Source of the DNA: Octopus vulgaris | Taxonomy: Eukaryota | DNA length: 64,000 nt | Direction: 5' to 3' | NCBI GenBank assembly: GCA_951406725.2 | Contig: OX597824.1 | Coordinates: 30,938,001-31,002,000, forward strand | In this document: positions 1 through 64,000 of the stretch, in pieces | Position numbering within the stretch: the first letter of the stretch is position 1 | Layout: the number at the start of each line of letters is the position of its first letter | The notes under the pieces: generated by a model | The model's input: the letters and a program-made list of their open reading frames with translations, nothing else | Database searches by the model: none | What the model was told of the DNA's origin: nothing | Program-made: the position numbers and the translations under genes

Positions 1-1079
1 TCGTGTGATAATTATGGTGAAACAAATATAGTGCATAAAAGCTAAGAAAACTTATGATCTTTTCCACTAACTGGTTTCTTTTCCCAAATGTGTGTGGTAT
101 TAGTGCTTTAGCAAGAATTACAAGTGCCTGTTTATTTCAGTTTTTCTCTTTTGCCATTAATTGCTGCAATAATTAAATTTTTCGGTAAATTACATGTTCT
201 CTCATTTTTATAATCATATCTTCATCAAAATTATTGCCTACGAAATGTTGCTATATAAATATATAATTACTGCAGATATTTACATCATACATTTTAACTG
301 TATTTACTGATATCGTGAAATACTGAGTTTAAATAACTGAACAAAATTACGTATCAATATTTTATAATTATTATTAATTAATTAGAGTTTTGTCATTCCA
401 TGTTGTATGATGACATTAAATTGACAGTGTATTTTATCCATGATTATAATCTCTCTTGTTATGCTTCACTAGAATATCTGAAAACTTGTGATTTACTTAG
501 GAAATCCTTCTCAACACATCACTAGTTAATTTTTAACAAAATTTTATATGTCACTAAACATCGTATTGCTTAAAAATGATGAATTCTAGAATCAAATCTT
601 GTCCTCATTAGGCTGTTTAAAATGTCTTTCGCGAAGTTCTCGATATTTTTTTGCCAAAATATAGTTAGAAGTGTATAGCGGTAGTTGTTTTGTTTATGTT
701 GTGCGTAAACTCCTCGAGTAGAAGAACGACAACTGACCCAGTGAAATTCTATTTTATTGCTAGCTCACTTTTTTGAAGTTATTACGATTATACTGGACCA
801 GGCCCATAATTCTTTTTGTACACGTAAAGGTAACAATTTGCATGGGGTCGATGTATCGGATCTACCTCCCCTCAAATTTGCTGGTCGTGCTAATAAATCA
901 GAAACCATTGTAATTTTACGTTATGGGTGGCGAATCAGAAAATCTCATAACTGCACTGGAAAACGCGACTTGCAGAATCCGGAAATTTTACATTCTGTGT
1001 TCAAATCAAGCCGATGTGAACTTTCCCTTTTATTTCTTCAGAGTCCAAAAAATTCCCCTATCAATTGAGCATTGGAGCA

Positions 1080-1097
1080 TTAGGGTTAGGGTTAGGG
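1080..1097 (+). repeat. Interstitial (TTAGGG)3
   Basis: ttagggttagggttaggg seen directly. Confidence 0.8.
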
Positions 1098-1325
1098 AGC
1101 AATGGTGCCGATTAACCTCTTTCCCACAAAACCACTGGCGCTTTATTTAAATGAGAAAAATTATTTATCTACATTTTTCGTGTTATTACGAGGTCATACC
1201 TTATTCAAGCTTTAAATTCGTCTGACCTTTAAAAACTTCTTAATCAAATTTTTGTTTCGAGGACCTAAATACTCAACACATTCAAGGGGAATTACATCTA
1301 TGAGTACTATTACTTAAAAATGCGA

Positions 1326-1757
1326 TGGCGGTGAGCTGGCAGAATCGTTAGCGCACTGGACGAAACGCTTAGCAGTATTTCTTCCGACGCTACGTTTTGA
1401 GTTCAAATTTCGACTTTGCTTTTCACCCTTTCAGGGTCGATAAAATTAGTACCATTCGAACACTAGGGTCGCTGTAATCGACTCATCCCTTCCTTCCCCA
1501 AGCTGCCCTTTTAGAAAAAATTGGAATTAATTATTTCTTAAAACAATGAAGGTGGCGAGCTGGCAGAATTGTTAGCACACCGAGCGAAATGTTTAGCGCT
1601 ATTTCTTAACGTTCTGGGCTCAAATTCCGCCGTGGTCGACTTTGCCATTCATCCTTTCGGGGTTGATTAAATAAGTACCAGTTGAGTACTGGGATCGATG
1701 TAATTGACAATCCCCCTCCCCCAAATTTAAGGCCTTGTGCCTAATGTAGAAAGGATT
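1326..1757 (+). mobile_element. Two tandem octopus-type SINE copies
   Basis: ggcggtgagctggcagaatcgttagc...gttcaaattcc...catcctttcggggtcgataaa...agtacca...ggggtcgatgtaatcgac structure occurs twice and elsewhere in the window. Confidence 0.8.
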
Positions 1758-1899
1758 ATTACTTAAGATAGTTTGGTTTGGCACCATGCAAATTAGTTTT
1801 GTGGGCTCCTAACAAGAACCTAGCTCCTTGTACTCAGGCGGTCGAATAGAGAGATGTTAGAAAGTCCAAGATAGCTACTGAAATCTAGGCTGCTATTGC

Positions 1900-3300
1900 T
1901 CAATGGAGGTCACATGGTGTTGGAAATAGCATTGTAATTTCAGCAACATCAAATCTATCAGAATAGAGATCCGAATCTAGAATTTTTTGAACACGTGGTG
2001 GGACAAGAAAACGGGCGTCACCTTGCTGTCTGAATAGTATTCGGGAGAACTTAAGCAACATTGATGGCCGATGAAGATGTGTGTGTATGTATTTGTTTGA
2101 GTATGTGTGCATATAAGCTTTAGCATGTGGGTGAGGGCTGATGGCATCATATCGATCGCGTGTATGTATGCTTTTGCGAGGGGGTGTGCGCTTGTGGGTG
2201 CGGTGCGTATCAGCTATGTGTTTGTGTTCTTGTGTGCATCTATACATTGTTATGTATGTCAGCTGTGATATTGGTGGGAGCTAAGTAGATTTGCCATTTG
2301 ATGGAGATTTGGTAGTGCTAGGGAGAGAAAGAGAGGATCTGCCTGATAAGAGCTGTTGTCTACACAACCATCTTCACATTATCCAACGACATCACAAGAC
2401 ACTACACAGGCAAGATTGACTGATGACTTTAAAGAAAGGAATACACTGAATATGCATTTGAATATTGTATGTTCTTATGTGCGTGTGTGTGCATATGAGA
2501 GAGTGAAGTATGTGTGTGTTTGGGACTGCTGGATAAAGTGTATGTATATGAAGATAATGTGCATATTCTGTGTTTGTGCGTATGTATATGTGTGTAAGAG
2601 TGCCGGTACGTGTGTGTGAGACTATCTGACGTATGTGTTTGTTGTAGTAGGATGTAGGTAGGTCGACCTTGCTACTGTCCCTATGGAGAAGGAAGGGAAG
2701 TGTAAGTGGTGATTTGTGTTGAATGCAAGTTTGTGCATGCAAGTGTGAGTGCTAGTGTTTGGGGAGTGGGAAAGAGTATTGTGTGTGTGTGTGTTTGTGT
2801 GCATGTTTGCAAGCGCATGTATATGCTGTATAGGCATAATTATGTTTATGGTGTGGTAATGAGTGAAAAACTGTAGCGAAGGCGTGTATGGGGTAGACGA
2901 GGAGGGGCCGTGGTTGGTGGGATGTGTATGATGCGTGAGTAAATTCGCGTGGATGTGGGTTAAAATGAAGGGAGAACAATTGAGACCATGACGAGCTGAA
3001 GAACGGAGAAAGAAAATAAATTCTCGCTCACGATGGAGGCGAAAGTTCAAGTGACCTCTGTGCAAAGCCAATCTAAACACAGAAAGATGTAGGGAATGAG
3101 TGGTTGAATGGATATGACATGTGACCGTGGTGTCATTCCCAAGTCTGATGTCCGATGGTCGGGCCGGTGGTCGGTGCCAGTGAGGATAGTAGTGTTGGAG
3201 GGGAAGATAGATAGATATATTACTTACAAGACAGTTTTCAGTGTGAGGGCTAAGGCTGAAGGCATCTATCGATGTAAGCAGTCAGTGTAAACGAGCGGCA
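1900..3300 (-). mobile_element. Penelope-like element 3' remnant (GIY-YIG C-terminus plus CA-rich tail)
   Basis: Minus strand RDIRLGNDT...HLSVFRLALHRGHLNFRLHREREFIFFLRSSARHGLN, typical of the Penelope endonuclease end. Confidence 0.6.
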
Positions 3301-4405
3301 GAAGCTGCGATGGGGGAAACAACTTCATAAACATGCATCTATGCTTGCATCCAGACCGTTGAATTACATTTGAGTTTCGATTATTTGCAAGTGTAGTTCA
3401 TCATAGATCCTGATCAAAATCAGTAGACAATAAAGATTGTATTTTATGTTCAAGAGTAGGATCCATTTGAGTTTACCTTAGGTAGATCTCTTTGAAATGT
3501 GAAGTTCTTTAAGGAATGGGAACATATAAAGAATATAAAGGATTGCCATTCTGTGAGTGACAGCATCCAATGCAGCACCTTGATCATTACTTTTATTGAT
3601 TGATCAGACTTAACGATCAATGTTGCCTAGATCTGTAAAATAACAGAAATGTAAATAATTACAAAATATTTCGAATTTTTGTTTTTACATGAATCGTTGA
3701 AGAATGGTATCAGATATGTCCAACTGAAGACTAGATTTTATTTTTCAGCTTCTTCTACATCGCTTTGCTCAACCTTCCCGGTATGGCAGTTCTCATCTGC
3801 TATGGATCTTAGATAAATTATTTCATAATTTTTCTTACATTAAAAAGTAATATGTTTCAATTTTTTCGATGCCGTTTTATTTTATTGATTAAATTTGTGA
3901 TCCGGAGGGATTTATTGTAGCTTTTCTTGTACAATCTAGGTTTAACCTTATGGGCATCATTACCACGACTTCAAAAGTGAATACATATTAAAGCGGAAAA
4001 ACTGGAGATGGTGAAAGATGTTGATATTTTTTTCGTTTTATATCAAGTAATGTTTTTTTTGTTGAAAACTGCCCGTCATCCAACAAGGTCAGGAAAAATA
4101 ACTAATATGTATTTTGGAACACACGTTTCATAGAATAGAAATGATTCCCTAAAAGTAGAGATACTGAAGCCTCTGAATAAATTTTTTACTCTGCATCATA
4201 TGATGCATTGAGTACTTAATTGAAACGTGATCTCGTTTGTTTTAATATTTGATATTTTAAGCACATGTACCCGAATTATAGTACGATACACGTATACAAA
4301 ATATGTTTGTCAGTGGTGTACAATATTCCAAATGTTCTGCATATACATTACATAACTACATACATATATATCGGTGTACACACACACACAAACACACACA
4401 CACAC

Positions 4406-4461
<56 letters not shown>

Positions 4462-4639
4462 TTATATGATGGACTCTCGTAAGAATTTTGCATTCTGTCT
4501 TACTCTATATTTCACGGTTTGTGTCTTCTTTAAGACGGAGAGTAGTTTTGCTTTCGCAACCCAGATCGCATCCTTCAAACACGAAAAGTTGAAAAGAAAC
4601 TGCATTCTTTTGATCGGGCCTTTCACCAAAGTGCTCAAT

Positions 4640-5337
4640 CTGTGTTCACCATCTAAAGAAGAACTAGAATTGATTTTACTTCCTAAGTATGGGAAATATT
4701 TCACATATTTTACAGGCTTGTCTGCAAGACCATTACGTGCTGGTGAACTGTATTGAAGACTGGTAGTGTTATGTCTCTTCTTTGGATAAATATTGGTCTT
4801 GGTTGGTATATGGGTTCTATGTTTTACACACTTATTGTTAGGCCAAACGCTTTTGCCGCAGAGGAAAAACTAGCTTACGATTTCTTGAGCTCCCAGGAAA
4901 AAAGCAGCTACTATTAGCAAACAAGAAGCCTAAATGCATTTTCGTCCTAGTAAAGGTATCTACCTCAAATCTTCGGTGACTGAAGAGCCCACCCATCTGA
5001 TGTTCTAAATTCAAATAAAACACCAATATTATTGTCTTGAATGCATACTCTAGCATCATAGAAAAATAAACAGAAGACTAAACAAGAGCCATTATGCACC
5101 AATTCTTTGTCAAACCTTTTGCACGAGAGGATCTGACGAAGTGCTACCTGACTTAACAGAAGCTTGTATGTGTTGCATGGAACAAATTGCCCAGTTATAA
5201 CACTGGGCATTTTGTTAGGAATCCCAATCTCTTGACCACAAAGAATCAACAGACAAAAACAAAACCCTTTGATAAGTCATCAAAGACCATAAATATTTCA
5301 CTCTTCTCCCGTACTTCCTCTGTAACTTGCGGCAAGT

Positions 5338-5402
<65 letters not shown>

Positions 5403-6310
5403 TGTCAATAGTTTCTCTCCCAGCTCTAAAGATTCAGGGTAAACATGGTTTCCCAAGTGAGTTATTATTCTGTTGAAAACAACTCGAGCAAAGATTCTGT
5501 CCTCTACAGATGAGAATTCAGTTACAAATCGGATCGATATTTCATATCTCGAAAATACTTTGTTCTACAAATTGCGTTCCAGATCCACTGAATCCCACTG
5601 TACACAGACACACTGAACTTTATGTTCTCCTACCTTTATAGTTGCTCCTTTCCCTTTCACTCCGATTCTACCTACTGAATTATTTGTAAGTAGAAAATCC
5701 ACATTTCTTCTGACATTCTGCTCCGAACCCAAAAGTTTTACTCTGTCTGTGCACTAACTTCGTCCGGGGTCTCTTCCGCCTTTCTTTTGCACCCGATGCG
5801 AATAGGAGTCCCCACTTTGGCGATAGCTGGATCTCTAAACTCCCTTATTCTTAAAACGACATGTAACGTGTTTGCATTGAATTCTTCGCCCACCGATGTC
5901 AATGACAGTGGTAGTTACCCTGAATGACCAAATAGTGCAATATAAAATGATATTCTTTTCATACCCATCCTTTTCCTATAGTTATTATTCTTCATTTGTT
6001 GCATTTGTTCATTCATTATAACTGCTACATCTCATACGACTAGCGGCTGCACAATACGTTTGTAAACTATATTGACAACACAAGAGCCTTACATTTCCAG
6101 ATCTCAATGTCTCGTCTTTCACATATAATTCTTACACACTACAAAGACTATCAGTCACGTTACCCTCATATTACTATCCTGGATCTATTATTCCCTATTT
6201 CGAAACCCAAGGAATGTTCTCGCCATTTGCCTGAAACCATTTTCCATCCACCTTATATATTCTGCGGAGCCCACGCCTGCTTTTCGTCACCTTGAACTAC
6301 ATCTGTGTTT
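4640..6310 (-). mobile_element. Degenerate RTE-clade LINE, copy 1
   Basis: Frameshifted motifs: EN REHSLGFEIGN; RT RIFARVVFNRIITHLGNHVYPES..FRAGRETIDMI; MMLEYAFK; DGGLFSHRRF; KYFPYLGSKI. Confidence 0.8.
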
Positions 6311-8525
6311 AAAAAATCAGCTCTTCAATCTTTCACACTTATTTATTTGGTAATTCCCAGAAGATTTACAATGGATTGTAATATCAGATGCTCTTAGCAT
6401 TATTTTGAAACTGATGCGAAAAACTATCTTCAAATGTGAGATGCAGACATGCCAATCAAATTTGCTGCAATGCATGCAAAGCCACCAATGAACACTTGGA
6501 ATAAATACTACACAAAGAACTACAAGAAAGCAGTTGTACTGAAGTTTGAAAATATACAAGAGGCACGCTAATGCTTGTTTGATGACTGTTTCCTTATTAA
6601 ATAAAATTTAGAAACATTTTAGTAGACTTGAGTATTCTTCTGAACAATTTTCACCAAACTCTGAAGTTTGCATAGGAGACGAACATAACAAAATTGCGGT
6701 TTCCCGAAATAACTGCAATTCTAAAAAATACCAACATCATATATATATATTATAAAGTCAGACACAGATAGGTGCCAGGAATTTAAATCATTCAGTTTAG
6801 TACATAAAGATCGTAACATTCCACAGTGTGTAGCCAGAAAAATTTATGTCATCGCTATTAGTACCAGAAAAGAACGACTCACAGAGCAAATAAATTTTTG
6901 TTTAAACAAAACAATCCGACGTAACTTGTACAAAATTTTATTGAGTGTGTGAAACAAATACCCAAATAACAACTTGGAGCAGCCTCTAAAATAAGAACAC
7001 AAGTCATTTTGTTGTGTTGTGGGGGTCTAATCCATGTGATCAGAAAATGTTTAACGTTGTCAAATCAAGCTTGCCTGTTATAAGGCAAAGTGATAAATCA
7101 AATTATTTGATTACCGATCAAACATGTTTAAAGAAAAACTTGAGGCAGTTCATGGCAAAGCCTGTAAAATATATGTTGGCAAGACTAAGTTTCATTATCA
7201 AAACACATACGAGTACACGATTAGCTAATTAGCGACTTTAATGTCAAATAACTATCATTAAGTATCATTTGGAAATATGCTGCGATAAAACTGAACTTAA
7301 TCATACTAACAAGCTACGCTTTTGTTTTGTTTTTTCACTATTTAATTTTTTTACACTAATTCAGTTTTACAACCAATTCATTTACAGACTTTCAATTTCT
7401 CGAGACATTTTATATAGGATTAACCAAACACTAAACACCAAACACACTCAAACATAAGCCATTTCAATTTAAAAATATGTTTCACCATACTTATAAAAGC
7501 TACTCGCTGCTAACCAAAGTCAGTATCAGAGTATGGTTTAGTGTATGCTATATATTGCTTCCTTAATTGATTGTTTACACTGTCATAACAAAAACAATTA
7601 TCCCCTTTCGATGTAAAATCTAAATCAAAGACGAAATTGTAAGTAAAAACATATCGAGAAATATATATTTATCTATATACCTACGCTTGTAAGAATTCTC
7701 TAGAAGCGTTATGAATTTATAAATCCAGTATGAAACTTGTATTTTCCCCAAATGTTTTTGGAGCAAGAACTGAACAGCACAAAACTGATTATACAGACTA
7801 GATTTAACGTATTTTATTATCTATACCGCATACCACATAAACACGCAAAGTGGCACAGACACAGACAGACAGACAGAGGCACACACACAGACACACACAC
7901 ACACTCGTACATATATATAGAGATCAGAAGATACATGCATATACATATATATAATCACAAACGCGCATACACTGTCACACGTACACACACACTCATACAT
8001 AGTTGAAATTTATAGGAAAATAAAAGGCGAAGACAGGAGTATGAACAACAAGTAAGTGTATTAGTTTGACGCTCGGGAAAATGAAAATGATTTTTACGTT
8101 TCGAGCCTACGCTCTTTAACAGAAAAGAATGAAAGAAAATAAACAGAGAGAAAATGAAAAAAAACTTATAGATTTCAGCGGTGCAGCAAGACGATATATA
8201 TCCGTGGAGGGTCGCTTATCCTGGGTTCCTGTCAGAATGGGAACAGTCGTAAAAGACGTCTGTTTACACGAAAGGCAGATGCCAGAAAACGAATCATGTG
8301 AGCATGGATTTGATTTTTTAAAATTTCGTTGCATCTTGAAGAAATGTAATTTTCTAGAGTATGTCGACACATAAATTGTAACTATAAGTTGATGCAAACT
8401 GTATTGTAGACCATCAGATGGGTTGCAGGTATAGTCCACATATAAAACCTTCTCACAGAAGAATTATCCCAAAGTTCTGGCTGCCTAATTATTCTCAATA
8501 TACAAAATTTGTATACCACTTCAAA

Positions 8526-8568
<43 letters not shown>

Positions 8569-8840
8569 CGTGTGAGTGTTTGTGTGTGCGGGCCCTTTAA
8601 AGTGCATGTATGTATATATATATTACAATTGATAAGAGGAATGACTACAAAAGTGGATTCCTATACGCTAGAGATAGACGTCAAATCGCCTTACCAGCAA
8701 ATGCCAAAATGTAAAAAATGAGCAAATCAAATGAAAATTTATAAAATATAACGATTACCTACGTATCATGAGTTCCTTATTAATACTTTTAATTACATAT
8801 ATATTATTAATTATATATATATAGTAAGAGAGAGAGAGAG

Positions 8841-8922
<82 letters not shown>

Positions 8923-8934
8923 GGGGTGTATATA

Positions 8935-10877
8935 TAATAATATTAGGGAGTTTGGCTACAAACTTACAGGGAAATATTAGATTTAGGATTAAATCAAATT
9001 TCACAGTATAATATATAAAATATGAATTAGAGATAAAACTACTATTAGGCAACTCAAACAGTGATAGACATAAACCCATACATAAATAACAAATTATATA
9101 AATAATATAAATATAATTAACGTAATGTATAATACATATATATAAAATATAAAAATTAATTTTTTTAAATTTTTTATTTTTAAATTCGAATTACAATTAA
9201 GTTTAACTTCAATTGAAATAAATTCAAACTAAAATTATAGTCAATCTTCAGGTTAAGGATAATAATTAAATAAAAAAGCAGAGTTAAACAATATTCTTTA
9301 AGAAATAAATAACATAATAATTTTTCTTATAAAAATAACTCCATTGTCTAAATTAGAAACATAAAACATTAGGATTATGTCATACACGCCATTTATTATG
9401 TTAAATATTTATTTTTAAGGTAAAAAAAATAGATAGAAATATGTATTTATCTATGAAGATGATAAATTAATTAGTACATTATTACTTACATAAATATTAA
9501 ATATTAATATAATATATTTATGAAATGCGTAAAAAAAATTGATTAAAAATCAAATTATATACGTATAACTTATCTTAAAAGAATCGTATAACTATTTTAC
9601 GATCTATACATCTCGTTGGCTAAGTAATATCTTACAAGTAACGTATAGTTATAATCTAATACGTAAATACATATCATCAACAACTAAATAATTACAGAAT
9701 CAAATTAACAATCAGTAGTTATACAATACAATACAATTCAATAAAACTTATTAAATATCTGCAAAAATCTTAAATAGAAAAGGTTTACTTAGCTTTCAAA
9801 AATCGTGTCGTTAACTACAATTTTAAAACGGAAAACGTCTTTTAAGCGTTTATACGAATCCCCATGGAATTACGTTATTAACAGAAATAGAATAAACAGA
9901 TGGAAAATTCTTTTAAAAATGAAAGCCACGAATATATTTTAGCAATGAAAATTATGAATATATATTGTCAATGGAAATTACGGCTATATTTTAGTTATAA
10001 TAGATAAGGAGAAGAAAGTCACTATTAGAGAATAAAATCACTATATACTATAAAATTTATAATTAAAAATAACTACAATAAATTATACTCAATACACTAT
10101 AAATTAAATAATTTATATAACTACCAACTACTGTATATACTCTAAAAATCTTATAAAAATTAATTAATTTTATATAAAAAAAGGTTACGTTGTAGTCAAA
10201 ACTTTATTTAAATAAAATTAAAAAAATAACTATTAGACACATTCAAAATCAATTCAGTAGTAATTCAAACATTATCTATATTATGACCACTAATTAATAT
10301 AAAACTATATTTTAATAAAATTCATTTTATAGTATTAATTAAATAAACATCTAAATAAATCTACTTCGAAATATATAAAAAATACATACATATTCATTAA
10401 TTTAACAAATTTATTACAAACTATATACTTGACTGTAGTATAAAATAAATATATATTATATATCATATTAATACTCTAAACAAATGCAAAACAATAATAA
10501 ATTAAACTTATTATATAGGTAAACTAATTTGTATTTAGATCAAATACTTCGTTCTTTAATTGAATAAATAAAGTACATTTTATCATTATAAAAATGTATT
10601 ACATAAAGAAAAAAATTATTATTCTATACATTCAAAATTATAAACCATCAGTTAATCTGTATTCATTAAACACATTAAATATTTGATAATAAAATAAACA
10701 TCTAAATAAAATCTAACTAATAAGTATTTACAGAACTTTTACTAACTCTTATTGACTAATACTCAAATCACATACATAATTGCAAACACAACACCACTAT
10801 CATTAATTAATATATTTATTTAATTTATTTAATTATTTATTTAATAATATTAAATTAAACTTCTTAAATCATGTAAT
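8935..10877 (-). mobile_element. Ultra AT-rich 3' extension of a Penelope-like element, copy 1
   Basis: Homologous to 36730-39396, which continues directly into a Penelope GIY-YIG/RT ORF. Confidence 0.55.
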
Positions 10878-10878
10878 A

Positions 10879-11039
10879 TCTTTATATATAAAAGTTAAGT
10901 TGTGTGTCTGTCTCCTACGATTTAGATTCCTAACTACTCCCACATTTTGCGGTGCTGTTTAACCAAAACCGGGTATCGTATAGTCGTGAGTCATATCGAG
11001 CCCGTCTGGGTATTATCGCGCGTCTACGATGAGTCTACG
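10879..11039 (+). mobile_element. 5' fragment of non-autonomous Helitron
   Basis: Starts A|TCTTTATATATAAAAG; matches reverse complement of 27810-27976. Confidence 0.8.
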
Positions 11040-11049
11040 TTTAGTACTT

Positions 11050-11090
11050 ACCGGATATTTCTGACGTGTATATTTACGCCACGTCACTAT
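11050..11090 (+). promoter_or_regulatory. Putative proximal promoter with paired TGACGTG / GCCACGTCA (CREB3/XBP1/ATF-type) motifs, copy 1
   Basis: TGACGTG at 11062-11068 and GCCACGTCA at 11078-11086 flanking TATATTTA, 50-75 nt before the ATG; identical in copy 2. Confidence 0.4.
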
Positions 11091-11134
11091 CAGTGTGGTA
11101 CCATAGACAGTAAAACATCTCTAAAGGAAAGGCA

Positions 11135-11251
11135 ATGGAAATCAGCCGATATACTTGTCTATTTTCTCTTCTTCTCCCACTAGTATACAGCATAACCAAT
11201 AGTTCACCAGCAAAAGTGTCTTACTTTCACCGAAAAAATGTTTTCTCGCAT
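11135..11251 (+). CDS. Exon 1 (signal peptide plus short N-terminal segment) of putative secreted galectin-like gene, copy 1
   Basis: gcaATGG start; MEISRYTCLFSLLLPLVYSITNSSPAKVSYFHRKNVFSH (39 codons, hydrophobic core); strong donor CAT|gtaagt at 11252, phase 0; paralogous exon at 49148 keeps ATG, frame and donor. Confidence 0.7.
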
Positions 11252-12215
11252 GTAAGTTTTGATATACCAACACTGGATGTAAATAGACTGAATTCTTTTC
11301 ATTTTAATTCTTATAAATTATTTTATAGATTTCTAGCTTTGATTCGGTTCCAGTTATATATATCATATAATATCATAATTACTGATATGCATAGAATCAT
11401 TGTGTTTCGGGGTATTCCTTCCCGGTCCCCATTACCAATTCATGTCTATATATATATATATATATATATAAACATGCAAACATATATGCATGCACTCACG
11501 CACAAATATATATAGAGGCAATTGACGATTATTCAGATAGACAAATTAGATGTATCAAATATTATAACAGTTCGGATATGAAATACAAAATATGTATATA
11601 TGTATGCATGCAAAACGAGAGTAAAAAAAAATTGGAGAAATTCAGTCAATGAATATTTAATAATAAATACGCAGATATTTACTTTAATAGATCTAACTTA
11701 CATACAGTAAAGATGACAGACAAAAATTAAAGTGTCAGGAATAAAGGTTTTATAATTCCAGCAACTGTTGGGCGTATAATACCTTTCTTCCAACCCTTTA
11801 ATTTCCTCTGTCGTTTGTTCTCTGTGTAAGTTGTATCTATTAATATTAATATCTGTCTATTTATACTTAAATATTCATAATCTGAAAGTCTTCACTTCGC
11901 TTTCTCTCGTTTTGCATGCATACATATATACATATTTTGTAGGTCATATCAAAATTGTTATATTTAATACTTCTAATAACTGCCTCTAAATCTGGTCAAC
12001 TTTATTACACGTTTAGTCATTGCTTACCCCGTGGAGAGGGTTTCCTTTAAATACATCAGTGTATGTTTGAATCATTTGAGCACAACTAAATGTTCTCCAT
12101 AGTGAGAATCTCTGGGTCTCATCTATGGATCACACACACACATACAGGCATATATATATATACATACTTTCATACATACAGGTACACACACACACACACA
12201 ATCACACACACAAAA

Positions 12216-12255
<40 letters not shown>

Positions 12256-12271
12256 TCACACACACACACAC

Positions 12272-12580
12272 TCGAGGGGTGTTCATTAAAGATTTCCCTT
12301 GACTCACTTCCGGTTATTGCCGGATACGGAACTCAAACAGGTCTTGACAAGTAAACATACTTGTCTCTAGATGTCACATTGTAAATTGCAGCTTTCCACT
12401 GGTATTCATCCGTCTGTTATGGTTGCTGAAATGGACTAAGGTATTATAATGGAGGAAGTTGAATGCACATCCGCGATCAAGTTCTTATACAAGAAAGGTC
12501 GTACACCAAAATAGATTTTCGATGAAATGAAAGAAGCTTTTGGGGATGATACACCATTCACACGACGTAGTCAATCACCG
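12272..12580 (+). mobile_element. mariner 5' fragment (paralogue ~50260-50565)
   Basis: CGAGGGGTGTTC terminus; MEEVECTSAIKFLYKKGRTPK*IFDEMKEAFGDD HTH start. Confidence 0.7.
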
Positions 12581-12910
12581 GCATCACTGGATCTCACTCA
12601 TAAGGTATTGGAATCTTACATTGGGTATAAACTCTATAATTGGAAGGAGCCATTTTAAATTCTGTTGGATTTTACCCATAGGGTATTGGAAATTTACATA
12701 TATACCATTCTGCCTAAAAAATGGATCTATAACTTCAATATTCCTACATATCTTACATCTATTTTCTTTTCTCCACCCCACTCCCTATTTTGTATCCTCT
12801 CACACCGTCTCCGATGACGTGATATGATTAATAAATATCCTGCAAACCTTCTATCTATAAATGTTCTATCTACATAACCTTGGTTTTTATCTCATTACGC
12901 AAAAGATTCT

Positions 12911-12943
<33 letters not shown>

Positions 12944-13032
12944 ATGTCTGTGTGTGTGTGTGTGTGCGTGTATGTATGTGTGTGTGTGTGTGTATGTCTG
13001 TGTGTGTGTGTGTGTGTGTGTGAACATGTATG

Positions 13033-13320
13033 CTACGGCACAGGCATTGATGTTATTTCTATTTTATATAGTTTGACGGTACCTGTGGCAGCTTGGAACT
13101 GAAATCTTCTGAATAAACGTATATTTTCAGGTTTTGTGGAATTCCAACACCTCACTTTGGAACTTAGGCAGTTAGCTATGGAGATAAATTTTGAAATGGT
13201 TATTGGTAGGAATTTATAACCCAGATGGAGCTCCTGAAAATTCCTATTTTCTTTGGCACAGATGTTCTCTTTCTGACTAAGCTTTAATATAATACGTCGA
13301 CTGCTTTTGGGCAAGCCATT
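13033..13320 (-). mobile_element. 3' fragment of an RLE-type non-LTR retrotransposon (paralogue ~51210-51500)
   Basis: KENI..LGYKF(EF)LPI...KPE..RLFRRFQFQAATGTVKL resembles an RLE C-terminus. Confidence 0.5.
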
Positions 13321-14039
13321 TCAACTGCACAACAGTCTCTTCCTCCTCTCTCTCTCTCTCTCTCTCTCTCTAGATAGATAGATAGAAATATGTCTGTCCT
13401 ACTTTGTATGTATTCGAGTACATGTTCTTACTATCACTAATTGCCGGTTTCAGTGATCATTTCCTTTATATATAATGTTGCATATGAACTGTTCTAAATA
13501 ATGTGATTAATTTCTCATTGTATTTCTCCAGTAAAATGATATTACTGAAGAGAACATATGCGTATTTATGGATTCTCGATTGTTACATCATCCACAGTGC
13601 GCTAACAGCGTTAGTCGACTGTTTGTAAAGGAGAAACTATATGATTTAATTCATATTCGTATGTAAATTTGTACATCATACACTCTTATACAGCCTTTGC
13701 TATGATGCACTTGAAAATAAAGACATTTTCTTTGTCAACAGTCGATTAAGAAATTTCTCGTGTCATCAGCCCCGAGACCAGAACCAATTGTGCATAACAT
13801 CTCGGACGTAAGTCGTTTTGGGATTTCTATCATTTATTTTAATTAACCATTAATCTAACATTTATTATAATTATTTACAATTTGGCTGACAGGTTTCTTT
13901 AGCCAGAGTGGTTTGGATGTATTTTTAAAATAAAATTACTAACGCTTATTTATTTTCACTTTTCTCAGTATTTCAGGTTCGACCTAAATTCATTTTGTTC
14001 GGTATTTTACATGATTACACATACAATCACACTCACACA

Positions 14040-14114
<75 letters not shown>

Positions 14115-14699
14115 GCACGTACGCACGCACCCACGCACACACACTCATGCACACACACACACAAACAAACAAATAATTATTTGGACCTTGTGTATATAGT
14201 ATTCTGATTAAAGGACTTTCACAGTTAAGAGTATCTGATGTCATCCACACGTATGATATAAGTGTCACTGGATCTTTGTCGAGAATTCTGCCGTTTTTGT
14301 TGAGTCTATAGTGAATGAGGGGAACGGAAAATGGAGTTGTAAAAAATCATTATTGAAAACAACAATTGTTTCGACCCATCCTGCATCCCTTGCGGATAGG
14401 ACATTGTACAGCTAGTTGCGTTGCATCATTAAGTGCAGAATGCATCTCGTTGGCTGTCTCGTTTTAAATAAGATACTTCGCTAAATATACTTGGTTTCGC
14501 TTGGCATGTTGTAGTCGCCAGTAAGTAGTTGACTATACTGATAGAGGATAGAAACAATTTCCGGGTTATAACCGGTAAATGGCTCTGGCTATACTTCACA
14601 GTGAATACATGACAAAGTAAAGTAATAAAAACCCGGAAACAAAATTAGTAAGGATATGAGTTAAAAGATAAAATGAAGAAAGGTAAGTTTACATATATC

Positions 14700-14975
14700 T
14701 TGACATGAACACATGAGTACTCCTCGGTCTAAGCTCAGCATGAGAATAGTTGAAATTTGTCCTCATCATTCAATAAAAGCAGATACATTCTGTGTGGAAC
14801 CTACAGATGCTGTGGAATCTGCAGGCAATAGAGACCTTCCGTATAGCATTGGCATTGTAGAGATATCAAATAATCGCCCTTTTAACAACGTTCCAAACGT
14901 AGTAGTTCAATGTAGAGAGATCAGAAGCATCTGGACATACCATCTGTCATTTCCTCTGTTACACTTTTGGCCTTA
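14700..14975 (-). mobile_element. Tc1/mariner (maT-like) transposase 3' fragment
   Basis: Minus strand PDASDLSTLNYYVWNVVKR, similar to SPDLNPLDYYVWGVVER. Confidence 0.5.
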
Positions 14976-16704
14976 GTCAACGTTTATCTAATCAGAGAAG
15001 AATAAAAGCATAGCATATTCTTGGTTTTTTTAAAACCTTGTTAAGTATGCCTTGGCACAAATCAAACGGTTAATTTGTGCTTTTGCAAATATGAATTGGC
15101 CGCAACTCAGTACAACGAATGTTTTGATAATCCATTCTAACATCTGAAGTTCTTAAGCAGTGGTCCACTTCGATGTTCCCAGTTCGTGGAAAATGCTTTC
15201 AATCCGTTGGATGAATTGTGGTTTTATATGGTGACCGAGAATTTAGAAGTCTTAGAAGTTTTTCTGTTTCCTACAGTTGAAACATTCCCGCCCGATGTTT
15301 TTAATTTTATTGGGACATTGTGTAGAAAAGATCTTGCTATGTTTAGGAAGTTTCCTATTTCTAAATAACTGTGTTCTGTAAATGTGGTAGCACGACTGCA
15401 TGTCTTTTCACTTTCTGCGTTCTCATTTCATTTACCATGGCAGATTTGAAAGGAAAGGTAAATATTCTATCTTTTAGAGAGATATGACTACATTCAAATT
15501 CCCAGTTCGATTATATTGAGATCACTGGAGCTCACTAAAAACGAACATTTATGCAGAATTTTGGAGCAACAGGAGAGGAGATGCTTCCCTGTCCCATCGT
15601 CGCTTGAAAGAGCTAGATATGTGTTTACTTAAAGAATGACTCAAAATTCCCCTTAAAACAGTTCAGAACCTGTTCGGGTCAATTCCTCGACGTATTGTTC
15701 AAGCCCATGTATGTAACTGAACATGTACGCACTGATACAGGAATAGATGGCTGATAAAGGAATGGATGGCATTGCAAATATGAATTATATTTTACATAAT
15801 TTGTCACCATTAACGACCAGGAGCCGAAATTTAAATGCAGGTGACATTTTTGGTTTTGTGACTTCCAACTTCTCAGGTGTATTACCGTTACACTTTGGCA
15901 CACAGTTAATATCTTCAGTAGTTATTAGTACAAATTAAAAAATTTTGCACTTGCAGATTTTTCAAAACCTTTAATATTATGTTGATATCTGCAGGGCAAA
16001 TGATTTCAACTGTATATATAAAGTTCTAAATAACGTGCATAGTTTCTGAAAGTATACCTCCTGTCAAATATTATTACTGAAATGAACGAACTTGTGCTTC
16101 AATCTTAGAGAGTACTTTCGACTTATATCCAGTAGCAGCATGCTACCAGTGTCAGTAAGGTATTTCTGAAAGAGTAACTATATAATTTAACTCATGAACT
16201 TTTGCGTTTAATTGTCTACAAAAGTTAATTTCTTTCTCAACATATTCTCACGAATTTGAAGCCTGTTCTACCGTCAACAGAATTTCCTTTGGCTAACCGT
16301 CCGGAAGTAAGTTTTTTTTAATATCTTTCCTTTCATTTTGTATGTCACTTTTTATAAATCATCGCAATTTTTCGAAGTTATAAATTTTATAGAAATAAAT
16401 TTCGTATCAAGTGATATTCTTGTTCATATTAACATGCTATTACTAACCATTTCATGTGATGGATATGTTATTGAAAAATAAGTATAGTCTATTACAGCTA
16501 AGAAAACACATCACTCTCTTCACTAACATGTTTCTTTCCTTATATTTGGATGTCTTTATTTTTCAAATAAAACTACATATGCTTATTATTTATTTTCCCC
16601 TTTGCCATCACTTGAGGTAATAATTAAATTGATATATTGTTCACTAATTTACAGGATTTGTCACGTTTATCATAAATTATATCGATGACAAAATATTCTT
16701 TTCT

Positions 16705-17372
16705 ATTAGGCTCATGGCCCGAAATTTTGGGGAGGGGGCCAGTCGATTAGATCGACCCCAGTACGCAACAGGTACTTAACTTATCGACCCTGATAGGATG
16801 AAAGGAAAAGTCAAACCACGGTGGAATTTGAACTCAGAACATAGACAGACGAAATACCTATTTCTTTACAGTCCACAAGGGGCTACACACAGAAGGGACA
16901 AACAAGGACAGACAATCGGATTAAGTCTATTATATCGACCCCAGTGCGTAATTGGTACTTATTTAATCGACCCCGAAAGGATGAAACGCAAAGTTGACCT
17001 CGGCGGAATTTAACTCAGAACGTACGGCAGACGAAATACCTATTTCTTTGCTACCCAAAAGAGGCTAAACACAGAGAGAACAAACAAGGATAGACAAACG
17101 GATTAAGTCGATTAGATCGACCCCAGTGCGTAACTGGTACTTAATTTATCGACCCCGAAATGCTGAAAGGCAAAGTCGACCTCGGCGGAATTTGAACTCA
17201 GAACGTAACGGCAGACGAAATACCGCTTAGCATTTCGCCTGGAGTGCTATCGTTTCTTATTTCTTTATTGCCCACAAGTGGCTAAACATAGACGGGACAA
17301 ATTAGGTCAGACAAAGGAATTAAGTCGATTAGATCGACCCCAGTGCTAACGTTTCTGCCATCTCGCCGCCTA
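16705..17372 (-). mobile_element. Nested/tandem SINE cluster (about 3-4 partial units)
   Basis: Repeated gatcgaccccagtgcgtaactggtact...cgaaaggatgaaaggcaaagtcgacctcggcggaatttgaactcagaac units. Confidence 0.8.
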
Positions 17373-17479
17373 ATACCAACGACAAAATACTTATATATAA
17401 ATATATATACTGGAGAATTTACATTGTACAATATAACTATTTACAGATACTGTAAAAGACGGTGTTTGGGTCACTGGTT

Positions 17480-18330
17480 GAACTTAATTATTTACGAATA
17501 ATTTATGATTATTATAAAATAATCGAAGTGCAAAGGTAAGTTTGGAAAGTATGTCAAACAGACCCACGGACGCGACTCAGCAGTATTCGAATTACAGATA
17601 AGTATACTGGTGGAAATGTTCAGAATGTCTGCATGAAACTTTCCAGTCGACGGTATTCATCGATGGGCTCGCAAAGTAAGAAAGTGTACAAGAAGAAGCG
17701 TATCGTCACAGTTCTTACGGCAAACAGTCGTGAGATAGGAATTTCTCAAGTATCCATCGAAATTTATAGTGCTTTAATTGATATGAGCCGGCCCGAAGTA
17801 TAGGGTTTTGCTTGTTGTACTTGGCAAGATGGGTGGAAGGTACCCACTTTCTAAGGATAATATTTGGACTGATGGTATTACATATAAATGAAAGAGTTCA
17901 ACTAATCACCATAATTGTTTCTACAAAGCCTGAGCATTTGGGCATTGTGGAGGAACATCATAATAAAATGCAAGACTTACGTTAAGGTGAGACTTATCAT
18001 GAATAAGATTAATTGGAACATTCATTTTTCACTCTAACTGGTTCCATTTGCTTGAACTTGCTGCAAAATATGTAATGCAAAGTATTGAAGAGGACATTGA
18101 AACTAGAGTTTATTTCCAGGTGTATAGCGCAACTCCACACTACCTTAGTGATGTAATGGTCTATATTGATGAGAGATTGCCAAGTATGTGGATTGGATGG
18201 AGAGGTTTAGTAGAATACACTCCGCGCTTACTGAAGTTCTCACACCAATATAACTTTTCTGAGTATACGGTAAAAAACTGGTAGCAGTTGACCAACTGAG
18301 GGCTGGCCTTTTAACAAGATGCGCACACAA
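17480..18330 (+). mobile_element. Degenerate Tc1/mariner-superfamily transposase
   Basis: FQVYSATPHYLSDVMVYIDERLPSMWIGWRGLVEYTPR, similar to QQDGAPPHY..VR.YLDE..P.RWIGRRG.VE.PPR. Confidence 0.7.
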
Positions 18331-18984
18331 AACGTACTAAATGTTTTTTGATGTTAGCAATTCCATTCCTTCACTTTTTCGGCAAAAACAGGCGATGGAA
18401 AGCGAAACTCATAGGGTCAGACTGCACAGTAGTGAAATATATTGTGTGGGGTCGATCTAATCGACTTAATACCTATGTCTGTCCTTGTTTGTCCCCTCTG
18501 TGTTTAGCCTCTTGTGGGCAATAAAGAAATAGGTATCACTCGGCGCACTGCCTCATGAAAGTCAGTGTTAGCTCTCACTGCACACGCAACTGTGTGTTAT
18601 TCGTTGGCGCGCTACAGAACGAATATGCGAGATGGTATGACAAAGTCCGTGATCTTTGTCATACCATCTCGTATATTCATTAGATGTGCCTTTTCTATGT
18701 ACGGAAAACAACATCAGTTTGATACTTTGTGTATATTCGAGTACACCATTCTTTTGTCACTATATAAAATATTAGCTGATTTGATTTACCATTCTAACCA
18801 TTTTACTATATATGTTAAATGCTCTAAATAACTTGCTTAATTTCTGAGAATGATTTTCGAGTAAAATCATTTTAGAATGTGAACAAACTCATGTTTAAAT
18901 CCTAAAATATATGCTCCACATCTCCCCAGTATCACATAAGTGACAACGTGCTATCATTGTTAGTCAACTTTTCATGATGTTCTT

Positions 18985-19390
18985 TTATTTGTTTCAATCA
19001 TTTGACTGTGGCCATGCTGGAGTACCGCCTTAAAGTGTTTTAGTCAAATAAATCAACCCCATGTCTTATTCTTTGTAAGCCTAGTACTTATTATGTTGGT
19101 CTCTTTTGCCGAACCGCTAAGTTACATAAACTCACCAGCAGCTGTTATCAAGTGATGGTGGTGGTAATGGTGGTGTGGGACACACACACACACATACAAA
19201 CACACACATACATAAAGAAGATATATATATACGACGAGCTTCTTTTGGTTTCCGTCTACTAAATCCACTCACAAGGTTATGGTCGGCCCGAAACTGTAGT
19301 AGAAAACATGTCCAAGGTGCCATGAAGTAGGACTGAACTCGGAATTATGTGACTGGGAATAAGCTACTTATTAGCCACAACTGCGCCTAA
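18985..19390 (+). mobile_element. Octopus-type SINE (paralogue 53240-53645)
   Basis: tttgactgtggccatgctggag...gccgaaccgctaag...tttccgtctactaaatccactcacaagg...gggactgaac. Confidence 0.8.
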
Positions 19391-20484
19391 TAGACTAACT
19401 ATTGAATTTAATTAATGCCGTTTTGTTCCTTTGGCACTATTTAACCTGTATAAAACGTAAGTTTTGATCTACTTGAAAGCAGAAGATCATTTCCTTTTCA
19501 ACAGATTTTCCAGAGCTTATCCGAGAATTTCAATACATCAGAAGGATTTTCAAGTGACTTTAATCCAGTAAGACGTTTTTGCATTTCTCGTATCTTGTGA
19601 TATTCCTTTGATATTCTCTTACATGACAAATATCTGCATTAGATTCTAGTGAGATTATGAATCAGAATATATGTGTGTATTTTTGTATGGCAGAATCGGT
19701 GAATCATTAGACACACTTTGTTGTAGCAATTAAAATTTCGTTAGCTGTTTAGTACATTCTGGTTTCAATCCCATTGAACGTTCGGTTAGACGAAATTCCT
19801 ACAATAAGACATAGATAGAACTTACTTTAATGAATCGCAATTCATTTTTGTGCAAATTGTACATACAAATATTTATTGGAATAATACCCTAGATGTGGGA
19901 CAGTGAGATTACAAAATCTATAAATGCCAATTACAGAAGTCGTGTTCCGATTTGTATTTGAAGTTGTTCCAAAACTTTGGTGAAAGTTATGAACGCAACC
20001 CTTCATTGTTATATTTAACTTGAGAATATGATGCCTTACATCTTTTTAGGAGATCATTCATAAACGTCACTAGATTATGGTTAATAAATGTATGTAAGTC
20101 AATAAACATAGTCCTGAATCAAACAAAAGATAAAAAGTGAAAATGACAAACTTTAGGACTATACTTATTATATTGGTTCGGACTTCTGTCATTCTTAATT
20201 GATTTATGAAAATAAGGAAATTGACCATTAATTATTTTTTGCGTCAACTATCCCATTTTTTTCTGTTGGTTTTACATGGACCATTGTCTTGAGCTCACAG
20301 GTTGAGATTGCTTGGAGATTGAAGGCATGTTCTTAAAGCCAGTGTAACCACGTTTCTTACTGGCATCAAAATATTAATAGCTCTTTCTAAGATTCAATGC
20401 ATATTAAATCTCTCAATGAATGCAATACATTTACTGTCTATCTTAACTTTACAGAACAGCAAACTATGTATGTATGTATGCATG

Positions 20485-22883
20485 TGTTGTGCTAGAGTAC
20501 GACGCCTCCTGGCGAGAATAAACTGAGCCACTACATGTAAAAAGTTGTGTATGAGTAAGTGAGGCTGTTCGTGTCGGAGAGTAGATCCTGCTAGTCCCAC
20601 AGCCCGTGTGTTGATAGTTCAAAGTTGGAGTTCAACGTTTACAGTTCGATATAGCGTGTTGGACTGTTGGTTCTTAAAAGATTGTTGTTACGTTCCGTGT
20701 GGTTACTGCCGTTTGATTCGATTATTTTGTTATTACCCTGTTGCAGTGTATTCGTTAATCCATAAGGATATAACATCTGGCGACGAGGATCGTTCGAAAC
20801 TCACATTGGTTATTTGACAATTTCTGCGTCATGGGAAACCTATTAACCGCAGTATTACAGTTTCAAGAGAAACAAGAAGAACAACTAGAGGGGTTGCAAA
20901 AACAAATACTGCAACAACAGCAACAGCAACATCAACAATAACAACAATTAATTGAGTTACAGTCGGTGAAGTCCGATAATCCAGTATGCTCGTTTATGCC
21001 AGATGGCGTGGCTAACGCAATTTCTGAATCCGAGGGCGGGTATTACGTTTCCAGCGTATTATATAAGATATGAGGAAATTTTTAACAACGAGTTCAAGTC
21101 ATGGTCGAAGGAGCAGAAACTAAGGTTTTTACTACGCAAAGAAGCTCCTACTGAACATGAGCGTTACTGTAACATTATTCTGCCAAAAGTCGAGTGAGAA
21201 TGGCTTTCAAGAAACCGTGGAAGTGCCTTCAAAATTATTTTGTAATAGAAGTTCATTATTCAACAAAAATACTGTTCGCGGCAATTAAATCCGTAAATAA
21301 AGAGTTAGACAGACTGGAAAAGAGTGGAAGCAGCAGAAAGGAGTCACGGTATGTATTTTTAAAAAATGATAAGATTAGGCTGTATGACGATTTCACTACA
21401 GAATTGGATGACTGCTTAAAAACCTACCACCATCAACTCCCGACTACAGAGGACATTGTTTCAAAGTGAAATGGTGGAAAAGTTTTTTTCTAAATTAGTT
21501 CTGTCTGTAGCCTATTTACAGATAAAGGTATACCAAAAATGTTCAAAGTATTTGACAATAATACACACAGAGGATTGTACAGATACATACGATTACCTTT
21601 TAGATTACAAGTGGCACCAGCAATATTCCAGCAAATCATGGATACCATGTTATCTGAGTGTGAATGTGCAATCCCATATTCGGACGATATTTTGATCAAG
21701 AATAATTTTCGTGAACAGCATGTGGAACACATGAAGATTCTGTTTAAGAAAATGAAAGTTTTCGGGTTCACTTTGAGTGAAGAAAAATGCGAATTCTTTC
21801 TGCTATAAATTAAGTACTTAGGGCAAATAATTGATAAAAGTGGGAGACGTCCTGACGCGTGGAGAGCGGACGCAATAAGGAATATTCTTGTACCGACAAA
21901 TATTACAACTTTACAAGTATTTCTTGGGTTGGCAAACTATTATCAAAGTTATATTCCTGTTATGCACAAGTTAAGAGCTCTATTGCACAACTTATTATTT
22001 TTTAAAAAAAGGAAATAAAGACGAATTGGTCCACTAAATGCCTGAACACTTTTGAAGAAATTTAAAAATTCTTAACTCAGACTTGTCGTTAGCACATTAC
22101 GATCCTGAAATGGACATCATTGTAGCACCTGATGCTTACGAGCACGGATTAGGTGCAGTTCTACTTCATAAATACGAAGACGGAAGTACAAAACCAGTGG
22201 ATCACGTCTCGCGGTCGGTAACAGCGGCAGAGAAGAGATATTGTTAAATTGAAAAGGAGGTCCATGCAAATATTTTTGCAGTTAAACATTTCACGGGTTT
22301 CTGTGTGGCAGAAGTTTTTTTAATTACAAATAGACCATAAACCTTTGCTGTCGATTTATGTGTAAAAAAAAGGGTTACCGATTCATACTGTGAATCGTCT
22401 GCAACGTTATGGTGTAATATTACTAAAATATTATTTCAAAATGCAATACATCCCATCGAAAAGAATCGGTCGAGATTATTTCGAAAAAATATGGAACTAC
22501 TAGAACAAACTGTTATAGCCGCACTGCAGGCAGAAAATGAAATTAAAAGTGTTATGATGAACGTTATCCAAGAACGTCCAGTCACGGTACAGAATATAAG
22601 AATGGAAGCTGTAATACGATGAGTATATTACGAAAATAAAGGAAACTTAAAAAAATTAGCAGAATATAAATTCAGAAGCCATTAGTTTTTCAATTGGCGA
22701 TGATATTCTGATGTATGCCCAAAGAGTGATGGTTACAAACTAGTGTATTGCAACAATTTCACAACGAACATCCAGGAATTGAAATGATGAAGGCTGTGAT
22801 GAGGAGTTACGTCTACTGGCCGTCTTTGGACCGAGTTATCGAAAACTTGGTGAGAACATGTTGAAGTTGGGTGCTCGCAGCCA

Positions 22884-22919
<36 letters not shown>

Positions 22920-23000
22920 AAATATCAATCCCGGCCAGAGATGAAGAACCCATGGTCTAAGTTACACAGTGACTATGCAGGACCGGTAAATGGCGAACGA
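20485..23000 (+). mobile_element. Degenerate, internally deleted Ty3/Gypsy LTR retrotransposon, copy 1 (5' LTR 20485-20775)
   Basis: LTR TGTT...AACA then PBS TGGCGACGAGG; gag; RT THRGLYRYIRLPFRLQVAPAIFQ...YSDD; RNaseH DA.EHGLGAVL; integrase start; no 3' LTR; many stops. Confidence 0.9.
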
Positions 23001-23587
23001 TTCGGGTTCCTGTTGGTATACGTTTTCATTCATGTGCGCTAACTACAGCATTAGAGAATTTTAACTCTTATTTCTAGCAATGTAGGCGTTTATTAACACC
23101 CTAGTCGTATTTAGTGACATTAAAATTTTCTTTTTTGGTGAAACATTGCAACTTACTGTTCATGTTAATTTTAAGCATATACATGAACAAATCGTTAAAT
23201 CATCTACTAATTTGGATGAAAAAAATATATATGTATACTAATAGATAAGCAAATCCATAAAAAGGCGAATATCGAGTGGGCTTAATTGATGAGGCAACGG
23301 AAATTGCCCAAACTGACGTCAGTATCAAGAATTCTCGAACGGCATTTTTCGGAAGATTCAGGCCCCTGTTATTGCATATGCTTTCATTCATTTTATCTCA
23401 TATTTCTAGTAATGTAGGTGTTTCTTAACACTCTAGTCACATTTAGTGACAATTATAATCCCCCTTTTGAGAAACATTGCAACCTGTGTTTATATATGTG
23501 TGTGTGTGTGTGTGTGTGTTCCTATATATGTATAAACACATATATATATAATTATTTTTATATGTATGTATGTATGTATGTGTGTCA

Positions 23588-23635
<48 letters not shown>

Positions 23636-23636
<1 letters not shown>

Positions 23637-23931
23637 ATACGAAAAAGAGTTCACATAGTAGAAACGATGGTTATGTTATGATCTTCATTGCCTTACAGCT
23701 TTTTCTACTATAAGATGCAGTGGACTTGGAGTTGAGAGGCTGAATAACATCCTGTGGCTTAATCGGCGCCTCCAATATCAAGTCCTACATTACAAATGTA
23801 GGCACTGATTAAGATATAGGATATTCAGCCACTCAAATTCGAGTCCATTGTATCTTATAGTAGAAATAGATGTAAGATAATGAAGTTCATAATATAACCA
23901 TCGTTTCTTCTGTGTTGTCTCTTTTTTGTAT

Positions 23932-23933
<2 letters not shown>
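23636..23933. repeat. ~300 bp fold-back (inverted repeat) element (paralogue 62708-63023)
   Basis: Arms agaaacgatggttatgttatga...ctactataagatgcagtggact vs agtccattgtatcttatagtag...tcataatataaccatcgtttct. Confidence 0.8.
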
Positions 23934-23968
<35 letters not shown>

Positions 23969-24945
23969 CGTACTTTTATTTAATTTTATTATTTTATTAT
24001 TTTATAATTGCTATATGTGAACTAAAATCTAAAAGTATTAAGTGTGATTGTTTTGTAAAATAGTTTGCAACGTAAAATATTAGAGTATAGCTAGTGAAAA
24101 TATATGCTATAGTTTATTAATGTTATTCTTAAAGCTAAATTATATCTTCACAGATAAATAGATATTTGTATCTATTTACTCTATTTTTTACCTTAGGTTT
24201 TTAACATGAAAAATGTATTATAGCCACTTTTCTACTGTTTAAGTTTCAAATTTAGTTGATGGATAAAATTTAAATTTAATTGTAGCTCGAATTGAAATTA
24301 TTGCCATGAAACGAACGTAATCTTTTTACTTACATATTGTTTATTGTTTTTATGATCGAGTTATTTGTTTTATAATATATTTTATTTTTTCTTAATGATT
24401 TGGTTTATGTCTATCATTGTTTGAATTACATAATAGTGTTTTTTCTCTAATTTATAAATATTATAATTTTTTCCATCGCCTTGACTTAACAGCCCTCATC
24501 GTATGTTTTTACTGCATTATTCTCTTTGTTCTGTCTTTTACCGTCTTGTTTTGTTCTTACTATACTGTTCTTGTTACCAGTTTAAACCCCTCCGCAAAAA
24601 ATCCCAAATTTTATTTAATTTGCTTTGCGGGAAGAACTGTTTCAATGAAGTCGCGTCTTGTCCTTAGCTTCGAACGCGGAGTAGACGAAGCAGAGACAAC
24701 TGAAGAAGGGGAATATTCTTTGTGTTGTATGTCTTTTACTCTGTTTTTTCGTTGTTTGAGTTTTTGTATTTAAGTTTCACATTGTGTTTGACGTTTTGTT
24801 TATGTATTGTACCCATATATGCATGTATATATACATATAAATGTAGGTATGCATATATATGTATGTATATATGCATATATTTATATCTTATTAATATTAT
24901 TATATATATATACATATATACACACATATAAACATATATAGGAAT

Positions 24946-24980
<35 letters not shown>

Positions 24981-25189
24981 CACACATACACACTTATATA
25001 TATAATTATTATACACTACATGCTGCAATGTTTCCCAAAAACGAGGATTATAGTTCATAATATAATCAACGTTTTTCGTGTATCATCTCTTTATTTCGCA
25101 ACCACTCTATTCTCGTTCTAATTTTTGTGCTGAAACATACGTATATAGAGTTCTACACCGAATTATTACTCTCGCAGTTCCTATGGCAA

Positions 25190-25221
25190 ACATACATACG
25201 TACATACATACATACATGCAT

Positions 25222-25254
<33 letters not shown>

Positions 25255-25276
25255 CATATATGTATGTGTATGTATG

Positions 25277-25307
<31 letters not shown>

Positions 25308-25319
25308 CGTTATATATAA

Positions 25320-25369
<50 letters not shown>

Positions 25370-25392
25370 GTATATATATATATATGTATATA

Positions 25393-25470
<78 letters not shown>

Positions 25471-25487
25471 TATATGTATATATATAC
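25190..25487. repeat. Compound (TA)n/(CA)n/(TATG)n microsatellite
   Basis: Seen directly; source of the spurious YI-rich ORFs. Confidence 0.95.
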
Positions 25488-25765
25488 CGAAGATGCCGTC
25501 TAGAAAACTGGTTCTGTTTCCGTTGTTTAGAAATCATTAACTTTTTTCCACTTTCTAAATACGTTTTTACTGGCAAATATATCAAAATAAATAAGGCTGG
25601 GAATACCACCTGATGATCCGAAACGTTTGCTCCGATTACTGGAATAAGGGGTATCGGTGTGCTTTATGTCTTTATGTACATACATTCACAAATGTCTGAG
25701 TGTGTGTGTGTGTGTGTGTGCAAATCTGTTTGAGTGTGTATATTTATACTATATTTTCTTTACAG

Positions 25766-25964
25766 ATTAACTATAAATTTGAGTAATGGTGGCGATATAC
25801 CTTTACAAATTGATATCCGCTTTGACTACCTGACATATTGGAGACGCGTTGTTTATGACAACTATCATGGTGACTGGCGTAGACAAGAAAGAATAAATAT
25901 ATTTCCATTTCAATGTATTGTCCCATTTGAGACTGAGATATATGTAACTCGATGGTACTTCAAG
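25766..25964 (+). CDS. Galectin CRD central exon, copy 1 (gene copy probably pseudogenised)
   Basis: Acceptor ttttctttacag, donor AAG|gtatgc; 199 nt, phase 2 to 0 as in galectin central exons; (R)LTINLSNGGDIPLQIDIRFDYLTYWRRVVYDNYHGDWRRQERINIFPFQCIVPFETEIYVTRWYFK matches the galectin pattern F.INL..G.DI.LHF..RF...VV.N...G.WG.EER...FPF..G.PFE..I.V....FK. Confidence 0.85.
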
Positions 25965-26616
25965 GTATGCCAAATTATTTTCTTATTGACTATAGTAAAC
26001 GAGGGTGAATGCTGTTGAAAACCGACATCTTGTGAAAGGAAATTTTTAGCATATGTGATTTCATGAAATTAGTAGTGGACCTAAGATTTATCAAAGTTTG
26101 CATGTTTGTGAGATTGGTTATCAGTAATGATTAAGAAATTGAAGTAGATATGAACTGAATATAATCAGTTATATTTATTCCATATTGTATTACATATTTC
26201 AAGGATAAAATTGCAAACCTAAGAAAACGAATTGAATTAACCGCGTTAAATTCAATGTTTAGATAATGTCAGTCATCATGACTTCTTATCATCTCAGCAG
26301 ATATATTATCAGACAAATATTTTCCATTGATCAGGATTTAAAATAATGGGACGTACACATAAATACAAAACACCTTTTCCCGTCGAGGGCTTATGTGCCC
26401 CAAACACTGGACTATTTTCTTTTGTCAAAACACGGTAATCGCTTATAAGCTTTAAGCTTTAAGCTTACAAATTATCGCTATTATTTACAGAATTGTCATT
26501 TGTTACTGCTTTTCACCTCATTGCATATATATATATAGCAGGTGGTGCTATTAAGTTAGACATGGCCTGGACCAATCTTTGGTCGAAACATATCTAAGTT
26601 TATCTAAGTTTAAGTT

Positions 26617-26655
<39 letters not shown>

Positions 26656-26679
26656 ATGTATATATATATATATACAAAT

Positions 26680-27206
26680 TAGATTAGAGATAAAACAACT
26701 ATTAGGCAAATCAAACAGTGAAAAACATAAAACAAAACAAAAAACTGTATATAATTAATATAACATTCCAAATAGATAAAATTTAAAATTAAATCATTTA
26801 AAATTTATAATTTATATTTATAAATTTTTATATTTATATTTTTTAAATTTCAAATTCATAAATGGTATATTCTTTTAATTTTTAAATTTTTAATAAATAA
26901 ATAAATAAATATAAATATTAAAAAATTAAAAGTTTAAAAATTTATAAATTTAAAAAATATAAAAAATATATGAAAATTTATAAATATAAATTAAAAATTT
27001 TAAATTTAAATAATTTAATTTTAAATTTTATACTTTATATATTTAGTATAATATATTAATTATATTTATTTTTATCGTTTGGTTTATGTTTTTCACTGTT
27101 TGATTTGCCTAATAGTGGTTTTATCTCTAAGTTGATTTATATTTATACTGTAAAATTTGATTTAATCCTAAATCTAATTTTTCTCTGTAAGTCTGGATTT
27201 ACATCC

Positions 27207-27215
<9 letters not shown>
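26680..27215. repeat. AT-rich fold-back built from the terminus of the AT-rich Penelope-like element
   Basis: ttagagataaaacaactattaggcaaatcaaacagtgaaaaacataaa vs tttatgtttttcactgtttgatttgcctaatagtggttttatctctaa; same sequence at 9025-9075 and 36758-36807. Confidence 0.75.
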
Positions 27216-27252
<37 letters not shown>

Positions 27253-27261
27253 TATATATAT

Positions 27262-27339
<78 letters not shown>

Positions 27340-27340
<1 letters not shown>

Positions 27341-27976
27341 TAGCAGTATCGCCCGGCGTTGCTCGGGTTTGTAAGGGAAATAACTATATAAACATTTTTA
27401 GAGAGTTATAGCCAAAAAATAGCCAAAAATGCATTAAAAATGGAAAAAATATGATGGTAAATTTTTTTAAAAATCGTTGACTCATCGTAGACATTTTTAG
27501 AGAGTTACTTCCCTTATATAATAGCGAAAAAATGCATTAAAATGGAAAAAAAACGATGGTAAATTTTTTTTTAAATCGTAGACTCATGTAGACGCTTTCT
27601 TAGCCATTTCTGTTTTGGTGTCTTCAAGCCATGAAATCGTTGTTCTAAAAGAACGCTGGTCTCCTTGACAATGCATTACGACGTTGATTTCCTTACACTC
27701 CCTTCCCCACAGGTGCAGGTGTGAGCGTGGACGCCAACTCCGCCGCCATCGACACACGAAAAATTATGCATTAAAATGGAATAAAAAATGATGTTAAATT
27801 ATTTTTAAAATCGTAGACTCATCGTAGACGCGCGCTAATACTCAGACGGGCTCGATATGAATCACGACTATAAGCTACCCGAATTTGGTTAAACTGCACC
27901 GCAAAATGTGGGAGTAGTTAGGAATCTAAATCGAAGGGGACAGACACTCACACAACTACAGTCTTATATATATAGA
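27340..27976 (-). mobile_element. Complete non-autonomous Helitron
   Basis: On minus strand: 5' TC(TATATATAAG), subterminal GC hairpin CCCGAGCAACGCCGGG, 3' CTAG, inserted between A and T without TSD. Confidence 0.85.
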
Positions 27977-27984
27977 TATACATA

Positions 27985-28590
27985 GCGCAGTAGTGGTGAG
28001 ATGTGACAGCAAAGAAAAGCATACATTCACTCTCTGCATGCAATTAGACTCGGAAAGTTCGTGAGGAACCCATTGACCCAATTTGCTGACTTTTCCGATA
28101 GCACACAGGTCTCAATGAATGGTTGAATGACCAAATCCAAGCTTCTCTGCTAGTTCCTCAACAGTTACGATGAGATTTTGTTCCACCAGGGTTTTCAGGA
28201 TGTCCTTGTCGAGTTCTACAGATCTTTCAGGATGAGGCTCGTCTTCTAGGCTGTAGTTTATGGCTCGGAATTTCTGGAACCACCATTGACACTGCCTTAC
28301 GCCTATTGTCCAATCCCCATATACTGCATTAATATTTCTTGTACTTTCCGTTGCGTTGTTATCTTTATTGAACTCATAAAGCAAAATATGCCAAATATGC
28401 TCCTTTGTTACTTCCAACATAGCTTTGAAAAAAATAGCTGTTAAAATCGAAATGCACTCTTCAAAACTTGCACTATGAATAAGGACAAGATAAAATTACT
28501 ACCTGCTTTTATAGGAAGTTAATATAAGTAGTTTATCCCATTCCCCTCTGACTTTTAGTTCAAGCTGTTGAAAAAACCGCATTATTATAT
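27985..28590 (-). mobile_element. mariner transposon 5' half
   Basis: ORF 28112-28420 HIWHILLYEFNK..NATES.RNINAVYG...QWWFQKFR..SLEDEP is a mariner HTH. Confidence 0.85.
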
Positions 28591-28843
28591 ATATATACAT
28601 ACATACATACATACATATACACACACACTCTCTCTCTCACACACATGCACACATTTATATTCTGTTATTCTTTTATATGTTTCAGCCTTGAGGTTGTGGC
28701 CATGCTGGATCATGTGTGTGTGTGTGTGTGTGTGTTTATCTGTCTGTCTGTCTGTATGTATATATGTATATGTATGTGTGTGAACAATAATATTTTCAAC
28801 AGATGTGTTGCAAATGTATCTGATTGTTCTCAAGCTTCAATAC

Positions 28844-29047
28844 TGTGTGTGTGTGTGTATGTGTGTGTGTGTGTGTATGTATATGTATGTATGTATGTGT
28901 ATGTATGTATGTATGTATGTATGTGTGTATGTATGTATGTGTGTGTGTATGTATGTATGTGTGTGTGTATGTATGTATGTATGTGTGTGTGTATGTGTGT
29001 GTGTGTGTAGGAATGTATGTATGCATGTATGTATGTATGTATGTATG
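28844..29047. repeat. Compound (TG)n/(TATG)n microsatellite
   Basis: Seen directly. Confidence 0.95.
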
Positions 29048-29049
29048 AG

Positions 29050-29545
29050 TGTATGTTTACTTTATTACTAACACAAGCCACTACGGTTATTTAATGTAAA
29101 GTCTTCCTCAAATCACTCTCTCTCGCTATTTACTCTCTTCCAAGAACATTTTCACTCACTCTTATGTCTTAGCTTCCCATACATTTTACTCATGTATCTA
29201 TCAGCGTCATAGACAGAAACAAATATTACATCGCCATCGTCACCGCATTCTATTGTCTACCTGTCAACACACTGAATTACTTTCACTTTATTCGTAGCAC
29301 ACAGTGTGTGTGCGTTTGCGTGTGCTGTAAACGAGACTAAGAAAAGCATTTGACATACACACCAGAATGTGAGTTTTCTGTAAATTTTGCTTAATTGGAG
29401 TTTAAATTTTAAAAACTGGACCTGGCATGACCCGATGCATTCTACTCTTAAAAATGCTAGGTAAATTGTAATTGAAGAAACCTATATTGTAGATTTCTAT
29501 AAGATACAAAGGGAGGCAGATAAAATCTGCCTTTTATAATAAGAG

Positions 29546-29547
<2 letters not shown>
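29050..29547 (-). mobile_element. Helitron-like non-autonomous repeat (5' part)
   Basis: Minus strand begins ATCTCTTATTATAAAAGGCAGATTT, the same terminal style as the other Helitron. Confidence 0.45.
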
Positions 29548-29585
<38 letters not shown>

Positions 29586-30574
29586 TCCTAGCATACATCA
29601 CGCATATTACTGAACGCGAGGTGCACGGTGGTATGCACTTGTCCATGAAGGCAGGTGGTGTAACTGGGCAAGATGAAGCTTGTAATCAAACTTCATAATT
29701 ATACATATATACCTACACATGGACTTTGTTATCAAATTTGTGTTGCTTCCATTTGCAAGTGTAGTTCATAGAACCTTACCAAACTTAGTAGACAGTTCAG
29801 ATTGTATTTCGTCTGCGCGAGTAAAATCTCTTTGACTTCAGCTTACGTAGATTTCTTTGGAAAGTGAAGTTCTTAGAGGAATAGGGACATATGAAGAATT
29901 GCCATTCTGCGAGTGACAAACCTAATGTAGTGACATCAGGATTCCTTGTACTGCTTGATCCCACTTAACGTTCGATTTTACCTAAATCTATAAATAGAAA
30001 TTTTAATCCTTACAATGAATTTTTATATGAATTTTTGAAGAATGGGGCGAGGCATGTCCAACTGATCACATCAGACTGGATTTTATTTTTCAGCTTCTAC
30101 TACACCACTTTGCTCAAACTTGCTGGTATGGAGGTCTCGTTTGTTATGGGCTTAGATCTCAAATAAAAAGCAATATGTTTCAAATTTATGATGCTTTTCT
30201 TATTATATTCATAAAAGTTTTGATTTTAAGGAAATTAATTGTAGCTTTTCCCGTACAATTTAGGTTTCTTTTAATGGTAATTATAGCCACAGCTACAAGA
30301 ATATAGGGTATGCCGGAGTGAAACGACTAGAGGTACTGAACCATATTGAGGTTTTTGGCGTGGAAATTAAGTGAACCTTTGTTTAAAACTGCCTGTCCTC
30401 CTCCTACTATGCTCAGAGAAAATAACTAACACTAAAATATTTCGTAACTCTTTGCAGTTCATAGAATAGAAACAATTACTAAAAGTAGAGTTGATGAAGC
30501 CTCCGAATAAATTTGTGACTTTTACATCGTACGATGAACGTGATGTTTGTTTTTATTTAAAAGTGTACATACAT

Positions 30575-31265
30575 AAAAAAACTCGTTTCTCTACCCACAT
30601 TTCGTTTCTCAGTCGCTGCTTATATCACCGCCTCATCCCTAAATGTATCCGCCTCCATTTTAACCCCACTCTCTACTCTGCTACAACCATCCTACCCATA
30701 CTCCGTACTACATCCTACCGCCTTATGCGTGCCACTATTCGCTCTAATCACTCCAAAATACGCACCATCGAAAGTCTTCTTCATCTTGCTTTTTCCATCT
30801 TCTCCTCTCAGTCGCCCTCCCATGCCAACACCACATTACGTTGCATAATCCATTTACATCATCTCTTTCATCAATTTCTCGCTAACACCAAAGAACATAA
30901 ACTCCACTCACTCCTCCATTCCATCACACCCGATGCCACTACCCCAACTCCGCTACTACACCTCTCTGTCCCTGATACCCTCCAAACACCCGTCCTTCCA
31001 GCCCCAACACACATACCCCCATCTCTTCCCTCCCAGCCTTCCACCATCCCTTCCAACACTCTTACTTCTACCCCATCGCTTCTCTTAGTTCTATCCCGTC
31101 CACCCTCCTACTTCTATCCATCCACCTCTTCACCGCTTCAGTCTGTACTTACCATTCCTCCAGATCTTCCCTTCTCTGAGGCGGAGCGCTCCCTCCTCAG
31201 TAAGGGAATGCGCTTCATTCTCCTCACTCCACCCAGCAATGAATTTCGGACTCGTGCCGACATAA
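30575..31265 (+). mobile_element. Penelope-like element ORF N-terminal fragment
   Basis: TRFSTHISFLSRCLYHRLIPK...VLTIPPDLPFSEAERSLLSKGMRF typical of the pre-RT Penelope region; replaces the RTE 3' end in copy 2. Confidence 0.75.
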
Positions 31266-32455
31266 AGAGCCATAATGCACCAGTTCTTTGTGAAACCTTT
31301 TACACGAGAGGATCTGACGACGTGCTATCTGATTTAATAGAAGCTTGTATGTGTTGCATGGAACAAATTGCCCAGTTATAACACTGGGCATTTTGTTGGG
31401 GATCCCAATCTCATGACCACAAAGAATCACGACAGTCAAAACCAAAACCCTTTGTTAAATCATCAAAATCATAAATATTTCACTTTTCATCTCCCGTACT
31501 TCCTCTGTTACATGCGGCAAGTAACATATATATATATGTATATCATGTCAATAGTTTCTCTCCCAGCTCTAAAGATTCAGGGTAAACATGGTTTCCCAAG
31601 TGAGTTTCATATTCTGTTGAAAACAACTTGAGCAAAGATTCTGTCCTCTACAGATGAGAATTCAGTTACAAATTGAATCGATATTTTATACCTCGGAAAT
31701 ACTTTGTTCTACAAATTGCGTTCCAGATCTACTTCGTCCCACCGTACACATACACACTGAAATTAATGTTCTCCTACCTTTATAGTTGCTCCTTTCCCTT
31801 TCACTCCGATTCTACCTACTGAATTACTGTATTTGTAATTAGAAAATCCACATTTCTTCTGACATTCTGCTCCGCAACCAAAACTTTTACTCTGTCTGCG
31901 CACTAACTTCGTCCGGGTTCTCTTCCGCCTTTCATTTGCATCCAATACGAATAGGAGTCCTCACTTTGGTGATAGCTGGATCTCTAAACTCCTTTATTCT
32001 TAAAACGACATGTAACGTGTTTGCATTGAATTCTTCGCCCACCGATGTCAATAACAGTGGTAGTTACCCTGAATGACCAAATAGTGCAATATAAAATGAT
32101 ATTCTTTTCATTCCCATCCTTTTCCTATAGTTATTATTCTTCATTTATTGCATTTGTCCATTCATTACAATTGCTACATCTCATAAGACTAGCGGCTCCA
32201 CAACATGTTTGTAAACTATATTGACAACACAAGAGCCTTACATTTCCACATCTCAATGTCTCGTCTTTCACATATAATTCTTACACACTACAAAGACTAT
32301 CAGTCACGTTACACTCGTATTACTATCCTGGATCTATTATTCCCTATTTTGAAACCCAAGGAATGTTCTCGCCATTTGCCTGAAACCATTTTCCATCCAC
32401 CTTATATATTCTGCGGAACACACGCCTGCTTTTCTTCACCTTGAACTATATCTGT
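31266..32455 (-). mobile_element. Degenerate RTE LINE, copy 2
   Basis: Paralogue of 5088-6310. Confidence 0.8.
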
Positions 32456-34801
32456 GTTTAAAAAATCAGCTCTTCGATCTTTCACACTTATTTATCTGGT
32501 AATTCTCAGAAGATTTACAATGGACTGTAATAGCAGATGCTCTTAGCCTTGTCTTGAAACTAATGCGAAAAACTATCTTCAAATGTGAGATGCAGACATG
32601 CTAATCAAATTTGCTGCAATGTATGCAAAGACACCAATGAACACTTGGAATAAATACTACACGAAATAATTACAAGGAATCAGTTGTACTGAAGTTTGAA
32701 AATATACAAGAGGCACGCTAATGCTTGTTTGATGACTGTTTCCTTATTAAATAACATTTAGAGACACTTTAGCAGACTTGAGTATTCTTCTGAACAATTT
32801 TCACCAAACTCTGAAGTTTGCATAGGAGACGAACATAACAAAATTGAGGTTTCCTGAAATAACTGCAATTCTAAAAAAATACCAACATCATATATATATA
32901 TTATAAAGTCAGATACACATAGGTGCAAGGAATTTAAATCATTCAGTTTAGTACATACACATCGTAACATTCCACAGTGTATAGCCAGGAAAATTTATGT
33001 CATCGCTATTAGTATCAGAAAAGAACGACGACTCACAGAACAAATACAATTTTTATTTCAGCAAAACAATCCGACGTAAATTGTACAAAGTTTTATTGAA
33101 TGTGTGAAACAAATACCCAAATAACAACTTGGAGCGCCCTCTAAAATACGAACAGAAGCCACTTTATTGGGGGACCTAATCCACGTGATAAGAAAATGTT
33201 TACCGTTGTCAAATCAAACTTGCCAGTTATGAGGCAAATTGGTACATCAAATTATTTGATAACCAATCAAACATGTTTAAAGAAAAACTTGTGGCAGTTG
33301 AAGGCAAAGCCAAACTTTGATCTGAATTGTAAAAATATATATTGGCAAGACTAAGTTACATTATCAAAACACATACGTGTACACGATTAGTTAATTAGCA
33401 ACTTTAATGTCAACTAAGTATCATTAAGTATCATTTGGAAATATGCTGCAATAAAACTGAACTTAATCATACTAACAAGCTACGCTTTTATTTTGTTTTT
33501 ACACTTGTTAATTTTTTTACACTAATTCAGTTTTATAACCAGTTCATTTACAGACTTACAATTTCTCGAGACATTTTATAAAGGATTAACCAAACACTGA
33601 ACGCCAAACACACTCAAACATAAGCCATTTCAATTTAAAAATATGTTTCACCATTGTTATAGAACCTGCTCGCTGATAACCAATGTCTGTATTAGAGTTT
33701 GGTTTAGTGTATGCTATATATTGCTTCCTTAATTGATTGTTTACACTGTCATAACAAAAAAAATTATCCCCTTTCGATGTAAAATCTAAATCAAAGGCGA
33801 AATTGTAAGTAAAAATATATCGAGAAATATATATTTATCTATATACCTACGCTTGTAAGAATTCTCTAGAAGCCCTATGAATGTATACTTCCTGTGTGTG
33901 AAACTTGTATTTTCCCCAAATGTTTTTAGAGCAGGAACTGAACAGCACTAAACTGGTTATACAGACTAGATTTAACGTATTTTATTATCTATACCACATA
34001 TCACATAAACACGCAAAGTGGCACAGACACAGACAGACAGACAGAGACACACATACAGGCACACACACACTCGTACATATATATAGAGATGAGAAGAAAA
34101 ATGCATATACATATATATAATCACACAGGCACATACACAGCCACACACACACACACTCATACATAGTTGAAATTTATAGGAAAACAAAAGGTGACGACAG
34201 GAGTATGAACATCAAGCAAGTGTATTAGTTTGACGCTCGAGAAAATTAAAATGATTCTTGTGTTTCGAGCCTACGCTCTTCAACAGAAAAGAATGAAAGA
34301 AAATAAACAGAGAGAAAATGAATAAAAAACTTATAGATTTCAGCGGTGCAGCATGACGATATATATCCGCGGAATTCGCTTATCCTGGGTTTCTGTCGTA
34401 AAGGACGTCTGTTTACACGAAAGGCAGATGCCAGAAAAGGAATCATGTGGGCATGGATTTGATTCTTTTTATTTCGTTGCATCTTGAAGAAATGTAATTT
34501 TCTAGAGTATGTCGACACATAATTTATGAGTACAAGTTGATGCAAACTGTATTGTAGACCATCAGATGGGTTGTAGGCATAGTCCACATATATAACCTTT
34601 TCACATGCTATTTTACACTCATTGCAACTGAGTATTACATAAACATATCAGCATGTGTGGGATGCTCAGTCATTCTGTCGCTTTATCAATGAGCAGGAAA
34701 TTCATTTGATCGAAAATCTAAAATCTCATCTTTGAACCAGATGGAGATACACACGTATATACACTCGCAAGTAGATATAATAAACATTGTGACTGCATGA
34801 C

Positions 34802-34873
<72 letters not shown>

Positions 34874-35199
34874 TTATTGGTAAAAACGGTAAGATAACAA
34901 AAGAAGAAAGACACCTCGATATTATGTAAATGTTTACTATGAACTTTTAACCTTATCTTAATTAGCGGTCATTTAATTAGCGCTATTATATAAGTAGCGG
35001 ACTGTAACACAGTAATTTCCCTTTGTATAACGGTCTTTTTTCGTAGCGTTTTTCAGATGGCCAGATAACCGAAGAGATAGTGTTGTGGATTTCCACCTCG
35101 GCATCCGAAACTCAGAGTTTTATCTTGGCTACCGATGAATTGTCACATATTATTTTACATATATATATATATATATATTTGAGTAGTGGTATGAATTAT

Positions 35200-36395
35200 C
35201 TTATTACGGAAAATTCGAAAGATAACCGATACCTGGGTAACAAATTCACATCAGAAAGAACACGGTTGAAGCTACGTCCCTAGGGCATAGACTACGTGCC
35301 TTCGTGCGGAAATTTGTATGTTTATTTTAAAATTATAAGTATATGAAAGAATGGAGTTGAACGACTAGTCAACAAGTATCCTTTATTTTCGACATATGCA
35401 TCGAAGGCTGCATATTCCTAATTCCGAAGGAATAAGGAGTACATTATGCAGATTTCTCACCAGGAAAATAAAGGAACTTATGTCGACATCAAAATGCACA
35501 AAAAACTTTTAGCTGACCTCTCTCAAGAAGCCCATGGCGATAATGAGTGTCTCTTTATAAGGAGTGACGTCAGAGTGGCTGAATGTAGAAGAATCTAGAA
35601 GGTTCTAAACGTTCAAGGGTTCAAACGAAGTAGGAGGAGGGAGGCATAAGAATAGTAAGGTGAGAGAGTGCAGGTCAAAAGAATGGTGGGTTTAAATGAT
35701 TTCTTTTATGAATGAGTGCCTGTGTGTGTGACTGTATATAACTGTCTTAATGTGTGTATGTGTGTGTCTGAATGTGTGATTGTGTCTGTGGATCGGTAGA
35801 TGTCAGAAAACTGACAGCTGTTAGGTGAGAGGTCTGTGTCTGTGTGTTCGATTATGTTTACTGTAGAGAAAATAAAGTAGATAGCGAAAGGGAGAAAGAA
35901 TCGTGCGAGGCGAGAGGCAACGCAAGAATGGATAGTAGTAATTGGGAATATAAGAAAATCTTTTTGACTATTGGGGTGAAATATAGCAAACATGTTTTTT
36001 GGAAATCGAGTGTGTATCTATATTAGTCACTATTTACATGAGTGAAAGGTGTCTTTTCCAGTGTAAACACCTGTAGGATCTTTCGACGATTGTATTTATT
36101 AAAGGGACTTTGGCGAACAAAATATGAAAAAGTTCGGAATTACAGATGCCACAAAATTTTCTGCCTTTATCAAACGGGAAGGACACCGACAAAATGGACC
36201 ATTCGAGCTTGAACATAGTGTTATTGTTCTTCAGACGCCAGACTAATTTGCTTAGCCCCGTGCTGTGTTGCTTTCTCTTATCTCTGAAAGTGGAATAATG
36301 GATGGAGATTCTTTGGGCTAATTTAGAAGAAGTTGCACCAATGTAGAAGTAGACATCGGTTCCAGAAGAGATTTTGCATTAGTAAATGGTGGATT
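35200..36395 (-). mobile_element. Penelope-like element 3' part (GIY-YIG plus tail with decayed hammerhead)
   Basis: IY*CKISSGTDVYFYIGATSSKLAQRISIHYSTF...STGLSKLVWRLK...CGICNSE. Confidence 0.8.
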
Positions 36396-36572
36396 CCTAT
36401 ACGCTAGAGATAGACGACAAATCGCCTTGCCACAAAGAGTGTGTTCTCAAGAAAAAACCCCAGCAAATGCCAAAATGTAAAAAATGAACAAATCAAATGA
36501 AAATTTATAAAATATATCGATTATCTACGTATCATGATTTCATTATTAATACTTTTAATTACATATATATAA

Positions 36573-36609
<37 letters not shown>

Positions 36610-36627
36610 GTGAGAGGGAGGGTATAT

Positions 36628-36729
<102 letters not shown>

Positions 36730-39700
36730 TATACAGTATAAATATATAAAATATAAATTAGGGATAAAACCACTATTAGGCAACTCAAATAGTGATAGAC
36801 ATAAACCAATACATAAGTAACAAATAATATAAATATAATTAATATAATATATAATATATGTATATAAAATATGAAATAATAAATATAATATAATAAATAA
36901 AATCACTACGTACGTTTCATGGATATAATTAAATTCGAATTATATTAAGTTTAAATTTAATTGAATTAAATTCGAGCTAAAATTATATTCAATCATCAGG
37001 TTAATGAAAATAGTTAAATAAATAAGCAAATAGAGTTAAACAATTTTTTTAAAGAAATAAATAAAATAATAATTTTTCTTATAAAAAATTTCCATTGTCT
37101 AAATTAGAAATTTAAAACATTAGGATCATGTCATACAACCCATTTTTTATGTTAAATATTTATTTTCAAGGTAAAAAATAGATAGCGATATATATTTATC
37201 TATGAAGATAATAAATTAATTAATCCATTATTACTTCCATAAATATTAAATATTAATATAATATATTTATGAAATACATAAAAAATTAAAGATTAAGAAT
37301 CAAATTATAAAGGTATAACCTATCTGAAAAGAACCGTATAACTATTTTACGATCAATATATCTCGTTGGCTAAGTAAAATCTTACAAATAACGTACAGTT
37401 ATAATCCAATAATTAAATGCATATCATCAACAACAAAATAATTATAGAATCAAATTAACAATCAGTAGTTATATATTTTACAATACAATACAATAAAACG
37501 TATTAAAATATCTGAAAAAATCTTAAATAGAAAAGGTTTACTTAGCTTTCAAAAAACGTATCCTTAACTAAAATTATAATAAACAGTTGGAAAATTCTTT
37601 TAACAATAAAAACTTCGAATATATTTTATCAATAAAAATTACAAGTAAATATTATCAATGGAAAATACAGCTATATTTTAGCTATAATATGTAAAGAGAA
37701 CAAAGTCTCTATTAGAGATATCTATGAAGATATAATATGAATGTAAAGAAACATAATAAACTCACAAATATCCTTAACTCATTTATAGTCCAATATTTAA
37801 TTACTAAATTATGAAACTAAGTAATCACTATTCATATTTTTAGATTTAAGTTCACATCTAATAATTATGAAATATTTAAAAATAATAACTAAATTATTAT
37901 CAACAAATATTGTAATTAAAATCTAAAATTTACGCTATCAATAAATATATAGACATAAAATGAAAAATAAATAAATTAATTAGTCCAATATTACTTGCAT
38001 AAATATTAAATATTAATATAATATATTTTTTAAATACATTAAAAAATTAATGATGAAAAATCAAATTATAAACGTATAACCTATCTTTAAAGAACTGTAT
38101 AACTATTTTACGACCTACATATCTCGTTGGCTTAGCAATAATCTTACAAATAACGTACAGTTATAATCTAATAAGTAAATACATATCATCAACACCTAAA
38201 TAATTATAGAATCAAATTAACAATCAGTAGTTATATAATATACAATACAATGCAATAAAACTTATTAAAATATCTTTAAAAATGTTAAATAGAAAGGGTT
38301 TACTTAGCTTTCAAAAATCGTGTCATTAACTAAAATTTTAAAACAGAAAACGTCTTTTAAGCTTTTTTAAGAATACTCATGAAATTACTTTATTAACAGA
38401 AATAGAATACACAGAGGGAAAATTCTTTTAACAATAACTAGGAATATATTTTATCAATGAAAATTATGAATAAATATTATCAATGGAAAATACGGCTATA
38501 TTTTAGTTATAATAGATAAAGAGAACAAAGTCACTATAAGATATAAAATCACTATATATTATAAAATTTACAATTAAAAATAACTACAATAAATTATACT
38601 CAATACTCTATAAATTATATAATTTATATAACTACCAATTACTGTATATACTCAAAAATTATATAAAAATTAATTAATTTATATAAAAAAGGTAACGTTG
38701 TAGTCAAATCTATATTTAAATAAAATAAAAAATAGCTATTAGACACATCACATTCAAAATTAATTCAGTAGTAATTCAAACATTATCTATATTATGACCA
38801 CTAATTAATATAAAACTATATTCTAACAAAATTCATTATATAATATTAATTAAATAAACATCTAAATAAATCTATACCGAAATATATAAAAAATACATGC
38901 ATATTGATTAATTTAATAAATTTATTACAAACTATATACTTGACTGTAGTATAAAATAAATATATATTATATATGATATTAATACTCAAAACAAATGCTA
39001 AACAATAACAAATTAAACTTATTATATAGGTAAACTAATTTATATTTAGATCCAATACTTCGTTCTTTAATTGAATAAATAAGGTACATATCAACATTAT
39101 AAAAAAGTATTACATAAAGAAAAAAATTATCATCCTATACATTCAAAATTGTAAACCATCAGTTAATCTATATTCATTAAATATATTAAATATTTAATAA
39201 TAAAATAAACATCTAAATATAATCTAACTATAAGTATTTAAAGAACTTTAACTAACTCTTATTGGCTAAGACTCAAACCACATACAGAATTGCAAACCCA
39301 ACACTACTATCATTAATTAATACATTTATTTAATTTATTTAATTTTTTAATTATTTATTTAATAATATTAAATTAAACTTATTAAAACATGTAATATATA
39401 TTATAAATCACATACTAAATTTTAGAATTAATACTAGTACATATAACTACAAATTAGAAACAAAAAAGGGTTTAAATATAGTTTCTATTTATGTAAAAAT
39501 TTATTATATAAGTAAAGTAATCTGTGTCTACATTTAATTTTACACTCGTCTAGTGTATTCTCTAAATTATTAAGTGCATTAAATAAAATTTCATTAAACT
39601 CACAAGAACATACATAAATAACAATAATTGCTAGCTATACTATATTTTTTGGCCTTACAAATTATCTCCCACTTTAAATTATACCTAGTTCTTTGGGATT

Positions 39701-40236
39701 TTACCCCCATATGTATTTGCTAATCCCTGTAGAGTTTATAAGATTTTTATTTTTAAATGAATGCATAGGCTGTGCGATTTTTAATTTTATTTTAGAAGAA
39801 GTGGACCCTATATAAATGGCGTCTAAGTTATTATTATTCCTATTATTATATTTAATTAATGTAACTATACATTTATATAGAACATCGTTTAAAATCACAT
39901 TTATTATTAAAAATACAATTTGTTTTATCCCTACATGTACAATCATTGAGTGTCTTATCTTTATTTTTATTGCCATGATTAAAAATTTTGTTTTACGAAA
40001 ATTATTCAATTTACATTTGTTAAAAGAAGAAATAATGTAACCTACAATATTAGTGTTAGAATAACCTACTCCAAGATTATTATTAGAGATATGTTTTTTA
40101 TATTTACGATTATCATGAAGAAATTGTTCAATAATATCTAAAATCTCTTGAATAATGTTGGTTTTAACATCTGCCCCATAAGGAACAATTAACCAAATTT
40201 TTCTTCTTCTTCTTCTTCGTCTTATGATTATTATTA

Positions 40237-40316
<80 letters not shown>

Positions 40317-41416
40317 GTACTATTATAATTCATCATATTAATATTATCACTATTATTATTATTATTATTATTATTATTGTTATTATCACTATTATTATTA
40401 TTACCATTGCGTTTTTTTCATTTCCTTTTAATACTATTAAAATTATTATTATAATTATCATTTATTGAATTAATATTAAAATTCGTCTTATTTCTATTCT
40501 TATTTTTATTTTTATTGCCATAAGTACTACAATTATTAATATTACTACTACAATTACTACTAACTTTACTATCATAATTATTATAATTATTATTATTATT
40601 TATTTTCTTTATTAAAGAATTTAATATTATTATTATATCCTGCCTCTCGAAGGGCTTCATAAATATAAGGTACATATTTATTGAAAATCTGTAAATCATA
40701 AGAAAGTAATGATATTCGTTTACTTATAACGATTTTTTAATTGATGGTGGGTGATTACTATTAGCATATATATCTATGGTTTTCATTAAATTTATGATAT
40801 GGTTTTGTTTTACCCGTTATTAGATTAAAATTAATATCTAAATAATTTACATTATACTTCTTATTATATATAGTAATACTTAAACCATATCTTTTAAAGA
40901 AACTATAAAGTTTCTTTTTATATAATTCTAGCTTCCTATTAGTGCAATTCTTTGTAATTATTAAAAGGTCATCCCTATATAAACCCCCCTCTAGTTTTAA
41001 ATTTTCTAATTGAAGTTCAGATAATAGATAAATACCTACCAAATTCGTAGATTGTAAAGAATCGGGTGCTCCCATAAGTATATCAAAATAGTCCCTAGTA
41101 TCCTTCCTAGCCCATTATTTATTATTGTATCTAATAAACGATTTGCATGACATTTTAATTACATTAACCTCGTCAAAAGTCCTTCCTAACTTATTCATTG
41201 CGTATACTAGGGCCTTATTAAACACAATTTCATTACTCTTTTACTTGTTTCAGTCATTTTACTGCGGCCATGCTGGAGCACCGCCTATTGTCGAGCAAAT
41301 CGACCCCAGGACTTATTCTATCGGTCTCTTTTGCCGAACCGCTAAGTGATGGGGACGTAAACACACCAGCATCGGTTGTCAAGCAGTGCTAGGGGGACAA
41401 ACATAGACACACAAAA

Positions 41417-41464
<48 letters not shown>

Positions 41465-42240
41465 GACAGGCTTCTTTCAGTTTCCGTCTACCAAATCCAC
41501 TCACAAGGCATTGGTTGGCCCGGGGCTATAGCAGAAGACACTTGCCCAAGATGCCACGAAGTGGGACTGAACCCGGAACTATGTGGTTGGTTAGCAAGCT
41601 ACTTACCACACAGCCACTCCTGCGCCTAATATAAGAATAATAATTAGCTATACTTTTTTGAATAAATTTATATCGCTTTTTTCTTTAATATTATTAAACC
41701 AATTTAGAGTATCATTATTACTAATCCATAAGTTGAGGTAGTTTAATTTATTTAATTTATTAATATATTTTTCTAAAATAAGTTTACTCAATTTACCAAG
41801 GCCCGATTTACATGAACAAATTAATCTAACTTTAGGGTCTGAATAAAAATTATCTTTATGGTCTCTCAAAGTAATTCTAAGATGCATAGGTACAAAAGGT
41901 TCAGTTTTATTATCCGACTAATTGTTCATCATGACAAATTTAGAGGCCTTGTTTATAGTATAAAGTGTATTATCTGGAACAAGTTTATATTTTTTAATTA
42001 TCTCTTCTACTAGAAGGTAATAGTATAATTTAACATCCAATTTATATAGATTCCTAGTTTTATCTGATTGTACAATAATACCATCCATATTTCTCATTTC
42101 TTTAATTCTAATAGCTAAATTTCTTAAATATTCACTATGTCTGTTTGGGTATTTATGAAATTTAATATTTTTCACCACCTTCCAAATATTATCTTCTAAG
42201 ATCTGTAAATCTCTATTATATGGGACTTTTTTTTAGATTT
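36730..42240 (-). mobile_element. Degenerate, very AT-rich Penelope-like element (RT, GIY-YIG, ~3 kb AT-rich tail)
   Basis: SDKTRNLYK; LRITLRDHKDNF..PKVRLI; MGAPDS..LVGIYLL..GLYRDD..YLDINFNL..KPYHK; LYKC..YIGSTS..STGISKYIW. Confidence 0.85.
41233..41628 (+). mobile_element. Octopus-type SINE inserted in the Penelope RT
   Basis: cttgtttcagtcatttt actgcggccatgctggagcaccgcc...gggactgaacccggaac...cacagccactcctgcgcc. Confidence 0.85.
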
Positions 42241-42289
42241 AATGGAATGTGACTAAATGAAGTTTACTTTTTCTCTCTTACTGTCCACA

Positions 42290-42660
42290 CTTCCATCAGT
42301 AGGTGCAGTGCTTGGATCGCACTGGTGAAGACGCTATGCTGTTGCTCAAAATAGTCACCAATAGCAGATAAAACGTCATCATCTACTCCATACTGGTGCC
42401 CAGCCGAGTATTTTTCATGTTGAGAAACAGATGATAATCAGTTGGAACCAAATCACTAACATTGGATTGGTGACCTACTAGTTCAAATCCAGTCAAGCAC
42501 TGCTGAAACCAAGGACTTGGGTGCTGAAGCATTGTCTTAATGAAACAAGATCTCATTTATCAGTTTATCTTGGGCGCTTGGTCTTGATAGACTTTTGTAA
42601 CTACCTTAGCAAGTTTACGACTGATTCCGTGATCAGTTTGAACATAGTCAATAAACACAA
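42290..42660 (-). mobile_element. mariner transposase 3' fragment
   Basis: Minus strand DLVPTDYHLFLNMK, similar to SPDLAPSDYHLF. Confidence 0.6.
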
Positions 42661-42959
42661 TATTTTTTGCGTTAACGTATAGTATATGTAATAATATGAA
42701 GTGTATTTTGTATGTTAAAATGTTTTGTATATTAAAATATTTAACTTCGGAAATATATCAACCGAATCAAACATAAGGTAGCGAAGAAGTCCCTGTTTTA
42801 ATTTAAGATAACCTCGCATGTGTCCTTCCTCATAACTTAAAGACGGACTAATAATAATTCTAACTGCAATAGGTAATCTTGAATGGCGTATCAAACAGTC
42901 TGTGTTATTTTCTTCTGTTCTAGTATTCAGCATATAAGCAACATTGGGGAATTTCCACA

Positions 42960-43260
42960 GCTACCTAAATATATGGACATAAGCAGTCACGGTTCTCTGC
43001 ACACCCACATGTGATCCCGTCCATTGTTGAAGAGGTGCGTGATCGGTTATTGCATAATCTTTCATGATTACAAATAAGTGAAAACCTCCAACAATCAAAG
43101 ACCACGAACCTTTGTGGTGCCCAGTGTAATACACATTACCGGCGATGAAAGATCTCCATTTTCGTAGCTTCAAGTATATGGAAGAAGTAGAATAAACGAG
43201 AGCAGTTCTGGTCCTCTTGGCTAATAATCGAAAAAACAAACGGCCGAAATAGGGTTCCTA
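42960..43260 (-). mobile_element. Gypsy-like RNase H fragment
   Basis: GFHLFVI...ITDHAPLQQW motif. Confidence 0.4.
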
Positions 43261-43664
43261 CGAAGAGTGTTTGGAGAACGTTATTGTATCGTGTGCGTAT
43301 CCTTGACATCAGAGAGGTATTCTAGGTAGGGCATCTACTTCCCGATCATATTCCCGATACTACAGATGTGAGGTAAGAATATATTAGGAATGAATCAACG
43401 GACAGATTTTGCGGGCAAAACAACTGACAGGAAACCAGGGGTACATCATGAGCAAGTTGTCTGGAAAACATCAATGAGCTCGGTTAGTCTCTTTTCGGGT
43501 TCCAGCTGAATCAAATGGATATGGTTAATTGTGACGGGACCCGGTGGAAGACAGGATCGAGCGTTCTTCCTCTATAATTCTTCCAGGAATTAAGCGGGTG
43601 AAGAAGATGAGTGGAGATTTACAGTCACAAATAATCCACACACATAAACACGTATACCTGTATA

Positions 43665-44092
43665 TATTGGTTTCAAATGTTAGCACAAGACCAGTGATTC
43701 CGGTGGAGGGAGAAACACGATTACATCGACCTCAGTGTTCAACTGGCACTTATTTTATTGACCCTGAAAGAATGAAAGACAAAGTCGACCCCGGCGGCGT
43801 TTGAACTCAAAAACTAAGGACGAAAGAAATGTCCGGCATGCTAACCACCCTGCTAGCTCGTTGTCTGTAGATTTGTATATATTAATTTCAATTTTGGCAC
43901 AAGGCCAGTAATATCGGGTGAGAGAAAAGTCCATTACATAGATCCCAGTGCTCAACAGGTACATATTTTATCGATCCGGAACGGATGAAAGGCAAAATCG
44001 ACCTTGACGGAATTTGAACTTAGAACATGAAGACGGACGAAATGCCCCGAAGCATCTAGTCCGATGGGCTAGCGTTTCTGCCGCTCGCCACC
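43665..44092 (-). mobile_element. Two tandem SINE copies
   Basis: cgaccctgaaagaatgaaagacaaagtcgacc...tttgaactc unit repeated twice. Confidence 0.7.
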
Positions 44093-44399
44093 TTTGTATA
44101 TGTATTTGTTGATAGACAGAAAGGTATGCATACACACGCGCGCGCACAGACGCTGACACACACACACACACACACACGGACGCCCGCCGTCTGCACGTAC
44201 GCACACACACACACACATTAATGTAAATGAATAGATTATATAAATAATTTTTTTTGTGTGTGCATGAGTGTGTATGCTATAGTGCATAAACGCCCTGGGG
44301 CAAGCTGCATGGCGCAAGTACATTCGCTCATATAAGCATCCGCACTAATGTCAGCATACGCACACCTGAGGTTTGGTGCACTCATAATCATTAAACGAG

Positions 44400-45135
44400 G
44401 TATCTCTCTACTTTATTTGTAAGATTGGGGAGGTTAAAAGTAAACTTAAGTTATCCATATCTTAAAGTAAATTAAATCGTTCCTATTGCATTGTGCGAAA
44501 GTGCATTTATATGCGTGTAGGCACCTCGAAATTCGTTTAGAAATTCTGTTAATGATCTTCTCGTAGTCCACGGAATAGACAGGGATTCCTCGGAGCAGAG
44601 ACGGCATCCCCTGGAAATTATATTGTATAGTCTCGCATACCTTTCTATGGAACAATTTACTCTGTACTTCATTTTATCCATATTTTAATTGCCATACAAA
44701 ATCTGCCAAAGATGCTGAATGTCTCTTATTGATTGTTTTAAAGCTGACTACATGGTTACAGTAACGATTCTTAAATGACTCAGCCGTCTGCCCAATGTAA
44801 GTATATGGCCCTCCCCTTGTGTGCAGCGTACATTTATATACAAGATTTGTACTCGTACAGAGATTCATCAAAAGACATTTTGATTTTCCTCTGCATGAGC
44901 AGTTATCGTATTTATTTGTGTATAAGGCAGTCCCGACTCCATTTACCGACGTTGTTACCGTGTTAAATCTATCATATGTATTTCTACTACTACAAATTGA
45001 TCGTAATTGGCGTTTATCATTGCGGTTTATATCTCTTTGGTTGGTATTTGGATGCAAATATTCGCTAGATCCGGTACGTGGGTTATTGAAACTTTGCTGC
45101 ATTTTACTATTGCTTATTCGATGCATAAGCTGTTA
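44400..45135 (-). mobile_element. Penelope-like GIY-YIG fragment
   Basis: CSCRGKSKCLL...NLVYKC...YIGQTAESFKNRYCNH..SF...SASLADFVWQLK. Confidence 0.85.
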
Positions 45136-45561
45136 CAAATTAGCAGAGTTGGCATAAAGAGTAAAGATAGTATTATGATAGAAACCACAAAACACGTCAA
45201 ATAAAGCTATCCGAGTTTTCTGAATCGATATAATTTATTTCATCATTTTTCACTAGTCTGTTGACAGTTGACAAACAGCTTGAAAAATGAGGAAATAAAT
45301 TCGAACAAGCTTCTGCGTTGGTATTCAGTTGAAGGTTATAGCGTTACTTTTAAAATCGAATTGAATTCTGGTCTTATATTCACCTCTACTGGTATTACAG
45401 ATGGAACGTGATTTTAAAATATTTACTAGTATTACATTTAATTGAAGGAGTTTGTTTACATTTTACTGTATGGAGTATATTATCTATTCAGAGGTATTTC
45501 ACTTATTTGGGGTTTATACCCTCAATTAATATCATTGCTATTATTATTATTAATATTAATA

Positions 45562-45613
<52 letters not shown>

Positions 45614-45614
45614 C

Positions 45615-47019
45615 ATTGACATTTACTTTTAATCCGCATGTTTGATGCAATCACCTGCCGGGGCACACCCAGCGCCCTAGGGCAAGTGAAGGTTAAGAGT
45701 TGTTGAAATATAGCTGAAAGCTTGGGGAGGGGAAGTAGAGATATATCTCCATGTAATGCAAACACAAACATTTACATTGATAGGGTTTTTCTAAGGATGT
45801 GGGCAGTACTTGTTAGCACAATCTTTTGGATTTCCTTGAGACATGGTTTTCCAGGGATATTGTCTAGGTGTTTCTGACATCCCTTTTTTATCATACCTAG
45901 GGCACCTACAATAACAGGAACAGTTTTTGCTTTAAGATTCCACATCCTCTGTATTTCGATTTCCAGGTCCTTATATTTACTAAGTTTGTCAAATTCCTTT
46001 ACAGATACATTTTTATCAGTGGGGACGCTTACTTCTATTAGTCTGCAGGTATTTTCTTTCCTGTCTTTAACAATTATGTCTGGTCGATTAGCCTTTATCG
46101 TTCTGTCAGTGTTGACTGGAAAATCCCAGAGGATGGTGACACCTTTACCTTCAACAACTGGCTGAGGATGGTGTTCATACCAGTTAGTAGGAGTGTCGGA
46201 TTTGTAGTGTTTACATATCTTCCAATGTATATACTGTCCTACCCTATCGTGGCGATTTTTGTATTCGTTTGGTGTCAGCACAGGACATCCCGAAACGAGA
46301 TGGTCTATTGTTTCGTCAAATGTGTCACAGAATCTGCATTTAGGGTCAGTACCGTTTCGGAGAACGTTAGCCTGGTAATTTCTGGTAAACAAGCTTTGAT
46401 CTTGTGCTGCCATTATGAAGCCTTCAGTCTCTGCTTTCAATCCAGAACTCTTCAGCCACTGATGGGTTGTTGCTTGGTCTACATCAGCATTTTGTCTTCG
46501 GAGAATATATTGTCCATGCAGGGGCTTCTGGCTCCACCGCCTCTCAATTTGATTCTGCCCGTTCTTTTTTGCAGTCTGCTTGATTCGCTTTGCTTGCTTG
46601 GTAGCAGTGGTTTCCGGCTCTTCATCTGATTCAAGGTTAATGTCTAGTTCCCTTTCGAACTTATAAGCTTCCTTGACAATAGAATGCAGCTTTTTGCTGC
46701 TTTCGTGTTCGCACACAAGTCGCAGCATCCAGTCCTTTGTACTAGATAGGTACCTGTTCATTCCTACAGTAGAGGTCTTATAGCACAGCTCTAATTGCAT
46801 CATTCCTCTCCCCCCGCTGCTTCTAGGTAGGTACAAGCGGTCTACATCTGCCTTAGGGTGGTGCATGCTCTTGGATGTCAGTAACTTTCTTGTCTTCCTG
46901 TCCAAGCGTTGGAGTTCCGTAAGGTTCCAGTTAATGATGTTAAAATTGTACTGGACTACTGGAAGTGCCAGGGTGTTAATGGCCTCAATGCAGGTGTTAA
47001 TGCCAGGGTGTTAATGGCC

Positions 47020-47020
<1 letters not shown>
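45615..47020 (-). mobile_element. 5'-truncated R4/Dong-clade RLE LINE inserted in a (TAA)n tract; uninterrupted ORF ~46990-45772
   Basis: CRFC...ETIDHLVSGC zinc knuckle, RHD, ILWDF..TDR...NRPDI, K..KYKDL RLE motifs; (TTA)n on both flanks. Confidence 0.92.
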
Positions 47021-47087
<67 letters not shown>

Positions 47088-47193
47088 GTCATTATTATTA
47101 TTATTATTCTATGTTTGACTTTTGCTTTACATCTGCACTAGCTGACAAAACTCATTAATATTATTATCATTGTTATTATTATTATTATTATTA

Positions 47194-47235
<42 letters not shown>

Positions 47236-47355
47236 GTTATTGTTGTTGTTGTTATTATTATTATTATTATTGTTGTTGTTGTTGTTGTTTTTGTTGTTAT
47301 TATTATTATTAATATTATTATTATCATTAGTATTATTATTATTATTATTATTATT
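47020..47355. repeat. (TTA)n/(TTG)n trinucleotide tracts
   Basis: Seen directly; similar tracts at 40228-40400 and 45540-45612. Confidence 0.95.
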
Positions 47356-47399
47356 GTTTCATGGTTTTTGTGTAAAGCTTTACTTTTGTCAGTAGTCTT

Positions 47400-48190
47400 T
47401 TCAGCGATTTGGATTGCTTTTTACAGTTGATGAATTTATGTTTTCAGAAGATAGTACATTTTTGGATCCCCAGTGAACATTGACAGATTTTGTACAATGG
47501 CTTTATATGCCGCATTGTTTCTAGCGTTGTGAGTTATTATAAGCGGTAGTATTTTGAGATGCGGTGTGGAGTTTCGTTTTTTATCCCTTAGTATTCTAAT
47601 GCCTTTTTGTTCTGGCACGCTTAATTCTATCATCTATAAGTGAGTGTTTTTCTAAGGTCTTGAAAACGAAGGTCCCGTGTATTTCCGTCAAACACCATTG
47701 CAAAAGGTCTTTGCGTTAAATGAACGGGAATATTTCTTTTGATGTGTTTCGCGAGGCATGAGCTAAACAGAAGATATTTTCTTCGACTCCGTTGGCTTAT
47801 GATAAATATCGGTTACAATTTCGTTGTTGACTTTTTATCAGATTATCTAAGAAATGGGGTGGGGGATGTTCTTTGCTATATTCCATTGTAAACTAAATAT
47901 TAGGGTTTATACTATTTAGTATTGATTTTAATTCCAAACTTTTATCAAAGGTCTCATTCCAAATGATACAGCAGTCTTCCACATATCTTTTCGCATATCT
48001 TATCTCTCTTATATAAAGGTGAAATGGATATCCATATGTTTGCAGTGACACTTCATATATGGTGAATTCAAAATATCTCATTATTAGGTTCCCATCACAA
48101 TTCCACATTTTTGTCGATAGTAGATGTCATAAAATATGAAATAATTGTTCTGAAGTATAAAATTGTAAGTTTCAATAATAAAACTTGGTT
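47400..48190 (-). mobile_element. Degenerate Penelope-like RT fragment
   Basis: RYVEDCCIIW...LNSINPNI*FTME...FLD, IYHKPT motifs. Confidence 0.7.
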
Positions 48191-48199
48191 TACACGTTC

Positions 48200-48420
48200 C
48201 ACATAAGGACCTGGAAATTGAAATACAAAAGATGTGACCTCTTAAAGTGAGAACTATTCCTGTTATTGTCAGTGCCCTAGGTATGATAAAAAAGAAGGGA
48301 TGTCAGAAACATCTAGATAATATCCCAAGGGAACCATGTCTCAGAGAAGTAAAAAAAAAAATGTGCTGACTATTTCCGCCATATCCTTAGAGAAACCTTA
48401 TCAATTTAGATGTCTGTGTT
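48200..48420 (+). mobile_element. Short 3' fragment of the same R4/Dong family
   Basis: KDLEIEIQKM*..VIVSALGMIKK..CQKHLDNIP, similar to the 45772-45975 reverse complement. Confidence 0.8.
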
Positions 48421-48899
48421 GTATCATAAAAACATCAAAATATTTATAAATTTCATCCCTGGATTATTATTTTTTAATTACTATATATGTCTATACATAC
48501 ATGCGCACGCGCAGACACATACACAGATATATATCTATACAACTACCAATGTGCACTCATAAGGCTTTCACCAATCTGTCCCTTGCACAAAATGCAGCAT
48601 AGTGCTACTGACGATGGAACCATGCGAACCATGTGATTAGGAAAAATTCGTATCTAATACACACGTTTGCATTTCGTGGTATTCCTTTAACATTCTCCCT
48701 TCCAATAGGATATCAAATTTCGTGTATGAGTGTTTATATATACGTCATGTGCGTGTGTGTGTGTGTGTGTGTGTTTGTATGTGTATGTTTGTGTTGTGTG
48801 TGTGTGTGTGTGTGTGCAAGACAGAAAGAGATAGACGGGTAGATAAATAGATAGATAGAGAAACAGACAGACTGAGAGACGGACAGACAGACAGACAGA

Positions 48900-48932
48900 T
48901 ATATAGATAGATAAATAGATAGATAGATAGAC

Positions 48933-49016
<84 letters not shown>
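48900..49016 (+). repeat. (GATA)n microsatellite just upstream of the copy-2 promoter
   Basis: Long agatagatag tract. Confidence 0.95.
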
Positions 49017-49017
<1 letters not shown>

Positions 49018-49031
49018 TGCGTGCGACCGAT

Positions 49032-49100
49032 CCGGAAGTGAGCGAACGCATGTTTAGTACTTACCGGATATTTCTGACGTGTATATTTACGCCACGTCAC
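49032..49100 (+). promoter_or_regulatory. Putative proximal promoter, copy 2: ETS-like CCGGAAGTG plus paired TGACGTG / GCCACGTCA
   Basis: CCGGAAGTG 49032-49040, TGACGTG 49075-49081, GCCACGTCA 49091-49099 upstream of ATG 49148. Confidence 0.42.
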
Positions 49101-49147
49101 TATCAGTGTGGTACCATAGACAGTAAAATATCTCTAAAGGAAAGGCA

Positions 49148-49261
49148 ATGGAAATCAGCCGATATACTTCTCTATTTTCTCTCCTTCTTCTACTAGTATA
49201 CAGCATAACCAAATATTCATCTGCAACAGTGGGTGCTTATGACGGAGATTATTTGTCGGAT
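49148..49261 (+). CDS. Exon 1 (signal peptide) of putative secreted galectin-like gene, copy 2
   Basis: MEISRYTSLFSLLLLLVYSITKYSSATVGAYDGDYLSD (38 codons); donor GAT|gtaagt at 49262, phase 0; paralogue of 11135-11251. Confidence 0.72.
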
Positions 49262-50922
49262 GTAAGTTTTGATTTATCAACACTGGATGTAAATAGACTG
49301 AATTCTTTTCATTTTAATTCTTATAAATTATTTTATAGATTTCTAGCTTTGATCCGGTTCCAGTTATATATATCATATAACATCATAGTAACTGATATGC
49401 GTAGGGTCATTGTGTTTCGGGGTATTTCTTCCCGGTCCTCATTAACAATTCATGTCTATATAAATATATATACATATATATATATATACAAAAACATGCA
49501 AACATATATGCATGCACTCACGCACAAATATGTATAGAGGCAATTGACGATTATTTAGATAGACAAATTAGATGTATCAAATATTATAACAGCTCGGATA
49601 TGAAATACAAAATATGTATATATGTATGCATGCAAAACGAGAGTAACAAAAAAGTGGAGAAATTCAGTCAATGAATATTTAATAATAAATACGCAGATAT
49701 TTAGTTTAAAAGATCTAACTTACATACAGTAAAAATGACACAAAAATTAAAGTTTTAGGAATAAAGGTTTTATAATTCCAGCAGCTGTTGGATGTATAAT
49801 ACCTTCCTTCCAACCCTTTAGTTTTCTCTGTCGTTTGTTCTCTGTGTAAGTTGTATCTATTAATATTAATATCTGTCTATTTATACTTAAATATTCATAA
49901 TCTGAAAGTCTTCACTTCGCTTTCTCTCGTTTTGCATGCATACATATATACATATTTTGTAGGTCATATCAAAATCGTTATATTTAATACTTCTAATTTG
50001 TTTATCCATATAACTGCCTCTAAATCTGGTCAACTTTATCACACGTTTAGTAATTGCTTACCCCGTGGAGTTGGTTTCCTTTAAATACATCAGAGTGTAT
50101 GTTTGAATCATTTGTACACAACTAAATGTACTCCATAGAGAGAATCTCTTGGTCTCATCTATGGATCACACACACATATACATTCATATATATATGAATA
50201 TATATATATATATATATACATATTTTCATACATATATAAAGGCACACACACACACACACTCGAGGGTGTTCATTAAATATTTCCCTTGATTCACTTCCGG
50301 TTATTGCCGGATACGGAACTGAAACAGGTCTCGACAAGTAAACATACTTGTCTCTAGATGTCACATTGTAAATTGCAGCTTTCCACTGGTATTCATTTGT
50401 CTTTTATGGTTGCTGAAGTGGGCTGAGGTATTATAATGGAGGAAGTTGAATGCACATCCGCGATCAGGTTCTTATACTAGAAAGGTCGTACACCAAAATA
50501 GATTTTCGATGAAATGAAAGAAGTTTATGGTGATGATGCACCATTCACATAACGTAGTCAATCACCGGCATCACTGGATCTCACTCATAAGGTATTGGAA
50601 TCTTACATTGTGTATAAACTCTATATTTGAAAGGAGCCATTTTAAATTCTGTTGGATTTTACTCATAGGGTATTGGAAATTAACATATATACCATTCTGC
50701 CTAAAAAATGGATCTATAACTTCAATATTCCTACATATCTTACATCTATTTTTATTTTCTCCCCCCCACACCCTATTTTGTATCCTCTCACACCGTCTCC
50801 GATGACGTGATATAATTAATAAATATCCTGGAAACAGCTGTACGACTTATCTATAAATGTTCTAATATCTACACAGCCTTTTTATCTCATTACGCAAAAA
50901 ATTATTTTATATATATATATAT

Positions 50923-51120
50923 TTGTCCCCGTCACTTAGCGGTTCGGCAAAAGAGGCCAATAGAATAAGTACTGGGCTTACAAAGAATAAGTCCCGGGGT
51001 CGAGTTGCTTGCCTAAAGGCGGTACTCCAGCATGGCCGCAGTCAAATGACTGAAACAAGTAAAAGAGAGTATACATGGCGGTGCCCCAGCATGGCCACAG
51101 CTCGTGAGCTGAAACTAGAT
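50923..51120 (-). mobile_element. SINE fragment unique to copy 2
   Basis: cttagcggttcggcaaaagag...ccagcatggccgcagtcaaatgactgaaacaag; absent at the paralogous site ~12920. Confidence 0.75.
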
Positions 51121-51523
51121 GATATGATATGATATGATATGATATATATGTGTGTGTGTGTGTATGTGTGTGTGTATGTCTGTGTTTGTGTGTGTGAACA
51201 TGTATGCTACGGCACAGGCATTGATGGTATTTCTATTTTATATAGTTTGACGGCACCTGTGGCAGATTGGAACAGAAACCTTCTGAATAGATGTTTGTTT
51301 TCAGGTTTTGTAACTTCCAACACCTCACTTTGGTACTTAGGCAGTTAGCCATGGAGATAAATTTTGCAATGGTTATTGGTAGGAATTCAAATTTATAACC
51401 CAGATCAAGCACCTACAAATTCCTATTCTATTTGGCACAGATGTTCGCTTTCTGACTAAGCTAAAATATAATACGTCGACAGCTTTTGGGAAAGCCATTT
51501 CAACTGCACAACAGTTTCTTTTC

Positions 51524-51607
<84 letters not shown>

Positions 51608-51999
51608 AATATGTCTGTCCTACTTTGTATGTATTCGAGTACATGTTCTTACTATCACTAATTGCCAGTTTCAGTGATCATTTCCTTTATATACAATGTT
51701 GCATATGAACTGTTCTAAACAATGTGATTAATGTCTCATTGTATTTCTCCAGTAAAATGATATTACTGAAGTGAACAAATGCGTATTTATGGATTCTCGA
51801 CTGTTACATCATCCACAGCGAGCTAACAGCGTTAGTCGACTGTTTGTAAAGGAGAAACTATATGATTTAATTCATATTCGTATGTAAAATGTTTTTTGAT
51901 GTTAGCAATTCCATTCCTTCACTTTTTTGGCAAAAACAGGCGATGGAAAGCGAAACTCATAGGGACAGACTGCACAATAGAGAAATATATTGTGTGTAA

Positions 52000-52928
52000 A
52001 ATCATCGAAGCATGGCGGCAACAGTGAGGGGAGAGATAAATTACGACCTTGTCAATCCTGCGTCAAACAAAACCGTTCGTCCCAGTTGAAGAGGCCTTCA
52101 TCTCCTGCTGCTTCATCTCAAGGTTGAATTTGCAGATCCAACTCGCGACACGTCGTATGTGCAATTCAGACATTAGTATTACCTGCACGGACCCATACAA
52201 TAATCCAACAAAATCAGCAATGGCATTGATTGTCCTCGGCGATTCTCACGCCGAAACGGATGAATTTTCCCACATTTCCTCGGTTGACGCTCCTGGCAGG
52301 TCTACCAGATCGCTTTTCGTCTTCCAGGGATGTTCTTCCGCCTTTGAAGCACCTGTGCCACTCGAAACAGTGCGTACAACCCACTGCCACTTCGCCGTAA
52401 GCTTGCAGAAGCATGCTCAATGTTTCTGTAGCAGACTTCCTGAGTTTAATGAAACATTTCATGCTGGCTCTTTGTTCCTCTCCATGATAGAGTCTCAGAC
52501 TACAGCATACACGTGATCATGAAAACACAAATTTCTCAACTTGCGAAGTAAACACAGCGGTATCACTCGGCGCAAAAGGCGGCGAGCTGGCAGAAACGTT
52601 AGCACGCCGGGAGAAAAGATTAGAGGTATTTCGTCTGCCGTTACGTTGTGAGTTCAAATTCCGCCGAGGTCGACTTTGCCTTTCATCCTTTCGGGGTTGA
52701 TAAATTAAGTACCAATTACGCACTGGGGTCGATCTAATCGACTTAATACCTATGTCTGTCCTTGTTTGTCCCCTCTGTGTTTAGCCCCTTATGGGCAATA
52801 AAGAAGTAGGTATCACTCGGTGCACTGCCTCATGAAAGTCACTGTAATCTCTCACTACACACGCAACTGTGTGCTATTCGTTGGCGCGCTACAGAACTAG
52901 TCCGGGAACTTTGTCATACCATCTCGTA
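52000..52928 (-). mobile_element. mariner 5' portion containing a SINE (52575-52809) with 15 bp TSD
   Basis: IKLRKSATETLSML.QAYG...FEWH.CFKGGRTSLEDEKRSGRP; TACGAG terminus; TSD gtatcactcgg(c/t)gca at 52560 and 52810. Confidence 0.85.
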
Positions 52929-54549
52929 TATTCATTAGATGTGCCTTTTTTATGTACGGAAAGCAATATCAGTTTGATACTTTGTGTATATTCGAGTACA
53001 CCATTCTTTTGTCACTATATAAGTATTAGCTGATTTGATTTACCATTCTAACCATTCTACTAAATATGTAATATGTTCTAAATAACTTGCTTAATTTCTG
53101 AGAATGATTTTCGAGTAAAATCATTTTAGAATGTGAACGAACTCGTGTTTAAATCTTAAAATATATGCTCCACATCTCCCCAGTGTCACATAAGTGACAA
53201 CGTGCTATCATTGTTAGTCAACTTTTCATGATTTTCTTTTATTCGTTTCAATCATTTGACTGTGGCCATGCTGGAGCACCGCCTTAAAGGGTTTTAGTCA
53301 AAGAAATCAACCCCATGTCTTATTCTTTGTAAGCCTAGTACTTATTATGCTGGTCTCTTTTGCCGAACCGCTAAGTTACATAAACGCACCAGCATCTGTT
53401 ATCTAGTGATGGTGGTGGTAATGGTGGTGTGGGAAACGCACACACACACACATACAAACACACACATACATAAAGAAGATATATATATACGACGAGCTTC
53501 TTTCGGTTTCCGTCTACTAAATCCACTCACAAGGCTATAGTCGGCCGGAGACTATAGTAGAAAACATGTCCAAGGTGCCACGAAGTGGGACTGAACTCGG
53601 AATTATGTGACTGGGAAGAAGCTCCTTATCAGCCACACTTGCGCCTAATAGACTAACTATTGAATTTAATTAATGCCGTTTTGTTCCTTTGGCACTATTT
53701 AACCTGTATAAAACGTAAGTTTTGATCTACTTGAAAGCAGAAGATCATTTCCTTTTCAACAGATTTTGCAGACCTTATCCGAGAATTTCAATACATCAGA
53801 AGGATTTTCAAGTTACTTTAATTAAGAAAGACGTTTTTACATTTCTCGTATCTTGTGATATTCCTTTGATATTCTCTTACATGACAAATATCTGCATTAG
53901 ATTCTAGTGAGATTATGAATCAGAATATATGTGTGTATTTTTGTATGGCAGAATCGGTGAATCACTAGACACACTTTGTTGTAGCAATTAAAATTTCGTT
54001 AGCTCTTTAGTACATTCTGGTTTCAATCCCATTGAACGTTCGGTTAGACGAAATTCCTACAATAAGACATAGATAGAACTTACTTTAATGAATCGCAATT
54101 CATTTTTGTGCAAATTGTACATACAAATATTTATTGGAATAATACCCTAGATGTGAGACAGTGAGCTTACAAAATCTATAAATGCCAATTACAGAAGTCG
54201 TGTTCCGATTTGTATTTGAAGTTGTTCCAAAACTTTGGTGAAAGTTATGAACGCAACCCTTCATTGTTATATTTAACTTGAGAATATGATGCCTTACATC
54301 TTTTTAGGAGATCATTCATAAACGTCACTAGATTATGGTTAATAAATGTATGTAAGTCAATAAACATTGTCCTGAATCAAACAAAAGATAAAAAGTGAAA
54401 ATGACAAACTTTAGGAATATACTTATTATATTGGTGAAAATTTATAATGTGACCTGAAGCTTTCTCTGCTGTTTTTTCGTGAACACCAGTTACAAATATT
54501 TGTGTCATGTGTAAGCTCGTCGAGAGGAAGAGCACAACTAATCCAGAGA

Positions 54550-55175
54550 AATTGCATTATTATTTTTTCTGCGTAGCTAATTTCGAATTATTATGAAAGA
54601 TATACTGGTCAAAACACTTCAGTCTTCATATTCGGCATATTCTGCTTTATGAGTTCAATAAAGGCAATAGCGCAACTGAAAACGCGAAGAATATTAATGT
54701 AGTATATAGAATCAGACAATAAGCATAAGCCAGTCTCAACGGTAGTTCTAGAATTTCTGAGCCGGAACCTACAGCCTAGAAGACGAGCCTCATCCTGGAA
54801 TATCTGTTGAGCTCGATGAGGACGTCCTGCAAACCCTTGTAGAAAAAAAATCCCATCATAACTATTGAGAAACTAGCAGAGAAGCTTGGATTTGGCTATT
54901 GGAAAAGTCAGCAAATTGGGTCAACGGGTTCTTCACAAACTTCCCGAATCTAATCGCGCGCAGAGAGTGCTTATGTGCTCTTCTTTTCTGTCACGTCTCA
55001 CGAATGAACCGTTTTCCCACCGAATAGTGACTGGTGACAAGAAATGGGTTCTCTATAAAAATGTCAAGCACCGATGACAGTAAGCACCCACGTAAGGGTT
55101 TGTGTTATGTTTGGTGGAATATGACAAGTTTAGTCCACTTTGACCTTTTAAAGCCTAACCAAACGATAATGCGAA
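54550..55175 (+). mobile_element. Degenerate mariner transposase
   Basis: HIRHILLYEFNKG; HRIVTGDKKWVLYKN; VWWNM..VHFDLLKPNQTI. Confidence 0.85.
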
Positions 55176-55854
55176 TTCGTCCTTTAATTGGAGTAATTTC
55201 CAAAAAGATTTCTAACATTGTTTCTTCATATTTTACTTTGAATTTCCTAGTGTAAATTAGCATAGATATAAAATGTCATATAGATATATTAAGTAAAAGA
55301 TTTAACTTATTAAACAAATTTCAAAAAATTCATTCATATTTTACGTAAACGGAGGAGATTAGATGTTAATATGGATTATGTTTATTTTATTCATGTAGCT
55401 ATACGATCGATTCGACCAAAAAGGCATTAATTTCATTTTAAAAATCTGAGTTGTCAAAACGTGCTGGTCAGTAGCCTAAAAATAAGAAAATAGCTAAAAG
55501 ACATTATAATTACATAGGTATGGTGTTATTACTCCTTTTGTAATGTGTTATTGTTCTTGGAGTCATGTCTATTTAAACTAGACTAAACGATAACACTTGG
55601 GTGCTGATATATATAATACTAATAAGGGTAATATACTCTCAATAGATTTGTATAAAGGAGCTAATTTAAAACTCCCATATATGAAGTAAAAAAAACTGGT
55701 GAGACAGTATTTTAAGGAAAAGACAAACCAAATAAGGAAGTAAAGGATTATGTAATACTAGAGACTAGGATATATGTTTAACCATCGATAGGTTTAGTAA
55801 TTAATTAGAAAAAAGTGCTTGAAAGTAACCATATATGGTTTCTGGTTTATAAAA

Positions 55855-56185
55855 TTAATAATTAGAATAGGAGAGTATTGTAGTTCGCTTGAAGCATAGT
55901 GTATTGTTTGTAATGAATCGTCGAAGGGCAAGGAAGTACGAGGGTAGATGTATGATCTTGATGGTGTTGGGAATCATGTTGATTTTTAAGCAGCGTTTAA
56001 GAAAGTTTATTTGGCATCCGATTTTTGCACGTTTCTCAGACAGCTTGATCAATTCCCTATCGGTCGCGAACTCGGCCTGGCCCAGGCGTAGAGATAGGAG
56101 AGTATTGTAGTTTGCCTGAAGCATTGTGTATTGTTTGTAAAGAATCGTCGAAGGGAAAGGCTGCGGAAACAGGATGGTAGATGTA
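55855..56185 (-). mobile_element. Penelope-like ORF N-terminal fragment with internal duplication
   Basis: KIGCQINFLKRCLKINMIPNTI motif; direct repeat of about 70 bp at 55868 and 56095. Confidence 0.5.
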
Positions 56186-58246
56186 TGTATAATTAAAATG
56201 ACTTGTAAATATTATGTCCAATTTTTACAGAAAAAGTAAGTGTAATATTACGGATCTATGAAGTGGTAGACAGTTAATAAGACAAAAATAAAAATAAAAA
56301 ATAAAATTTTAAATAAGAATTAAAAATAAGAAATTAAAATTTTTGAAGACGCGAGAAAATTTATTTACATTATCCGCTGCTAAAAACATATATAATATCT
56401 ATGTATATAAAATATATATAATATCTATGGAATGGTGTGGAAAAGTTATATTTAATAATAACGTAAGCAGAGGAGTATAATTGTGGTGGAATTAGAGTTA
56501 TATGTAGTGTAGGGGAGATAACAATTAAGGGAACAAACAGTAGCCTTATATTTTCTATATCTATAAAACAGTCTTTTGACGAAAATTGTATGCACATTTC
56601 GCTTTGACGGTTAATGGTGGCACACCCGAAGCTAGGAACGTGCTGAAAATTAGCAGGGATATTAAATGCGTGGTTTGGATGAGAGCCGCGACGGTTAAAA
56701 TTCGCAAATTATAAAGATGTGGTTGCTTTGGCAAAAAGTGAGTTTTTATCGATTTTATAGAGCCCCTCTAGGTTTGTGTGATTGGCTTTTAATGCCCAGC
56801 GGCATGCACTGCAGGCTGTTGTGCTTCATAAACATACATTTTGTCGCGAAATTCCGGCTTCTACGAAACGATTTTTCATTGTGAAAAAACGAGTGCGTTT
56901 TGAACCTCATTTTCTTTTTAATCTTTTTATAAAAGTGAAAGGATTTCGTCCATTTATTTCTGTTGTCCACTTACGACGGTGATTCACTTGACTAGGAAGA
57001 CTATACGTGATGAATATCCAATACCAAACTAACTTAATCTACATATTGAAACTGCATTAAACTTTGGCAAGCTTACCTTTACCTATTCAGAGTTATTTGA
57101 AAGGTGATGTTTCCTTCCCTCTCTTCTGATTGTTGATACCTTTTTTTACCTTGATACCGTTGTTTGACTTTACGGATGCTTCTTTACCCAGCCATTATGA
57201 TATTTCGAGTGCTGTCCATTGTTTCAAATAGCAACTTAAACTGTTCAAAGGACAGGTGTGTTTGCTAGTCTATTTACATAAATATAAAAAGAAAAAAAGT
57301 AAATAGATTGACATCGTGTGTATATGGATGTACACGCAAAAAATTATTTGTCATACATAACGTTATACGCATAAATAATTATGCGTGTACATCCGGTACA
57401 ACCATGTGTGCATATACAAACGATTTTTGTACATAGAAAAATAATTCACTGATAAATAATTACGTATACATATATACATGCATACATACATACATACATA
57501 CATACATACATACATACATACATACATACATACATACATAAATACATACATGCATATATACATACATTCTGCATGTATGAATATGGTCAGACATATTGTT
57601 GCACTTGAATGTATGTCTTTGTGTCGTGTGTTTACATGTACGTTTGTGTAATGTATATGCGAGCGCCTGGATATGTGTACATGTAATCCCGACAAACTAG
57701 GATTCCATATACCCACGTCGTAAGAATTGACAAGTGCACTGTTATATGTATATAATGCAAAGGTGGATGAAAATATCAGAATATTATATTCCTCGAGCAA
57801 CAAAATAATTAGAATTAAAAGTTTTTCAGACGTAACTGTGAGGAGGCTATATTGCTCTTCGGATACCAGACTCTGTAGAAATAATCTATTCATTAGAGGA
57901 TGTCTTGTGGAGAGTAAACAGTCGTTCCATGAACAGCATATCTAGAAAATTACCTCTGAAAACATTCACAAGAAAATATATAAATCACTAATGAACGATG
58001 TGCTTGCAATGATCAATTCAATCAATTCACTTCTTAAGTAAAGTTCAGTGTCACAGTCAGTATAAGTGCTTTAGTATCATTATAGGAATACATGAATACA
58101 TTTTTCGGTTTACCACGAAGTACATTTTTTTTTGTCGCATGTTATCTGTTTACAACTATTTCGTAACATTAAATGTAGGAGAACTCTGTTTAAAAAAAGA
58201 TGCCAATCATTGTTTACATAGCTTACATCATTTCTATTATTTACAG

Positions 58247-58329
58247 ATGCATAGATTAATTATGGAATTACCAAGACGCAGCCGAATGTCTGTGATAGTT
58301 AAGGCCATTCCAAGATCACCTTGTCTCAG
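58247..58329 (+). CDS. Exon 2 (first strands of galectin CRD), copy 2
   Basis: Acceptor tttctattatttacag, donor CTCAG|gtaaca; 83 nt, phase 0 to 2; MHRLIMELPRRSRMSVIVKAIPRSPCL(R) resembles the galectin (G)MSxxIKGxP...R segment; final AG joins the leading A of the central exon to give Arg before LTINL. Confidence 0.7.
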
Positions 58330-59631
58330 GTAACATTTTCAACTTAACATCTTTTTCCTAGTAAATGATGATATAATGGTATACATCCCTGTATGTCTTA
58401 TTTATCTGTAGGTCTACACTTTAAAAATACTTCATTCCTTGTTATCATAAGAGAATGTTAATCATTCTCCTATAATTTTACAACTTTTACCTCCAATACC
58501 ATTAACTTCATACCATCATCTGAAGTTATACTGAACTATATATATTCAGTGAGGACCAGTTGTATCCTTTCCAATTTTATATACAGAATAACTAACTAGG
58601 TTAAATTCGGATTTCTTTTTGCATATAAACCTAGGTTTCATCCTCTTTATTTTTATGTTATTTGATGTATTTATTGTTTGTGTTAGCTTTACAGGAAAAA
58701 CTGTTTATTATCAGTCTACACGTTGATAATTATCTGGGCTTGTAATTTTGCTATTTTCATATTCAGTTGTTACGAATTTATAGACATAACTATCAGTCGT
58801 GATATGAGTTTTGGTAGTCCGTAAATCAAATTTTAATTTACATAGAATGTTTTCCTTTATCGGATTTGAATAAAAAGATTGTATGAATTATTATTACCAT
58901 TTCTTTGTCTATGAAGAATACTGATTTTTCCTCTAGAGGAATGTACTTAATCTTATCCATGATACCCAATACTTTTCGTTATAGTTTACTAAATGTTTCT
59001 TAGCCGACAGTTAAAAAATACTGGTAGAAATATTTCTAACTAGATTACCTATAAGATATGAAGGATAATTAGGTAATCTATGGATATATTGTATCCTGTG
59101 ACTTGGCTTATCTCTTTTTTTTTTTCTATTATACTTATCATTATTATCTATAAAATTTCTAACATGCTACTAATATGCATATTTTCGAAAGGAATTTATG
59201 CATTTGAATCTTAATGCCCTTTATTTCTCTCCAGAATTCGTCTGTATCATATACATCTACCATTGAGCAATATACCACAATAGCTATTTACATATATATT
59301 AGAGGTCAGTGGTGTCAAAAATTGCTTCGGACTTCTGTCATTCTTAATTGATTTATGAAAATAAGGAAATTGACCATTAATTATTTTTTGCGTCAACTAT
59401 CCCATTTTTTTCTGTTGATTTTCCATGGACCATAGTCTTGAGCTCACAGGTTGAGATTGCTTGGAAATTGAAGGCATGTTCTTAAAGCCAGTGTAACCAC
59501 GTTTCTTACTGGCATCAAAATATTTAGCTCTTTCTAAGATTCAATGCATATTAAATCTCTCAATGAATGCAATACATTTACTGTCTATCTTAACTTTACA
59601 GAACAGCAAACTATGTATGTATGTATGCATG

Positions 59632-62040
59632 TGTTGTTGTAGAGTACGACGCCCCCTGGCGAGAATAAACTGAGCCACTACATGTAAAAAGTTGTTGTAT
59701 GAGTAAGTGAGGCTGTTCGTGTCGGAGAGTAGATCCTGCTAGTTCCACAGCCCGTGTGTTGATAGTTCAAAGTTGGAGTTCAACGTTTACAGTTCGATAT
59801 AGCGTGTTGGACTGTTGGTTCTTAAATGATTGTTGTTAAGTTCCGTGTGGTTACTGCCGTTTGATTCGATTATTTTGTTATTACCCTGTTGCAGTGTATT
59901 CGTTAATCCATAAGGATATAACATCTGGCGACGAGGATCGTTCGAAACTCACATTGGTTATTTGACAATTTCTGTGAAATGGGAAACCTATTAACCGCAG
60001 TATTACAGTTTCAAGAGAAACAAGAAGAACAACTAGAGGGGTTGCAAAAACAAATACTGCAACAACAACAACAGCAACAAAACAACAATAACAACAATTA
60101 AATGAGTTACAGTCGGGGAAGTCCGAAAATCCAGCATGCTCGTTTATGCCAGATGGCGTGGCTAACGCAATTTCTGAATCCGGGGGCGGGTATTACGTTT
60201 CCAGCGTATTATAGAAGATATGAGGAAAGTTTTAACAACGAGTTCAAGTCATGGTTGAAGGAGCAGAACTAAGGTTTTTACTACGCAAAGAAGCTCCTAC
60301 TGAACATGAGCGTTACTGTAACATTATTCTGCCAAAAGTCGAGTTAGAATGGCTTTCAAGAAACCGTTGAAGTGCCTTCAAAATTATTTTGTGATAGAAG
60401 TTCATTATTCAACAAAAGTACTGTTCGCGGCAATTAAATCGGTAAATAAAGAGTTGGACAGACTGGAAAAGAGTGGAAGCAGCAGAAAGGAGTCACGGTA
60501 TGTATTTTAAAAAAATGATGAGATTAGGCTGTATGACGATTTAAAAACAGGATTAAACGACTGCTTAAAAACCTACCACTATCCACTCCCGACTACAGAG
60601 GACATTGTTTCAAAGTGAAATGGTGGAAAAGTTTTTTTCCAAATTAGTTCTGTCTGTAGCCTATTTCCAGATAAAGGTATACCAAAAATGTTCAAAGTAT
60701 TTGACAATAATACACACAGAGGATTGTACAGATACATACGATTACCTTTTAGATTACAAGTGGCACCAGCAATATTCCAGTAAATCATGGATACCATGTT
60801 ATCTGAGTGTGAATTTGCAATCCCATATTCGGACGATATTTTGATCAAGAATAATATTCGTGAACAGCATGTGGAACACATGAAGATTGTGTTTAAGAAA
60901 ATGAAAGTTTTCAGGTTCACTTTGAGTGAAGAAAAATGCGAATTCTTTCTGCTATAAATTAAGTACTTAGGGCAAATAATTGATAAAAGTGGGAGACGTC
61001 CTGACCCGTCGAGGGCAGACGCAATAAGGAATATGCCTGTACCGACAAATATTACAACTTTACAAGCATTTCTTGGGTTGGCAAACTATTATCAAAGCTA
61101 TATTCCTGTTATGCACAAGTTAAGAGCTCTATTGCACAACTTATTTTTTTAAAAAAAGGAAATAAAGAGTAATTGGTCCACTAAATGCCTGAACACTTTT
61201 GAAGAAATTTAAAAATTCTTATCTCAGACGTGTCGTTAGCACATTACGATCCTGAAATGGACATCATTGTAGCATCTGATGCTTCCGAGCACGGATTAGG
61301 TGCAGTTCTACTTCATAAATACGAAGACGGAAGTACAAAACCAGTGGATCACGTCTCGCGGTCGGTAACAGCGGCAGAGAAGAGATATTGTCAAATTGAA
61401 AAGGATGCCCTTGCAAATATTTTTGCAGTTAAACATTTCACGGGTTTCTGTGTGGCAGAAGTTTTTTTTAATTACAAAGATACCATAAAACTTTGCTGTC
61501 GATTTATGGGTAAAAAAATGGGTTTTCGATTCATAGGTGTAATATTACTAAATTATAATTTCAAAATGCAATACATCCCATCGAAAAGAATCGGTCATGC
61601 GGACTGCCTTTCGAGATTATTTCGAAAAAATATGGAACTAGTGGAACAAACTGTTATAGCCGCACTGCAGGCAGAAAATGAAATTAAAAGTGTTATGTTG
61701 AACGTTATCCAAGAACGTCCAGTCACGGTACAAACTTTAAAAAATTAGCAGAATATAAATTCAGAAGCCATTAGTTTTTCAATTGGCGACGAAAGAGTGA
61801 TGGTTACAAACTAGTGTATTGCAACAATTTCCCAACGAACATCCAGGAATTGAAATGATGAAAGCTGTGGTGAAGAGTTACGTCTACTGGCCGTCTTAGG
61901 ACCGAGTTATCGAAAACTTGGTGAGAACATGTTGAAGTTGGGTGCTCGCAGCTAGTAAAATATCAATCCTGGCCAGAGACGAAGAACCCATGGTCTAAGT
62001 TACACAGTGACTATGCAGGACCGGTAAGTAACGAACGATT
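59632..62040 (+). mobile_element. Degenerate Gypsy, copy 2 (5' LTR 59632-59923)
   Basis: Paralogue of 20485-23000; RNaseH VASDASEHGLGAVL...QIEK; GHADCLSRL. Confidence 0.9.
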
Positions 62041-62601
62041 CGGGTTCCTGTTGGTATACGTTTTCATTCATGTGCGCTAACTACAGCATTAGAGAATTTC
62101 AACTCTTATTTCTAGCAATGTAGGCGTTTATTAACACCCTAGTCGTATTTAGTGACATTAAAATTTTCCTTTTTGGTGAAACATTGCAACTTACTGTTCA
62201 TGTTAATTTTAAGCATATACATTAACAAATCGCTAAATCATCTACTAAATCATCTACTAATTTGGATGAAAAAAATATATATGTATACTAATAGAGAAGC
62301 AAATCCATAAAAAGGCGAATATCGAGTGTGCTTAACTGATGAGGCAACGGAAATTGCCCAAACTGAGGTCAGTATTAAGAATTCTCGAACGGCATTTTTC
62401 GGAAGATTCAGGCCCCTGTTATTGCATATGCTTTCATTCATTTTATCTCATATTTCTAGCAATGTAGGTGTTTCTTAACACTCTAGTCACATTTAGTGAC
62501 AATTATAATCCCCCATTTGAGAAACATTGCAACCTACTCTTTATATATATGTGTGTGTGTGTTCCTATATATGCATAAACACATATATATATAATTATGT
62601 T

Positions 62602-62633
<32 letters not shown>

Positions 62634-63022
62634 TGTATGTATGTATGTATGTATGTATGTATGTATGTATGTATGTATGTGTGTCAATGTATATATATAT
62701 ATATATATAATACGAAAAAGAGATCATATAGGAGAAACGATGGTTATGTTATGATCTTCCTTGCCTGAGAGCTTTTTCTACTATAACGTACAGTGGACTT
62801 GGAGTTGAGAGGCTGAATAACATCCTGTGGCTTAATCGGCGCCTCCAATATCAAGTCCAACATATTTAGGAAAATACCAATTACAAATGTAGGCACTGAT
62901 TAAGATATAGGATATTCAGCCAATCAAATTCGAGTCTACTGTATCTTATAGTAGAAATAGATGTAAGATAATGAAGTTCATAATATAACCATCGTTTCTT
63001 CTGTGTTGTCTCTTTTTTGTAT

Positions 63023-63093
<71 letters not shown>

Positions 63094-64000
63094 CGTACTT
63101 TTATTTAATTTTATTATTTTATTATTTTATAATTGTTATATGTGAACTAAAATCTAAAAGTATTAAGTGTGATTGTTTTGTAAAATAGTTTGCAACGTAA
63201 AATATTAGAGTATAGCTAGTGAAAAGATATGCTATAGTTTATTAATGTTATTCTTAAAGCTAAATTATATCTTCACAGATAAATAGATATTTGTATCTAT
63301 TTACTCTATTTTTTACCTTAGGTTTTTAACATGAAAAATGTATTATAGTACTTTTCTACTGTTTAAGTTTCAAATTTAGTTAATGAATATCTTCTCTAAG
63401 AACAATCATGATTCAATTTCCTTAAAAAATATTGTTTAATTCTATTAGATTATTTATTTAACTCTTATTGTTATTATTGTTGACCTGAGGAATGACTACT
63501 TTTAAATTGAATTGTTTTTCGACTAAATTTAAATTTAATTGTAGCTCGAATTGAAATTATTGCCATGAAACGTACGTAGTCTTTTTACTTATATATTGTT
63601 TATTGTTTTATGATCTAGTTATTTGTTTTATAATATATTTTATTTTTTCTTAATGATTTGGTTTATGTCTATCATTGTTTGAATTACATAATAGAGTTTT
63701 TTCTCTAATTTATAAATATAATTTTTTCCATCGTCTTGACTTAACAGCCCTCATCGTATGTTTTTACTGCATTATTCTCTTTGTTCTGTCTTTTACTGTC
63801 TTCTTTTGTTCTTACTATCCTGTTCTTGTTACCAGTTTAAAACCCTCCGCAAAAAATCCCAAATTTTATTTAATTTGCTTTGCGGGAAGAACTGTTTCAA
63901 CGAAGTCGCGTCTTGTCCTTAGCTCCGAACGCGGAGTAGACGAAGCAGAGACAACTAAAGAAGGGGAATTTGTGTTGTATGTCTTGTACTCTGTTTTTTC

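Follow-up and report, generated by a model that had tools for sequence, protein, structure and literature searches.

The window, a stretch of 64,000 nucleotides from the 2.8-Gb genome of Octopus vulgaris (C11:30938001-31002000), contains part of a tandem gene family of five young copies (38-49 kb) and three older ones. The young copies are named A (window position 11135), B (49148) and, downstream, C, D and E (L003, L002, L004). The older ones are U1 and U2, upstream (L006, L007), and V, downstream on the minus strand. A search of the whole genome with exon 1 gave seven matches, all within this cluster. A copy opens with a signal-peptide exon and closes with three galectin exons (g1, g2 and g3); phase-0 micro-exons may lie between the two parts. 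Splicing is predicted for all family models. By this predicted splicing, open frames of 168 (B), 169 (C), 233 (D), 168 (E) and 194 (V) amino acids were obtained, and B, C, D and E were without stop or frameshift. The predicted product consists of a leader, a tail or stalk, one galectin domain and a stop, with no transmembrane stretch: the highest 19-residue hydropathy past the leader was 0.64-0.99 in B-E and 1.53 in V, the frames end at the galectin stop, and only 19-20 residues or short micro-exons lie ahead of the galectin domain in B-E. The mature chains are basic, with a pI of 8.9-9.9. The features of copies A and B, in window positions unless stated otherwise, are as follows.

11039..11134, plus strand: proximal 5′ flank of copy A, homologous to the TMED10 5′ flank
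11079-11086, plus strand: CCACGTCA in the copy A 5′ flank, at −56
11135..11191, plus strand: predicted signal peptide of copy A, codons 1-19, derived from the TMED10 signal peptide
11192..11251, plus strand: mature N-terminal tail of copy A including the patch (11198-11251), ending in a phase-0 GTAAGT donor
13585..13807, plus strand: decayed TMED10-exon-1 repeat of copy A, whose 3′ part is micro-exon m1
13742-13807, plus strand: micro-exon m1 of copy A, phase 0, 22 codons, open
16244..16306, plus strand: micro-exon m2 of copy A, 21 codons, acceptor dead in A and intact in D
19505..19567, plus strand: micro-exon m3 of copy A, 21 codons, intact in A and D
20170..20180, no strand: junction of a ~4.9-kb deletion in copy A that removed g1, the sequence being present in B at 54436-59320
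25766..25964, plus strand: copy A g2, phase 2 in and phase 0 out, PF00337 at 25.8 bits (cut-off 22.1)
30264..30374, plus strand: copy A g3 with the stop codon, the last galectin exon
49148..49261, plus strand: copy B exon 1, signal peptide and acidic tail, patch at 49211-49261
53763..53825, plus strand: dead micro-exon m3 of copy B, donor lost, in-frame stop
58247..58329, plus strand: copy B g1, phase 0 in and phase 2 out
L008:1358-1556 and 3678-3788, just beyond the window: copy B g2 and g3, completing the 168-aa open frame

Copy A is broken. Because about 4.9 kb with g1 is missing, its model is frameshifted and stops six codons into g2; the deletion of g1 is also why a blind splice-site scan missed this exon in copy A. 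Between A and B, g2 and g3 differ by 20 replacement and no synonymous changes, and therefore the loss of g1 looks recent. The copy is a mosaic, with an m1-m2 segment and patch type as in D and a 3′ half mostly closest to B. By position, its tail is what remains of the initial ~20 residues of the GOLD domain of TMED10. Two further exon candidates, the block at 13023-13341 and one at 13533, were discarded because neither offered a suitable open frame. A 142-nt element occurs at 10901-11042 and, inverted and 92% identical, at 27809-27950; it adjoins the copy A 5′ flank where similarity to B-E stops. Decayed LTR-retrotransposon pol-like sequence, common to the young copies, was seen in an intron at 20970-22900. 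A 412-aa open frame of a non-LTR retroelement on the minus strand (45620-47010) is 98% identical to a copy ~80 kb upstream and is a recent insertion.

The family is nearly unannotated, a single unnamed partial model of 83 aa having been found. This model, CAI9729906.1 (Octopus vulgaris, without a function name), matches copy B and links portions of g1 and g2; it is an annotation, not a transcript, and g1 was located through it. The last galectin exon was located with a profile of 97 domains from 13 galectins. Contigs of four sequencing runs compared with window positions 11000-26800 were swamped by repeats and contained no exon-joining contig among the matches listed, a result that is neutral on expression. 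Among the older copies, U1 has an apparently frameshifted last galectin exon at window positions 3882-4059; its g1 and g2 were not found, and it looks like a pseudogene. U2 (L033:9981 to L041:5812, C11:30.798-30.874 Mb) has at least 10 Lys/Glu-rich micro-exons, several with GTTGGT donors. Its g2 is 39 nt shorter and has no W-x-x-E-x-R motif. The g2-g3 region is present twice, as near-identical 15-kb copies, possibly through a recent duplication or as an assembly duplicate.

A source for the first exon was located beside the cluster. A DNA profile made from the family first exons alone matched exon 1 of TMED10 (E value, 1.3e-4), ~80 kb past the last exon of copy E. The TMED10 gene is intact, with four exons (C11:31218042-31233762), and was identified by PF01105 and a best solved match to TMED10 (PDB 5azx; E value, 2.5e-12). 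With TMED10 exon 1 and its 5′ flank as a single query against 664 kb, 11 other units were matched at an E value of ≤0.01 and 15 at ≤0.2; a reversed-query control over the same 664 kb gave two matches, the best with an E value of 3.1. Exon 1 of copy V is intact, is in frame with the galectin exons and is identical to TMED10 at 21 of 49 residues (43%; E value, 2e-13), and as judged by its sequence copy V is an intermediate between TMED10 and the young copies. A frameshifted TMED10-exon-1 copy, termed V0 (L027:7570-7850, minus strand), lies between TMED10 and V and has kept the TMED10 donor context. An alignment of TMED10, V, V0, U2, U1, B and A showed colinearity from the 5′ flank to the VYS cleavage motif, ATG and leader included. 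A 6-nt deletion relative to TMED10 was common to all family members, and the older copies retained the TMED10 intron-1 donor context.

Direct comparisons of the young copies with TMED10 were weak (E values of 0.16 for A and 7.8 for C and D, with copies B and E unmatched at ≤10). The TMED10 score was reached by 3 (A), 126 (B), 12 (C), 17 (D) and 23 (E) of 1,000 shuffles, and by none for U1, U2 and V0. Because this direct similarity is weak, the link of the young copies to TMED10 is transitive, by way of U1, U2 and V. The micro-exons lie at the 3′ ends of further decayed TMED10-exon-1 units, where they follow a new internal acceptor. Behind exon 1 of U2 there were ten open phase-0 micro-exons (54-78 nt), behind exon 1 of U1 one open and one stopped micro-exon, and one further stopped micro-exon was an orphan. 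On these matches, the first exon, 5′ flank and micro-exons of the family are judged to derive from TMED10 exon 1. The claim of the preliminary description that exon 1 is a real exon is strengthened by this homology and by the five young copies, each of which has an open frame here and a canonical phase-0 donor. With PF01105, no match was obtained for exon 1 of A, B or V, and TMED10 exon 1 itself scored 28.6 bits (cut-off, 25.9). The complete GOLD domain, transmembrane helix and cytoplasmic tail of p24/TMED proteins are absent from the family, whose proteins are not p24 cargo receptors. Elsewhere on the chromosome, a single open frame (C11:49252237-49252767) matches almost the full length of the p24-family Pfam model and is an intronless p24 gene or retrocopy.

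The three remaining exons, 130 codons in total, specify a galectin domain. PF00337 was above the cut-off for g2 in all four copies scanned (A, B, D and V), g1 alone and g3 alone giving no Pfam match. The best PDB matches of a g2 profile were galectin-3. A single-exon fold of copy V g2, predicted without an alignment, was all-beta with a pLDDT of 51, and sequence matches to solved galectins support a galectin fold. The genome has three other galectin loci, and g2 and g3 DNA profiles including the intron flanks were compared with the retrieved parts of these three loci. For both, the top match was to a galectin at C11:55.19-55.21 Mb, in its second domain (E values, 1.2e-11 and 3.6e-13), and g1 matched the exon before them (E value, 3.5e-8; only that locus was searched with g1). 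This donor tandem galectin (C11:55.17-55.21 Mb) is 24 Mb from the cluster. A protein tree grouped A-E (89/89) and joined them with U2 (94/97), whereas V and the donor fell on long branches at an open fork; the donor assignment rests on the DNA profiles because the placement of V, U2 and the donor was unsettled in the tree. The matches point to a DNA-level duplication of the galectin exons, which would have been joined at compatible phase-0 introns. Two further loci were seen, a second two-domain galectin that departs from the canonical binding motif (C11:33.14-33.16 Mb) and a four-domain galectin (C3:144.46-144.49 Mb).

Non-coding divergence across the A/B duplication is 3.35% (24,559 aligned non-repeat columns, 24.6 kb). 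Within the patch, which overlies the start of the TMED10 GOLD domain in the alignment, at least 19 mismatches in 51 aligned nucleotides and one 3-nt indel were counted, matching the ~19 substitutions and in-frame 3-nt indel reported previously. Nearly all of these changes had been said to alter an amino acid, and 17-18 were indeed non-synonymous and 2 synonymous (Nei-Gojobori; the range reflects gap placement), corresponding to 17-18 of ~38 replacement sites and 2 of ~13 synonymous sites. The reported flip from basic to acidic was also seen, with charges (K/R minus D/E) of +3 in copy A and −2 in copy B. The flanks are near identical, as had been stated: the differences number 4 in the 63 nt of codons 1-21, 3 over the first 100 intron nucleotides and 1 over the 95 nt before the ATG. 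In the sliding-window comparison that the preliminary description had proposed, the patch was the top A/B window over all 24,559 columns, with 19 mismatches against 11 in the worst non-coding 51-column window. The description had placed the variable segment directly after a conserved leader; the conserved leader stands, but the signal peptide probably ends at Ser19 (VYS), which would put the mature start at 11192.

Two patch types were distinguished, an acidic type in copies B and E (48/51 identical) and a longer type in A, C and D (identity to A of 46/54 for D and 43/54 for C). The alignment of TMED10, V, V0, U2, U1, B and A shows the 3-nt indel to have arisen by insertion in the A type. An assembly error as the source of the patch was rejected, as each patch type was found in more than one copy. 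Recombination has made mosaics of the copies, and on the sequence evidence the patch types were moved between copies by local paralogue exchange.

Omega values were calculated with our own codon-model script on five copies, and expected change counts were scaled to a non-coding tree length of 0.104. The most divergent window was a coding exon in 9 of 10 paralogue pairs; the patch is thus accelerated, as the preliminary description had held, but it is not the sole accelerated region. The mature-region dN/dS was 2.1-7.7 in all six intact-copy pairs (Fisher p ≤ 0.01, kappa 1), which are not independent of one another, with a dS of 0.03-0.13 versus a non-coding divergence of 0.03-0.056. For the galectin domain, the M0 omega was 5.0 (p = 6e-8), and M2a was favored over M1a (p = 6e-12) with 72% of sites at an omega of 9, a type of site-model test that mosaicism can inflate. 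The leader omega of 0.48 was not significantly below 1 (p = 0.39). The patch region had an omega of 1.9 (p = 0.22 versus 1; M2a versus M1a, p = 0.4). On the tree, 26 replacement changes were counted in the patch versus 4.0 expected (p = 2e-13), an excess that stays (p = 6e-10) with a yardstick of 0.15, as intron conversion could lower the non-coding value; the synonymous changes numbered 4 versus 1.5 expected (p = 0.06). The galectin domain had 143-154 replacement changes versus 30 expected and 9-20 synonymous changes versus 10 expected. Diversifying selection on the gene family with a conserved leader is supported by these results. Selection is strongest in the galectin domain, and change in the mature parts is about fivefold faster than in the DNA around them. 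The selection previously proposed for the patch holds for the family, but its main target is the galectin domain, the patch alone does not reach significance by omega, and the copy in which it was described is broken.

The A/B patch could instead be an old divergence, either converted from a lost paralogue or kept while its flanks were homogenized, with no selection on the tail. The mosaic nature of the copies fits such a history, as does the combination in copy A of a B/E-like 5′ flank (1/95 differences) with a D-like patch (8/54), and so do the mildly raised synonymous count and the patch omega not significantly above 1. Matching synonymous divergence would be expected of a converted tract, yet the synonymous sites of the A/B patch changed far less often than the replacement sites, by the counts given above. 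A surviving conversion donor, the possibility that the preliminary description had itself raised, was rejected: none was found outside the young copies in 664 kb or among the seven genome-wide matches, the best donor-like matches beyond the young copies in the 664 kb being 30/51 and 30/54. Change also continues inside the patch types and is nearly all replacement for A-C (10 versus 1 synonymous) and B-E (3 versus 0), though not for A-D (5 versus 3). An old divergence is, on balance, unlikely.

It is very improbable that the tail is a relaxed, neutral leftover of TMED10 in a decaying cluster. Copy A, V0 and apparently U1 are broken, as such decay would have it, but four young copies are without stop or frameshift, and neutrality predicts ~4 replacements in the patch and ~30 in the domain where 26 and 143-154 were seen. 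Window divergence, dN/dS, omega and the replacement excess largely refute this explanation.

Seven galectin binding residues, H44, N46, R48, N61, W68, E71 and R73, are listed in a passage of an earlier paper (PMC3396283). Copies B and D have kept four of the seven and copies A, C, E and V three, and sugar binding by the family is uncertain because only these three to four canonical galactoside-binding residues are kept. Galectin-1 positions 46, 48, 61, 71 and 73 are nevertheless invariant in the five young copies, as D, R, D, Q and R. The change of N to D at position 46 is also found in the donor. Amide and acid are swapped in the five young copies (N61 to D, E71 to Q) at two positions that bind galactose O6 in galectin-1. 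The combination of an invariant core and a fast-changing rim suggests that the site works and that its specificity is under adjustment. In copies B-E, V and U2, but not in the donor, g1 has a cysteine at its end, which may be disulfide-bonded to the inherited FPFxC cysteine.

We interpret the family as chimeric genes of a TMED10 exon and a galectin, whose products are predicted to be secreted lectin-like proteins likely binding a fast-changing non-self surface, a reading to which we assign a probability of about 0.7. A copy of the TMED10 5′ flank and signal-peptide exon would have been joined to three galectin-domain exons, so that the TMED10-derived leader would send the galectin domain into the secretory pathway. 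Secretion is predicted because the leader is hydrophobic and TMED10 derived and no transmembrane stretch follows. Cleavage would occur after Ser19, by homology with TMED10, making the patch part of a free N-terminal tail of the mature protein. The tail and the optional micro-exon stalk could tune charge, reach or oligomerization, and the g1 cysteine would pair with the FPFxC cysteine as a new disulfide. The binding site would still work, with its five invariant positions set among variable residues. The non-self surface bound by the product would most likely be microbial or parasitic, and binding to a fast-changing foreign surface is the likely reason for the fast change of the mature parts.

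As to the partner, a pathogen or parasite is the leading candidate, at somewhat less than even odds; a gamete or mate is possible but doubtful, prey, saliva or venom unlikely, and anything else improbable. The same genes could act in reproduction (sperm-egg or spermatophore-oviduct), with sexual conflict or mate competition as the selective force. A dN/dS near 5, seen here over most sites, is in the range of marine gamete-recognition proteins. Galectin-3 is the top PDB match of the family profile, and a transcript with galectin-3 as its best match was raised in fertilized oviducal glands of Octopus maya, as described in part of one report (PMC8976471). That transcript may, however, be an ordinary galectin, and the O. 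vulgaris genome has three other galectin loci; we regard a reproductive role as a minority possibility.

The genes could also encode saliva or venom components selected against prey surfaces. Venom gene families usually combine a conserved leader, a fast mature region, tandem duplication and a gained disulfide, all of which are present or likely here, and the mature chains are basic; a literature search for Octopus vulgaris galectin and posterior salivary gland, however, yielded only cuttlefish haemocyte work. This role appears less probable still than the reproductive one.

The CCACGTCA sequence at −56, which we take to be a CREB3/XBP1-type site, was kept in all five young copies; copy A is without the CCGGAAGT element that B-E carry at −116. 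CrebA directly drives p24.1 in fly secretory tissue, according to a passage in PMC3003312. By analogy, retention of CCACGTCA hints at gland expression. TMED10 itself is reportedly a route for leaderless secretion. A bolder proposal, offered tentatively and as less likely true than false, is that octopuses gained a new repertoire of secreted lectins by capturing the TMED10 promoter and signal exon and reusing exon copies as a phase-0 stalk kit. On this proposal the family would now evolve as fast as venom or gamete proteins, and its sugar site, rewired from Asn/Glu to Asp/Gln, would recognize a non-galactose ligand within a gland secretion.

Searches for relatives returned ordinary galectins. 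The representative-protein search gave 14 matches, CAI9729906.1 at 81% and 13 ordinary galectins at 28-37%. A g2 search among longer proteins gave no match, and g2 alignment retained none of 1,046 longer candidates and, among 14 proteins of near length, only CAI9729906.1 itself. An Atlas search led from g2 to generic galectin clusters and gave no match with exon 1. Orthologues in other cephalopods were not found in protein searches, a weak negative given prediction gaps. One galectin transcript in O. vulgaris haemocytes is mentioned in a section of PMC4199593. No description of the family or of a TMED10-galectin fusion was found among the papers listed in literature searches, subscription journals and the supplementary gene lists of octopus genome papers apart. 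For cephalopod immunity, reproduction or feeding, the cluster is a tangible candidate for a rapidly evolving recognition system.

Of known proteins, the closest is the C-terminal domain of the galectin at C11:55.17-55.21 Mb in the same genome, with which the family shares the three-exon layout, intron phases, HxDxR-type motif and FPFxC. The family differs in keeping three to four of seven binding residues, in its omega of ~5, in having a predicted signal peptide, typically absent from galectins in the passages cited (PMC3396283, PMC3269628), and in being single-domain where lophotrochozoan galectins generally have two or four domains, as far as one section of PMC8878817 describes them. Without the full seven-residue site and with a predicted signal peptide, it is lectin-like but departs from galectins in two defining features. 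TMED10/p24-delta is colinear with the family in 5′ flank, ATG context, signal peptide and cleavage-site motif, but the family keeps a GOLD remnant of only ~20-35 residues, without transmembrane helix or tail.

Congerins I and II, galectins of conger eel skin mucus, are likewise duplicated, single-domain and of accelerated evolution, with proposed microbial glycan targets; they are vertebrate, number two genes rather than about eight, and have no chimeric first exon or micro-exon stalk in the account given in part of PMC3269628. Nematogalectin of cnidarians also has an added N-terminal segment on a galectin domain, according to a passage of the same paper (PMC3269628). It differs in its collagen GlyXY stalk and its structural role in nematocysts. 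GREPs of heterobranch snails are secreted, with one or more N-terminal immunoglobulin domains. Like the present family, they are molluscan and have an extra N-terminal part before a galectin-like domain, but they are reported, in the section of PMC8878817 concerned, to be restricted to Heterobranchia. The octopus family is without an immunoglobulin domain, and its N terminus comes from TMED10. Exon capture and accelerated lectins are known kinds, while their combination with donors and intermediates in place appears undescribed; here the predicted gain of classical secretion by a cytosolic galectin domain can be followed in one genome, from the donors through a TMED10-like intermediate and micro-exon remnants to the diverging young copies.
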